A stretch of 64,000 bases of DNA, from assembly GCA_002104905.1 (NCBI GenBank), contig MCFE01000249.1, positions 1-64,000 on the forward strand, read 5' to 3'. Position 1 is the stretch's first letter, and each line of letters begins with the position of its first letter. Under the pieces are notes generated by a model. It was given only the letters and a program-made list of their open reading frames with translations. It made no database searches and was not told the DNA's origin. Source of the stretch: Basidiobolus meristosporus CBS 931.73. Taxonomy: Eukaryota; Fungi; Basidiobolomycota. Positions 1 to 64,000 of the stretch are shown here, piece after piece. Position numbers and translations under genes: made by a program.

Positions 1-1265
1 TTGCTTTGTATCTTTCATTTGTACAATCAGCCTTGTATTTTGTCTTGAAGACCCATCTGCATCCAATTAATTTTTGGTTGATTGGTAATTTGACCAAGTC
101 CCAAGTTTGATTTTCCATCAGGGCCTGATATTCCTCAGTCATTGCGGATCTCCAAAACTTCATCTGAGGGCTATTTAGGGCCTCTTCTACAGTCTGGGGT
201 TCATCAACATGGACTGAATAGGCATAGGCCAAGTTTGTACCCTCATTGATATAGTAATTTGGGCTATTTCTTGTCTGATTGGATCTCCAGGCATTTGATA
301 CAGGAATGATCACTTCTGGGATGTTTCTGGGGACTGATTCTGGCTGAACCATGGTTTTAGAGTCTTCTGGAGTGAAAAAATTCTCATTGTTTTGCTCTGA
401 TTCAATCCTGACAACTGGTGGATTTGGGATCAGATTTTTGTTACCATCTGATGTCATTTTTTGTGAAAATTTTGAATTTTCATCAAACAACACGTCCCTG
501 GACTTGATCAGCTTCTTTGCTTTGGGATTGTAGAGTTTGTATGCTTTACTCTGATTGCAGTAGCCCAAAAATATGCATTTTACACTTTTTGGCTCAGATT
601 TTGACTGATTTCCAGGCAGTTTCTTGGCATATGCTGAACACACAAATATTCTCAGATGCTCTGCACTTGGTCTGTGTCCATACCATGCCTCAAATGGAGT
701 ATAATCACAAAGTATTCTGTTATAACTCCTATTCTTAAGATATACAGCAGTGGCAACTGATTCTGCCCAAAAATCATATGATAATTTTTGATCATGGATC
801 ATAGATCTTGCCATATCAATTATTGATCTGTTAGCATGTTCTGCTACCCCATTTTGCTGTGGGGAGTATGGTACAGTAGTCTCTTGCTTTATCCCATGAA
901 TTTTGCAGAAGTTGATGAAGAGTTTTGAGGTATATTCTCCACCATTGTCAGAGCATACTTTCTTGAATTTTTTCATCAGTTTCTCTCTCCACCATGGCTT
1001 TAAACTCCCTGAACTTAGACAGAGCTTCCTCCTTTCCCTCCATCAAGTAGGCCCATGTGTATCTTGTATAATCATCAATAAAGTGACTAAATACTTCATC
1101 CCGCCTAAGGATAAATTTTGCATAGGTTCACACAGATCTGAGTGAATTAGAACTAATTTTTTCTTAGTTTTGATTAAACCAGAGCTCTTGAACAGTTGTC
1201 TGGCTTGTTTCCCATATATGCAGGCTTCACAGTGCTCCAAACTAGCTGGGGGATCAATTTTTACT
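1..1265 (-). mobile_element. Ty1/copia internal fragment (integrase through start of RT), inverted; continues off the left edge
   Basis: Reverse complement matches about 2190-3451 of the plus-strand element (roughly 93-95% in two 60-bp samples). ORF 1043..1240 (-) reads HCEACIYGKQARQLFKSSGLIKTKKKLVLIHSDLCEPM. Confidence 0.93.
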
Positions 1266-4200
1266 TACAGAATTGCCCTGCTGGTAGATGAGATGGAATC
1301 TGTGGGTGTACCAACTACTGATGAGGATGTGATAGTAACCATCCTGAATAGCCTGACAGACAAGTTTCAGGGCCTGGTATCAGCCCTAGAGTCCAGAACT
1401 GAAGATTTGACCTTAAATTACGTATATGGAAGGCTCCTGGATGAAGAATTAACAAAATCAAGCGCCAATAAGAAGGAAGAAGAAAATGCTTTAATAAGCA
1501 ATGATAACCAACAAAGGAGGTACCCAAGACCCTACAAAGGCAACAGCAACCTGTTTTGTAACTACTGCAAAAGGAAAGGACACACATCAGACCAGTGTCT
1601 CCAAAAGAAAGATAATCAGCAAAAGAAGCCTGAATATGAAAATGCTGCAACAACTGAAGATAGACTATCCATATCTGCACTAAGTATGACCACAAACAAG
1701 GATTCTCAGATGTGGTATATTGACTCTGGAGCATCTCAGCACTTTACCCACCATAAAGAACTGTTTACCCAATATCAAGAAATTTCAACTAAGAAGGTTT
1801 TCATGGGTGATGATAGAACACTTGATGTAATGGGAGAAGGAAATATCCAAGTAAACTTAAGAAGCAGTGAAGGAAGCCATACACTGACCTTTAAAGAAGT
1901 ACTCTATGTACCAGAAATAGCCAAGAACCTACTCTCTGTAAGCAAGGCCACAGCAGAAGGACTCAGTTTCAGTTTTGACAATTCTGGATGCAGGATCACT
2001 GATCAAAATGGTGCCATATTGCTTTGGGCATCAGAGATCAGAATCTATACAAGTTGACTTACATTCCATCATATTTGGAGGCCAATAAAAGTAACTTAAA
2101 TGAAGAAACACCAATGCTTTGGCACAGGAGATTTGGGCACATCAATTTTGATTATTTGCGTAAAATGATCAAAGATCAGATAATTTCTGGAGTGAAAATT
2201 GATCCCCCAGCTAATTTGGAGCACTGTGAAGCCTGCATATATGGGAGACAAGCCAGAAAATCATTCAAGAGCTCTGGGTTAATCAAAACTAAGAAAAAAT
2301 TAGATCTAATTCACTCAGATCTGTGTGGACCTATGCAAAGTTTATCCTTAGGCAGGATGAAGTATTTAATCACTTTTATTGATGATTATACAAGATACAC
2401 ATGGGTCTACTTCATGGAGCAAAAGGAAGAAGCTCTGTCTAAATTCAGGGAGTTCAAAGCCATGGTGGAGAGAGAAACTGGTGAAAAAATCAAGAAAATG
2501 TGCTCTGACAATGGTGGAGAATATACCTCAAAACTCTTCATCCACTTCTGCAAAATTCATAGGATAAAGCAAGAGACTACTGTACCATACTCCCCACAGC
2601 AAAATGGAGTAGCTGAACAAGCTAACAGATCAATAATTGATGTGGCAAGATCTATGATCCATGATCAAAAATTATCCTATGATTTTTGGGCGGAATCAGT
2701 TGCCACTGTTGTATATCTTAAAAATAGGAGTTATAACAGAATACTTTGTGATTATACTCCATTTGAAGCATGGTATGGATACAGACCAAGTGCGGAACAT
2801 CTAAGAATATTTGGGTGTACAGCATATGCTAAAAAACTGGCCGGAAATCTGTCAAAATACAAGCCAAAAAGTGTAAAATGCATATTTTTGGGCTGCTGCA
2901 ATGAGAGTAAGGCATACAGACTCTACAATACCAAAGCAAAGAAGCTGATCAAGTTCAGGGATGTGTTGTTTGATGAAATTCAAAATTTTCACAAAAAATG
3001 ACATCAGATGATGATGAAAATTTGATCTCAAGTCCACCAATTGTCAGGATTGAATCAGAGCAAAACAATGAAACTTTTTTCACTCCAGAGGACTCTACAA
3101 CCATGGTTCAGCCAGAATCAGTGCCCAGGAATATCCCAGAGGTGATCATTCCAGTATCAAATGCCTGGAGATCCAATCAGACCAGAAATAGCCCAAATTA
3201 CTTTATCAATGAGGGTACAAACTTAGCCTATTCCTATTCAGTCCATATTGATGAGCCCCAGACTGTAAAAGAGGCCCTAAATAGCCCTCAGACAAAGTTT
3301 TGGAGATCTGCAATGACTGAGGAATATCAGGCCCTAATGAAAAAAAACTTAGGACTTAGTCAAATTACAAATCAACCAAAATCAATTGGATGCAGATGGG
3401 TCTTCAAGACAAAATACAAGGCTGATGGTACAATTGAGAGATACAAAGCAAGACTTGTAGCCAAAGGATACCCTCAAACAAAAGGACTTGACTATACTGA
3501 GACCTTTGCACCGGTGACCAAGTTTAATTCCATCAGATTAATCTTGGCTATTGAAGACAAATATAAGTTTTTTATTCATCAAATGGATGTAAAAACTACA
3601 TTTTTGAATGGAGAACTTGATGAGGACATGTGTATGGACTAGCCTGATGGGTTTGTTGACCAAGATAACCCCCATTTGGTCTGCAAGCTTAAAAAGTCAT
3701 TATATGGTCTCAAACAATCACCAAGAGCCTGGAATTGCAAGATAGATTCTTATTTGGAATCTTTGAGTTTCAAAAGAAGTAATGCTGACTATAGTATATA
3801 CTATAAGCCAGATAGAGCAAATCCAGTTCTATTAGCTCTATATGTGGATGATCTTATTATAGCCCCAATAACCTAGAAACATTGGAAGAGACTAAATCCA
3901 GCCTATCTAAGGAGTTCAAGATGTCTGATTTAGGAGAACTTAGTTACTACTTAGGGATTAAGTTCTCCATAAACAGAAGTACCCAGACTATTACCCTAAG
4001 CCAATCCAAGTATATTCAAGATATACTAAAGAAGTACAAAATGGAAGACTGTAAACCGGCAGCTACCCCAATGGAGACAAACCTTAACTTGGTCAAAACT
4101 CAACCAAATCAAGAGAGCTTAATGCCATCTGAAAGCCCTGACTTTCCTTATCAATTTATGGTCGGCAGTCTGATGTATATCATGCTTAGAACACGTCCAG

Positions 4201-4817
4201 ATATCTCTTATTCAGTGGGAGGTGTCAGCCAACATAATCAGAACTATGGATCTGATCATATTGCAGCAGTCAAGTGGATTTTTAGATACCTAAAAGGAAC
4301 TGCTGATATTTGCTTAAGATACACTTATAAGGACTCAGAACAAGATCTTGTGGGATACTCTGATGCAGATTGGGGACAAAATTTAGAAGACAGAAGATCC
4401 ACCACAGGATACACCTTTCTTTACTATAAAGGAGCAATTTCATGGAATTCAAGAAAGCAACCAACCATAGCACTTTCCACCACAGAGGCAGAGTATATGG
4501 CAGCCTGTGAAGCTACAAAAGAAGTAATTTGGTTAAGAAAGCTGCTTACAGATTTAGGCCTTTGTCAAAAAATGCCTATTACTTTATTTCAAGATAATCA
4601 AGGATGTATACAATTAGGTAGAAATCCAACTTTTCATGCTAGAACCAAGCACATAGATATTAGGCATCATTTCATACATGAAGCTATAGAGAATAACTTA
4701 GTTAGCTTAGTTTACTGTCCTACAGATGAAATGATTGCAGACATATTTACCAAACCATTAGCTAGAGACAAGTTTGAATATCTTAGGTCAAAATTAGGAC
4801 TAGTCAGTATGAACATT

Positions 4818-4831
4818 AAGCTGAGTGGGAG
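4818..4831 (+). other. Polypurine tract of the copia element
   Basis: Purine-rich AAGCTGAGTGGGAG directly precedes the TG of the 3' LTR. Confidence 0.7.
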
Positions 4832-5180
4832 TGTTGTAAAAGTTTGTATTTCCACCTAAATATTCACCTAACTTGGTCACTTAGATCATTACCTTCAAAT
4901 CCTAGAGAATACTGACCAAATTCCTTGTTGGGATTTACTTAGAATATTTTCACCAAAATACCAGGTTCCCAGAACATAAAAATTCTCGAAGTTGTCCAAA
5001 CAGCCCCAAACTTTGCACACATGCTCTTGGGACCTTCCTTAGCCTATTCTATGTGTTTGTAATGCCAAGATCAGGTAAAAGTATAAATACTACTTTTACA
5101 TTCAATAAATCATTAAGTGAAAACCATATTATCTACTTGTTCTCCCAATCACTTCCAATATCTCCAAGACTCTTACAACA
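4832..5180 (+). repeat. 3' LTR (LTR1, 349 bp)
   Basis: TGTTGTAA...TTACAACA termini, internal TATAAATA and AATAAA, follows RNase H and PPT; homologous to the LTRs at 8673, 9638 and 10046. Confidence 0.93.
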
Positions 5181-5939
5181 AAAGCAAGCTGTTGTCCATC
5201 TACTCTTCTGCTGCTGTAAGTAATAGGGTTTGGTTAGGAAGCAGTCAACTTTGCATTATTTTTTGGTGGCATATATATGGGAGTAAGTCAGTCCAAAGGA
5301 GAAATTTCGGTACATATGCATGTGTATGTGGTGTCAAAATTCTACAATGCTTACTATGGTAGGTCATCATCAAATCTGGCATCCATGTAAGTGCAATGTC
5401 TCAAATAAAAGACTGGCGTAAATTCATATGAATGTTGACAAAAAAGTGATATAATAGAGTTACATTGCTCAGTGTCAAACTGTTTACCCTATGAAGAAGG
5501 CTACATTAATTCAATGCCATAAGAGAAGAGAAAAAAGACCATGTGGCTATTATAGCAAGCCTCTCAGCCATGAAGCATACAGACAGAATAGGAAGCAATA
5601 CAAAGATCACAGGCAGTGTTTTGCCACACAAGCTGTATTTTATCACTCAGCAATCACTATTCTATGAACAATATCTTGCTAGCCACTTGATACTTCTAAA
5701 ACAGCACCTAGCTGTACTTGTGACCTTGCACAAACTGAGTCAGGTGAGTTTGTGGCACCATTAGGCTCACCTCAGCATTCTGAATATGGCATGCAGAATG
5801 ATAGCTTTGAAGAAGAAAGCTCACTCATTGTGAGCCTATCTCCCCCAACAAAAGTACCCTGTATGAGCCTGCCAAAATCCCAATCTGTAATTAAACAACA
5901 ATCACAGAAAGTGCCACAGATACTTTCTGGAGCCAAGTG

Positions 5940-7620
5940 AGCCTGGTAATCCGCCTACTGGTGAATGATGTGATATTGTGGCTAGAGAAGTGGCATGTTT
6001 CCACAAATATCAGTGATGGGGCTTTGAGGATATATTACTACTTCTTGCAAAAATCACTCTGGGATGCAACTTACCATGTACATGATACAAATGGACAGCT
6101 GTCATGTGACTGGCAACATATGACCCAGAGACCATGCTGCTACCAGCATGTGTCAACAGTTGCATGACATTCATATCAAAGAATGCTACCATTACACAGT
6201 GTCCAACTTGTCAGGAATCCACCACCATAGGAGGAAAACACTGTTCACACTCTGGATATTTTCCATTAATATCCCATTTAAAGAAGCTTATGCAGTCCAA
6301 CAAATATTGTGAAGCTATCAAGTACAGCAGTCAGTATCAATCAAGTGCAAATATTTCCAATATTTTGATGGTAAATATCATCAACAACTAAGAAGCAAGG
6401 CCTACCTTGAAGGTATATATGACCATGCCTTTGCCTTGGCACTTAATGGATTCACATTAAACAGGTACTCAACCAGCAGATTCTACTGGCCACTGATTCT
6501 CATCAAGCTGAATCTGCTGCCTATTATACAGTATCAATGCAGAAATCTGATGGTAGTCTAAATGGTATCTGGGCCTAAATAACCATCCAACCTAGACAGC
6601 TACCTGTATCCATTGCTTGATGAATTTTGTATGCTTTCCACCATGATACAACTAAATGGCTGTCATATCAAAGTGCATATTATTATCTGCATAGGAGATA
6701 CATCAGCCATCAGCAAGATGGCTGGCTTTTCTAGGCACAATTGATGGCATTGCTGTCAAATTAGTGCAATTCTGGGGATTTACTCAACAATTCACACACA
6801 TTGTTATGATCCATATATCATCACTAGGAACATCATCTTCCCATGGAGAGAACATACAGAAGTCAGTATGCAATTGCAGCAAAGTTGGCAAGCTATAAGC
6901 TGTTGGCTGGAATATAGATTCAATCAGAAACTGAAGATACTTAAGATAGAGTGTATCTGCTGGAGCAAAAGCTTTCCAATGGGAGCAATGCATTTGCTCT
7001 CAGCAATATCCCTATTCTAATGACCAAGTTGCAAATGGGGCATTTCAAGCTGAATGGGCCCTTTGAGATGCCAGAAGAATTTGAAAGAATTGGCAAGATA
7101 TTACAGTGTATCTGCTACCCAAATTACTTCTCACAGGTTCCAATCAATATTCATATGAATATGCAACAATACAAATGCAAGGACTGAATGAAGTGGATGT
7201 GTACTTATCCAAGTGGCCTTCTAAAGCCATCTCTACCAAGAGTACATGGGAAGCCTTGGGAGTTATACATTGACATTGAAGGAATATTTATTCAGAAGTG
7301 GATCAACAATGTCAACTTGATGCAACTAAAGCTTTTATGCAAGGAGTTTTGATGGGATTTGAGTGGCTATACTACATGCATAAAGCTGAACATATATATC
7401 TCTGCTATTACTGTATCCATTCTCTACTGCATCTTGCTTGGAGTGTAGAAAATGTTGGGACTTGCTTCACCTTTTGGGGGCTTTCTATTGAGTGGATGTG
7501 TGGGATGAGAGGAAGACAAGTCAAGTTGCAGGTACTACCATATCCCAATCTCATCAAGAATATTGCTGTCTAGTCCATCATGAATGTGATGAGTTGGCAC
7601 ATGAAGCACAGCTAGGAAGA
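5940..7620 (+). mobile_element. Decayed CACTA/EnSpm-type transposase (Transposase_21/tnp2-like) pseudogene; boundaries approximate
   Basis: Fragmented motifs in expected order: CVNSCMTF..CPTCQE, YFPLISHLKKL, FALALNGF..WPLILIKLNL..GPK*PSNLDSYLYPLLDEF, GDTSAISKMAGFSRHN, IHSLLHLA..VG..FTFWGLSIEWMCG. Many stops; no TIRs identified. Confidence 0.8.
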
Positions 7621-8552
7621 GTTGGAAAGTACTGAGGACAGATGTGCTCATGGAGACACCTATGCCCTTGGCATTAAGAAGCTAGGAAGCCCTAATGAGT
7701 GGGTAACCAGTCAAGTAATGCAAAGTTGGGCCAGGCACAACAAGCAACTAATTTTTAGTAAGGCAACTTTACCAAAGTATTCCAGGTTTCTCTTGGTCAC
7801 AAGCAAGTTTCTAAACCACTCAATATGGAATTCACACAAATACAAGCCAGAGTGCACCTATAAGGGGGATTAGAATCCAGCTGGGAGAAGGAATATATTG
7901 ATAAATACTAAGAAGTTCTTTGTGGATATTCAGGTGGTATTCATGGTAAAAGTGGTGGCAACTGAGCATATGTTTGTAAGATATATATGTGACCAGCAAT
8001 ACAAGATATATGGCAACATTGCAAGTATCACACTAAAAAGCTAAAAAGTTGAGGTGATAGAAGTCTGTTAATTACAATGGGTGTGTGTGTATGTAGAGGT
8101 TAGTAAGCAGGAGGCCATAGTTTTTTTGATCCATACTATGTGTGGAATACCCAAGGTAGTAGTGGGTAAGCAAATAAAGTGGGGTGATGCTACAGTGGAT
8201 TATATGGATGGTGCAGGGGAGGTAGAAAAGCAAGTACCATTTGGTAGATTGGTATGGTAGCATAATACAGAACTAGCTGTAGGCTGCTGTACTGCTGCTA
8301 TAATGCCAATGAAGATTTGTAATGAGGCCATAAGTACACCATCAAGTTTCTTGCCATATATGGCTCTTAAACACCATCTGGTTTTTTACTATACTTGGCA
8401 GTAAAATCAGCAAAATACTGTCACAATCCTGCTGTAAGATTGTGTGGAGAGTCAATAATTCCAAGCTACTGGCATTATGACAGATGCATTGCAGGATCCT
8501 GATGGCTGATCTGGATTGGATCCACCTTCAAGACCAAGTCATCATTCAAAAG

Positions 8553-9228
8553 GGAAGTGAGTGGGAGAACAAGTAGCCTGTGTGGTACTCTACTTAATGA
8601 ATCAGTGAACTTATAAGTGATATTTATACTTTTACATGATTTTAGCAGAGCAAACATGCAGAATACATTAGGTGTTGTAAGAGTCTTGGAGATATTGGAA
8701 GTGATTGGGTGAACAAGTAGATTTTGTGATTTTCACTTAATGATTTATTGAATGTAAAAGTAGTATTTATACTTTTACCTGGTCTTGGCATTACAAACAC
8801 GTAGAATAGGTTAAGAAAGGTCCAAGAACATGTGTGCAAAGCTTGGGCTGTTTGGACAACTTTGAGAATTTTCATGTTCTGGGTATCTGGTATTTTGGTG
8901 AAAATATTCTAAGTTAATCCAACAAGGAATTTGGTCAGTATTCTCTAGGATTTGAAGGTGATGATCTAAGTGACTAAGTTAGGTGAATATTTAGGTGGAA
9001 ATACAAATTTTACAACATTAGGAAGGTCCCAAGAGTCTGTGTGCAAAGTTTGGATCTGATTGGACAACTTTTAGAAACTACATGTTCTGGTTGCCTGATG
9101 TTTTTGTGAGAATCTTTGAAGTAAGTCTTAACAAGGAGTTTGGGCAGAGCTTTCTAAGCTCTTTTAGGTCATGATCTGAGTGACCAAGCTTGGTGGTTAC
9201 TTAGGAGTAATTACAGATCCTTTCAACA
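8553..9228 (-). repeat. Older, diverged LTR of the same family, interrupted by a younger solo LTR
   Basis: 8553-8672 and 9023-9228 are colinear with the LTR consensus on either side of the insertion. One end reads TGTTGAAAG on the minus strand; the other end is not recognisable. Confidence 0.75.
8673..9017 (-). mobile_element. Solo LTR (LTR2, 345 bp) with perfect 5-bp target-site duplication TTAGG
   Basis: TGTTGTAA..TACAACA termini; TTAGG at 8668-8672 and 9018-9022; roughly 93% identical to LTR1. Confidence 0.92.
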
Positions 9229-9637
9229 CAAAATTCAAGCTTTTTTGGGACAATACCTCCCTTTCTGAAGCACCAGTGTGATGAGTGTCCTCTCCTTTTG
9301 CAGAAGCTAAACACCAGGTTTTGTCTTCTAATGCACTCCAGGTATCCTTTGCTGCTTTGGCTCTGGAGCATTTGACTAGCAGTATGTCTTTGACATTAAG
9401 ACAGATACAGTGAAAACCACTTTGTTCTTTCTTCTGTTACTATGAGTCTGTCTCCTTCACCTCTAAGAGGGCACTCTCTTCCCATGACTATCTCCCAGAG
9501 GTATCTTTCCTATTGAGGTATTTTATCTTCACCTTTCAGACATGGTAATTAGATCCTTGCAACTCTTCAGCAAAGAAAGCATCCCAGTAATAGTAGTAAT
9601 ATGCATTTGAGAGAGTGACAGCTTAGGCATCATAGCT
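9229..9637 (-). mobile_element. Internally deleted copia remnant: degenerate PBS plus gag fragments
   Basis: Minus strand gives EELQGSNYHV*KVKIKYL, KAAKDTWSALED and a knuckle-like FCKRRGHSSHWC. AGCTATGATGCC immediately after LTR3 resembles the GGTTATGAGCCC half-tRNAiMet PBS type (8/12). Confidence 0.7.
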
Positions 9638-9980
9638 TGTTGTAAGAATCTTGGAGATATTGGAAGTGATTGGGAGGACAAGTAGATTTTGTGGTTCTCA
9701 CTTAATGATTTATTGAATGTAAAAGCAGTATTTATGCTTTAACACAGTATTGGCAAAATAAACATGTAAAGTATGTTTGGTAGAGTTGCAAGAGCATTTA
9801 TGCAAATTCTGAGGCTATTTTGATAGCTCTGAGATTTTTCATGCCCTGGGTACCGGGTATTTTGGTGAGATATTCAGAGTCCTAATAAGGAAATTGGGCA
9901 GTATTCTCTAGGACTTGTAAGCTATTATCTAAGCCACTAAGCTAGGTTAGTATTTAGGTGTGATTATAAAATTTAAAACA
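9638..9980 (-). repeat. LTR3, probable 5' LTR of the deleted minus-strand copia
   Basis: Homologous to LTR1/2; flanks TAGCT/ATATA are not a TSD; followed on the minus strand by PBS-like and gag sequence. Confidence 0.85.
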
Positions 9981-10045
9981 ATATACACTTATGCCCATAC
10001 AACCCTATTCTAGTGAACTAAAAACACAATGAGTGCTACAAAAGC

Positions 10046-10390
10046 TATGGTAAATTTGTAATTACACCCAAGTAATTGCTTGGCTAATTTACCTATATAA
10101 CAGTCTACAAATGTTAAGGAATCTGGGGCAAGTTCCTTGTTGAGATTTACTTTGCATACTTCACCAAAATATCTGGCACACCGGACATAAAAAGTCTCAG
10201 AGCTGTCTAAACAGCCCCGAGCTTTTCTCACATGTTCTTGCAACCTTCCTAAAAGTATTGTACATGCTTTTTTTGCTAGACCGTGTAAAAGTGTAAATAC
10301 TACTTTTGCATGCCATGAATCATAAAGTGAAAATCCCTTGATCAACTTGCTCTCCCGATCACATTCAATACTTCCAAAACTCTTACAACA
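10046..10390 (+). mobile_element. Diverged solo LTR (LTR4)
   Basis: Ends TTACAACA, degenerate start TATGGTAA; flanks AAAGC (10041-10045) and AAAGT (10391-10395) are a 4/5 TSD. Confidence 0.8.
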
Positions 10391-10669
10391 AAAGTAACTC
10401 CAGTAGATCACTACACCTCCCCAAAGCGGCATCATACTACCAATATATACAACAAGTGCGCAAATCCACAAAACGCTGTCTCCATAGAAGAAATGAAGAC
10501 AGGCTTAAAGCGGGATATTAAAGTTCGAGGAGTACACAAAGGCAGCTGTGACAAAAACAAAGAAGTAGCTTGAGCTAACAAAGGAACATATAAGATCATC
10601 ATGCTTTATTAAAGTAAAGATACAAGATAGGTAAGCTATTAATCCTGGTGCTAGAAAATGCTACAATAC

Positions 10670-11554
10670 CTATCTACGACGAGCAATGGTGGCAGTAATA
10701 TATCCTGCGGGGTCACTCACCGGTTGAAAAATGGTCATATCTTTGCCTTCGTTCATGAGCCGGAATGGCTTCAGGTTCACGCTGAGGTAGTGCTTGTTCG
10801 GTAGGGCATAGCTGATCTCCACAACATCCCCGTGGTTCGCCAACACCCGCTCTCCCATCTTGTACATGGTGGCTTGCACCGAGGCTGAGTCGTCAGTGGC
10901 GAAGGTGCTCAGGGTGATCTCTCGGACACCTGCACTGATCTGACTGAACGGGATCTCAGCGATCCTTGACGTGTTCAGGTCGTAAGTCCATCTGGCATCC
11001 ACACTGGTCGAGAAGATACGGTCATGCGCATCCTGGAGGGTGGTGTACTCGCATCGGTGGAAGTTGGTGAAGTTCGAGCCAGTGGACTTCAGCACAAGCA
11101 GGTCCTTCATACGCGACTCGATGCTCACTTGACCATCACGGCCAACTGTCAGCTCGACTCGTCTGGTGTCCTCCCCATCCCGGTAGAACGAATGGGGGTG
11201 ATGTTGGTCATCAATGGAGATACGCGACCAGCGATGTTGGATGATCTTCACATACACCCGCTCAACATGGGAGTACCTGTTGATGAAATGCTGGCCGATC
11301 TCATGACCAAATAGTTCGATCACCTCAACATTGTCGGACTTCTTGGCAAGGACATAGATGGTGTTCTTCACCGTGTCAGTGGGGACGATCACCGAGTTGT
11401 CTGCCTCGGTGTAAGACACCTCGAAATCCCCATCGAGCAGGACTTGACATGTGAGCTCGACAACATCATGCCAGTCCTTGGTATGGCGGATCACCTTGGT
11501 CAGACGGACATCAGTCTTGCCGTAGGCTTGCTTCTTCAGGTAGGCGCTGCTCAT
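10670..11554 (-). CDS. Urate oxidase (uricase), paralogue A copy 1, 294 aa, intronless
   Basis: YGK, PTDTVKNT, VLKSTGSNFTNF..EYTTL..DR, SVQATMY and LPNKHY motifs. TATATATAA about 55 nt upstream of MSSAY; AATAAA about 60 nt after the stop. Confidence 0.96.
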   Translation of the reverse strand: MSSAYLKKQAYGKTDVRLTKVIRHTKDWHDVVELTCQVLLDGDFEVSYTEADNSVIVPTDTVKNTIYVLAKKSDNVEVIELFGHEIGQHFINRYSHVERVYVKIIQHRWSRISIDDQHHPHSFYRDGEDTRRVELTVGRDGQVSIESRMKDLLVLKSTGSNFTNFHRCEYTTLQDAHDRIFSTSVDARWTYDLNTSRIAEIPFSQISAGVREITLSTFATDDSASVQATMYKMGERVLANHGDVVEISYALPNKHYLSVNLKPFRLMNEGKDMTIFQPVSDPAGYITATIARRR

Positions 11555-12024
11555 GTTGCTCAGTTCTCTGGCTGATTGTTTACCTCTCTGGATGAGACAC
11601 CCGCACATTATATATATCCACCTCGGCCCACAGCAAGATCTCATCATCTACATCTCGCGTAGCATAACCTCAGCCAGAGTACCTGTCGTGTCTGCCAAAT
11701 CTGGCAATCATGGATTGCTTGAAAATCAGTTTGACATCCATTACCCATTATATCCAAATGAGGCAGCATTACCAATCAACCCTTTGATTTAGAGTTGGGT
11801 TGAGGTGCCAGGTCGTGCAGTGGAGTGGAGTATAGTGGAGTGTAGTGTGATGTACAAGCTTGGTCACCTACAGTCCCCTGTCATCTGGAGGGCACCACTA
11901 CCAGGTGATCCCCATATCCTTGGTGCATGCAAGAGCTTTCACACATTCAATCTGCACAGATTATCTGCGATCCTGAGTGCTGATATATAAGTCGAGGTGC
12001 AGGCTCACCAGAAGTCTCATCAAC
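11555..12024. promoter_or_regulatory. Bidirectional promoter between uricase A1 and B1
   Basis: Outward-facing TATA boxes near 11608-11617 (-) and 11984-11990 (+), AGATAA (GATA-type) on the minus strand at 11961-11966, CCAAT near 11773, GTGGA/GTGTA pentamer tract. Confidence 0.7.
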
Positions 12025-12915
12025 ATGACCTCCATTGCCCAAGTTCAACGTCAAGCCTACGGCAAAGCCAACGTCAGAGTCACGAAGGCAATCCGACACT
12101 CCCCCGAGTGGAACGACATTGTCGAGCTCACCTGCCAGGTGCTCCTCGAGGGTGACTTCGATGAGGCCTACACCAGGGCGGACAACTCCAAGATCGTCCC
12201 AACCGATACTGTGAAGAATACCTGCTTCATCGTCGCCAAACGGTCGGATCATGTGCAGACCATCGAGCGGTACGGATACGACCTTGGCAAGCACTTCATC
12301 AACCGATACGATCATGTGACCCATGTCCATGTCCATATTGTGCAAGAGCGCTGGTCCAGAATCCACGTCAATGGCGAGCCTCACCCTCACTCCTTCTATC
12401 GCGATGGGTCCGAGATCAGACAAACCTGGCTGACTGTTACCCCCAACAGTGTCAGCATCAAGTCGGGTCTTGATGGTCTGCTTGTCCTGAAGACCACCGG
12501 CTCGTCCTTCACCAACTTCCACCATTGCGAGAACACCACTCTCCAGGATGCTGATGATCGCATATTCTCTACCACTGTGAAGGCCCACTACAACATCGAC
12601 ACCTCGGCCGGAGTGGAGAACATCCCATTTGATCGGATCTTCGATGGAGTGCGCAAGACCACCCTCGATGTATTCGCCCACGACGATTCAGCCTCGGTGC
12701 AAGCAACCATGTACCGTATGGCCAACCTGATCCTGAAACGGTTCCCTGAGGTGAAGGATGTGTACTATGCACTCCCCAACACCCACTACTTTACCGCGAA
12801 CCTGGCCCCCTTCGGCCTCCCCAACTCAGGTGAAGAGATGACTACCTTCTCTCCCATCACCGACTTCTCTGGCCTCATTACCGCCACCATTGGCCGTACT
12901 GGCAATAAGATCTAA
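12025..12915 (+). CDS. Urate oxidase (uricase), paralogue B copy 1, 296 aa, intronless
   Basis: YGK, PTDTVKNT, VLKTTGSSFTNF..TTL..DR, SVQATMY and LPNTHYF motifs; C-terminus GNKI. Confidence 0.96.
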   Translation: MTSIAQVQRQAYGKANVRVTKAIRHSPEWNDIVELTCQVLLEGDFDEAYTRADNSKIVPTDTVKNTCFIVAKRSDHVQTIERYGYDLGKHFINRYDHVTHVHVHIVQERWSRIHVNGEPHPHSFYRDGSEIRQTWLTVTPNSVSIKSGLDGLLVLKTTGSSFTNFHHCENTTLQDADDRIFSTTVKAHYNIDTSAGVENIPFDRIFDGVRKTTLDVFAHDDSASVQATMYRMANLILKRFPEVKDVYYALPNTHYFTANLAPFGLPNSGEEMTTFSPITDFSGLITATIGRTGNKI

Positions 12916-13735
12916 ACAATAGTACAAGCTCACATTTTTACATGTGATCTACCATACACCTGGACTACAATTCGCGTACCTATGCATTTTATTCACCGCA
13001 TACAAATACCTTTTCATACGAATAAAATAAAAAACGTGGTACAAATATGCGAGCTTGTTGTTACTCTATCTCTGTAGTGCCTAACGCTTACATCGTTTAG
13101 ACGACCTACTATCAAATAGCCTTCTAAACTCGTTTAGCTGGTCGTCTATCTATTTTAATGACTTAATAAGGGCGCAAACACATCAGGGAACTTCTTTTAA
13201 GGGCAATTATGGGACTGTTCTAGAATCCTGTCAACCAGCAAACACAATATTTCTGGTGTCAACTCTATGGTTCCAAGGAGGCGCCATAAGCTTCAGTCAT
13301 GTAAATACAATCAGCTTCTTCACTGTGGAATTACATGTACCCATTTATTGCCCCTTTCGGACCACATTGACGACTCTCCTCTATAGCCGCTATGAGGTAT
13401 GTAATGCAAAATGCTTGCCGACCGAATTAGAAAACCGACGTAAATAAATGATGAGGTCCACATTTGAAATTATCAGGATTTTAATTATTTGGACCGCATA
13501 AAAAAGACCTGGAATCTCTCAAGTGTCCTGGTTTTTCCAACACAACTGCAAATCCCTTGCTTTCAATCATTTATAAACGGGCCTTACTAACTCCGAAGGA
13601 TTGTTAAATCTCGCTTGCTGCTTTTGCACATCGGATGGTCTGGGTAGAGAAACTGCACGGAAACTCAACCTTGAAACCTACGATATGAGGTAGACCAAGT
13701 TTAGCAAGCTAAACGCGACTGACATTGCTTCTGAA

Positions 13736-14080
13736 TCACCTCCTCACCAGCCGAACCCATACAAGGTTGCAAAAACTTCTATGCGAAAGCATCTTTGAGA
13801 GAGAAACAATCCGAACTATAAGCATTGGCCTCACTGATACCCAAGATCCCCCATATCTCAATAGATATGACATCATGGCAAGATTATTAGCAGCATCTAC
13901 TGAACCTAAAAGCACAATGAATGGAACCCATTCCATTGTTTCTGCTACCTTAGCCCACTGTATATTTACCATTTCACTATCATCCCCTACAAAAGCTCTC
14001 CATCTGGCAAGTCCTGTGGCTTTATATGCCTTTACCTCGTGATCACGGTAGATTCTCTCGTTGCTTGTTACCTTTTTCAT
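13736..14080 (-). CDS. Unassigned ORF (about 114 aa from MKKVTS) in the spacer between the uricase pairs
   Basis: Open frame with protein-like composition (GLARWRAFVG..MEWVPFIVLLG); no family recognised; may be spurious or a gene relic. Confidence 0.25.
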   Translation of the reverse strand: MKKVTSNERIYRDHEVKAYKATGLARWRAFVGDDSEMVNIQWAKVAETMEWVPFIVLLGSVDAANNLAMMSYLLRYGGSWVSVRPMLIVRIVSLSKMLSHRSFCNLVWVRLVRR

Positions 14081-14439
14081 AGTGTAGTGAGTGCCGTACA
14101 AGTTATCAGCACTAGTATCGATGCCGGTCGATCTAGGTGTATTACAGTCAAAACGGAGCGGCAAAAGACGTCTGCCTTTCTTACATTAAATACGCGTATA
14201 TAAGCATCAGATGTTTACTGGTAGAGAGCATGATCTTGAGGTCTTTAGGCAAGGTTAATGACATGACAAATTACCAAAATAACAATTTCCGAAGATAAAT
14301 AATAAATGTCAATTGCCCAGTAAAAACAATCGTGGTTTATTTGAGTCCTTACTTACGCGGGAATAGAATATGGGAATTAATTCAATGCTGAGACCCATTG
14401 GCTGATCAAAGGCCAACTTTTTCAACCGCTAATCTACGA

Positions 14440-15324
14440 CTATCTGCGACGAGCAATGGTGGCAGTAATATATCCTGCGGGGTCACTCACCGGTTGGAAA
14501 ATGGTCATATCTTTGCCTTCGTTCATGAGCCGGAATGGCTTCAGGTTCACGCTGAGGTAGTGCTTGTTCGGTAGGGCATAGCTGATCTCCACAACATCCC
14601 CGTGGTTCGCCAACACCCGCTCTCCCATCTTGTACATGGTGGCTTGCACCGAGGCTGAGTCGTCAGTGGCGAAGGTGCTCAGGGTGATCTCTCGGATACC
14701 TGCACTGATCTGACTGAACGGGATCTCAGCGATCCTTGACGTGTTCAGGTCGTAGGTCCATCTGGCGTCCACACTGGTCGAGAAGATACGGTCATGCGCA
14801 TCCTGGAGGGTGGTGTACTCGCATCGGTGGAAGTTGGTGAAGTTCGAGCCAGTGGACTTCAGCACAAGCAGGTCTTTCATACGCGACTCGATGCTCACTT
14901 GACCATCACGGCCAATTGTCAGCTCGACTCGTCTGGTGTCCTCCCCATCCCGGTAGAACGAGTGGGGGTGGTGTTGGTCATCGATGGAGATACGCGACCA
15001 GCGATGTTGGATGATCTTCACATACACCCGCTCAACATGGGAGTACCTGTTGATGAAATGCTGGCCGATCTCATGACCAAATAGCTCGATCACCTCAACA
15101 TTGTCGGACTTCTTGGCAAGGACATAGATGGTGTTCTTCACCGTGTCGGTGGGGACGATCACCGAGTTGTCTGCCTCGGTGTAAGACACCTCGAAATCCC
15201 CATCGAGCAGGACTTGACATGTGAGCTCGACAACATCATGCCAGTCCTTGGTATGGCGGATCACCTTGGTCAGACGGACATCAGTCTTGCCGTAGGCTTG
15301 CTTCTTCAGGTAGGCGCGACTCAT
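14440..15324 (-). CDS. Urate oxidase, paralogue A copy 2, 294 aa
   Basis: 14 nt and 3 aa differences from A1 by manual alignment. Confidence 0.96.
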   Translation of the reverse strand: MSRAYLKKQAYGKTDVRLTKVIRHTKDWHDVVELTCQVLLDGDFEVSYTEADNSVIVPTDTVKNTIYVLAKKSDNVEVIELFGHEIGQHFINRYSHVERVYVKIIQHRWSRISIDDQHHPHSFYRDGEDTRRVELTIGRDGQVSIESRMKDLLVLKSTGSNFTNFHRCEYTTLQDAHDRIFSTSVDARWTYDLNTSRIAEIPFSQISAGIREITLSTFATDDSASVQATMYKMGERVLANHGDVVEISYALPNKHYLSVNLKPFRLMNEGKDMTIFQPVSDPAGYITATIARRR

Positions 15325-15809
15325 GTTGTTCAGTTCTCTGGCTGCTTGTTTACCTCTCTGGATGAGACACCCGCACATTATATATATCCACCTCGGCCCA
15401 CAGCAAGATCTCATCATCTACATCTCGCGTAGCATAACCTCAGCCAGAGTACCTGTCGTGTCTGCCAAATCTGGCAATCATGGATTGCTTGAAAATCAGT
15501 TTGACATCCATTACCCATTATATCCAAATGAGGCAGCATTACCAATCAACCCTTTGATTTAGAGTTGGGTTGAGGTGCCAGGTCGTGCAGTGGAGTGGAG
15601 TATAGTGGAGTGTAGTGTAGTGTAGTGTAGTGTAGTGTACAAGCTTGGTCACCTACAGTCCCCTGTCATCTGGAGGGCACCACTACCAGGTGGTTTCCAT
15701 ATCCTTGGTGCATGCAAGAGCTTTCACACATTCAATCTGCACAGATTATCTGCGATCCTGAGTGCTGATATATAAGTCGAGGTGCAGGCTCACCAGAAGT
15801 CTCATCAAC
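15325..15809. promoter_or_regulatory. Bidirectional promoter between uricase A2 and B2
   Basis: Near-identical to 11555-12024 with an expanded (GTGTA)n tract. Confidence 0.7.
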
Positions 15810-16700
15810 ATGACCTCCATTGCCCAAGTTCAACGTCAAGCCTACGGCAAAGCCAACGTCAGAGTCACGAAGGCAATCCGACACTCCTCCGAGTGGAACG
15901 ACATTGTCGAGCTCACCTGCCAGGTGCTCCTCGAGGGTGACTTCGATGAGGCCTACACCAGGGCGGACAACTCCAAGATCGTCCCAACCGATACTGTGAA
16001 GAATACCTGCTTCATCGTCGCCAAACGGTCGGATCATGTGCAGACCATCGAGCGGTACGGATACGACCTTGGCAAGCACTTCATCAACCGATACGATCAT
16101 GTGACCCATGTCCATGTCCATATTGTGCAAGAGCGCTGGTCCAGAATCCACGTCAATGGCGAGCCTCACCCTCACTCCTTCTATCGCGACGGGTCCGAGA
16201 TCAGACAAACCTGGCTGACTGTTACCCCCAACAGTGTCAGCATCAAGTCCGGCCTTGATGGTCTGCTTGTCCTGAAGACCACCGGCTCGTCCTTCACCAA
16301 CTTCCACCATTGCGAGAACACCACTCTCCAGGATGCTGATGATCGCATATTCTCCACCACCGTGAAGGCCCACTACAACATCGACACCTCGGCCGGAGTG
16401 GAGAACATCCCATTTGATCGGATCTTCGATGGAGTGCGCAAGACCACCCTCGATGTATTCGCCCACGACGATTCAGCCTCGGTGCAAGCAACCATGTACC
16501 GTATGGCCAACCTGATCCTGAAACGGTTCCCTGAGGTGAAGGATGTGTACTATGCACTCCCCAACACCCACTACTTTACCGCGAACCTGGCCCCCTTCGG
16601 CCTCCCCAACTCAGGTGAAGAGATGACTATCTTCTCTCCCATCACCGACTTCTCTGGCCACATTACCGCCACCATTGGCCGTACTGGCAATAAGATCTAA
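15810..16700 (+). CDS. Urate oxidase, paralogue B copy 2, 296 aa
   Basis: 8 nt and 3 aa differences from B1 (P/S, T/I, L/H). Confidence 0.96.
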   Translation: MTSIAQVQRQAYGKANVRVTKAIRHSSEWNDIVELTCQVLLEGDFDEAYTRADNSKIVPTDTVKNTCFIVAKRSDHVQTIERYGYDLGKHFINRYDHVTHVHVHIVQERWSRIHVNGEPHPHSFYRDGSEIRQTWLTVTPNSVSIKSGLDGLLVLKTTGSSFTNFHHCENTTLQDADDRIFSTTVKAHYNIDTSAGVENIPFDRIFDGVRKTTLDVFAHDDSASVQATMYRMANLILKRFPEVKDVYYALPNTHYFTANLAPFGLPNSGEEMTIFSPITDFSGHITATIGRTGNKI

Positions 16701-17377
16701 ATAACCACATATGTGTACCCACGCCTCCTCCTACATTAACGGCACGCTAAGATCACCACTTTGTAAACGTCAGGTTACTGCTGCTGATGATGATTTTAGT
16801 AGTTGAATAAATCTCATAAAACCCTTTTGCCAGTATCAGGAAACGTGACATTATTGGTAAAAAGGAATCCGATTTAAGGGCAGTGACGAAGGACTAGCCG
16901 GACGTCGATTCGGCAGCAGTGTACAGAATGGTTAAGCAACATAGATTTGGGAAACCAACTATTGCACCGAGTTAAACATTCGTCTGACCAATTCAATTTG
17001 CCATGTTAACACATCTTGACTAAATCAAATCGGAATCATAATTCGTTGTGCAACGCCGACATAAGTTTCTTCAGAAGGTAGAGCACTTCTCGTACCAAAG
17101 CCCCACAAGCATGAACTCATCCAATGGCCATTGCACCCACCAACCTCGATGGCAGCACCCCCGCGAGGGCGGTACCAGGAGCGACGCAACCAGAAGCACC
17201 ACAGTACCAAGGTTGAATCGGAACCAACTCGACCCAACTCCAATTAAATCCCTCTCATCATCCAGGAGATTAAAAAAATTCCTGATCGGATGGGATGGGA
17301 CTTTTTTTTAGACGCTTGATTAAGAGGACAGTAAACGGGGCATCCCACGAGCTACGTTCAAGTCAAACACACCACCG

Positions 17378-18285
17378 ATGTCGAATGAAATAGTCGCCCC
17401 CGGGCAACGTCTCGGCCACGCCCAAGATTATTTGGTGGGCACTGGAACCTACTGCAAGGACGATCTCATCTACTCCTCCGTGGTGGGCTTCAAGCAGATC
17501 CTGGAAACACAGGGTGAAAAGGTCGGCGGTCTCTTTGAACGATAACCCATCTCAAACAACTTAGGCTTACCCTTGTTTTGCCTCTAGCCCACGATCACCG
17601 TTTCTCGCGAGAAAGAGCAGTCTGCCATTCCTGAAGTGGATAGTATAGTACGTCGGAATTCCCCCAACTCGCCCCCTTTCTCGGTCATACTTACCCTTCT
17701 GCCTGTGCAGGTCACCGCCAAAGTTATCCGAGTCAACCCACGTTTCGCCACGGTATCCATCATGGTCGTTGGCTCCACACCCTGCAAGGAAAACTTCCAA
17801 GGCATCATCAGGTACGTGGATCCACCACCCTCCGCCTCCTGCGGTTGGCTCCAATGTTAACCGGTCGTCACAGAGTGCAAGACGTCAGGGCCACCGAGAA
17901 GGACAAGGTCAAGATCTACAACTCCTTCAGGCCTGGGGATGTTGTCAGAGCCCAAGTTGTATCCTATTCTATTCCCACTGTTCACACCCCAACCCCTAAC
18001 CAATGAAGTGGCCAGATATATCCTTAACCTCCCAATAGATATCCCTGGGTGACGCACGCTCCTACTACCTTTCCACGGCCCAGAATGAGTTCGGAGTGAT
18101 CTTTGCGCAGAGTGTTTCAGGTACGTATTCGATGTCGGACCCTTGAAACGGCGATCGTAACGGACATCCTAACCACAACCCTAACCGGTATCCCAGGTGC
18201 CACCATGATCCCCATCTCCTGGCAAGAGATGCAATGTCCCAAGACCAAGACGATCGAGCTTAGGAAATGCGCCAAGCCCTTCTGA
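17378..18285 (+). CDS. CSL4: Exosome complex S1-domain cap subunit Csl4/EXOSC1 (6 exons)
   Basis: Spliced: [97 protein letters not shown]. Confidence 0.93.
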
Positions 18286-18696
18286 GAACCTTGTAAATCC
18301 ATTCAATCGATAGAACGTGGTGAGAAAGTGGAAATGTGTATTTAGTTAATCACCCAAAAGTAACCAAAGCGTCCTTCAATAAACATTGAATTCCCAACAT
18401 CAGCATCCACCTCGCCATCGCTATCATCATCCCCCTCATCACATCGCCGTAGCCACCCTGGTCGTTTCCTTTTTTATCGATTCTGATCATTCATCTTATT
18501 GATGCGGGTTGCCGATTGCGGTGCACGTAATAGCTGTCAACTAGCACCTCGTATTGGCTTCGCATGGATTGCGTGATCTTTTTTTATGCTTACCCCGGGT
18601 GTGTCGTAATTCTCCAGCGCAATCGATATGAGGTTGAGGGGGGTTCGGAGACTCGGAGAAAGTTATTATTATCGGCACCTCCCTCTAACCTAGAAA

Positions 18697-20491
18697 ATGG
18701 CTTCAGTCGAAGAGAAACCAGTGTGGGATCAGGAGGATTTGGAAGAGCTTGGCCCGGAGATTCTGAAGGCCAGCGGCGAAGAAATCAGAAATAGAACTAG
18801 ACTACTCGACAATGATATTAAGGTACCGCCTGTGCCAGTACACCTGGGCGTAGCACGTTCGAGTTCTCTCGAGGGGCTAATCTCGGTTTCTGTGAAACTA
18901 TGCTGACCTGGTTTTGAAAATAGGTGATGCGCAGTGAGCAGATGCGCCTCCAACACGAGCAGGCTGCCATGACCGAGAGGATCAGAGAAAACAAAGAGAA
19001 AATCAAAATGAACAAGCAGCTGCCTTACCTGGTCGGCAATGTGGTTGAGGTAAGGTTTCTAACGAGATGCTCCCTAGCCAAGTGAAGACTCACCTTCCCC
19101 TCAGATCATGGATATGGATCCCAACGACGATCCGGAAGAAGAAGGGGCCAATATTGATCTGGATGCCCACCGTCGCGGAAAATGTGCGGTTGTGAAGACC
19201 TCCACCCGACAGGTATGAGGATTCTCGACGAGTCGTGACCGGCTTCTTCTGTTTAACGTACTAATCTGTACTCCAGACCATCTTTCTTCCGCTCATTGGT
19301 CTGGTTGAGCATGACAAGCTGAAACCCGGTGACTTGATTGGAATGAACAAGGATAGTTATCTTGTGTTGGACACACTGCCAGCTGAGTAAGTGCCATACT
19401 TCTCTATAAATGCTCTTGATGCCCATGCTTACGCAGGCTCCAGGTATGATTCCCGTGTCAAAGCCATGGAGGTCGACGAGAAGCCAACGGAGGATTACAC
19501 TGATATCGGTGGATTGGACAAGCAGATTGAAGAGCTGGTTGAAGCCATCGTGCTTCCCATGACCCACGCCGAAAGATTCAAAAACCTCGGGATCAAGCCA
19601 CCTAAGGGTAAGTGAAACGCCGGCTGATCTTGGCGGAGCTGCCATTAATCTCGGTCCGTATAGGTGTCTTGATGTATGGCCCCCCAGGTACTGGAAAGAC
19701 TCTGCTTGCCAGAGCTTGTGCCGCCCAGACCAACTCAACATATCTCAAACTCGCCGGTCCCCAGCTTGTGCAGGTAAGCAGCCATGGACTTCGAGTGTGG
19801 GTAGAGCGGCTTTTAAGTGATTCGAAATAGATGTTCATCGGTGACGGCGCGAAGCTTGTTCGGGACGCCTTCGAGCTTGCCAAGGAGAAGGCCCCATCAA
19901 TTCATCTTCATCGATGAGTTGGATGCGGTTGGTACCAAGCGTTTCGACAGCGAGAAGAGCGGAGATCGTGAAGTCCAAAGAACCATGTTGGAGTTACTAA
20001 ATCAATTAGATGGGTTCAGCAGTGACGATAGAATCAAGGTATGTTGCGCCCAGTCCAGTCACACAAACCCACACAACACTAACCCCTGGTCCGCAGGTTA
20101 TCGCAGCCACAAATCGTATCGATATCCTCGACCCTGCCCTCTTACGTTCCGGCCGTCTGGACAGAAAGATCGAGTTCCCTCTGCCAACCGAGGAGGCTCG
20201 TGCCCGTATTCTACAGATCCATTCTCGTAAAATGACCGTCGGGCCCAACGTCAACTTTGACGAGTTGGCTCGCTGCTGTGATGAATTCAACGGGGCGCAA
20301 TGCAAGGCCGTCTGCGTTGAGGCCGGTATGCTTGCGTTACGTCGCGGTGCTAGTGAACTTAGTCATGAGGACTTCATGGATGGTAAGTGAAGAGCGCGCC
20401 CTGCACCGCCCCGACTCGTGCTAACTCGTTGTCATTAGGTATCCAAGAGGTGATGGCCAAGAAGAAGACTTCGTTGAAATACTTTGCTTAA
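18697..20491 (+). CDS. RPT5: 26S proteasome AAA ATPase Rpt5/PSMC3 (multi-exon; apparent +1 indel near 19901)
   Basis: [96 protein letters not shown], ends KYFA. Confidence 0.95.
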
Positions 20492-20681
20492 AACCACCAC
20501 CTACCTTATCATCCCCATCACTTAGTACCATTTACCTTATTAATTGGCTGTAAAATCAATTCATAAAGTGTTATCTTAGACCGTATCTATGTATAAATTG
20601 AAGCGGATATCACATCCGTGCTTCATAAACTCGTAATCACAGCAATGATCCTTGCCTTGCCATCGACCAGCCACCACTCGT

Positions 20682-20723
20682 CATCACCCATCGCCCATCG
20701 CCCATCGCCCATCACCCATCACC
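20682..20723. repeat. Heptamer microsatellite (CCCATCR)x5+
   Basis: CCCATCG x3 then CCCATCA x2, downstream of RPT5. Confidence 0.85.
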
Positions 20724-21161
20724 GCAGATCTTCGTCATGAGCCCAATCCCACCCTGAGGTTGTTTGGCATTGATGGAATTTGTCAGGGGCACATAATGTA
20801 TAGGGATTAGGAATAATATCAGAAAAAAAAAAGAAAAAAACTGCCAGGAAAACATGGGGTTGTCGGCAGGGCAAAACATAGGATTGTGGAATCTTTGGGA
20901 TGCGGCATATCGAATGGAATCGATAATCTTCCGCTACTGACGTCTGGGCCAGATTTAGTCACGGGTAAAAAGTTCCTAGCGGAAAAGATTTCAATAAAAG
21001 CGGTATTCCGCCAATTCATCACGATCAAATCTGTGTGCGGTACCGTATATCGACTTGGGTGGTGTTCACTTCACTCACTTGGGTTCCCTTAAAATAGCTG
21101 CCTCATACTGCTGGTTTTCTAGAAAGCCCTCCAATTCCTTGTCCAGTAGATTTGGTGTAGC

Positions 21162-24100
21162 ATGACGACTAGGTAAGCCTGCAAACCCACGCTTGTTGCC
21201 ACGGCCCTCCCTCTGATAATGCCCAATATAGGCTTGATCGTCTTGTCCTGCTGCTGGACACCGGGTCAACGGCCTCCGTGCGAGCAACCGCCGCGCAGCA
21301 GATTGGCAACATTCAAAAACAGCACCCCTCAGAATTATATAATCTCCTGTCCAGAGTACGTGATCTGTCTCCTATACCAACCTCATCTGACTTTTCTGCA
21401 CCACACCGCGGTATTAAGAGCTAGTAAACGTTTGAACTTTAGGTCTTGGTTCATTTGAAAAGCAAAAATTGGGAGACCAGAATTGCCGCTGGTCCAGGCC
21501 ATCGAGGCCATCGCCAGTAACGTTCCGCTTTGGAACCCCGTAGAGAGTGAGTGTCTTTAGTGATAGTGTCTCCCTGCGCCACCGTACTGAACAGCCTGCC
21601 CCGCTCTAGCCAATGTAAAGAGTGAGTATTCGCTAGAAAACGACAAAGCGTTGAAGAATAAATTGACCTTTGATCGGTTCGACATAACCGATGTGCTTCG
21701 TAATGGCAAGAAGCTATTGGGTTCGGCTGGCAAGGTGAGGATTCTCCAGTCCGACCTCGTGTAAGATGCAGTCGAGCTAACGCCTTCCCGACCCTTAGGA
21801 ATACGACATAGACCTGAACGACCTAGACCCTAATGAGCGACTTGCACTGCAGAGACGGAACCTGAAGCAACGACTTGGATTGGGCAGTCAATTCATGGAT
21901 GGTTTGTGGATTACCCCATGCGTCTGGTAGCGGATGTTTTCTAACGCCAATCATACTTTCAGAGCTTCTTGACGACAATGATCTGTACGGCTCACAAAAT
22001 CAAAACCAACACCAACACCAAAACCAAACCAATATCCAACTCAACACCAACATGTGCCACCGGAGATGCATCCACATCCAAACTCGTATCCACAGCCACC
22101 ACCACATCCGCACACCACCCCATTCATAAAGACCGAGCCAACACCAATAAAAATCTTACCACCAGTCAAGTTCGAGACGTCCCCTACTGGCAACGTATTT
22201 CAGCCTCCGGTCACAATGGCCGTTGAGCCAGAGCCAGCTGTCGACACCTCGGGACTTAGCGCTAGAGAGAGGAATCGGCTCAAGAGAAAAGCCAAGTTGG
22301 ACGCGAAGATGAAGACCAAAGAGAAGTAGGGCGAACGTTAACTTCGTGTGCCGAGCAGATCAACTGAACTATCTTGCATTTCTGTAGGGTTCGGGTGGTG
22401 GACTTTGGCAAGCAAAAAGTCAAGGAGGAGCCTACATCTAGTAGCGTGGTGGTGAAGAAAGAGACCAGTGGTACGTTGGTTGGATTTTTAGCTGGATCTT
22501 GATCTTCGACGTTGCTAACCTATTCTCTTTCCAGAAACGGCGTTGGTTCCTAGCAAGAGCGCGCAGCCTGACGCCAGCCAGGAGAAAGTCATTGTCGACC
22601 CTCGCGCCAAGACCATGTCGGGGATCTCGGTGGAGCAGCCATCTAACGAATGGCCATTTGAGGGGATATGCGACATTCTCTCCATGGATCTATTCGAGTA
22701 GGGCCCTTTTGTTCTTTCGTTCATCGAGTAAGGATTAACGGCTTGTTTTCTACAGCCCTACATGGGAAGTCAGGCATGGCGCAGGCCTCGGGCTAAGAGA
22801 AATCCTAAAATGCCACGGCGAAGGTGCCGGGAAAATCCTGGGCTTGTCGAAAGAGGACAACGAAAAGCGCCACCATCTGTGGCTAGAGGACATCTGTATC
22901 CGATTGCTTTGTGTATTCGCATTGGATCGTTTCGGGGATTTTGTTTCCGACCAGGTGCGTAGCACGTTTTGGTATCCGATGGAGGCGATTCTCATGTTTC
23001 TTTCGTTTCTAGGTGGTTGCTCCCGTTCGAGAGACCTGCTCCCAAACTCTAGGTGCTTTGGCAAAGCATATGTCCCCCAAGGGGATTGAGTTGGTCGAGA
23101 AGTGTCTTCTACAGTTGATTCATCAGCACGAATTCAAAGCTGCCAACGGCAACGCAGCCGGCTCCATTTGGGAAGTTAGGCATGCTGGCCTTCTGGGGCT
23201 CAAGTATTTAGTTGCGGTTCGAAAGGACCTGGTAGAGCTGGTTATTAATGGGGCTGTCGGGGCTGTCGTCATGGGCCTCAAGGACAACGACGACGATGTA
23301 CGAGCTGTCTCCGCATCAACGCTGCTTCCTATTGCCGACTCATTCGTCAGGCTTCTTCCGGACATGATACCGGTTGTTTTAGAGGTTTTGTGGGACTGTC
23401 TCATTGATTTGAAAGATGACCTGACCGCCTCTACTGCGAGTGTTATGGACCTCCTGGCACGGCTCTTTTCCTTCGACGAAGTGCTTAAATACATGCAGGC
23501 CTTAACTATGGCTGACCCGCAACGAGGCCTTGTCACCTTAATTCCTCGGCTCTACCCATTCTTCCGACACACAATCACTTCGGTGCGTTCGGCGGTGCTT
23601 CATACACTGAAGACCTTCCTCGGGATGCAAGGGATGGAGGGCTGGGTGGACACCAGATGTCTTTGCTTGGTTTACCAAAACCTTTTGGTGGAGGAGAAGC
23701 AGGACATTCTGGATTTATCGGCGTCAGTGTGGACCGAGTTGCTCACTCATGTAAGTCGCTCGGCCTCGGACCGCATCCAGAGCATGTTCGCCCCAACCAT
23801 AGGCTCCTGGTTCTCCCTTCTCATGACTCCACTCGGGATACCGCTTGACACTAGATGCTTCTATTTGCCCAGAGCCTTGATAACCACCGAGGTACAAAAG
23901 AACATCCAGGATGGCGATCAAGGCGGATTCAGCCATAACATCGACGTGGGAATGATTCAGCAAGACTTCTCTTTGGTCTCGCAAGAGACCGTTGTAAGGG
24001 GAAGGCTTGCCGGAGCCAAGGCTATTGGAATGTTGATAGCTATTTGGCCCCGGGAATCCTTGGAGATCACCTTCCAAGAGATCATCCTGTCTTTCTTGGG

Positions 24101-27100
24101 GTCCCCATGGGCATTGCAACGACAGCTCGCTGCGGTGGTGACGGAGGAGTGGGCGGTGGCCGTTCTCAACGGCTCCATCAACCCAAGCATCACCACCACC
24201 ATACCGCTGGCGTCGGTGCTCTCCGAGAAGCTGATCATCGCACTTGAATCAGAAAGCCCCGAGTTCTATCTTGAGCTCGTTTCCGTGCTGCGCCGTATCC
24301 GTGGCGAGTGCCAGGCCCTCTTGAATTCGTTCGTGTCGGACGGAAAGCTGCCCCCCTCCGAGGTTCCATCGATTCCAGTTCAGTGTGCGGGCGAAGCAGG
24401 CTCTGGCCCACAGGCGTTCAGTATTGATGTAGCTCGAGCCATCGCCACCGATACTTTCGAGCTCCTCAAGGCCAAGATTGCGCCGAGAACCCGGAAGCAG
24501 ATACTGACACAGCTGGTGGATAGACAAAGACGAGTGATCGCCTCCATCGGGTTCTACGAAGCAACCAAACAGCAGGCGGACGTGTGCACCAGCGCGGCCG
24601 TTTCGGGCGCAGTGGTGGCGTTCGGGGTGCTTCCCAAGAAGCTGAACCCGGTTATTCGATCCATCATGAACTCCATCAAGTTTGAGGAGAATTACGAGAT
24701 CCAGCAACGCGGGGCCACCGCCCTCTCCAACATGATCTCGATCTGCACCTCGCCCATCTTGAACCTACGGGTCAACCCCACCGATAAGATCATCAAGAAT
24801 CTGGCCGCGTTCCTTTGCTCCGATCCCAGTACTACGCCGGTGCTTCAGGATATCGCCCAAGAAGACGGGATCTATTCCCTGCTGAAGGCAAAGGGTGAAC
24901 AGAAGAGCTCAGGGAAGGGAATCAGTATCGCATCGCTCGACACCGATGCCATCGATCCGAAGGCACTGGCTGATGAGGATGAATCGGTGCGCCAGGCCAA
25001 GTTGGTCAGGAGGGGAGCGCAAGCGGCATTACGAGAGTTGGCACGCCGGTTCAAATCGGACCTGTTCCAGGTCATTCCAAAGCTCTGGGAGTGCATGTGC
25101 CAAAGCCTGCTGGAGACATTCCCACCGGACCGGGAGGACTTGCCCAGCTTCAAAGCAACCGACCCAATTGGGCAAGATGTCATCGATTGCCTGCAAGTCC
25201 TTAGCGCGATCACCCCCTTCCTCGATGAAGGGCTGCACCCGCAGATCGCGGGAATTCTCCCCAACATCATCCAGTGCTTACGCTCCAGCTACATGGTGGT
25301 CAGAAACATGGCGGCTCGGTGCATGGCTGTGATGTGCAACTGCATCACCATCCCCGCCATGCAAGAGGTGATAGAGAAGATCCTGCCCCTCCTCGGAGAC
25401 ACGCTGAACGTCACGAACAGACAAGGCGCGGCAGAGACGATCTACCATGTCGTCCAGACCATGGACTCCAACATCCTGCCCTACGTCATCTTCCTGATTG
25501 TGCCCGTGCTGGGAAGAATGAGCGACACCGACGAAAGCGTGCGAGTCATCTCCACCAACTGCTTCGCTTTCCTCATCAAGCTGGTTCCACTCGAAGCAGG
25601 AATCCCTGACCCGCCGGGCATTCCAAGGGAGATGTTGGCCCATCGCGACAAGGAGAGGAAGTTCCTCATGCAGCTCCTGGATAGCAGCAAGCTGGAGCCG
25701 TATCCCATCCCGATCGGCATCAAGGCCGAGCTGCGTAGCTACCAGCAAGATGGCGTGAACTGGTTGGCATTCTTGAACAGGTACCAGCTTCACGGGATCC
25801 TCTGCGATGATATGGGGCTGGGTAAGACCCTTCAATCCATCTGCATACTCGCCAGTGACCATCACATGCGTGCCGAGAAGTACAAGAAAACCAAATCACC
25901 AGACTGCGCCCACATGCCCTCTCTGGTCGTTTGCCCGCCCACACTCACTGGTCACTGGTACCATGAGATCCTGAACTACACCGACAACCTGCGCCCGCTG
26001 ATGTACACCGGCGGTCCGAACGAAAGAAAGCGGCTCCGGCCCAAGATCAAGAAGCATGATATCATCATCATGTCCTACGACATCATCCGAAACGATATTG
26101 AGGAGTTGTCCGAGATCCATTGGAACTATTGCATCCTGGACGAGGGGCACATCATCAAGAATGGAAAGACCAAGATCACGAAGGCGACCAAGACGGTGAA
26201 GGCAAACCACCGACTCATCTTGTCCGGAACCCCCATCCAGAACAACGTTCTGGAGCTATGGTCCCTGTTTGATTTCCTGATGCCTGGGTTCCTGGGCACC
26301 GAGAAGCTCTTCAACGAGAGATTCGGAAAGCCCATCCTGGCCAGTAAGGACAGCAAGAGCTCCTCCAGAGACCAAGAAGCCGGCGCGTTGGCTTTGGAGG
26401 CCCTTCACAAGCAAGTGCTCCCCTTCCTGCTTCGTCGCCTCAAGGAGGACGTGCTCGATGATTTGCCGCCGAAGATCATCCAGGATTATTACTGTGAGCT
26501 CAGCGACCTTCAGAAGCAGCTTTACGAGGACTTTGCCAAGTCGCAGGCAACACGCTCTCTGCAGTCGAACTGGGACGATGAACAGGAAGAGGAGAAGGAG
26601 GAGTCAGAAACGGGCAAGAAGAAGGCGACCCACATCTTCCAAGCGCTGCAGTACCTTCGTAAGCTTTGCAACCATCCGCTCCTTGTGGTCAACCCCAAAC
26701 ACCCGGAGTACAACAAAGTGATGAGTGTGATGGAGACCAGCAAATCCTCACCCCATGACCTGCAACACGCACCCAAGCTTCAAGCGTTGCGGCAGTTGTT
26801 GCTGGATTGTGGTATCGGGGTGACCGCTGAGGCGGAGGCATCGGATCCCATGTCAGGAGGAGCGGTGAGTCAACACAGAGCTTTGATCTTCTGCCAGTTG
26901 AAAACCATGTTGGACATCATCGAGAACGACTTGCTGAAGAACCTCATGCCGTCGGTGACCTACATGCGACTAGACGGTAGCGTGGACGCCAGCAAACGAC
27001 ACGGGATTGTCCAGAAGTTCAACCAAGACCCGTCCATCGATGTTCTTCTCCTCACGACACACGTCGGTGGGCTTGGGCTCAATCTCACCGGAGCCGATAC

Positions 27101-27568
27101 TGTGATCTTTGTGGAGCACGACTGGAACCCGATGAAAGATCTTCAAGCCATGGATCGCGCGCACAGAATCGGCCAGAAGAAGGTGGTGAATGTTTATCGG
27201 TTGATCACTCGTGGCACTCTGGAGGAGAAGATTATGGGGTAAGTGTCGACCTGTTCAATGATCTCTAGGAGCGTGACCCGCTAACCTTCCCTTCCCCCTC
27301 CCACAGCCTGCAAAAGTTCAAGCTCAACATCGCCAACTCCATTGTCAACCAGCAGAACTCGGGTCTCCAGAGCATGGACACCGACCAAATCCTCGACCTG
27401 TTTAATGTTACCCCCACCGAAAATACCCGACCCAAGAAAAGTGACGACCCCAGCAGCTCCAAGAAACTTCCGCAGAAGGCGATCCTGGAGAACCTCGAGA
27501 ATCTCTGGGATGAGAAGCAGTACGACGAAGAGTACAACCTGGATCACTTCATTGAATCACTGAAATAG
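21162..27568 (+). CDS. MOT1: TBP-associated Snf2 ATPase Mot1/BTAF1 (multi-exon; apparent indels near 21494 and 22027)
   Basis: N-terminus MTTRLDRLVLLLDTGST, HEAT repeats, WEVRHG, GILCDDMGLGKTLQ, DEGH, SGTPIQNN, QAMDRAHRIGQ, ends YDEEYNLDHFIESLK. Confidence 0.96.
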
Positions 27569-27623
27569 ATCCTGTGGTGCTCGACGCTGCTATTTCGAAC
27601 ATGAACATTTATGTACAGAACGC

Positions 27624-27659
27624 CACCCTCACCCTCATCCTCACCCTCACCCTCACCCT
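27624..27659. repeat. Hexamer microsatellite (CACCCT)x6 in the MOT1 3' region
   Basis: Six units, one CATCCT variant. Confidence 0.85.
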
Positions 27660-28043
27660 TCGAACCTCCATAGAATCCTAGTCATCCTCTCCCTAATTTC
27701 CCAAGAGTATATTATTGTTTAAAATATCCTTCAAAAGAGTGTACGTTTCTCAGTATCTTTCGCCAGAGCGCATGTTGGTGTGGTATCCCACTCGAGAAAA
27801 TAAACCCATCAATCCGGAACCATGGAGAGCGTGAGACGAGAGACGGGGGGATATTGTGCGGACACGGCACACGACACACGACACACGACACCACACAGCA
27901 CCTCATCCATGCTGCGGGGATTTTCGGTGACGATACCATATCCCATCGATCCAGACGGCTCGAATCGAATTCAGAGTGGGATCGATTTATAAAGGCGCCG
28001 AAAAAATTTGAACCCATCGTTTCTCACACAACCTTTGCGAAAG

Positions 28044-28262
28044 ATGGTTACCAAACATGCACCCTACATGGGCGAACGTGGCTACGGCTTCACCCAGGCA
28101 ATGCAACGTGCCCGCCTCCCGTACCGTAACAAGAATGTGATCACCGGGGTTGCCCTCTTCGGTTTCGTCGCCTCCGTGTACTATTACTCCGTGGCCGCCG
28201 TCAAACAGGACGACTTCGACGACATCCCACTGCCACCGGCCCCAGAGAAGTCGGAGAAATAA
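28044..28262 (+). CDS. COA3: Cytochrome c oxidase assembly factor 3-like small membrane protein (72 aa)
   Basis: RARLPYRNKNVITGVALFGFVASVYYYSVAAVKQDDFDD fits the fungal Coa3/CCDC56 pattern: one TM segment followed by QDDF. Confidence 0.8.
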   Translation: MVTKHAPYMGERGYGFTQAMQRARLPYRNKNVITGVALFGFVASVYYYSVAAVKQDDFDDIPLPPAPEKSEK

Positions 28263-29140
28263 TCTCGACGGCCTGGTCGTACGCTCCTTGGCCTTTGGAG
28301 CCAGCCGACCCTGTTTATATCCATGCCTTCATTTCACCAACGCCTTCGTGTTTGTTCGAAAACAAAATAAAGCTGACCCGCCTGTTGGCAGACCAGAATA
28401 TTCGGAGGAAAACTCCCTGGAAAAGGAGTAGTGGCCTTTAGAGCACATTCAGGTGGTGGAGTTCCATGTGTGGAGGAACCCTTGGTGCGATGGTGCACAC
28501 GCATACACCTATACATTCACCTATACATCCACAAATACGAACACATAGGCATGCTGATGACCCATTTGGGTTAACCTCGTGCTTAAGAAATCACAACTTG
28601 ACCAGTATTTTCATTAGGAAACGATCAACCTTGACACCATGAAAGTGGATTAGGAAGTTGCTTAAGATAAGCAGTTGGCAGGAATGATAACAAATACGTC
28701 ACATCTAGTTGATTGGATAGTGGAGCGTGGGAGGTTAAGGGTATTTAGGGTAGCACAGGAATCGGGTGATATATCTTCATGTGCCGCTTGTATCTATCCG
28801 ACGTCAATTCAACAAGCTATCATCCCGTGCTCCAGAGCTGAGTTCCATATTCAGCCAATAACCCAAACAAGGGTGAGAAAGCTATGAAACTAAGGTCCGA
28901 AATCGGTCAAGCTATAGGGTGGAAATGTTGGGGGGTTGCTAGCGGCTCATGGTTAGCAGATGCGGCCAATAAAACGAACCTCATATTGTATAGTAGATAC
29001 ATGCATTATATCCGGTTGGCGTCATCGATTGGTCTTGGGACCACCAAGGCTTGTGCCATTTCGATATAAATTCCATGCCCATAGCTGGAATCAACTAAGC
29101 TGACCTCTTGATACTGTGTTCATCTTCTCCCTTAGCTAAA

Positions 29141-30378
29141 ATGAGTCGCTCCCTCTTGGATGTGGTTATTACCTCTGTTGGTCGGTAGAATTTATCCTTT
29201 CCCCTGTTGCTGCTTCATGCATTAACCTTTCATTTTCAACTGCAGCCAGAACCCCTGTTGGTTGTTTCCGCGGCTCTCTTGCCAAGGTTCCCGCCACCAA
29301 ATTAGGTGCCATCGCCATCAAGGGCGCCATTGAGAAGTCGGGCATCAAGCCAAACCAAGTTGAGGAGGTTTACATGGGAAATGTCATTCAAGCAGCCGAA
29401 GGACAAGCACCTGCTCGTCAAGCAGTGTTGGGCGCTGGATGTCCAGAATCCACTGAAGCTACCACCATCAATAAAGTGTGCGCTTCTGGTATGAAAGCCA
29501 TCATGCTCGCCACTCAAAACTTGCAAGTTGGGGCCCGCTCCATCATGGTGGCCGGAGGTATGGAGAGCATGTCGAACTCTCCCTTCTATGTTCCTAGAAG
29601 CCATGAATACGGACATCAAGCTCTCTCGGACAGTATCATCAAGGATGGTCTTTGGGATGTGTACAACCAAATCCATATGGGAAGCTGCGCGGAGCAAACC
29701 GCCGCCAAATATAAGATCACCCGTGAGGCTCAAGACGAGCATGCGGTCTCTTCATATAAGCGTGCCGCCGAAGCCTGGAAAAATGGAGTTTTCAAGAACG
29801 AGATCGTCCCTGTGACCATCAAGGGAAAGAAGGGCGACACCGTCATTGAAGTGGATGAGGAATATACCAAGGTCAACTTCGACAAAATCACCAGTCTTCG
29901 TCCCGTCTTCCAAAAAGATGGAACTGTCACCGCAGCTAACGCCAGTACACTCAATGACGGTGCTAGTGCCGTAGTTCTGATGACAGCCAACAAGGCCAAA
30001 GATCTTGGTGTCACTCCATTGGCACAAGTCGTATCCTATGCTGATGCTTCCTGTGCGCCAGTTGATTTCCCAATCGCCCCCTCTCTTGCCGTCCCAATCG
30101 CTCTTGAAAAGGCTGGTCTCTCTATCTCGGATATCAGCTTGTTCGAATTCAATGAGGCTTTCAGCGTCGTAGCTCGTGCTAACGAACAGATCCTTGGCCT
30201 CGACCCTGCAAAGGTGAATGTTGCTGGTGGTGCTGTTGCACTTGGCCATCCTATTGGCTCATCTGGATCTCGTATTGTAGTTACTCTTACCAATCTCTTG
30301 AAGCCAGGCCAATATGGTCTTGCTGCTATTTGTAATGGTGGCGGTGGTGCTAGTGCCATCATCATCAAGCGTTTGTAA
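29141..30378 (+). CDS. ERG10: Acetyl-CoA C-acetyltransferase (thiolase II); possible upstream exon from 29001
   Basis: SVARTPVG after splicing, [56 protein letters not shown]. Confidence 0.93.
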
Positions 30379-30583
30379 AATACCGGCATTTGTTACAATA
30401 ATCACTATGCATATCATCCAATAAAAGTTGATTCTCAATGGCACTTTGGGGTAGTTAATATCGATATTCGAGCACAACAGGAATTTATATTATTATTGAC
30501 AGGTTGGAGGACGGGTTGGTATTTTAATATAATACATTCAAGCGAGTGATTTGATGTACAGCAAGGAAGTGTCTCTAGTTGTA

Positions 30584-33500
30584 TCATTGGTCCTCCTTGC
30601 CAATTAGGTCCATCTTCTGCCAAAGATAAAAGCCAATGGTTCTAATGACATCACTGATGTGCTCTATCTCGGCTTCGCTATGGATGTCTTGGTATTCTCT
30701 GCTTACAGCGTAGACATTGATGTCCGAGGTTCCAGATAGCCTGAAGTGAACGAGGAAGTCGTGATCGTGAGGGTTGAAGATAATCAAGTGCCGGGTTTTC
30801 CCAATAAATATCTCTCGAGATAAAGAAAAGTAGAATGTCATCAGCGAATCCAACACATTGGACCAGTTCAGAGGAAGTTCGAGGAAATCGTTGAATCCTG
30901 GATCCAATTCCAAGATATTTTTGCTATTGAATCGTTGTGATAGCGCCATGAAGTTGTCAATACTGATATTCTCAGTATTGGTGGCCACTGTAGCGGTCCA
31001 CAAGAGCTTCCACAAGGAATCCCGTTCATAGCATTTCAAAGCCTATATCAACAGATATTCAGTAAGGAAGATATTGTGGATTATTACTGCAGGGACTTAC
31101 CTTCTCAAAGATCCAATCCAGCTTTTCTTCCAATGCATGGATGAATTTGATGTTGCTGGGATAGAGATCAGCAATCGAGTCAATCGTTAGTGTGGAGGTA
31201 TTCAAGCGCGGCTGTGGTGAGGATTTGTACTCTTCGAGAACAATGATGTAGCAATTTAGGTCATAACCGGATAGTGTTTGGTTGTCTACATCTACGTTCA
31301 CCTCTGGGAAGATGATCAGTGTGTTTTCGATGGAGGGCTTGTGATCCATATTCAAAAAACAGGCCACAGGTTTGCTGTGCTTCAGCAAGTTCGTTAGTTG
31401 GTATTTTGCAGGTTGCTTCATTATAAACTGGAACAGGTTTTCGGGAAGGCCGCCATTGCAAATCTTTCCTTTGAATACTCTATTCCGAGCATATCGTGGT
31501 GGAACCGGATTCTGCCTAATGAATGCACGAATGATATCCAAAATATCCAACCCCTTCGGGATTTCCGTGGAGTTTCCAAGTATCTTACGAAGCTGTTGTA
31601 GATGGAAGTCATGAACAAAGGAGTTGACATGGATGATGTTCTTGAATCGCGCACACTCTTCGGAAAACATCTTGAAGCTGTGTAAATCATCCACGGTGGA
31701 GGTGAATCCTGGTGAGGCCACATAGAAGGCACCGTACTTGCGATTGACCGTATAAAGGTTGACGCACACCAACATTCCTTGAATACGTACTTCAGCCATT
31801 AGAATTCCGCCTTGGAATGCTTTTTGAAGGAAGATAACCGGGCTGCTAACTACCAAATTATCAGACACGATAAATTTGGAGTGAGTAAGGTTTTGATAAT
31901 ATTCGCCGTTTCCATGCAGGCTATTTTCACTAGAGAAAATGATGTGCATTCCTTGGGTGTTGAGATAATCAGAGTATTGAGTGATCAACTGTTTGGCCAA
32001 AGTGCTGTACCAGTGGGATGGGTTGTCCTCGTCTGGATCAAACAACGACAACTTCCTATCTGTTTTAGGTGCACTAAACAAGTTGTGGCGGAAATCGCTG
32101 AATAGCAATGGGGTTCGACAAAAATGCAATAGTCTCGAAGTTCGAAGAACAACATTCAAGTCTTCGGGCGACATCGGGCTTCCTGCTATGTTGTGGTGTT
32201 GTCTGCTCATTGATGTGTAGACACCCAGAGCTCGCTTTTGCTTATAAATCACCTTTGCTTGGCTGACGTAAGTTTCTAGGAATGAGGGACCGTGGCGCTG
32301 TAGTAGATCGGTGCTCTTGGGAGTGGTGAAATACTGTGTAGAATAATCCATAAATGCATCTTTCAAGATATCAGAAAACCTGAATTCAACTTTGAGGCTA
32401 GTTGAAGATTGAGGCTCAATTTCTTTCTCCTTCTCCTTCCGAGATTCAGATACGATCAACTCGGGCAAAGGAAGATCGGTTTTGTTGGGTTGGTCGTTGA
32501 ATATACTCTTCTTAGATTCTTCGAGTTTGGTGTCTGAGGTCGTAGAGGGAAGGGTCATTCGAGAACGGGGTGGGAACCGATCATGAACCAATGAGTTGAC
32601 ATCATTCAAATTAAAGCTATGCTTACTGCCCTCTTGGACTCCATTGAACGACAATCCTGAGCTAGTTACGCTAGCAGAACTGTTCGTTTTTGGAATGTTT
32701 GTATGATAGAATAAACCCATCTTTTGATAAAGTATGGAATCCATTAAATCCATTCGTCGGCTGTTCCAAGAAAGTATGGAGTTTAGCGAGGATATAAATT
32801 GGTCGGTTACATGTTTGTTCCAATTGTAGGTGTAGAGCGTTACTACAAAATCCGTGACGCTTATAAGAGCGAAGCAACTCCGAGATAATTCCAACTTGTT
32901 CTGCAATCCGAGATCCGATGTTAAGCCAGGGAGGTTAGGGAACATCATGAGATCCTCGTTAGACATCTTTTGATGCTGGTGAGAAGTAACAATAGAGGAG
33001 CTTTTTCTCGAATGTCCACGGATGGTACTGCCCTTATCGCTCCCATAATCATCGACCGAGCTCTGTCGCGAGGGTGATAGCTCGCTTGAGTCAAAGCTTC
33101 CTCGTCTCTCGTAAAGATTTGTTCTCTTGCTACTGGAGTTCGGGATGAAATCTTTGATGCCACAGACAACGATGTACTGATTCTCGTCCTTGCTACATGG
33201 ATGTGTCTCCAGATCATCATGCTTTTGGGCCTTAAAAGGATGATAAACACTGTAACAAAGTTTGCCTAATTTGTGATACTGAGTCAGAGAGGATTTCTTC
33301 AAAATCAAAGGTGAAAATGTCGGGTGTGTATCACACAGGAGATCAGATAGTTCCGACAGGAAATCATCTATGATCCAAGGAGGTATTTTGACTGAGAAGG
33401 TTGACCGGTTCACCGAAAGTCCTTGGAATTTAGAGGACTGCTTCAAGATATTAAAGCACGGGTCCACAAATTCTTCACCCAGAACAGAGTTGAAGTTGCT

Positions 33501-36500
33501 ATGCTCTACCTCTGGGCTTTTATCTTCAGCGTTAAGGCTATCCGTATGCTGGGATTTCAGTGAAACAGCAAGCCTGGTTCCAGAAAGTACAAGTTGCTCG
33601 ATAAAATAATCACACAAACTATGATAGAATGTTTGTGATATCTTTTGGAATAAAGCTTCACAATTAATACTTCCTTGAGTCCACATCTCGACTTGCATCG
33701 TAAATAAGCCTTCTTTGGATCGGGTCGTGGAGTCATGAGAAAGATACTTAACAATGCCAGAATAGTCTAGCTCGTCACTAGAATCAGAGTAGCAAACTGG
33801 GATTTCATAGACAGGTTTTCCAAAAGGATCGAGAAGGGTCAATAGGACTCCGCCAACGCCTTGACCAACAAGTGTCTCTGTAGGATTCGGAGTTCGTGTC
33901 GGGAGACAATTGTAAAAAAAGGTCAACTCCCCTACCGGTAGTGGAGAGGTGGTTTCCCTATTGGAACCAATCAGTAAAATATACATTACAAGATACAGGT
34001 AAATACATACCTGCTCTCATTCTCCCTGTAGTCATCGGTGCTCATCTTGCCAAAATTACGGAAATAGTGCTTTTTGACAATATTTCTCACATCCGAGCCA
34101 CCGAGTGTTTTCAAGAATGTAAGCAAGTTTTGCTTCAAATACAGTAAAAACGCATAGGGGTTTTGCACGAGATTTGGAATATTAAACAGTCGAGAAAACG
34201 GTTGACGTTCAGTAGGCAGAATAAATTCCACATCCTAAGAAAAAATAATTTAAGAACGAACCCTACGAAAGCTGAAAATATCTGCTGAAACATACCGCCC
34301 TTGTTAACTTCAACGTAACGTTCCTAGCGAGGAAGGTGGATATGACAGGGAGAATAATGCTTCCAGTCAATTTTGATTCGACTAGTGCTGTCAACTCTTC
34401 GGTGATCCCACCACCAGGTGGATCTACTCCATACACCTCTAATATCAACTCTCGATTTTGCTCGGATGCACGTGTAGCCGATGTGCTTGAGAGGTTGGTA
34501 GATGATTTTCGTATGGCTGGTGAGGCAGGATATGATGATCTTGGCGTATCTTGCAAAGAGTTATGCTTCAACTCTGTATTATTATATGTGTAAATTGGTG
34601 AATCGTTGGGGTCGAGTCTGTGAAGCTGAGCAATCAAGTTGGCCGGGCTCCATAAATTAGTTCTAGGGTCGTCTGAATCGCCGTCATATTCGGAGATTAC
34701 GGTAACATCTACTTCTAACAATTTCATGTAAAATACCGAGTCGTTCTTAACAACCACAAAAAGGTTTTTCCTATTTGAAACGGAGAACGGATGAAGCACC
34801 ATAGCAGATATGGTGTTTAGTGCCTGATTTGGCTTTAGCCGCCAATGAAGTAGGAATGAACGTCTATACACAATCGGGCATTCAAACTCGCCGGGTTTGA
34901 AAATCTTCGATTTTCCGGCCCGACCTCTTGATTCCTTGAATTGTGCAATCGAAAATGCATCCATGAGCTCGGCGCCAGCTGGTTCGATTTCTTCTTCGGA
35001 GGAGGTGTTGGAAGACGAGTCATCATCGTCACTTTCAGAATCGGGGGATACTAGGTATTTGCTGAAAAATAACGAAGAGTTGAGCGTATGATCAAATTCA
35101 TGTATATGCCGCTTGAGCTTACCTGCAGATTCTTGTCTCGTTCAACCTGCGCAACAGGATTAAGCGATTGACACGTTTTGTCACTTTCGTGACACATTTT
35201 CGAGCATGCTGAATAATAGACGAGCGTTCTGTTCCTGTAATGGTCTTCGAATAAAAGCAGATCTGCAAATTAGAGGCCTGTGGTATCAAAAGAAGCCAGA
35301 ACATCTGCTTTCGGTCGTAGCTCAATTCATTCAAGGCGTCCATATCCTGGTCTTCAGATCCACCCATACTAATTCCTAGTCCTTGACAATTAGATCCTTC
35401 TGATTCATCCATATCTACAGAGGCACCTGGTCTTGGACTGCTCATCCCATTTTCCATCCGGGGGCTTGAGGATTCCAGATTGTTGTCAACTTCCTGGTCT
35501 TCCGTAACATAAAAACAGCTTTCAACTCTGTTTAGTCGATAAGGTAGCATGCTGGCATTGGCAAGCTCTTGGTAAAACATCTCCTTTCCGGATTTGTTTC
35601 TCACTAATAGTACCGGAATAGGGAAAGAGGTAGGAAAGTCTACGAAGGGATTCTTCGTCATTAGATATCCCTCTACTAATTTTAGTACGGGCTGTGTAAC
35701 AGGTCTCCAATAAAGTAACCCGTGAATGATTTCTTCTTTGATAAGCCATTCCAAGCGGTCCTTTGTCTCAGCTAGAGCATCCTGCTTATCTTGAGAAAGT
35801 GAGGCCAATTGCTTCCAATCTTCGGTTATTTGTTCCAACGGTGTTCTAGTAAGAAAGTAAGTAATGAAGGACATCAATTCTATCAGTTATGGGATATAAT
35901 TACCTGACGTTAGTGGACTCATTTTGCGATAATGGGCTCATATAGTGCATGTCTTCATAATCATCCACCTCGATTTTGGGAAGAGTCAAACAAACAATCT
36001 TCAAGGTAGCAGTCGTGCCATCTGCAGAAGCTAAGGGTGATGCTTCGGTGCCTATATCTACCGGGCTGAAGTCTATCACCTCTTCTTGATCAATGTACTC
36101 GTAAGAAGTGGGGAAATCAGATACAGGGACGCATACTTCCCCGTTCGCATAAGTGTCCTTCTTGGCAGGATTCGAGAAGACACATTCAATACGAATAAAT
36201 AGAGGGGTCTCTGAGCAATTCATGATGTTCGCTATGCAATCCTCGAATGTGTTGCTCATATTCTTTGGGCTTTTGTCTTGTCGTTCTTCCACTTTCGGAT
36301 TGAACAACGAGAAAGAGGCTTTCTTGAAGGATGGCCTGTAGTAGTACATATTACGAAGTTTGCCACTAGAGTCTTTGATGGGTTCAAAGAAATGGCCAAG
36401 GACGAGGTCAAATCTTTTTGAAATATCTCCGGGGAGTCTACGATTGATTAATATAGTCAACTTCAAATTTCACAATCAAGCAAATAACGCACTGAACCAA

Positions 36501-39500
36501 TATACCTCACACCGTCCGTCTGAATTTGTCGGGTCTGAACGTTCAAGTAATCCGTGATATCAATATTGATACTGGATCTATTACATAGAGATATTGCTTT
36601 ATCCAATTTCTCTGGAATAGAAGTATCGTTCTGCAATAGACTAGCATATGCCGATTTGATGAAGCTTGAAATGTACAGATTATTCAAGTTCCGAGAAAAC
36701 TTCAAAGCAGAGTCGGAAAGTCCTAAAGAGGGTGAATCAATAGGCTTCCCAGAAAATATCCTGATATGGTCTGTGTCGCGTATAGATTCCGGAATCAAAT
36801 CACTCTTCTTGCTTTCAAAGGAATCGATTGTGGCATTGTATTTGCCAATGTTTAGGAAGGAGTTCGAGATATTGGGTCGTATGCACTCCAATTGTACAAT
36901 TGGTAGGTATTCAAGATAGTCCTCCGTATTACCGTCGCTTTCGAGTGGCTTCTGCATTTCTCTCAGCAATACATGAAGGCTCGGAATACCTATCAACATG
37001 AACGATAAGGTATCCTGCAGCTTGACAAAGCAACGGTAACCAGAAATGTCCATCGCCAAATGATAGATCTCCTTATCAATATCTTCGAATTTGTGTGATA
37101 ATCTCTCTCGGATATGCTGGAAGAAGAGTCTTCCCTTGTTGGCTTCAGTACTTGAGCATACGATTTCTCCGTCTACGTGTTCAAATATCGACTTCTCCAT
37201 AAAATGATGGAATAACGCTAACCCGCGCTCGCGATGCGTAAGCTTTGCAAAGTCTTTCTCAACGAACCGCTCGTCTTGCCAGAATGCCGATTTCCGATAT
37301 TTGGCGGAATGTTTTTCGGTAGAAGATTGATCTGCATCAAGAAACGAAAGGATCGAATAGCCTTTAGGTGATGATTTGCTTCTTCCTCCAGCTACGTACT
37401 CGTTGTCACTCCATGACTTCTCATGCCTGTGGCTATCAGTATATGCTGGCAATAAAGTATCACCAAATAGCGCATCTAAAGCAAATGTATCACGATGCAT
37501 CTTTTTACAGAAAGGAACCTGGAATCCTGTGACCAAGAAAGGACTAAGCGGAAGCAGAGAGGCTACATCAAAGAAGGTAGGGACATATAGATCCCCAGTA
37601 GAACTCCTAATCTCGGAAACTATGCTAGCAGTCAAATCGGTCTGTCGTATGTCGATACTTTGGATTCGATCAAAAGTCACTAGTCTCGCTATGATACATT
37701 TGTCTGTTTGGAAGATGGTGTCTGATATGACTTTTGAATGGTCACCTATGTTTTCATCTTCACAAGGCTCGATCCATAGTTCGCTCGATACCTCTTGATT
37801 ATAATTATTAATATTTAGTACGTACTGCACTGCACATGTTCGTCTTAAAGCGCCAGAACTGGAAGGAAGCTCAATCTCTTTATAGAATGTGATTGAGCTG
37901 GCTTCCTTGGAGATTGGTAAGAAATCTTCAGTAATCCGCTTTTTACATAAATACTCGTAGGCCAATTGCTGAAGTGAAGGCTGCTCCTCATTTTCGTAAA
38001 GGAAATCATCTCGGGAAGACAGCCACATGCTATGGTAGGTTCTTAAATAGCATTTGGCAATCTTTTTTCTGAGATAATCGTATTCTTCCTCAACAATTTC
38101 CTTTTCCGACGGCAACGCTTTACCAGATGAAATATCATTCTCCAATTGCTCCAAGTCCTCCTTCTGTGTCCTCCCTGTAACCAGGAGCTCGTTCAGCGGC
38201 TTGTTGCAAATCAAGAATAGAGGAGTTGGGCTTCCACTTTCTCGTTCTCTTTCCTGCGACAACTGATTGATCTCCTCTATTGCCTGATAGAGATCACGTA
38301 AAAGTGCTCTCTTTCCCTGTAGATTCACGTTGAAGCAAGTGAGTTGTATGGTGATAACCCATCTATTGACTGGCTTCAAACGCAATTCGCAAAAGCTGGT
38401 TGACTGGTTGAATGATATATGCGGAGCTCGGATGGTCTTTATGTAAACGTTTTGGGCGACTTTGAACGACTTCCAGTTTGTCGTAATACAATGGTCCAGA
38501 TATTCGTATGCTTCTAGCAATTCGCCATCATAGGATGCTAAACTCTTTTCGGCGATCGTAATAAAAGACGGGAACCTTAATAATAAATGTACAGAGACTA
38601 CATCACAGCAATGCTTCCTGATGGCGTAGAGTTCGTTCGAGTCGAATGCATTCCAAAACTTTTTAAAGGACTCCTGATAATCTGGGTTATTTGATAGTGC
38701 GATAGACACATACGAAAGATCCTGCACGTGTGAGTAGTGGTTCCGATTCTCTTTTGGAAGCTTGAAAAGCGTATATTTCGTGTTGAAGGTGGCCAAGGAC
38801 TTGAGTATTTCGTCAGTTTCGAAAATAATCTTCAAGAATTTATGCAGAGTCAACGCTTTCTCTAGCAAGGGATTGCTTTTGTCGTCTCTGTACTGAGCAG
38901 TCTGCACATTTACAAAGTAAAATGCAAATGCAGTATAAGCCAAGATATTGATCTCAATCCTAGGGGATTTCAATCTGGAAGTGTGAGGTGTTTTCATGTC
39001 TGATCCCCAGAGTGCCTTGATTCTGTATTGAATTGTAACATTCGGAAGCCATGAAAGTGCCAAATTGATGTGAATTTTTTCGGATTTTCCATTGCGCCCA
39101 CCGGATAAGAGCACACTGTGGATCGAAAACCCTTGGCGAAGGCGCATTGTTAACAAATGACCCATATCAATGGATAACGGGTAGTCGCGATATCTTGTCA
39201 AAATAGCTTCGACCGCGGGGGAGTAACATTGAGGATCCCATGGAAATGGAGATATTGCCGTATATCCATAATTCAGATTGATTCCAGTATTTGTAAATCG
39301 TTCTCTTGGTAGATCACCCACCCTTTCACGGCCACCGTTGATAGCATTGAATCGATTTTCATTTCGGCCCCTGGAAAAGCAGGTTTCTTTGAATAGCAAA
39401 TGTCGATGATAAAAGTTGGGTGCGTGGTGACTGCTTGAGGCGTGTGTACTCCGAGAGTTGATATCTTCACAATCTGCGGCATACAGAAACTTCCCAGAAG

Positions 39501-40793
39501 TAGCAACAGCGATATAACGTAGAATCTCGTTATCGGGCACAAATCCGAATGCACATCCAGGATCAAAACCTCTGTCAGAGCCCACTTGAATAACGACCAC
39601 GGGTGAATTGGCGCTAGCGGATTTACGCAAGATATCTCTAGTATAATCATCAATACTGGAATTTATCACTCCGTCGGTAATAATCACAAGAGATGGCGCA
39701 AACTCTCTAGGGAGCAATCCAAGCCCAAACAAACCTGCCTGAAGACTATATGAGATGTGACCGTTGTTTGGACCATGTAGCGATAAAACACTCTCGGTTA
39801 TATGCGCGCTGTTACTGAACTCTACTGCGCCTGATTCGTGACCTTTTTGTCGAGAATTTCTCTTTTCACTGGCATATACATCGCTATTTTGCATTCGATG
39901 CCGAAGGACTATGAGCTCTTCCTGCAATTTGTCGAATTCATAGCGTAACTTCTCGGCAATGGCGCCGATATTCTGTCGAGTAACTGCTAAGCCTTGCACC
40001 AGAACTCTCATAGAGGGGAAATTCTTCAACACATTTGACTCAAATTGATTCTCGGTGAAATGAGTGCATTCAGCGATAACGCTTATGAGAATTTCTGGCT
40101 TCACCTAGATAGCATCAAAGTTATTTCTCAGTCTGTAGGAAGATAGAGAATGTTTAGATAGCTACTTCAATGGACTCTTCGGCACCATTTGACTTGAAAG
40201 CGAAAGGGCAAGATATTCCTTCAATGGAGCGGCAAAGCCTGCAAGAAAGAAAGGAGTTTAAACACCCTGTCACCTGAAAAAATGACGCACTTATATTTAC
40301 GTTTCATATATCTGGTCCAACAGGATGTGAGATCGGTAGGGATTGAGATTCGCGACTGAACCGCTAATGTCCACAACAAATACAAGGCGATGCTTGGTAG
40401 AAACCGTGCATATCTTTGTATGAGGGGTAAGTTTATATAAGGGACCAGTAGTCGGTTCGGGGGCTGCGATGGTTTTTGTTCTTGCGGTGGCCTTGTACGG
40501 TTCAGATCGGAAGTTATCTCCAGGACTTGAACATTCTCATCCTACCAAATTATCAGCGCCAGTTGAAACAGATGCACGAGGTATGTGGGAAATACCTGCA
40601 ATTCTTCGAGGTTTAGAGGTCTGAAAAGGCGAGATAAAAGCCATTGTTCGTGCTCGTTTCTATTAAACAGCAGCGGCTCTTTCAAGAGTAAAGTCAAACT
40701 CTTGACTTCTACACTCTACAGTTATACAAGTTACCAAATGAAACAAAGCAACCGGGGAAAGGATCACAATAGTTTACATACTTCTAAATCCAT
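30584..40793 (-). CDS. SZT2: SZT2-like KICSTOR scaffold, very large multi-exon gene (about 3000 aa or more)
   Basis: N-terminal exons (RLVFVVDISGS, SLVIITDGV, VIQVGS..FGFVPDNEILRYIAVATSGKF, YREY-like TRYRDY, MRLRQGFS) and C-terminal LLHFCRTPLLF and VNSFVHDFHL resemble animal SZT2; size and exon chain are consistent. Confidence 0.85.
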
Positions 40794-41186
40794 GTAATTA
40801 TTACCAAAATTGTTGAGAATCCAAGTACATGTGCTCAATAAGCCTTTATCAGTGTTTGGTAGAGAATAATGCAAGTCGAGCGGACGAATTCTTCGGCACT
40901 AAATTGGCGAATATGTAGACTTCCCAAATTGAGTGGACTATTTTGTATGATCGAATGCACTGCTGATAAGACCAGTCAAATGGCCGCCAAAATAATAAGA
41001 TCCTAAACATGAATATATGCAAACAACGAAGATAAACCGAGCGTGAAAATTGATGGATATATGCATTGCAGATAGCTAAACATTCACCAGGGCTCTCGGG
41101 ATGAAATAAAGCAGTTTATTTACATTGGGAATAGTGAAAGTCAAATGAGAGTGTGTTCAATGCGGAGAATGGTCAGTATGTAGGAA

Positions 41187-43744
41187 TCATGATTTCATAT
41201 GGAACTCAAGCCAGCACCCGTCTGCTCTGCGACCCCTGACATAATTAGCGTGTGGTGTGAGTTCCAAATCCATTATAACCGGACTAGAGTCAAAAGGATG
41301 AGCTACCATGCACAAGAAAAAGACACAATACGAGCCTTACTCTGATATCTCAGCAAGGATATTTTCCAACATTATATCGCATCGTAGCTCCTCTAGTGGA
41401 AGATCGCGCTCACATATAGGGCATTCCAACGTGGCTTTGATTGCATTAACATGCAAATAGGCAGTCATATCAAAGCACTAGGTGTTGGGGTAATTTAGAT
41501 AATGCTGTAGAAAGAAAAGCCTCAAGATCAAATTACCGAAAGATGTTTGCAGTGGATTCCACGGACAGGTGTACGGATTCTCTGATGGCTGATTGGGCAG
41601 CGTAGACTAATCCAAATCGAAGGCTGGGATATGGTAATAATGTTGTCGTCACTCTCAGCAGACGAGGAAGCAGCGACTTGGTCTTGCATAATCTGGGGCT
41701 TTGCTGCTAGTTGATGAACTAAAATAAGAGAGTTAGCAACTCTTCCACTTGTTTGTAGCCTTATGAGGACAAATACCTAGCTCTTTCCCTTGCTCGGCCT
41801 TTATACATCTGTTTCTTATGTCGTTTTCCAAGTGACTGATCGGCCGGTAAGCATTGATCTTGACAGCCAACTTGATACTCTGCTTGAGAGTGGTTAGTGC
41901 ATATCAAGTACAGAATGAATAACCAAGGGCCAAACCTTTGCATTGTCCTGATACCCGTCCACTAGGCTGACCTCGAGCTTGTTTTTTTTCAAGCAATAGC
42001 TCGAAATATCAGCATAATATCGCTCGCGCTTCTCAGCCAGGCTCGTCTCGATTGGTATCGGGGAGCCATTCACCGTAACTTCCATCTCAGGCCATAATGT
42101 ATCCATGTTTTTCTTCGAGAATACTAGGAACACGCTCATAGGTTCGGTCGGCTGCTCGGATTTTGGCACCCTGTTCAGGCAGAGCTTTTAATTTAGGACA
42201 ACTGGTGAGGATATACGAACTTTCGAATTACCTTGGCAGTGAGTTGAATTCGACATCCGATAGATCGAAGCACGCAGGACCTGAATTGCCCAAGGTAAAG
42301 AATGGCACCAGAAACCTCTGGAGGATTGGTAGACACTTCTCGGGCTCGGTACACTCCATTAACTGAGTGCTTTCTTCCTTGATCCCAACTAAGGGAGTTT
42401 CGTTTTGTAGGCAAGACATCATTTCAAGTTCGGAATCGGTAAACGAAGCCTCAGTTTTAATAGCTGTATCCACTTCATCCAATGATTCAACGGCTCCGCC
42501 TATTCTTCGGAGCATTTCACCGGTGTCACCAATGAACAAAGGTGGCAATAAACAGGATGGTGGGCTGCTCATAAGAGGTCTTGGAATGACGCTTATAGTT
42601 GGTGGTGAAAAGTGCGGAGTATGCACAATTTGGCTTATCATCGAGCTTGTCTCGTCATTGGTTAACCAGTCATTCTCGATAGCAGGCAGGATTGGAGGTG
42701 GGTCTATAGGGTTATTCGAGAGTTCGCACATAGTTGTATACATGCGAGTCACAATCTCTAGAGGTTGCTGGGTTAGTTCAGTTGAAAGTAACCATCGCTG
42801 GGCCCTTGCGAGTCCTACCTCTACGTCGTGGCTGGATGAGGGGCAAATGTTGATATACAACCCTTAGCACCTGCCAACCGTAATTCACGTTGTAGCCTAG
42901 CTTTCTGCTTCTACGAACGATAATCTGTTTAACGTAAAGAGTATGTTAGCATAAAGATGTAGATTGATGACGCGCCTGGTTGGAAGGTATGGTTTACTTT
43001 TAAACAATGAATAAGGGTTTTTTCCGTATGTAGGCAATACGCTGAATCAGACTGGCACCACGTATAGAGATTCATACACGCGTGGAGGTAAGTGCGGGAT
43101 CTGTTCAACTTCTGAGCCAGACCTTTCAGGCGATTATTGATCCCAAGAATAGTAGTGTTATCATACTGCCTTCGTAAGGCAGACATGTCGATGCGGCCGG
43201 GTGGTGCCATTTCTCTCTGGTCTACGTTCAGTTCAACAATTCTTGGTGCTGAGGAGCGATGTTCAAGTGGAAACCTGTCGTTTTCATACGGTTGGATTTC
43301 TTGAGAGTGTCTACGAAGGTTCTTCTGGTCTTCAGGAACCTCCATGTAAGGAGAGTCTGGAAAAAACTCTGGTTCATTAATAAGCCAAGCTTGTGTATTT
43401 CTAGACTCTGGGTATTGAGAGGAAAATCTGTTCGAAGCTTGTTGCACTCGAGAGGAATAACTTCCATAAGGATGTGAGCGAATCATGGTAGAGCTTTGCC
43501 TAGGAGAGCTCTGTCGGAAACCACGGTGCGTCCTACGTTGGTTTGTCGGAGGCTCATAGTACTGGTAACTACCAGCATTAGAAGATAAACTAGGAAGTGG
43601 ATGTCGCTGCCGATTGGTTCTAGGTTGAACTTGTGGCAAAGTGGGGGGAAAAGAAATAGGATATTGAGGCAGATCATTGTCAGACTCATCCTCTTCGGGG
43701 GACCAGTATCCCTCCGAAGGCCTACCATAAGCTTCAAAGTGCAT
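41187..43744 (-). CDS. SP-RING/MIZ zinc-finger protein (SUMO E3 ligase-like or ZMIZ-like), multi-exon; start uncertain
   Basis: Spliced C-terminus SLRCPISHQRIRTPVRGIHCKHL..CFD..LECPICERDL..DIMLENIL..ADGCW; low-complexity N-terminus. Confidence 0.8.
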
Positions 43745-44053
43745 CCAACGAAAGTAGCTAAAACAAAGTAACCAGTGTGTAACAATCTGGGCCTTATATT
43801 AATAGTAGACTCCAAGTCGATATTTGCATGATTCCAAGAGAAGACAGTAATATAGGAGTAGTGAATATTCTGGTCAATACATATTTATTATGGCAATGAT
43901 GATGCACATTGCCGAAATCCACCGACAGTCACAGATACAATAGTCTCAGGTAAGGCAAATTGGAGTAATTTGATACGAGCTCCAGAATGCATATCAGTGC
44001 TAAATCAAATGTCCTTGATTACTTCCCAGATACAGCGAACAATACACGCGTTG

Positions 44054-45117
44054 CTATTTAGCAAGCTTACGAAAAAGGTAGAGAGGGCGAGAGAACCCTA
44101 GTGCAGGCGTGGTTAGCATCTCCCATTTGATTCAGTGGTGGGGCAATCCTACCCTTCGAGTCGGTTTCAGGGACCCCTAACAATTCGCAGTGTTGAAATC
44201 CAATGGTGTGGGTCAAATAAACCTCGAATTGTTCCGGCCTGAGCTGAATCCGCTTGTAATTTTCCCAAATCTCCTGCATCAATCGGTGTGAGCAGCCAAG
44301 CACTGAAAAAGAAAGATATAGCAAGTGCACTCACCGGGGTCAGATGGCTTCTCCGATAATATGAGCTCCATGGCTGTGGCTCCAGAATGAATACCCCATC
44401 ATCACTGAGTGAATCATGGATTTTTTGGAACAGTTGTTTGATTCCCCCGTCGCCTTGATTCAGATGAATCCATTTGGTGACACTAAGGCTACAAAGAGCT
44501 TAGTGCAAGTTTTTACTCGACTGTTTGGACCTGTCCCAATTACCATAATATGACATCGTATTTTGAAACACATTCTTCATCGTCCTGCACCCAATTGCAA
44601 GCACGAAACTGGATGTTATGGGGAAGTGGCGGATTGTCGTGAGATACGCCATCTTGGTTGAGAAGTCTGGCTTGATGTTTGAGGTGTGCCCAACTCTTCG
44701 TAATCAGAGTTTCGTCTATGTCAACTCCAATGATTTCTTTGGGGCGATGTCGCAGTGCTAACGATGCAAGCAGTTAAACTAGCGTCGCAAACAGCCTAAC
44801 CTTGAGTGTTGGACTTTACCAAGCTCCACCGCTACGTAGCCAGCATTGCAACCAATGTCGAGTACAACCTTCCCTTCAACCCACTTCTGTATCAACTCTA
44901 GTCTTGGATCTTTTCTTTTATTCCGATACCCATAGTACTGAGGATAGTTTCCAAAGATGTACTTGGTTGCTTTCTCCTTCTTTTTCTCTTTGGCTCCCTG
45001 GCTGTGAAACGCAGCTTTTGAGCCCAACAGCTTTTTTCTAGGCCGGTTTAAATCGAGTCGGGGCCTTTTTTTCGATTGCACACAAGCTGTGTGCTGGAGG
45101 TATGGGTTGGTTGACAT
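44054..45117 (-). CDS. Bin3/MEPCE-family RNA methylphosphate capping methyltransferase (5 exons)
   Basis: [71 protein letters not shown]. Confidence 0.9.
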
Positions 45118-45348
45118 GTGTAGTGGTACAATGCTAGCACGGACAACACCTGCAGTTTATACTGCTCGTAGCAGTCCAGGGATATCGGAAAACATGTGGC
45201 GGCAATTCGTCTATCTTTCGGATAAATAGCGATTTTTTTCCGAGTCGCTTGAGTGATTGGATTTGTTTATTATTTCAAAGGCTGGATAAATGCTGGTTTG
45301 CTGGTTTTTCCTTAGCACATCTCATTTCTGCTTGCCTCTATTGAACTC

Positions 45349-46296
45349 ATGATAAAGTGCTCGGGAAAACCTTTAGTAGCAGTGCTTTTGCTAGTCTGCT
45401 TTGTCACCTACACCTACGGCTCCTATGGTGATAGACAACCTGTTTTCAACGATTGCGTGAGCAACTGCGAAAGGAGTGTATGTGCCAGCAACCCGGTGTT
45501 ACCTCTATCCTTACGCCTCACCTTGTGGAGCTGTGTGGATAATTGCAAATACGATTGTATGCGACAGATTACCGAGAAAGCAACAGAAACAGGGGAGCCG
45601 ATTGTCCAATACTACGGCAAGTGGCCTTTCTTACGACTATTTGGCATGCAAGAGCCGGCTAGTGTTCTATTTAGCGTGCTCAACGGTTGGGGCCATTGGT
45701 ACCACTGGAAAGTCATCAAAACTCGTATACCGAACACTTATTTCCTGAAGCCATTCTATTATGGTTACGCAATTGTGGGTATGAACGCTTGGCTGTGGTC
45801 TAGCGTTTTCCATACTCGTGATACCCCCCTTACGGAGAAGCTAGATTACTTCTCTGCTGCACTAACCATACTCTATGGATTGTTCGTTGCAGTGCTGAGG
45901 GCATCTCACACTACCAACAGAAAGAAGCAGGTTTTCATTGGCATTCTTCACTTGATCCCCTTCGTGTTACACGTTAGCTACCTAAGCTTCTACAAGTTTG
46001 ACTATGGTTATAATATGAAAGCTAGTGTCGGTATAGGTATGCTTCACAACGTTGCTTGGACGATTACCGCCATTAGAAGCACTGGCCATCCTTACCGCTG
46101 GAGACCTATTGCGAGTGCCATCATCTTGACCATGGCGATGTCACTTGAACTATTCGATTTCCCACCCATCTTCGAGGCCCTGGACGCACATTCTTTATGG
46201 CACGCCGCAACTGTTCCAATACTGTTTTACTGGTACACTTACCTTATCGAGGATGCCCGTTGGGACTCGACCAAGATGCGGCCGAAAAAGAACTAG
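45349..46296 (+). CDS. PER1: Per1/PGAP3 GPI-anchor remodelling phospholipase
   Basis: SYGDRQPVF, LWSCVDNCKYDCM, QYYGKWPFLRLFGMQEPASVLFS, WLWSSVFHTRD, LELFDFPP..DAHSLWH. Confidence 0.95.
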   Translation: MIKCSGKPLVAVLLLVCFVTYTYGSYGDRQPVFNDCVSNCERSVCASNPVLPLSLRLTLWSCVDNCKYDCMRQITEKATETGEPIVQYYGKWPFLRLFGMQEPASVLFSVLNGWGHWYHWKVIKTRIPNTYFLKPFYYGYAIVGMNAWLWSSVFHTRDTPLTEKLDYFSAALTILYGLFVAVLRASHTTNRKKQVFIGILHLIPFVLHVSYLSFYKFDYGYNMKASVGIGMLHNVAWTITAIRSTGHPYRWRPIASAIILTMAMSLELFDFPPIFEALDAHSLWHAATVPILFYWYTYLIEDARWDSTKMRPKKN

Positions 46297-46539
46297 ACAC
46301 GTGGTGGAATTTTGGAAGATCTCTATTAAATTTCTGCTCATTAAACAATGCAGTGCTAATGCAATCTTAGAGTGACAATAGCAATCTCCAATGAATGTAG
46401 TTTATCTTGTTTTGTGGGATTCGGGAAGAAATGAAAGGAAGTGATGGTTGTCACTTGAAAGGTTAATGTACATTAATGGTTTGTCGTTATATATACGAAG
46501 GAGTGGCACAGAAAGATTAACCAGAAAATAAAGATTGCT

Positions 46540-49500
46540 TTAGAAGGTTTGACTGATTCGACTTCCCTGCTTGACTCTACTGAGACGCCATTCATTCGGC
46601 TTCTCATACTTATTGTAGAGTGGCTCGATCTTCTCCTGGCGCTTACGCTTACTAATCTTGTTAGCATCGGCAACCTTGAAGAAGGTTGGTGCAACTTCGA
46701 CCAACCATTTGGGCTCAATGGCAATGATTTCGCGCATGTATTCCTTCGTGGTCAAGACAAGTTCGTGGTAAATAACCCACTCGGGGTTCTTGTTGAAGAG
46801 CGAGCTGGAAGGATGGATGTAGACCGGCGTTCCTTCCACAAGCGTTTTGTAGCCCTCCTGCGGGTCCTTCTTCGCCGCATGACGGAAGAAACCGCCACAA
46901 ATCGCTCGTCGCACTTTGTTGTAATTCTTGCCGCAAGAAATGATATCCTGCTTGTATCGGTCCATGATTCCCAGTAGCTGTTTTCGAATATCTTGAGCCC
47001 TTTTCATCGTTCGAGCTTGAATGAAATTCTCAAAGCACCAAGCGTTCGAGAATCGGCTAGTTTTCCAGCCATTGTAGACTGTGAGCAGAGTAAGATGGTC
47101 GCCTTCAGGTTGGTGGAATTTGGCTTTCTTGGAATCGGCAAGTGCCTGTTTCTCCTTGGGTCGGTAAAATACGCTTTGAATGGAAAGCATAGCTACGACA
47201 GTGAGGATTTCGTCACTACAACCAAGATCAACGGACATGATAAGCATCTTCGCCAAAGGGGGGTCCAGCGGAAATTCCGCCATCTTTCTTCCAAGCCGTG
47301 TCAGTAGGCCCTCATTGTCCAGTGCGCTAAGGGCATAAAGTTGCTCCAACGCGGTGATCAATGTTTGCACCGGTGGTGGGTCCATGAAATCGAAATGAAT
47401 AAGATCATTGATACCCATGGCCTTCAGTGTGAGTACCGTATTGGATAAATTTGTTCTTTGGATTTCCGGAATACTGCTGGGCAACATTTCATTACGGAAG
47501 GCCGCTTCGGTATACAGGCGATAGCACTTTCCAGGCCCGGTACGTCCGGCACGACCAGAACGCTGTTTGGCCTGGGCTTGGGAAATGGGTGTCACCACAA
47601 GCGAGTCCATACCGAGTTTGGGATCATACGCGTTCTGCTTGACGAAGCCTGGATCAACCACGTAATAGATACCGTCAATCGTGATGGAGGTTTCAGCAAT
47701 ATTTGTGGCAATGACCACCTTTCGGCTGCCGGGTGGAGCAGGCTCAAAGATCTTGGACTGCATTTCACTTGGAAGCGCGCTATACACCGGTAGAATGATT
47801 AGCTCGGGAACCATTGGGCCGAGCGCTTTCATGCGCTCGAACAGAATCTCCGAGGCCGTGTCAATCTCTTCTTGACCGGTAAGGAAAAGAAGAATATCAC
47901 CGGGTGGTTCGGTAAGATGGATCTGCATTACGGTGACCAGTGACGCGTCCAGGTAGTCGTTTTCAGGCTCTTTGGTATAGAGAATCTCGACGGGGAAGGT
48001 TCTGCCAGGGATGGTGAAAATGGGGCAGTTGAAGAAGAACTGAGAGAACTTTTCAGCATCGAGCGTAGCACTGGTGACAATCAGCTTAAGGTCAGGCCGG
48101 ATGGTCAAAGTTTTCTTGAGTAGTCCAAATAGCACATCCGTATGGATGGTACGTTCGTGGGCTTCATCCAGTATGATCATGGAATATTGCGAGAGGTTGG
48201 GGTCAATCAAACACTCTCTGAACAGCATACCATCCGTCATGTATTTGATCTTGGTCTCTGGGCTGGTGCAATCTTCAAAACGAATAGAATACCCCACCTC
48301 TTGACCTAATCGACAACCGACCTCTTCAGCCACACGTTTGGCAACTGACATGGCGGCAACACGACGTGGCTGTGTACAGCCAATTCTTCCTCGATCGGCA
48401 AACCCTTCTTCCGCAAAGTACTGTGTCATTTGGGTGGTCTTTCCAGAGCCAGTGTCGCCAACAACAACCAACAGTTGATTTTCATGGACGGCGTTGATCA
48501 AACTTTGACGTAGTTTGAAAATGGGCAGATTCTCTCTTTGCTCTTTGATGGAGAGGTCGGTGATTCTACCGAAGGAAGTTGCCTTGTTGAATGAGGATTT
48601 CTTCCATTCCGGTATTTCGGCTGCCTTGGAGCTCGCTGCCATACCTCTTAGATCTTGTGCGAAATGTCGCTCTTGGTTCTCCGCCATAGGATCGTTCCAG
48701 GCAGTGTTCAAATCCTTAGGCACGCTATCGTACTCCGCTTGAGCCTGCTGTTGTCGAAGGTCCTTTCTTTCTTTTGCTAGTGAGGCACCAGCCATTGCAG
48801 CTCTGTTCATACTGCCATCAGGGGCTTTAACAACTTTCAGAGGGCTAAGCTGCAAAGTTTGCTTTGTCTGTCCTTTCAGGAACATGGGTTCATCCTCTCG
48901 GAGTTCAATATCCAACTCCTCTTCAGCTTCTTCACCTTGCGCCAAGCCTTGATCGTCATCGTAGTTTGGATATTCGGAAGGATCCAGAACACCCGCGGCA
49001 ATTAGTTGTTTAATCTCCCAACGCTCAGGTGAGGTTAATCGTTTTCTGGCTCTGCTATTACCATCGCTATCATCAATGATTGGAACTTGGTTCAGAGGGC
49101 GATCAGGGTTGCGCATCGATTCTTCCACAATCTCTTGTTCACTTCGAATTGTTAGATGTGGTGACAAGTCTTTTCCGGTCACTTGATCAACATCTTTCAT
49201 GGACAGCCCAATGCGTGAACCCGCGATAGACATCACCTTGACTTTCACCCTTTGTCCACGCTCAACAACATCCGAGGGATGGTTCACACGCATACCGGAT
49301 GACAAAGAGCTGACATGCACCATTCCTTCTGCCTTTGGCTTTACATTATCAAGGGCTACGAATGCACCGAAATCCCGCATGCCAGTGACTCTGCCGTCAT
49401 AGATCTTGTGTAAAATAGGCTTATCATCGAATCTGCTCGACTTTCTGTAACTATCTTTACTACTTTGTCCACGATACGAGCTACGGCCGCGCGAGTTGGA

Positions 49501-50194
49501 CCTTGAACGGGATCTATAGCGACGATCGTGTCTTCTCTCACGACTTCCGCTTCTTCTTCTATATGAAGGGCTTCTGGAACGAGAGCGGCGTTCATTTCTG
49601 TATGGACTACGTTCCCTGCGTTCACTAGATGACTTGTGAGATTCTCTCTTGCTTTTAGCCAAGTTCTCGAGATCTTCCAGCTGGTTCATGGCTTCCTTCG
49701 CGGTCTTAACATCCTCCTCTCTTTGCTTGACCTAGTAAAAAGTTTGAAATGTTCAGGTTATGAGTCACGAATGGAAAACACGTGGATAAATACCCAATCC
49801 GGATTGTCAGGAAGGGAAAGTCCAGGAAACTCCACGGCACGTCTTTGAATCTCCTCCTCGTCACGTTCGAAGTTCGAATCCTTGCTGTCGTTGGCCTTCT
49901 TTGGTTTCATCTTGTTAATTAAGCGATCCAAATTTTCTATGAAGGAGTCAGGGAATTCCGCGCCATTGCTGTGCAAAGTTTGTCTGAATTCCAGAAGATT
50001 TTTGCTCGATTCGTGAAGGTGAATAATGAACTCGGCTAGATATAAAGGATCAGTATCAAGCGTCGTGATCTGAAAAAAGCGCAAGCCAATAAGTGCATAC
50101 CTAGAGTTTTGTCAGTGATACCAGTGTGGTTGTATAACTCGTTGGTGATCTTAGACACCAACGAGAGGTACTCCAATTTCTCTATTCCATCCAT
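46540..50194 (-). CDS. PRP22: DEAH-box splicing helicase Prp22/DHX8 (3 exons)
   Basis: [18 protein letters not shown]-rich segment, S1 domain, [37 protein letters not shown], ends EWRLSR. Confidence 0.97.
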
Positions 50195-50546
50195 GATCTA
50201 CACTTGTAGTAGAGATGTACAACACACCTGTGCCAGCAAGTAATCCGTTAACCATCTGCAATTTCCGCTTAACCCACGTGATCCGGAGGTTCTAGGTTTT
50301 TTTCACCTCCTTAACGGGCTCAATAGGGACATCGGCATTGCGGTAAGAAAACGATTAGGAACATGATTAGGAACACGATTAATATCCATGAGAATGATCT
50401 TGCGAGATATCTCCAATCGAACCTTCAGATGGGACATTTGAAAAAATTTGGTCTCCGGGTGAGGATAAGCTTTTTCACTGGCATCATTGAATAGACACAG
50501 TTCTCAACTTGTTCAACGAAACAGAACTCCTGCTAACTACTGAAAA

Positions 50547-51179
50547 ATGGTAAACCTGCCCGACTCTTTTGTACTGAACCGTGAACTATTTCTTACTCAG
50601 AATAATTGCCCAGGCTGCCAGAGTTATCGCTCAACTGATCGTTATGGGTTCCCAGATTGTGGGCAAGGCATTCGTTGCTGCCTACAAGCAAGCCGCTGCC
50701 AGTATGTCACCTTCACAATAGTTGGATAGTGTTAATAGAAGTATAACTTAGCGACTAACTCTACGAATAGACGCTGCCCGCGGTGGCGGAGCCGGTGCCG
50801 CTAGTGCCAAAGGATCTGCTGAGGCTGCCACCAGAAGAGGTGGGATGACCCTCGATGAAGCTTGTCAGATTTTGAACATCAAAAAAGAAGCCGAGCTTGC
50901 AGACATCGTCAAGGTAACATTCGGAACGGAATTCCCGACGACCGTATTTGAGGGTTCTGACATTTCAATTCACAGAGTTACGAGCATTTGTACAAAGTAA
51001 ATGATGCCTCGGTAAAGGGAAGCTTCTACTTGCAGTCCAAGGTCGTTCGCGCCAAGGAGCGAATCGAACTGGAGCGAGGGATAAAAATCGCGGCGGAGAA
51101 ACCTGCCCAGGCGGAAGGAGAAGCAGCTGCCAAAGCCACGGAAGGTGCATCTCGGCCGGAACCACCCCAACAGCAGTAA
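50547..51179 (+). CDS. PAM16: Mitochondrial import motor subunit Pam16/Tim16 (4 exons)
   Basis: [56 protein letters not shown]. Confidence 0.93.
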
Positions 51180-51482
51180 CTTATGATCAGTTATATTCAT
51201 CTTTTTATTTACATCTTCGCATTCACGTTTCATGTCCTCCTTGAGCAAATAAATAATTTCGATATAGACTAACCGTTTCACCTGATTTTGGCAACCATCG
51301 TTCCTTCCCCACCCAGCTTCACTCCTCCCGGGTAGACATTTAATTCTTTTATTTGAAGCAAAATACATATTACGGGCACCGAATGGAAAAATACAAAATT
51401 AATGGCACATCGACCGAATAAGTAGGAGATATAGTAGGCAGGACATTGCCGAGAGATGAGGCTAAGTGCTGATCGCGTTCCA

Positions 51483-54400
51483 TCATAAAAACCCGCTTTC
51501 GTGAAGCAAGCGGGCGATCTTCTCATCCTCACGCTCTCTTGGCTCCATGCTCAGACTGGTATTGTAGAGATCCTGGACGTCGCGACTTCCTTGCAGACAG
51601 GTGCGGATGAAGTTTTGCAATTCTGGGACAGGAGTGAGGTTGTATGGGGAGTTCTGGTATTGCTGAATCTCTCGAATCACCTCGGCGCATTTCGCCCGTT
51701 TGGCAATATTGATCAGGTGGGGATGGTTTGGTACATGGTCCGGGTTTCCATCCTCAACGAAGGTCAGGTCAGTCAAATAGAGGCCTAGGTTATGTGATCA
51801 TTAGTAAGACGCGGCGCCAGTTCAGGGAAACTTGCTCACATACCCAGGAAGGGCACGCATGGTGGATTGACGGAATGCAGCTCATCTCGATAAACACCGA
51901 AGTTCCTTGTGGAGCTCATAAGCTTTTTCAGGCTGTCCAGTGTAGCGGTGGATTTACTGTTGACGAGCTACAATGTGGTGAGATACGGGTTGTGCATGCA
52001 TATGTGTACGGTAGATAAACGAGATACCTCCCAGGTCCTCCTTAGCCGATGGATAGGTGCGGAGTTGAATCCTGCGAGCACAGCGGTCAGAGTATTGTAG
52101 TTGTTCAGTTGGCGACATCGCTGAGCTTAGTTAGAAGTTGTCTCCAATGTTGCAAAGTGCTAATGAAGTCTCACCTCTCCAATGCTAATGAAATGCTTGA
52201 TCAGAGCAACACGCTTCCTTGGCTCATTCTCCGAAAGGATGGTTTCCGCTACCCAATTGGTAACCTTTCCCCAAAGAAATGTAAGTAGAGGGCATTGGTG
52301 CCAAGCTACGGGGGCATTACCTGGTTAGAAACTTCGATCATAGCCTTAATATTGACCGCAATCGAACCATCCTTCTGGCTCCACGCTTTGTTTAAACACT
52401 CGACCGGTCTGATGCGATTGTACATAGCCGAGTCCATCACCGTAAATTGCCTGGCCAACTCTATGGGGTCGATTTCCAGTAGCCGGAGTCGCTTTAGGTT
52501 TTTGGGCAATATGGGGGGTGGGGCTTCTTTGTTCATGTTCAATACCATTTTGCGGAAGCTTCCATCAAACGATGATTGCATCTAGAGAAATCCAAGTCAG
52601 CTATTGCCGTCAAAGTTGCGGTCGAAACAACACCAACCCTCTTATCGATCAGTTTCAATAGCTGCTTGGCAGCAAACGGAAGGATATCCATCATGTTAGC
52701 TTCGGCAAAGTCACGTAACATCTCGAGAGCTGAATAATCCTCGCCCTCAAGGTAGTAGCTCTCAAGCCAACTTTTGATTACGTTGAACACCCTGAAAGCG
52801 GTCGTGATTTTAGCAATCAAGAAATCTAACATGATATGTTATGACTCCATACCGAAGGCGAACCGGGACGAGTTTCTTCTCTTTCCAAAGCTCGAACTCT
52901 GGATCCGAAAGGCCTGAGGGTGGCTGTAAATTGAAGCGTTGAAAGAGCAGCTCAAAGACATCCTCGGTGGAGGAGAATGAACGATAGGTTAACAGAAAAG
53001 TGGCGATGAACGCCGAATCTAAATTTGTTCTGGAGTTTAGTAAACTGGTTACACAACCATAGAACAATATGCAGCTTACCTAACAAGTCGTGCAGAGTCA
53101 ACCGCTCCACCAGGGAAACAAGCGTGCCACCTTTAACTTGGCCTTCCATGTTAAAAGCAACGTCCGCCTGAGCATATTCATAACCGAGGAACCAAGGTTT
53201 TTCTTCAGTGGGATTCTTCTCAATCATGAGGTTGGGTGCATCGTCTCCAAAGAACTTCTTCAGCTTCTCTTTCTGCTTCGACTTCACAGGTGCCTCTCGT
53301 TCGTTGTCGTCAAGGTCCTCCTCTTTGGTGTCGAATTCATCATCATCCGACCCGTAATCGTTTGTGGGGGATAGAAGCGCAGGGGTTTTTAAATTCAAGT
53401 GTTCTTTGTCATCACCGATATCGGCGTCATCCTCCACTAGAGAAAGGGAGACCGCGCGGCGTTGTTTTAGTGGGGAGCTGGTGGAGTCGAACGGATTTAA
53501 AGAGTTGTATTTTTCGATCAACATGGCTCGTTCGACCTTCTCTTTTTCGTTGATCACAAACTTGACCGCCACAATCAGATCGGTAACGGATGCCTCAATC
53601 TGCCTTCCACAGTCCACTAGCTGTTCCACAATGCTAGAAGGCACTGTAGGCTCAGCAGACTTTTGGGTGATCAATACCAGAAGTGCAATGTTATTGTAGA
53701 TGGATTGCTTGCTTTCTCTAAACCCACGAGCCACCTTCTCATCCACCCCAGACACAGACACGTTATCTGCCAGTGTCAGCGGTTGTGCAATATCTATGAT
53801 TGCTTGCTTGGTAAGGCCCACCAGTTGGTCAAGCTTAACGTTTGATGTGGATAAGTACTGTGTTAGCTTCTTCATAGAATTCGCAGTGATCCGTGAACAA
53901 GTAGCAAGCTCAGACCGGATATCAGAGCTATAGCTGGGCTTATCAATAAACGTGTCCATGTTTGAGCTTCCATCGCCGATGGTGTCGGAATCGACGGTGC
54001 TTCCTCCATTGATGGACCCTTCAGTTTCGTAGTCCTCCAGTGAATCCACATTCAAAAGATTCTTCACGGGTATAGAGCTTGCTTGTGCCACAGTGGCAAA
54101 ATGCCGAACAGCCAACAGCAAATCGTTGGCATCCTGTTGCATGTCGCTCACTGAACTCGGGGCTGGCCAGAGGCTAGATGCTAGCTGGGCAGACTCCACG
54201 AGTTTACACAGTGAACTAAAGATTTGTTGGTGATGCATAGCAAGGATTGGATGCCCGTTCAGGACCTGGGAATCCATATTTTCTGTTTGAGAGCAAACAA
54301 ACATCACTCGAACCGCCTCGATAATGTCGGACGTTTGCTCTATGAAATGTTCTTTGAGATTTCGCTTTGCGGAGTTGTTTAAACGGTGGATGGTCGTCAC

Positions 54401-55501
54401 CACTTTGGAGCTTAACCTTATCCAGCTCAGCTCGCCGCAATCGTCGAATTCTTCGATGGATTCCATGAGGCCTGATGGTCGGCGGCTTGGGTTATGTTTG
54501 GCAGCAATGGCACGTGACCATGAGGAATCCCCAGTCATGGATGATTCTGAAGATGAGGCAGACGCCATGGAGCCTCTTTTGAGCTCGTTCTGATTAGAAG
54601 CACGCTAAATAGATCCAGGTGAGTGTTGGGAGAGGAAGGGGTCAGAAAACTCCGGCATGCGCCTTACCAGCAAGCCCGTATCCCAATCCACATCGCTTAA
54701 TTTCCACGCAGTTTGATCAGTGACCATGTTGAAGTAGTAAGTCCGGCCATCGACATGTTCTTTCTGGCCCCAATTTGGAGGCAGCTACAAGATGATACAC
54801 GCTTTGTTAGTGAAAGGCACCGAATATGATTTCTCTCATACATCCACCTGCTCGTCACCAGTCATCACGTATTTACGATAAAATGTATCTGCGTTGCTTC
54901 TACTGGACAGCTCCGTGGAGTGTATATTCTCACTAGAGCCATCTTCATTATCAATTGCCTCTTGATTAGGAGGCGTTCCGGGGTAAGACCACCTTGCCTC
55001 TTTGGTAACCGGATTATAGTACCAAAAAGCTCCATCGTCCGAGGTTTGAATGGTCCAGTGCTCAGGAAGTTGAATATCGTCAGCCGTCCCTACAGTACCT
55101 ACAGAGAAACTTCGAGTGGTCTTCATCTCTGGAGGTGTGGGTTCAATACTCTCTTCGGTTGACTTGGTCAATAGGTCGTCTTCATCCAGACTGGAGGCCT
55201 CGCTCTTCTACAGAAAATAGTGGAACCAACAAGAGTTTAGTCCAGGGCAACGCTGATAATTCCGGAACCCAGATAGGCGGCGAGCCAACCGGAGAAAGCA
55301 GTGGTAATGGAATGGACTTACTCGAGGCTCTAGTGTATGCACAAAATTTGAAGGGAACCAGCCTCTTTCGCCGTTACACAAACCATCCCACCAACCAGAA
55401 GATTGTTGATCTATTACTTGGATTATCTCGCCTTTTTTGAATTTCAGACTAGAGGAGTCTGAAGAGTCAAAGTCATATAGTGCCCTAACTACAGTTGTCA
55501 T
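51483..55501 (-). CDS. Cdc25-like Ras GEF with SH3, two WW, REM and RasGEF domains (multi-exon)
   Basis: VRALYDF..GWWDG..GWFPSNFV (SH3); LPEHWTI..WYYNPVT..RWSYP and LPPNWGQ..TYYFN (WW); GGTLVSLVERLT, FLLTYRSF, ELARQFT, CLPFLG-type catalytic domain. Confidence 0.92.
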
Positions 55502-56344
55502 GGGGTCAGAGTAACAGAAATGTGATGACAACGTTCAAACACGCGGGCAAACAAACAGTTAGGGTTGGTTGAAACGGGAGGAATTGAATTTGAGGAAAAC
55601 AGGGGAATTAGAGTTGGGGAATGACAAGCGGTTCGCCGGTATTCTCACAGGTGGGGAAGAGCCAGCAGAGACTGAGGAAGTATATCGGCTCACTCTTTCA
55701 GTGTGGTTGCAAAAAGTTTCGAACTCTATTGCATCCAGAGTTGGTGAAGATAAGTCGCAGGAGAAATTGAGATCCGCCATATGATATATGAAGCGGAGAG
55801 TATAATTAAGAAAATCGAGGCTATTGGCTGGTGGGAATTGGGCATTAGGAGTGAACTCCATTAATTTCGGGGTTTGAGACTGTTTCAATCTGGTGAGAAA
55901 ATAAGCCAAAGTTGAACATGAGAAGGAGTAAAACAGCGGAATTCTAATCTAGCTATGTATGGGAATTACCCCTGCTCGCTTACTCTCTCAACTCAGACTA
56001 AATAGTACAATGGACCGTGATTAGTCTCAGTAATAGGGCTCCAATGCTCTTATAAATGACCCACCTGGCACCATTGGCTCAACGGGGGATGTTGCCATAC
56101 CTGTTGCCATACCAAAATGTATTGATTTAATTGTGGTACTAAATAAGGGCAATTTAAGAATTGCTGAAGCTTGTGTCTAGCTAAGCCAATTCCAAAGCAA
56201 TCGTTCTCTTTTTCCTCAGCAGAATATTCAGGATTTGCTTCCCAACACTCTTTAGTAACCTCATCGTAGCTGAAGTCGAGTTCGACTCAAATAGGGGCTT
56301 TTCCTGTAGATTAGCTGTATTCTCTCAACCTCCATAGTCGCAAC

Positions 56345-58159
56345 ATGCCAGCCATGAACGATGTTTCCGAAGTCGAACTACTTTCCCATGACTCAGCAAA
56401 ACTGCAGTCCAAAATTCAACCAGTAATCAACACCAAATGTCGCTCCGCCTCTTTGTCGTCTTCTCGTCGACCAACATCCCTCTCTCAAAGTACCTCAGGG
56501 GTGGACCACAGCCCTGCACGGCTTTCTCCTTCAATGTCACCCTCCACTTCCTCGGTCAGTTCACCCTGTCTTTCGGGAGATGAAACCGACCACATCCCAA
56601 CAAAAGAGGAGCCACTCGAATACCAAAGTTGTGCCTGCGCTGTGATATTTTCTGGGAATAGCCCCACATGTAGCCAGTGTGGGAAAGTGTTTGGACAGCT
56701 TAGGGAGCTTCAGATAGAACGACTACGGCTTTTGGACGAGTTGGATACGTTGAAGAGCCGCTACGAGCTGGATGCGGAAGAAATACAATCGCTTAAAAGA
56801 GAGACAGAGCGTATGAAACTGCATATCAAAGATCTGCAGGCAAATCTTACGCTGAAGAGTGAAAAGTGTATTTCTCTCGAGCAAGATGTCACCGCGCTAA
56901 ATTATAAATATGTCAACGAGATTGAAAAGGTCGCCGAGTTGAATATCGCAAAGCAGCTGGTTGAGGGTGAATATGCGGAGCTAAGCAGATCCCTCTTTGA
57001 AGAGGCCAACGGGATGGTGGCTTCAGAGGCCAGACAGCGCTACGAGCTTGAGCTGGCGTGCAAAAATCTCAAGAAGCAGTTGGATGACACGAATGAAAGA
57101 CTCAACAATGAGACACAGCAGCTCAAGGAGCTGAAGCAAAAGCTTCAGGAGTTCCTTGTCGATCCTGAATCCGCACACTTGACGAATGGCTCTAGCCGGT
57201 CCAGAAACCTTTCTATTCGCTCGGTCTCCTCGGTCGAATCCGGCCTGGGTGGAGAAACCCACGAAGGCGAAAGTGACCATGGGGACCAAATCAAGCTATT
57301 GGATGAATTTGAGACTTTCTTGGCGAAAGTGAGTAATCCTAGGCTAACTCGTATTTACGCCATTCCGTTCATGAAATACTGTCTTGAGGAAGATGTTGAG
57401 CCTTGTCTTCGTCTTGGGAGCATGTCACGTTACTCACCCAGAAAATTGGCGGATGCAGTGTTCGCCAACACACTGACTATTGAGGAAGCACCCCCGACAG
57501 TAGCTCAAACAGAGCCACCACCTATGCAGCCGTCTCCCAAACTACCCCCGCCTAAGCAATCACTAATCTGGGATCGGATAAGTGGAGTGCATCTAGGCAG
57601 CACCAAAGGATGCCAGGCCTGTGGTCGCGAAGGGCACTGTCAATTCCGGTTCCGAATTTCCAATAACGATGAATGGGTGATCATTGATAGCTACTGCAGG
57701 GACCGCCTTGTAGCAGCCTGTGAATTCTATGTCTTCATCCGAAATGTCCGCTTAGGGCTGTTCAATCATCGTAATATAGATGTTCTCTGGATGGAATCGC
57801 TCAGGTTACGCATCCAGATGTTCTTTGCAAGGATTGGTTTACTGAAGCATATGACCGATGTCCCTCAAATCGATTCGGAAAAGCTACACATCTACTCTCG
57901 AAAGGCCACCACCGCCGTTGACCGCACCATCATCTCAACTGGATCCTCCGAAAACCTAAGCATGAGTGAGGAGATTCCTGACCAAACCACCACCGGTCTC
58001 CGGGTTCGTAGCTTTTCTCTCTCCAAGATGGAGCGGCTGAAACCCCTGTTCAAGCGGTTTTCCGGTGGCTTCGACGAACAGCAAGCTAGCAAGATCGAAG
58101 GGAAAGATGAATCTCCTGTTGAGCAATCAACATTGACTGGAGAGGACAATGCTGTATGA
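56345..58159 (+). CDS. SEC2: Sec2-like Rab guanine exchange factor, 604 aa
   Basis: Long coiled coil with EGEYAELSRSLFEEANGMVA, EEDVEPCLRL, and YCRDRLVAACEFYVFIRNV. Confidence 0.85.
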   Translation: MPAMNDVSEVELLSHDSAKLQSKIQPVINTKCRSASLSSSRRPTSLSQSTSGVDHSPARLSPSMSPSTSSVSSPCLSGDETDHIPTKEEPLEYQSCACAVIFSGNSPTCSQCGKVFGQLRELQIERLRLLDELDTLKSRYELDAEEIQSLKRETERMKLHIKDLQANLTLKSEKCISLEQDVTALNYKYVNEIEKVAELNIAKQLVEGEYAELSRSLFEEANGMVASEARQRYELELACKNLKKQLDDTNERLNNETQQLKELKQKLQEFLVDPESAHLTNGSSRSRNLSIRSVSSVESGLGGETHEGESDHGDQIKLLDEFETFLAKVSNPRLTRIYAIPFMKYCLEEDVEPCLRLGSMSRYSPRKLADAVFANTLTIEEAPPTVAQTEPPPMQPSPKLPPPKQSLIWDRISGVHLGSTKGCQACGREGHCQFRFRISNNDEWVIIDSYCRDRLVAACEFYVFIRNVRLGLFNHRNIDVLWMESLRLRIQMFFARIGLLKHMTDVPQIDSEKLHIYSRKATTAVDRTIISTGSSENLSMSEEIPDQTTTGLRVRSFSLSKMERLKPLFKRFSGGFDEQQASKIEGKDESPVEQSTLTGEDNAV

Positions 58160-58923
58160 TTTTCGATGTATTTGTACGATTGGGGATTCGCTCCATACTC
58201 CCCGCCACTGTCTGTTACTACATTCTAATTCGTAACATAACGTAACTGGCTGGCTGGCTGACTGATCCATACCCCGCTACCGACATTCTAACGCATATCC
58301 TACCGATTAGCTCTCTAACGCTCATTGAATTAACTCAATTTTGTTCTTCCTCAGGAACCCCCTCCCTCACTGGTTGTTATCATATACATTACTCAATTTC
58401 TCTTGGTCTGAATAAATACTCTATTTTCCAAACTATGCACGGATAAAACTGCAGTGTAACCCTTCTCTTCCACGCGAATGTTACGCCGATTCCCTAATGG
58501 GTTTCCCTCGGTTGCTATGGCATTTTCCGAGGCTTCATTGGTGTTCACATTACACAAGCTGGCAATAATCCGTGGTGGACATCTTCGTTTCCATAAAAAA
58601 AAAAATGAATCTATTATATGCGTTTCGAGGTTTACATATAAGCACTTGTTTGGGGGAAGATATATGGCAAAAGGAGAAAAAGAGGGGTCTATATATACAA
58701 AATAAAGAAACCAAGGGATGAAAGAGGCGTGGATAGCTTTTGTGCACTCAAAATCGAACTACCTAAATTGATATGTATATGAAAAGAAGAAATGATCCCT
58801 TCCCAAGGAAAGGTGATATATCGAGGTGTAACCTCTCCCACTTCGGATTTGGGAAAAAATGTTGAGCTGTTGATGGCCTCATCTAGATTTCACAAGATGT
58901 GTTGGCTTCTGATTCAGATCCCA

Positions 58924-61567
58924 TCAAAATGTTTCCGTCATCATTGGGATCATGGGCTCCACGTAGATTGCCTCCGTGCTAGATGCGGAATTACTCTCGA
59001 CATCCCCTGCTGGTTTGTCCTCAACGTGGTCTGAAGGCGGTTTGGCGGGAAATCCGTGATCCCGAATGTGTTCCCAAGTACTGATATTTTTCTTGACGTT
59101 TTCGATGCAGTAAGCCATTTCTATGGGATTGATGGGTAAGTATTTCAATGCAACAATCGGCTAAAGTCTATATGACATGCATACCTGGGATCAGCTCACC
59201 AAATATCTCAAATAGTGGAAGTGCTAGTTTGCTAATGAACTCGACCTGACCATTTGCAAGTGCAGTGTCCGTTTGCTCTGGATTCATATTGATGGGATAT
59301 CCCATTCTCTTCTCAAGAAAAGCCTGAAGAAACCCATTTAAGAAGGCGTCATCTGCTACGTACCAATCGAATGTCGCTTACCTGATCACGAAACTCCTTC
59401 ATCAGACACTCGGTCCATCTTGATGCAACATGGAAAGAACGGGCCTGAAAAAGTGACAATGAGTTTTCGTCACTACATCGACTTCATCGTATGAATACCT
59501 ACCGCATTGCTAATATCTGAACACTTTAGAATAGCCGAGCAAAAATATAGCTTCTCTTGGTTCAGATTCAATCCACCATTAGATCCCAGACGCCTGTTTT
59601 GTTCCGTAAAGATTGTGATATAATCAAAGTGAGCACTCATATCAGTTGCCAGTATTGAGTTCACAACCAGTTGACGAAAATCTGTGAAAGAAGCACCAAA
59701 ATAGCTTATTAATCACTGTCATTTGAAAAGCGCTAGGGTATATGGGTACCTTTAAACTCGGGTGTGGATATATCACCGAAAAAGTTGAACTCATACTTCT
59801 TCATGAGCAGGAATAAAGATGTAGTATGATAATTCTCGAGAACTGCCTTATCATTGTACAGAAGAGCTAAAGGAGTCTGTGCGTTGATCATGTAAGCGTT
59901 ATTTACTCCAGGATGGCCCAGATCATGGGCTAAGCTTGCGACCATCAGAGCGAAAACGTCATTAGGACTCAATAGCTGCTGTATACGGCATTTGGCTTGA
60001 TCGCTGTGATTGTCAAAGTGTGAGGACCCTCCATCAGGGCGGCCGATCAACCCGGTGCTTCTTAGTATATAGTAGGTGCACTGAAGGACGTCCACAGCAT
60101 GATAAAAGTTGTGATACGGATTTGGGTTGCAGTAGGCCGCACGAATAGCAAGGATAAAACGGTGAAGCATTTCTGTCCAGGAAAAGTTAATGGCGAAGTT
60201 GTCGTAGCCGTCAAACTTATACGACCTACCATCAGAAACAGAGACGCTCTTTAGCCCTTTCACTGCCAAACAATCTTCGAAAGCGATCAAAATGCAGCGA
60301 AGCAGATCATCTTCTGAGTAATCATACGGGCAAAAGTCCCAGCTAGCGTACTGCTGTCGTAAGTACGACATGCGTTCTTGCGAGGATATAGTGTCTAATC
60401 TGCAAGGACATTAGCTACACTTTGTTTGAGCATTGTGATGTGATATCACAGCTTCCATTACCTAGGAAAATTGGCAACATTGATATGATGAAACGGAGGA
60501 GCATAGTGGTTGATGATCATCTCCTCAAGCCTGCAAAGAAAGTCCGGTTATTTAGTCATCGAAATGATGACAGCAATCGTTGTTCAACGTTACCATTCAT
60601 CACGAGAGAAGGCAGTGTGGAGTCTTTCCTCGATATCGCGAAGATCTCCCTCACGAATGCTCAATCTGGACACCTTATCCATCGCTTCATCACAACTATC
60701 AGGTGAATACATAGGCCTCTTGTGCTTTGTTGAATTCTAAGATGAAGAATGAATACCGGTATGAGATGAATAGATTTGGGTTTTATACTCACCAGCCACA
60801 ATGTCTTGATCACCTGTGTCGATACAGGTTTGATTAGATAATCCACAGCACCAAGGTCTAGACAAGTTGTCATCAACTGTGGTGAATCGTTTCGTGATAT
60901 GACTAGATAATGATTGTTAACAAGACTATTGTGGTTGTGTCGCCAGAATCACTCTACCTATGGGAGTAACATTGGAGATAATTCCAAGGTCTAACTCTTT
61001 GAGGACCACTTTCAAAAGCTCGACACCGTATAGGATATTATCCTTAACAATGTCCATAGGGGTGTTACTACGAACCGGGGAATGAATATCATCATAAAGA
61101 CTGTTTGAGGTGTGGTGGTCCAAATCGATTAGGAGAATGATATTTCCGAATTGACCTGAGGGCAAATTGTGTAGATAAGACATAGCAGCATTTCCGGAAG
61201 TAACCGCCGTCACTAAGAGATAGGTGCGTGAGCATATGGAGAAGAATGGTGTCGGAAAACAAATCAGGGTACCTTGTTTGTAAGAGTCTAAAAGCTGCTG
61301 GATAAACTCAGCAGCTCCGTGGCACTCACGCTTCCAGGATTTCTGACTTCCGGACTCGTTTGCATACTCACAGGAGTCGTAACTTATTTGGTGCTCCTCA
61401 ACTGTGGGTGAGGGCTGTGGGGAGCCGTAAGGGGTTATGTGATAAGTGCCAGCCAAATAAACACTATCTACTAATAGAATTGCACAATCGTTCAACCCCG
61501 GAGTGGGGAGAGTGGTCGTGGGTGGTGAAGGAGGGGACCGGTCACGTCGCAAGAAAGACAAACGCAT
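58924..61567 (-). CDS. Class I cAMP phosphodiesterase with N-terminal response-regulator receiver domain (multi-exon)
   Basis: Receiver: ILLVDS, ILLIDL, PI|VCS, CLDLGAVDYLIKP. Catalytic: NPYHNFYHAVDVLQ, HDLGHPGVNN, ILATDM, ILKCSDISN, GQVEFI. Confidence 0.9.
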
Positions 61568-62193
61568 TTGTAAAAGTCAGGACGGAATCTGAAGAGTTCT
61601 TTTGCAGTAGAGAGATTCGATACAAACAATAATATGTGGGATACAGTGAGAATAGGCGGGAAAACTCAAAGAAAATAGAAAGAAGTAGAAACCAAGCAAC
61701 AGTGTCTAATAGGAAAGAAAAGGAAATGCGCGCTGAAAAGTAGGGACACCAATTTAGGGCACAAACTCTGACACAGTCAGTATTTGCAACCAAGTTTGGA
61801 CTAGAATAAAAAGCTATTCTATGGCTTGGAATCATCATAAATATGACCGGAATGCGAGCTCTAGTTCGATCGTATCCTTACTAATGGATCAGATCCTGGA
61901 GATTAGTACCTCAATCGGATAACCGGCTCCATGCACAATGACCAACGCTGGTGTGTGTATTGTTCGTTACTCTGAATCCATGCACTCCGATTCTTTACTC
62001 TGGAAAGCATACATCCAAGCATGCTAGGCTTGGGGAGGATTCCACGTTTCGCAACATTGATTTTCACTATATCTGGCCAATTCCCTTTTTGGCTTGAATG
62101 GGCGTTCCGAGGCATCTCTATTATTATCATATTTGATCTCACTATTTCCATGTGGAAGTGATGATGTATGGAGGGCCAAGTGTTCAAGCCCAT

Positions 62194-62265
62194 AATTGGC
62201 CAGAAATGAATCGACCTCAGGAACATACCAATTGGCCAGAAATGAATCAGCTTCAGGAACATATC
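62194..62265. repeat. 36-bp imperfect tandem duplication (2 copies)
   Basis: AATTGGCCAGAAATGAATCGACCTCAGGAACATACC then AATTGGCCAGAAATGAATCAGCTTCAGGAACATATC. Confidence 0.9.
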
Positions 62266-63017
62266 AATCTTTCGGGAGAGTAGCTGGAAATTTTCCACCA
62301 CAAACATCAGCTGACCAGGCTCATGAGAATGTATGCAAGCGTCACTCAGTCGCTCTGTGGCAAATGGTATATCTATGTAACGCTATGGTAAAGGCTATAT
62401 CTGCGTGCGATGCACCAATGGCGATACCGAGGAAAATGCACCAATTGTTTCTATTGCTCGACACTGATGGATCGTGATGGGTGGATCAATACCGATTTGT
62501 ACACTCCATGGTACTCAACCTGATATTTTTGGCAACGTTTGGCTATCAATGTTTCCATGCCGGAGCAGATGGCTTAAATCCATATGCCTCAGCAAGTTCA
62601 CAAGCCACGTTGAGCCAGCCACCTTCCTCACTTCTCAAAAAGGCACTCGCTGTTAGCAAGTGATATAACCACCATCCGATTTGGACTAACCACATTTCTA
62701 GCAACGCTCACTTTGATTAGCCAAGTCCCACTCTATGAATCCGTACCTCCTTACTATTGAGCAATCTTGGAAATATCAATGGAGGACACAGTTTGCAGTT
62801 TGCAGCTTAGTGCCGCTTGCTGCACTGCTCATTAAAATCAATGCCCATCACCCGATGATTGGTAGTCACAGGATGATGCTCAAGAGCATAAGTTGACCAA
62901 AAAAGAAAAAAAAATCCGTTGCTTTTTTTTGAATTTTTTTTCTATCATGAATAATATCATTGATTGACATAGAATTTTGCTCAGGATACGCTTCTTTGGT
63001 GAGACGATTCTAACACA

Positions 63018-64000
63018 ATGCCTCGTGATAAACAAAGACGTGGTCGTAGAGGAAAGAAATCCGGCAAGGGAGAGACCCAGGATGCTCCCGAGCAAAACTA
63101 CAACGAGTATGATTCTCGGGGTGCGGCTGAGGAAAGATATGAGCCCACCTCGCAGCAGGAGTACGATGACCCCAACAATTACTATCAAGGGGAAAACGAC
63201 TGGGAAAACCATAATTTCAGCCGTGCACATTACGGTCGCTTAGATCCGGATATCCAACAATATTTCAAAGGTGTAGAATCCAAGCTTGAGAATGATGGTT
63301 TCGAGAATAACGAAGGTTGGAAACATAGGAGTTTTCTGGTATTGTGTTTCAGTAACTCATCTATTTAATTTTAGAACGTGACTTGTTCTTGGAGAACGTG
63401 TACGCTGAAGTAGACAACAAGGAGCTTCAGCTTACCACTGACCACTCTTGCTCTCTAATTCTCGAGAAACTCTTCAAGATTTCCAACGAATTTCAGCTAC
63501 GAGTGTTCTTCAGCAAACTCCCCGGAAAGTACGAGGTTTTTTAAAGAACGTTTCGAGGCACAATAACTGTCGTACTGATGAAGCTTGTTTTCTCGCTTTA
63601 GATTTATTGAGTGCTTTGTTCATCGATTCGCTTCACACGTTTGTCAAACCCTTTTGAGTTTGGCGGCTGGTGTAATGGAGCAAGAGGTAGTGTTTGATTG
63701 GTCGAATAATCCTAAAGCCTGATTCTAATGTCATTTGGAAAACAGCTGAAAGGTGAGAATGTCATTGAAAACGAAAAGAAGGAAGGTGAGGAAAATCCCC
63801 TCCCCTCTATGGAATCCATGTTCTTGGACATGTGTAAGGTATGTCAATCATTGCGGGGATGCTCCTTAAGCTTCTTAGATACTGATACATTTCATCGCCT
63901 AGGAACTACAACCTCACTGGAATTCCTTAATCGCTGATCCATACGCTTCCCACATCATTCGAGTTATCCTTATTATTCTCTCTGGCGAACCCCTGGAGTC
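63018..64000 (+). CDS. NOP9: Nucleolar Pumilio-like protein Nop9, 5' part (runs off the window)
   Basis: MPRDKQRRGRR, YGRLDPDIQQYFK, NVYAEVDNKELQL..CSLILEKL, FVHRFASHVCQTLL, PYASHIIRVIL. Confidence 0.9.

Follow-up and report, generated by a model that had tools for sequence, protein, structure and literature searches.

Structure of the uricase array

The window analyzed here (64,000 nucleotides, positions 1 to 64,000 of contig MCFE01000249.1) belongs to Basidiobolus meristosporus CBS 931.73, so the initial annotation's guess of a Basidiobolus-like source was right. It harbors an array of four intact, intronless, single-exon uricase genes, which form two head-to-head A/B pairs:

10670-11554, minus strand: uricase A1 (A-type, 294 aa, intronless; C-terminus ...ATIARRR, no PTS1; ORF, Pfam PF01014 E = 5.5e-69; identical to public gene model P0001)
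11555-12024, no strand: divergent intergenic region 1 (470 bp)
12025-12915, plus strand: uricase B1 (B-type, 296 aa, intronless; C-terminus ...GRTGNKI, PTS1-like variant; ORF, Pfam E = 1.1e-64; called in the public annotation)
12920-14439, no strand: spacer between the cassettes (1,520 bp, unique, GC 0.40, no repeat)
14440-15324, minus strand: uricase A2 (A-type, 294 aa; public model P0002)
15325-15809, no strand: divergent intergenic region 2 (485 bp)
15810-16700, plus strand: uricase B2 (B-type, 296 aa)

Start codons were set at the first in-frame Met matching relatives and the public gene models, which yields proteins of 294 and 296 aa; long ORFs extend upstream of the chosen starts, to 11647 and 11977. 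ORFs, Pfam matches, and the repeat alignment agree with the earlier description of two distinct, intact paralogues that share a divergent promoter, in a unit present twice. The public record already labels the genes "uricase," and a literature search retrieved no paper mentioning uricase or urate oxidase together with Basidiobolus. The array lies 10.7 to 16.7 kb from the contig end and adjoins a repeat block. All Basidiobolus uricase copies are intronless, whereas neighboring genes have introns.

The spacer (12920-14439) shows no similarity to the outer flanks, the rest of the window, or other uricase loci; its ORF at 13736-14164 has no Pfam match, and the public annotation calls no gene within it. 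Intergenic region 1 contains TATA-like runs at 11609-11616 (55-62 nt from the A1 ATG) and 11984-11989 (~40 nt from the B1 ATG), which are also carried by region 2, and the window promoters have no UaY-type CGG-N6-CCG site. Genes for purine degradation or uptake were found neither among the window ORFs of at least 130 aa nor among the called genes within 10 kb. Likewise, the window's large ORFs include no allantoinase or HIU hydrolase, as first noted for the immediate surroundings of the array. The window neighbors are housekeeping genes only, i.e., EXOSC1/CSL4, a proteasome ATPase, Mot1, and a thiolase.

Catalytic residues and C-terminal signals

Each of the four proteins matches Pfam Uricase PF01014 in two domain stretches, at 217-231 bits (E = 5.5e-69 to 1.1e-64; cutoff, 25 bits). 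The hallmark of PF01014 / EC 1.7.3.3, a ~300-aa protein carrying two tandem uricase (T-fold) domains, is thus present in 4/4 proteins. A and B are ~57% identical in protein and ~68% identical in DNA. Both were aligned with the Aspergillus flavus uricase (A1, E = 2.7e-78; B1, E = 5e-69), a PF01014 member of the fungal peroxisomal urate oxidase type, for which solved structures include 1R4S, 2IBA, and 4D12. Residues Lys10, Thr57, Asp58, Phe159, Arg176, Gln228, Asn254, and His256 of this enzyme are all aligned and identical in A1 and B1, within the motifs YGK (Lys10), PTDT (Thr57/Asp58), the Phe159 region, DRIFST (Arg176), SVQATMY (Gln228), and PN(K/T)HY (Asn254/His256). The alignment places in both types the intact active-site motifs that had been read from the sequence at the outset. 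Of the columns that reach at least 90% conservation across 164 other fungal uricases, 80/81 are retained in A and 76/81 in B, and none of those changed in A or B is a catalytic residue.

The two types differ at their C-termini. A PTS1-type tripeptide, defined here as C-terminal (S/A/C/P/T/G)(K/R/H)(L/M/I), occurs in 141/166 (85%) other fungal uricases. It is absent from all copies of the A type, which end in ...ARR(R/T/Q/GY/GQ), i.e., -RRR in the window and -ARR, -RRT, -RRQ, -RGY, or -RGQ in other copies; reading the boundary sequences directly through the A-type stop codon yields no PTS1 either. The B type ends in -NKI in the window and in -TKI, -SKI, -NKF, -SNF, or -NRI elsewhere, preceded by basic residues, and of these ends -SKI alone fits the pattern. 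Because the A type has no predicted peroxisomal signal and the B type keeps a weak PTS1-like variant, we infer that A and B are not redundant and would either act in different compartments or coassemble.

Uricase loci across Basidiobolus

Most fungi have one uricase gene. Fungi other than Basidiobolus show one or few uricase entries per species among the matches listed, in keeping with the statement of the initial annotation that a single urate oxidase is typical. The B. meristosporus genome holds at least 6 uricase loci, including the window, with 12 A and 12 B full-length or near-full-length copies plus fragments. Among these 24 copies, A/B alternation is always 1:1, and a few are frameshifted or truncated. 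The remaining loci and those of Basidiobolus ranarum are as follows:

MCFE01000043: one A/B pair, between PALP and A_deaminase (adenosine/adenine deaminase) genes
MCFE01000037, cluster I: five head-to-head pairs plus two fragments; several copies frameshifted or truncated
MCFE01000037, cluster II: B-A-B-A-B-A, all on one strand, adjoining two IU_nuc_hydro (inosine-uridine nucleoside hydrolase) genes
MCFE01000705: one pair
MCFE01000121: a degenerate pair
B. ranarum: a head-to-head pair syntenic with MCFE01000043 (PALP / A_deaminase), plus a second pair

The array is therefore not peculiar to the window locus, as the same A/B unit recurs in this genome at a minimum of five further loci. Part of the expansion is decaying, because several copies of the large array are frameshifted or truncated.

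In a tree built with a careful search, Basidiobolus uricases form one clade (support 96/93), within which the B clade (100/100) and the A clade (91/92) separate, with stem branches of 0.67 and 0.12, respectively. Window A1 and A2 are sister to the A gene of MCFE01000043 (99/96), with B. ranarum next (100/99), and window B1 and B2 group with the B genes of MCFE01000043 and B. ranarum (98/95). On this topology, A and B are old paralogues whose origin lies inside the Basidiobolus lineage, with both types kept 1:1 since before the split of B. meristosporus and B. ranarum. The window cassettes belong to the lineage of the PALP-A_deaminase-flanked pair found in both species. Over 63 nt, the central core of intergenic region 1 (11716-11778) shares 73% identity with the promoter belonging to the pair at MCFE01000043, a conservation that persists although synonymous sites are saturated between the two pairs.

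Near-identity of the window cassettes

The two window cassettes (10670-12919 and 14440-16704) are 98.0% identical over ~2,250 bp, with 30 substitutions and 1 gap. A2 differs from A1 at 14 nt and 3 aa (dS, 0.057; dN/dS, 0.08), and B2 from B1 at 8 nt and 3 aa (dS, 0.025; dN/dS, 0.18). The second intergenic region departs from the first by 7 substitutions and a 15-nt microsatellite-like insertion (indel at 11838). Divergence is low and even over the coding sequences and promoter (1.6%, 1.5%, and 0.9%), and 16/22 coding differences are synonymous, against 6 nonsynonymous ones (binomial P = 1e-6). With dN/dS of 0.02-0.11 in older uricase comparisons, both A and B are under strong purifying selection.

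The 98% identity of the copies and the location of the array 10.7-16.7 kb from the contig end, beside a repeat block, could raise the suspicion that the second cassette is an assembly artifact or an uncollapsed haplotype. This is hardly credible for a genome assembled from PacBio reads (PMC7466969), in which 30 sites and a 15-nt indel distinguish the copies and the differences bear the mark of selection. The 1.5 kb of unique spacer and the unrelated outer flanks are unlike a haplotig, and arrays of this kind recur elsewhere in the genome and in a second, independently assembled species.

The repeat block ends 0 nt past the A stop codon and 4 nt past the B stop codon (10670/14440 and 12919/16704). 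Local alignment of the 600-nt flanks of the two cassettes gave z scores of -1.0 to 1.9 against shuffles, i.e., chance, with a positive control at z = 46. A simple tandem segmental duplication predicts homology in at least one flank; this homology is absent, and identity drops from 98% to chance at both ends. The unit does occur twice, but the initial description of a duplication in tandem is too simple, as the cassettes have nothing in common outside the stop-to-stop block. Mismatches are in excess near the outer block ends, a weak signal from a post hoc test (odds ratio, 2.9; P = 0.045).

The large array provides a parallel. In MCFE01000037 cluster I, coding identity is 96-99% (dS, 0.04-0.15) and is confined to each coding sequence plus or minus a few nucleotides in most copy pairs, the exceptions being two A matches that extend 38-113 nt past the coding sequence. 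Promoters of this cluster align at just 69-82% over 60-190 nt, and its spacers show no similarity in 2/3 comparisons. Near-identical coding sequences next to far more diverged noncoding DNA, the signature of concerted evolution, are thus found in cluster I. Together, this CDS-limited identity and the stop-bounded window block point to concerted evolution, in which gene conversion would keep the window cassettes nearly identical. Alternatively, the cassettes may have been last homogenized by one long conversion or gap-repair event; we propose that the coding sequences of A and B served as its anchors, so that identity would end at both stop codons, with the promoter in between carried along.

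Two observations temper this reading. Low synonymous divergence could partly reflect codon-usage selection (GC3 of ~0.70), and the window promoters match each other as closely as the coding sequences do; the cassettes may therefore derive from a young duplication with unusual breakpoints. In its full form, this alternative takes the four genes as a birth-and-death snapshot: a genome prone to duplication would have gained a recent, selectively neutral segmental copy, with neither conversion nor adaptive value. The low and even divergence across coding sequence and promoter, the frameshifted and truncated copies in other arrays, and the richness in genes of Basidiobolus genomes compared with relatives (PMC7466969) would fit such a history. 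Nonetheless, we consider it improbable, as it needs both breakpoints to fall 0-4 nt from the two stop codons and 1.5 kb of unrelated DNA to separate the copies. It is also at odds with the strong synonymous bias of the differences and with the recurrence of CDS-limited identity in the large array, where promoters are old.

Proposed urate use and roles of the two types

The best overall explanation, to which we assign a probability of roughly 70%, is that an ancient A/B uricase cassette has been kept near-identical by conversion, within a family expanded for urate use, whose two types are nonredundant. Reptile excreta are rich in urate, which is their chief nitrogen waste, and family expansion would confer more capacity to oxidize it for nitrogen supply. 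Accordingly with the proposal of dosage amplification on a urate-rich substrate put forward by the initial annotation, CBS 931.73 is a gecko dung isolate (PMC7466969); pure dosage, however, leaves unexplained both the 1:1 retention of A and B and the loss of PTS1 in the A type. B. meristosporus is also reported to have 16 NAT/NCS2 nucleobase transporters, a count singled out for a fungus (PMC6308229).

It is conceivable, if unlikely, that A and B are subunits of one heterotetrameric urate oxidase, in which A would piggyback on the weak-PTS1 B into peroxisomes, with the shared promoter and 1:1 coamplification balancing the subunits; the cassette with its shared promoter would then be the unit amplified and homogenized to exploit reptile urate. 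Uricase is established as a tetramer with active sites between subunits. Each of at least 12 units in two species comprises one A and one B, either head to head or codirectional; A is devoid of PTS1 in all copies, whereas B has a basic tail ending in (S/N/T)K(I/F), and the long B stem branch (0.67 versus 0.12 for A) is expected after a role change. Moreover, a PTS1-bearing paralogue imports the signal-less yeast Mdh2 by piggyback (PMC7758625; reviewed in PMC4680570). However, the full catalytic set in both types leaves no complementary loss that would force coassembly, and A may be no more than a cytosolic uricase. Duplication of a two-gene unit mechanically yields strict 1:1 alternation, as unequal crossing-over would give it anyway, and such alternation is by itself no evidence of selection for balance. 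A heteromeric uricase was not found in the literature search; if true, this would be the first, and a fungal example of subunit balance enforced by gene order.

Textbooks present uricase as the homotetrameric product of a single gene, and the enzyme is also used as a drug (rasburicase, pegloticase). On the favored reading of a conversion-maintained, urate-driven expansion, a fungus that lives on urate-rich reptile dung and carries some two dozen uricase genes would offer a clear and testable example of gene amplification driven by the niche. Its family is built from one conserved two-gene unit, apparently kept similar by gene conversion, and would provide diverged, probably active uricases from a natural source. 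That PTS1 has been systematically lost from one partner of every pair raises the questions of where urate is oxidized and whether a heteromeric uricase exists.

Comparison with known systems

Duplicated globin genes and yeast ribosomal-protein gene pairs are concerted tandem families with CDS-confined identity. As in these families, near-identity in Basidiobolus stops at or within a few nucleotides of start and stop codons, and the flanks and large-array promoters have diverged. Unlike them, the window block spans two genes and the intervening promoter, and conversion is here proposed from sequence comparison.

Piggyback import of yeast Mdh2 (PMC7758625) and of Pnc1 with Gpd1 (PMC5314374) is alike in that, within an oligomeric enzyme family, one partner carries a PTS1-type tail that the other lacks; this is an analogy only, the Basidiobolus proteins being known here from sequence alone.

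Similarly to the A. flavus uricase / A. nidulans uaZ type, A and B are proteins of ~300 aa with two T-fold domains and all catalytic motifs. Basidiobolus differs in having a fixed pair of diverged types (57% identity), amplified in the B. meristosporus genome to ~24 genes versus one. The A type is also devoid of the PTS1 of that enzyme, and the B type ends in the -NKI or -NKF style versus -SKL or -AKL.

Finally, the window locus, without purine neighbors or a UaY-type site, is unlike fungal purine-catabolism gene clusters, which the sister loci do resemble, with an adenosine/adenine deaminase at MCFE01000043 and in B. ranarum and two nucleoside hydrolases at MCFE01000037 cluster II.

RESULTS

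Two uricase types in divergent pairs

The window carries four uninterrupted uricase ORFs of two types, A and B, which have ~57% of their residues in common and are arranged as two head-to-head pairs (cassettes) with 470 bp (A1/B1) and 485 bp (A2/B2) of intergenic DNA. The CDS starts are the first Met codons that agree with relatives and with public gene models:

10670-11554, minus strand: A1 uricase, 294 aa
12025-12915, plus strand: B1 uricase, 296 aa
14440-15324, minus strand: A2 uricase
15810-16700, plus strand: B2 uricase

Both PF01014 domain stretches are matched in every ORF (Pfam, E 5.5e-69 to 1.1e-64). A and B can be aligned over their whole length to the Aspergillus flavus uricase of solved structure (E 2.7e-78 and 5e-69, respectively), and the residues Lys10, Thr57/Asp58, Phe159, Arg176, Gln228 and Asn254/His256 of that enzyme are present in both types. 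Among 164 other fungal uricases, 81 alignment columns are conserved at ≥90%; 80 of these are retained in A and 76 in B. Judged by sequence, the window genes are predicted to encode ordinary uricases, and the public annotation of their contig, Basidiobolus meristosporus CBS 931.73 MCFE01000249.1 (assembly GCA_002104905.1; 114,615 nt; numbering as in the window), already calls all four uricase. The initial annotation reported two uricase types in divergent pairs, present twice. This description is accurate, because ORFs, Pfam matches, coordinates and the one 98.0% repeat in the self-comparison agree; its claim of intact active-site motifs likewise holds, with all catalytic positions kept relative to the A. 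flavus enzyme.

The array is bordered on the left by a copia-type retroelement block and on the right by housekeeping genes (EXOSC1/CSL4, proteasome ATPase, Mot1 and thiolase); a search through the window's large ORFs revealed no gene of purine catabolism. MCFE01000249.1 begins inside the retroelement block (1-10000; an LTR element with gag, integrase and RVT_2 spread over several broken ORFs), where CpG observed/expected is 0.05 versus 0.82-0.84 in the remaining window. A dispersed repeat of ~350 nt, which is probably the copia-like element's LTR, lies directly against the left side of the array (8500-10400) and also at 4832-5180. It recurs in B. ranarum and close to other B. meristosporus uricase loci; the positions outside the window are 2803-3141 and 19181-19508 of L007 (MCFE01000037 cluster II), 988-1956, 12106-12457 and 19006-19674 of L008 (MCFE01000121), and 5335-5490 of a further locus, L010. 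It may simply be abundant or may have mediated rearrangements. Two further minus-strand ORFs, of 975 aa (31059-33986) and 1,213 aa (36463-40104), have no Pfam domain over threshold, their sole match being a weak DUF7631 hit on the former.

A multi-locus family of A/B cassettes

Matches to B. meristosporus at 80-87% identity are paralogous loci within the same assembly. Their origin in another species was ruled out from the contig records. The loci are as follows:

MCFE01000043 (L001): one pair, head to head, with a PALP-domain gene on one side and an adenosine/adenine deaminase gene on the other
MCFE01000037 cluster I (L002, the large array): five head-to-head pairs and two fragments in ~17.6 kb, some copies frameshifted or truncated
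MCFE01000037 cluster II (L007 4327-12305): six intact genes on one strand, B-A-B-A-B-A
MCFE01000705: one pair
MCFE01000121 (L008): a degenerate pair

Counting the window, these loci hold 12 A-type and 12 B-type copies that are full-length or nearly so, of which a few carry frameshifts or truncations; there are fragments as well. A/B order alternates at all loci. Cluster II lies ~10 kb from cluster I, past a CRM1 gene, and adjoins two inosine-uridine nucleoside hydrolase (IU_nuc_hydro) genes as well as a gene for an amino-acid transporter; one of its public gene models, P0010 (302 aa), is chimeric and joins a B gene to an A gene by splicing. B. ranarum (GCA_040143965.1) has an A/B pair in the matching PALP ... 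A_deaminase neighbourhood, another pair that is also head to head, and additional copies on short contigs, and other fungi have one or few uricase entries per species among the matches listed. Placement of the window locus in the PALP/A_deaminase neighbourhood was ruled out, as the uricase genes alone gave tblastx matches when L001 and L002 were compared with the window.

A 463-aa BPSS1860 plus chitin-binding gene flanks both cluster I (L002 20882-20891, running off the locus) and the MCFE01000121 pair (L008 14197-15588), which suggests that the degenerate pair is a decayed segmental copy. In B. ranarum, a gene of 520 aa at 484-2105 of L005 (JASJQH010006929), ~6 kb away from the syntenic pair, has a Thiol_cytolysin domain (PF01289, the mostly bacterial cholesterol-dependent cytolysin family), and its horizontal acquisition is possible.

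Phylogeny and selection

A tree was built from 39 rows, leaving out fragments (public models P0010, P0022, P0113, P0121, P0128 and P0143 and four partial array copies were omitted) and four long-branched outgroups (Phaffia, S. pombe, Calcarisporiella and Actinomortierella). All Basidiobolus uricases form a single clade (96/93), within which B (100/100, stem 0.67) and A (91/92, stem 0.12) each form a clade of their own. Horizontal transfer of the uricases was ruled out, since the Basidiobolus genes nest among fungal uricases. Window A1 and A2 (100/99) have the MCFE01000043 A gene as their sister (99/96), and the syntenic B. ranarum A gene joins next (100/99); B1 and B2 (100/100) group with the MCFE01000043 and syntenic B. 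ranarum B genes (98/95). These groupings place the A/B split before the B. meristosporus/B. ranarum split. They also put the window cassettes on the syntenic-pair lineage, a level at which the A and B trees are congruent.

The A genes of the two window cassettes have diverged at dS 0.057 (dN/dS 0.08) and the B genes at dS 0.025 (dN/dS 0.18), and 16 of the 22 coding differences are synonymous versus 23% expected (P = 1e-6); older comparisons give dN/dS of 0.02-0.11. Purifying selection acts on both types and both copies. GC3 is 0.70-0.72 in window and array copies, 0.48-0.57 at MCFE01000043 (L001 8850-10885) and 0.45-0.48 in B. ranarum (L005 8442-10897); among window neighbours it is 0.71 for Mot1 and 0.48 for thiolase. 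Regional composition or GC-biased conversion could account for this contrast, which makes dS between these paralogues appear more than saturated.

Identity confined to cassettes and coding sequences

The single repeat in the window self-comparison (10670-12919 versus 14440-16704, 98.0% identity) contains 30 substitutions, 26 of them transitions, and one 15-nt microsatellite-type indel. CpG-driven mutation was rejected as the source of these differences, as CpG is involved in only 7 of the 30. The indel, a GTAGT/GTGGA-type expansion at 11838/15609-15623, is a handy copy-specific marker. An assembly artefact is a very unlikely explanation of the window array.

Identity falls from 98% to chance precisely at the A stop codon (10670/14440) and 4 nt past the B stop codon (12919/16704). 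The 3' flanks of the cassettes, compared over 600 nt, have no mutual similarity (z -1.0 to 1.9; positive control 46), nor, within the same z range of -1.0 to 1.9, do they resemble the flanks of the MCFE01000043 pair or the large-array spacers. The 1,520-bp spacer between the cassettes matches nothing in the window or in any fetched locus, which rules it out as a repeat or mobile element. The cassettes are neighbouring and near-identical, as the term "duplicated in tandem" in the initial annotation implies, but their flanks are unrelated and identity ends at the stop codons. Simple tandem duplication would leave a shared flank on at least one side and therefore does not describe the locus; a young duplication with odd breakpoints might, less probably, do so.

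In the large array, identity of 96-99% is limited to individual CDSs and ends 0-1 nt beyond most A stop codons and 4-6 nt beyond B stop codons, the exceptions being two A matches that extend 38 and 113 nt into the spacer. Identity between its promoters reaches only 69-82%, over stretches of 60-190 nt, and similarity was lacking in two of the three comparisons between spacers. We read this CDS-limited identity as probable concerted evolution, in which conversion would be restricted to DNA held alignable by selection. In the window, the last conversion event would have run from the A gene into the B gene and taken in the promoter between them. Such an event fits the slight enrichment of mismatches towards the two outer edges of the block (odds ratio 2.9, P = 0.045, post hoc). 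Selection on codon usage (GC3 ~0.70) could contribute to the low dS. Conversion mediated by cDNA is an unlikely cause of the CDS-limited identity, because this identity ends with the stop codons and does not reach into 3' UTRs, and because the window block holds the promoter.

Promoters

In both intergenic regions, TATA-like runs lie 55-62 nt from the A start codon and ~40 nt from the B start codon, a layout repeated at several other uricase loci. In the middle of the first window promoter lies a 63-nt core (11716-11778) that has 73% identity with the MCFE01000043 promoter, although the two pairs are saturated at synonymous sites. The array lineage has its own, different shared core. The TATA-like runs and the 63-nt core are the only promoter features in common; neither a UaY-type CGG-N6-CCG site nor a consistent GATA site was found in the window promoters. 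Co-regulation of A and B is plausible.

C-termini and predicted targeting

A PTS1-type peroxisomal tripeptide ends 141 of 166 full-length uricases of other fungi (SKL in 78, AKL in 36). All A-type copies of both Basidiobolus species stop a few residues earlier, at ...ATIARR(R/T/Q/GY/GQ), and all intact B-type copies have a basic tail ending in NKI, TKI, SKI, NKF, SNF or NRI. Stop-codon read-through would give A no signal (V-L-stop in A1, S-stop in A2), and an N-terminal PTS2-like motif, RLTKVIRHT, was rejected by inspection as a partial consensus fit inside the conserved first strand. Because of these C-termini, A is predicted to be cytosolic unless B carries it in, and B may plausibly be peroxisomal. 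In yeast, Mdh2 is a documented case of a paralogue that lacks a signal and is imported by piggyback (PMC7758625; reviewed in PMC4680570). The C-termini also raise the less likely idea of a two-subunit A/B uricase. An obligate A/B heteromer is argued against by the retention of all catalytic residues in both types, and the 1:1 alternation is a mechanical outcome of duplicating a two-gene unit; our literature search found no heteromeric uricase.

DISCUSSION

The array most likely represents a putative amplification of urate-oxidising capacity for nitrogen supply on reptile excreta. The initial annotation correctly anticipated a Basidiobolus-like organism of such substrates: B. meristosporus CBS 931.73, sequenced with PacBio, came from gecko dung (PMC7466969). 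The urate-use reading rests on this strain source, family size and purifying selection on the copies, and also on the purine genes beside sister loci and the 16 NAT/NCS2 nucleobase transporters reported for B. meristosporus (PMC6308229). No paper describing the expansion was found in the literature searched for Basidiobolus with uricase, urate oxidase or uric acid. The genes themselves are already annotated as uricase in the public record; what is unusual is a fixed two-type cassette that has been amplified and probably homogenised, together with asymmetric loss of the peroxisomal signal.
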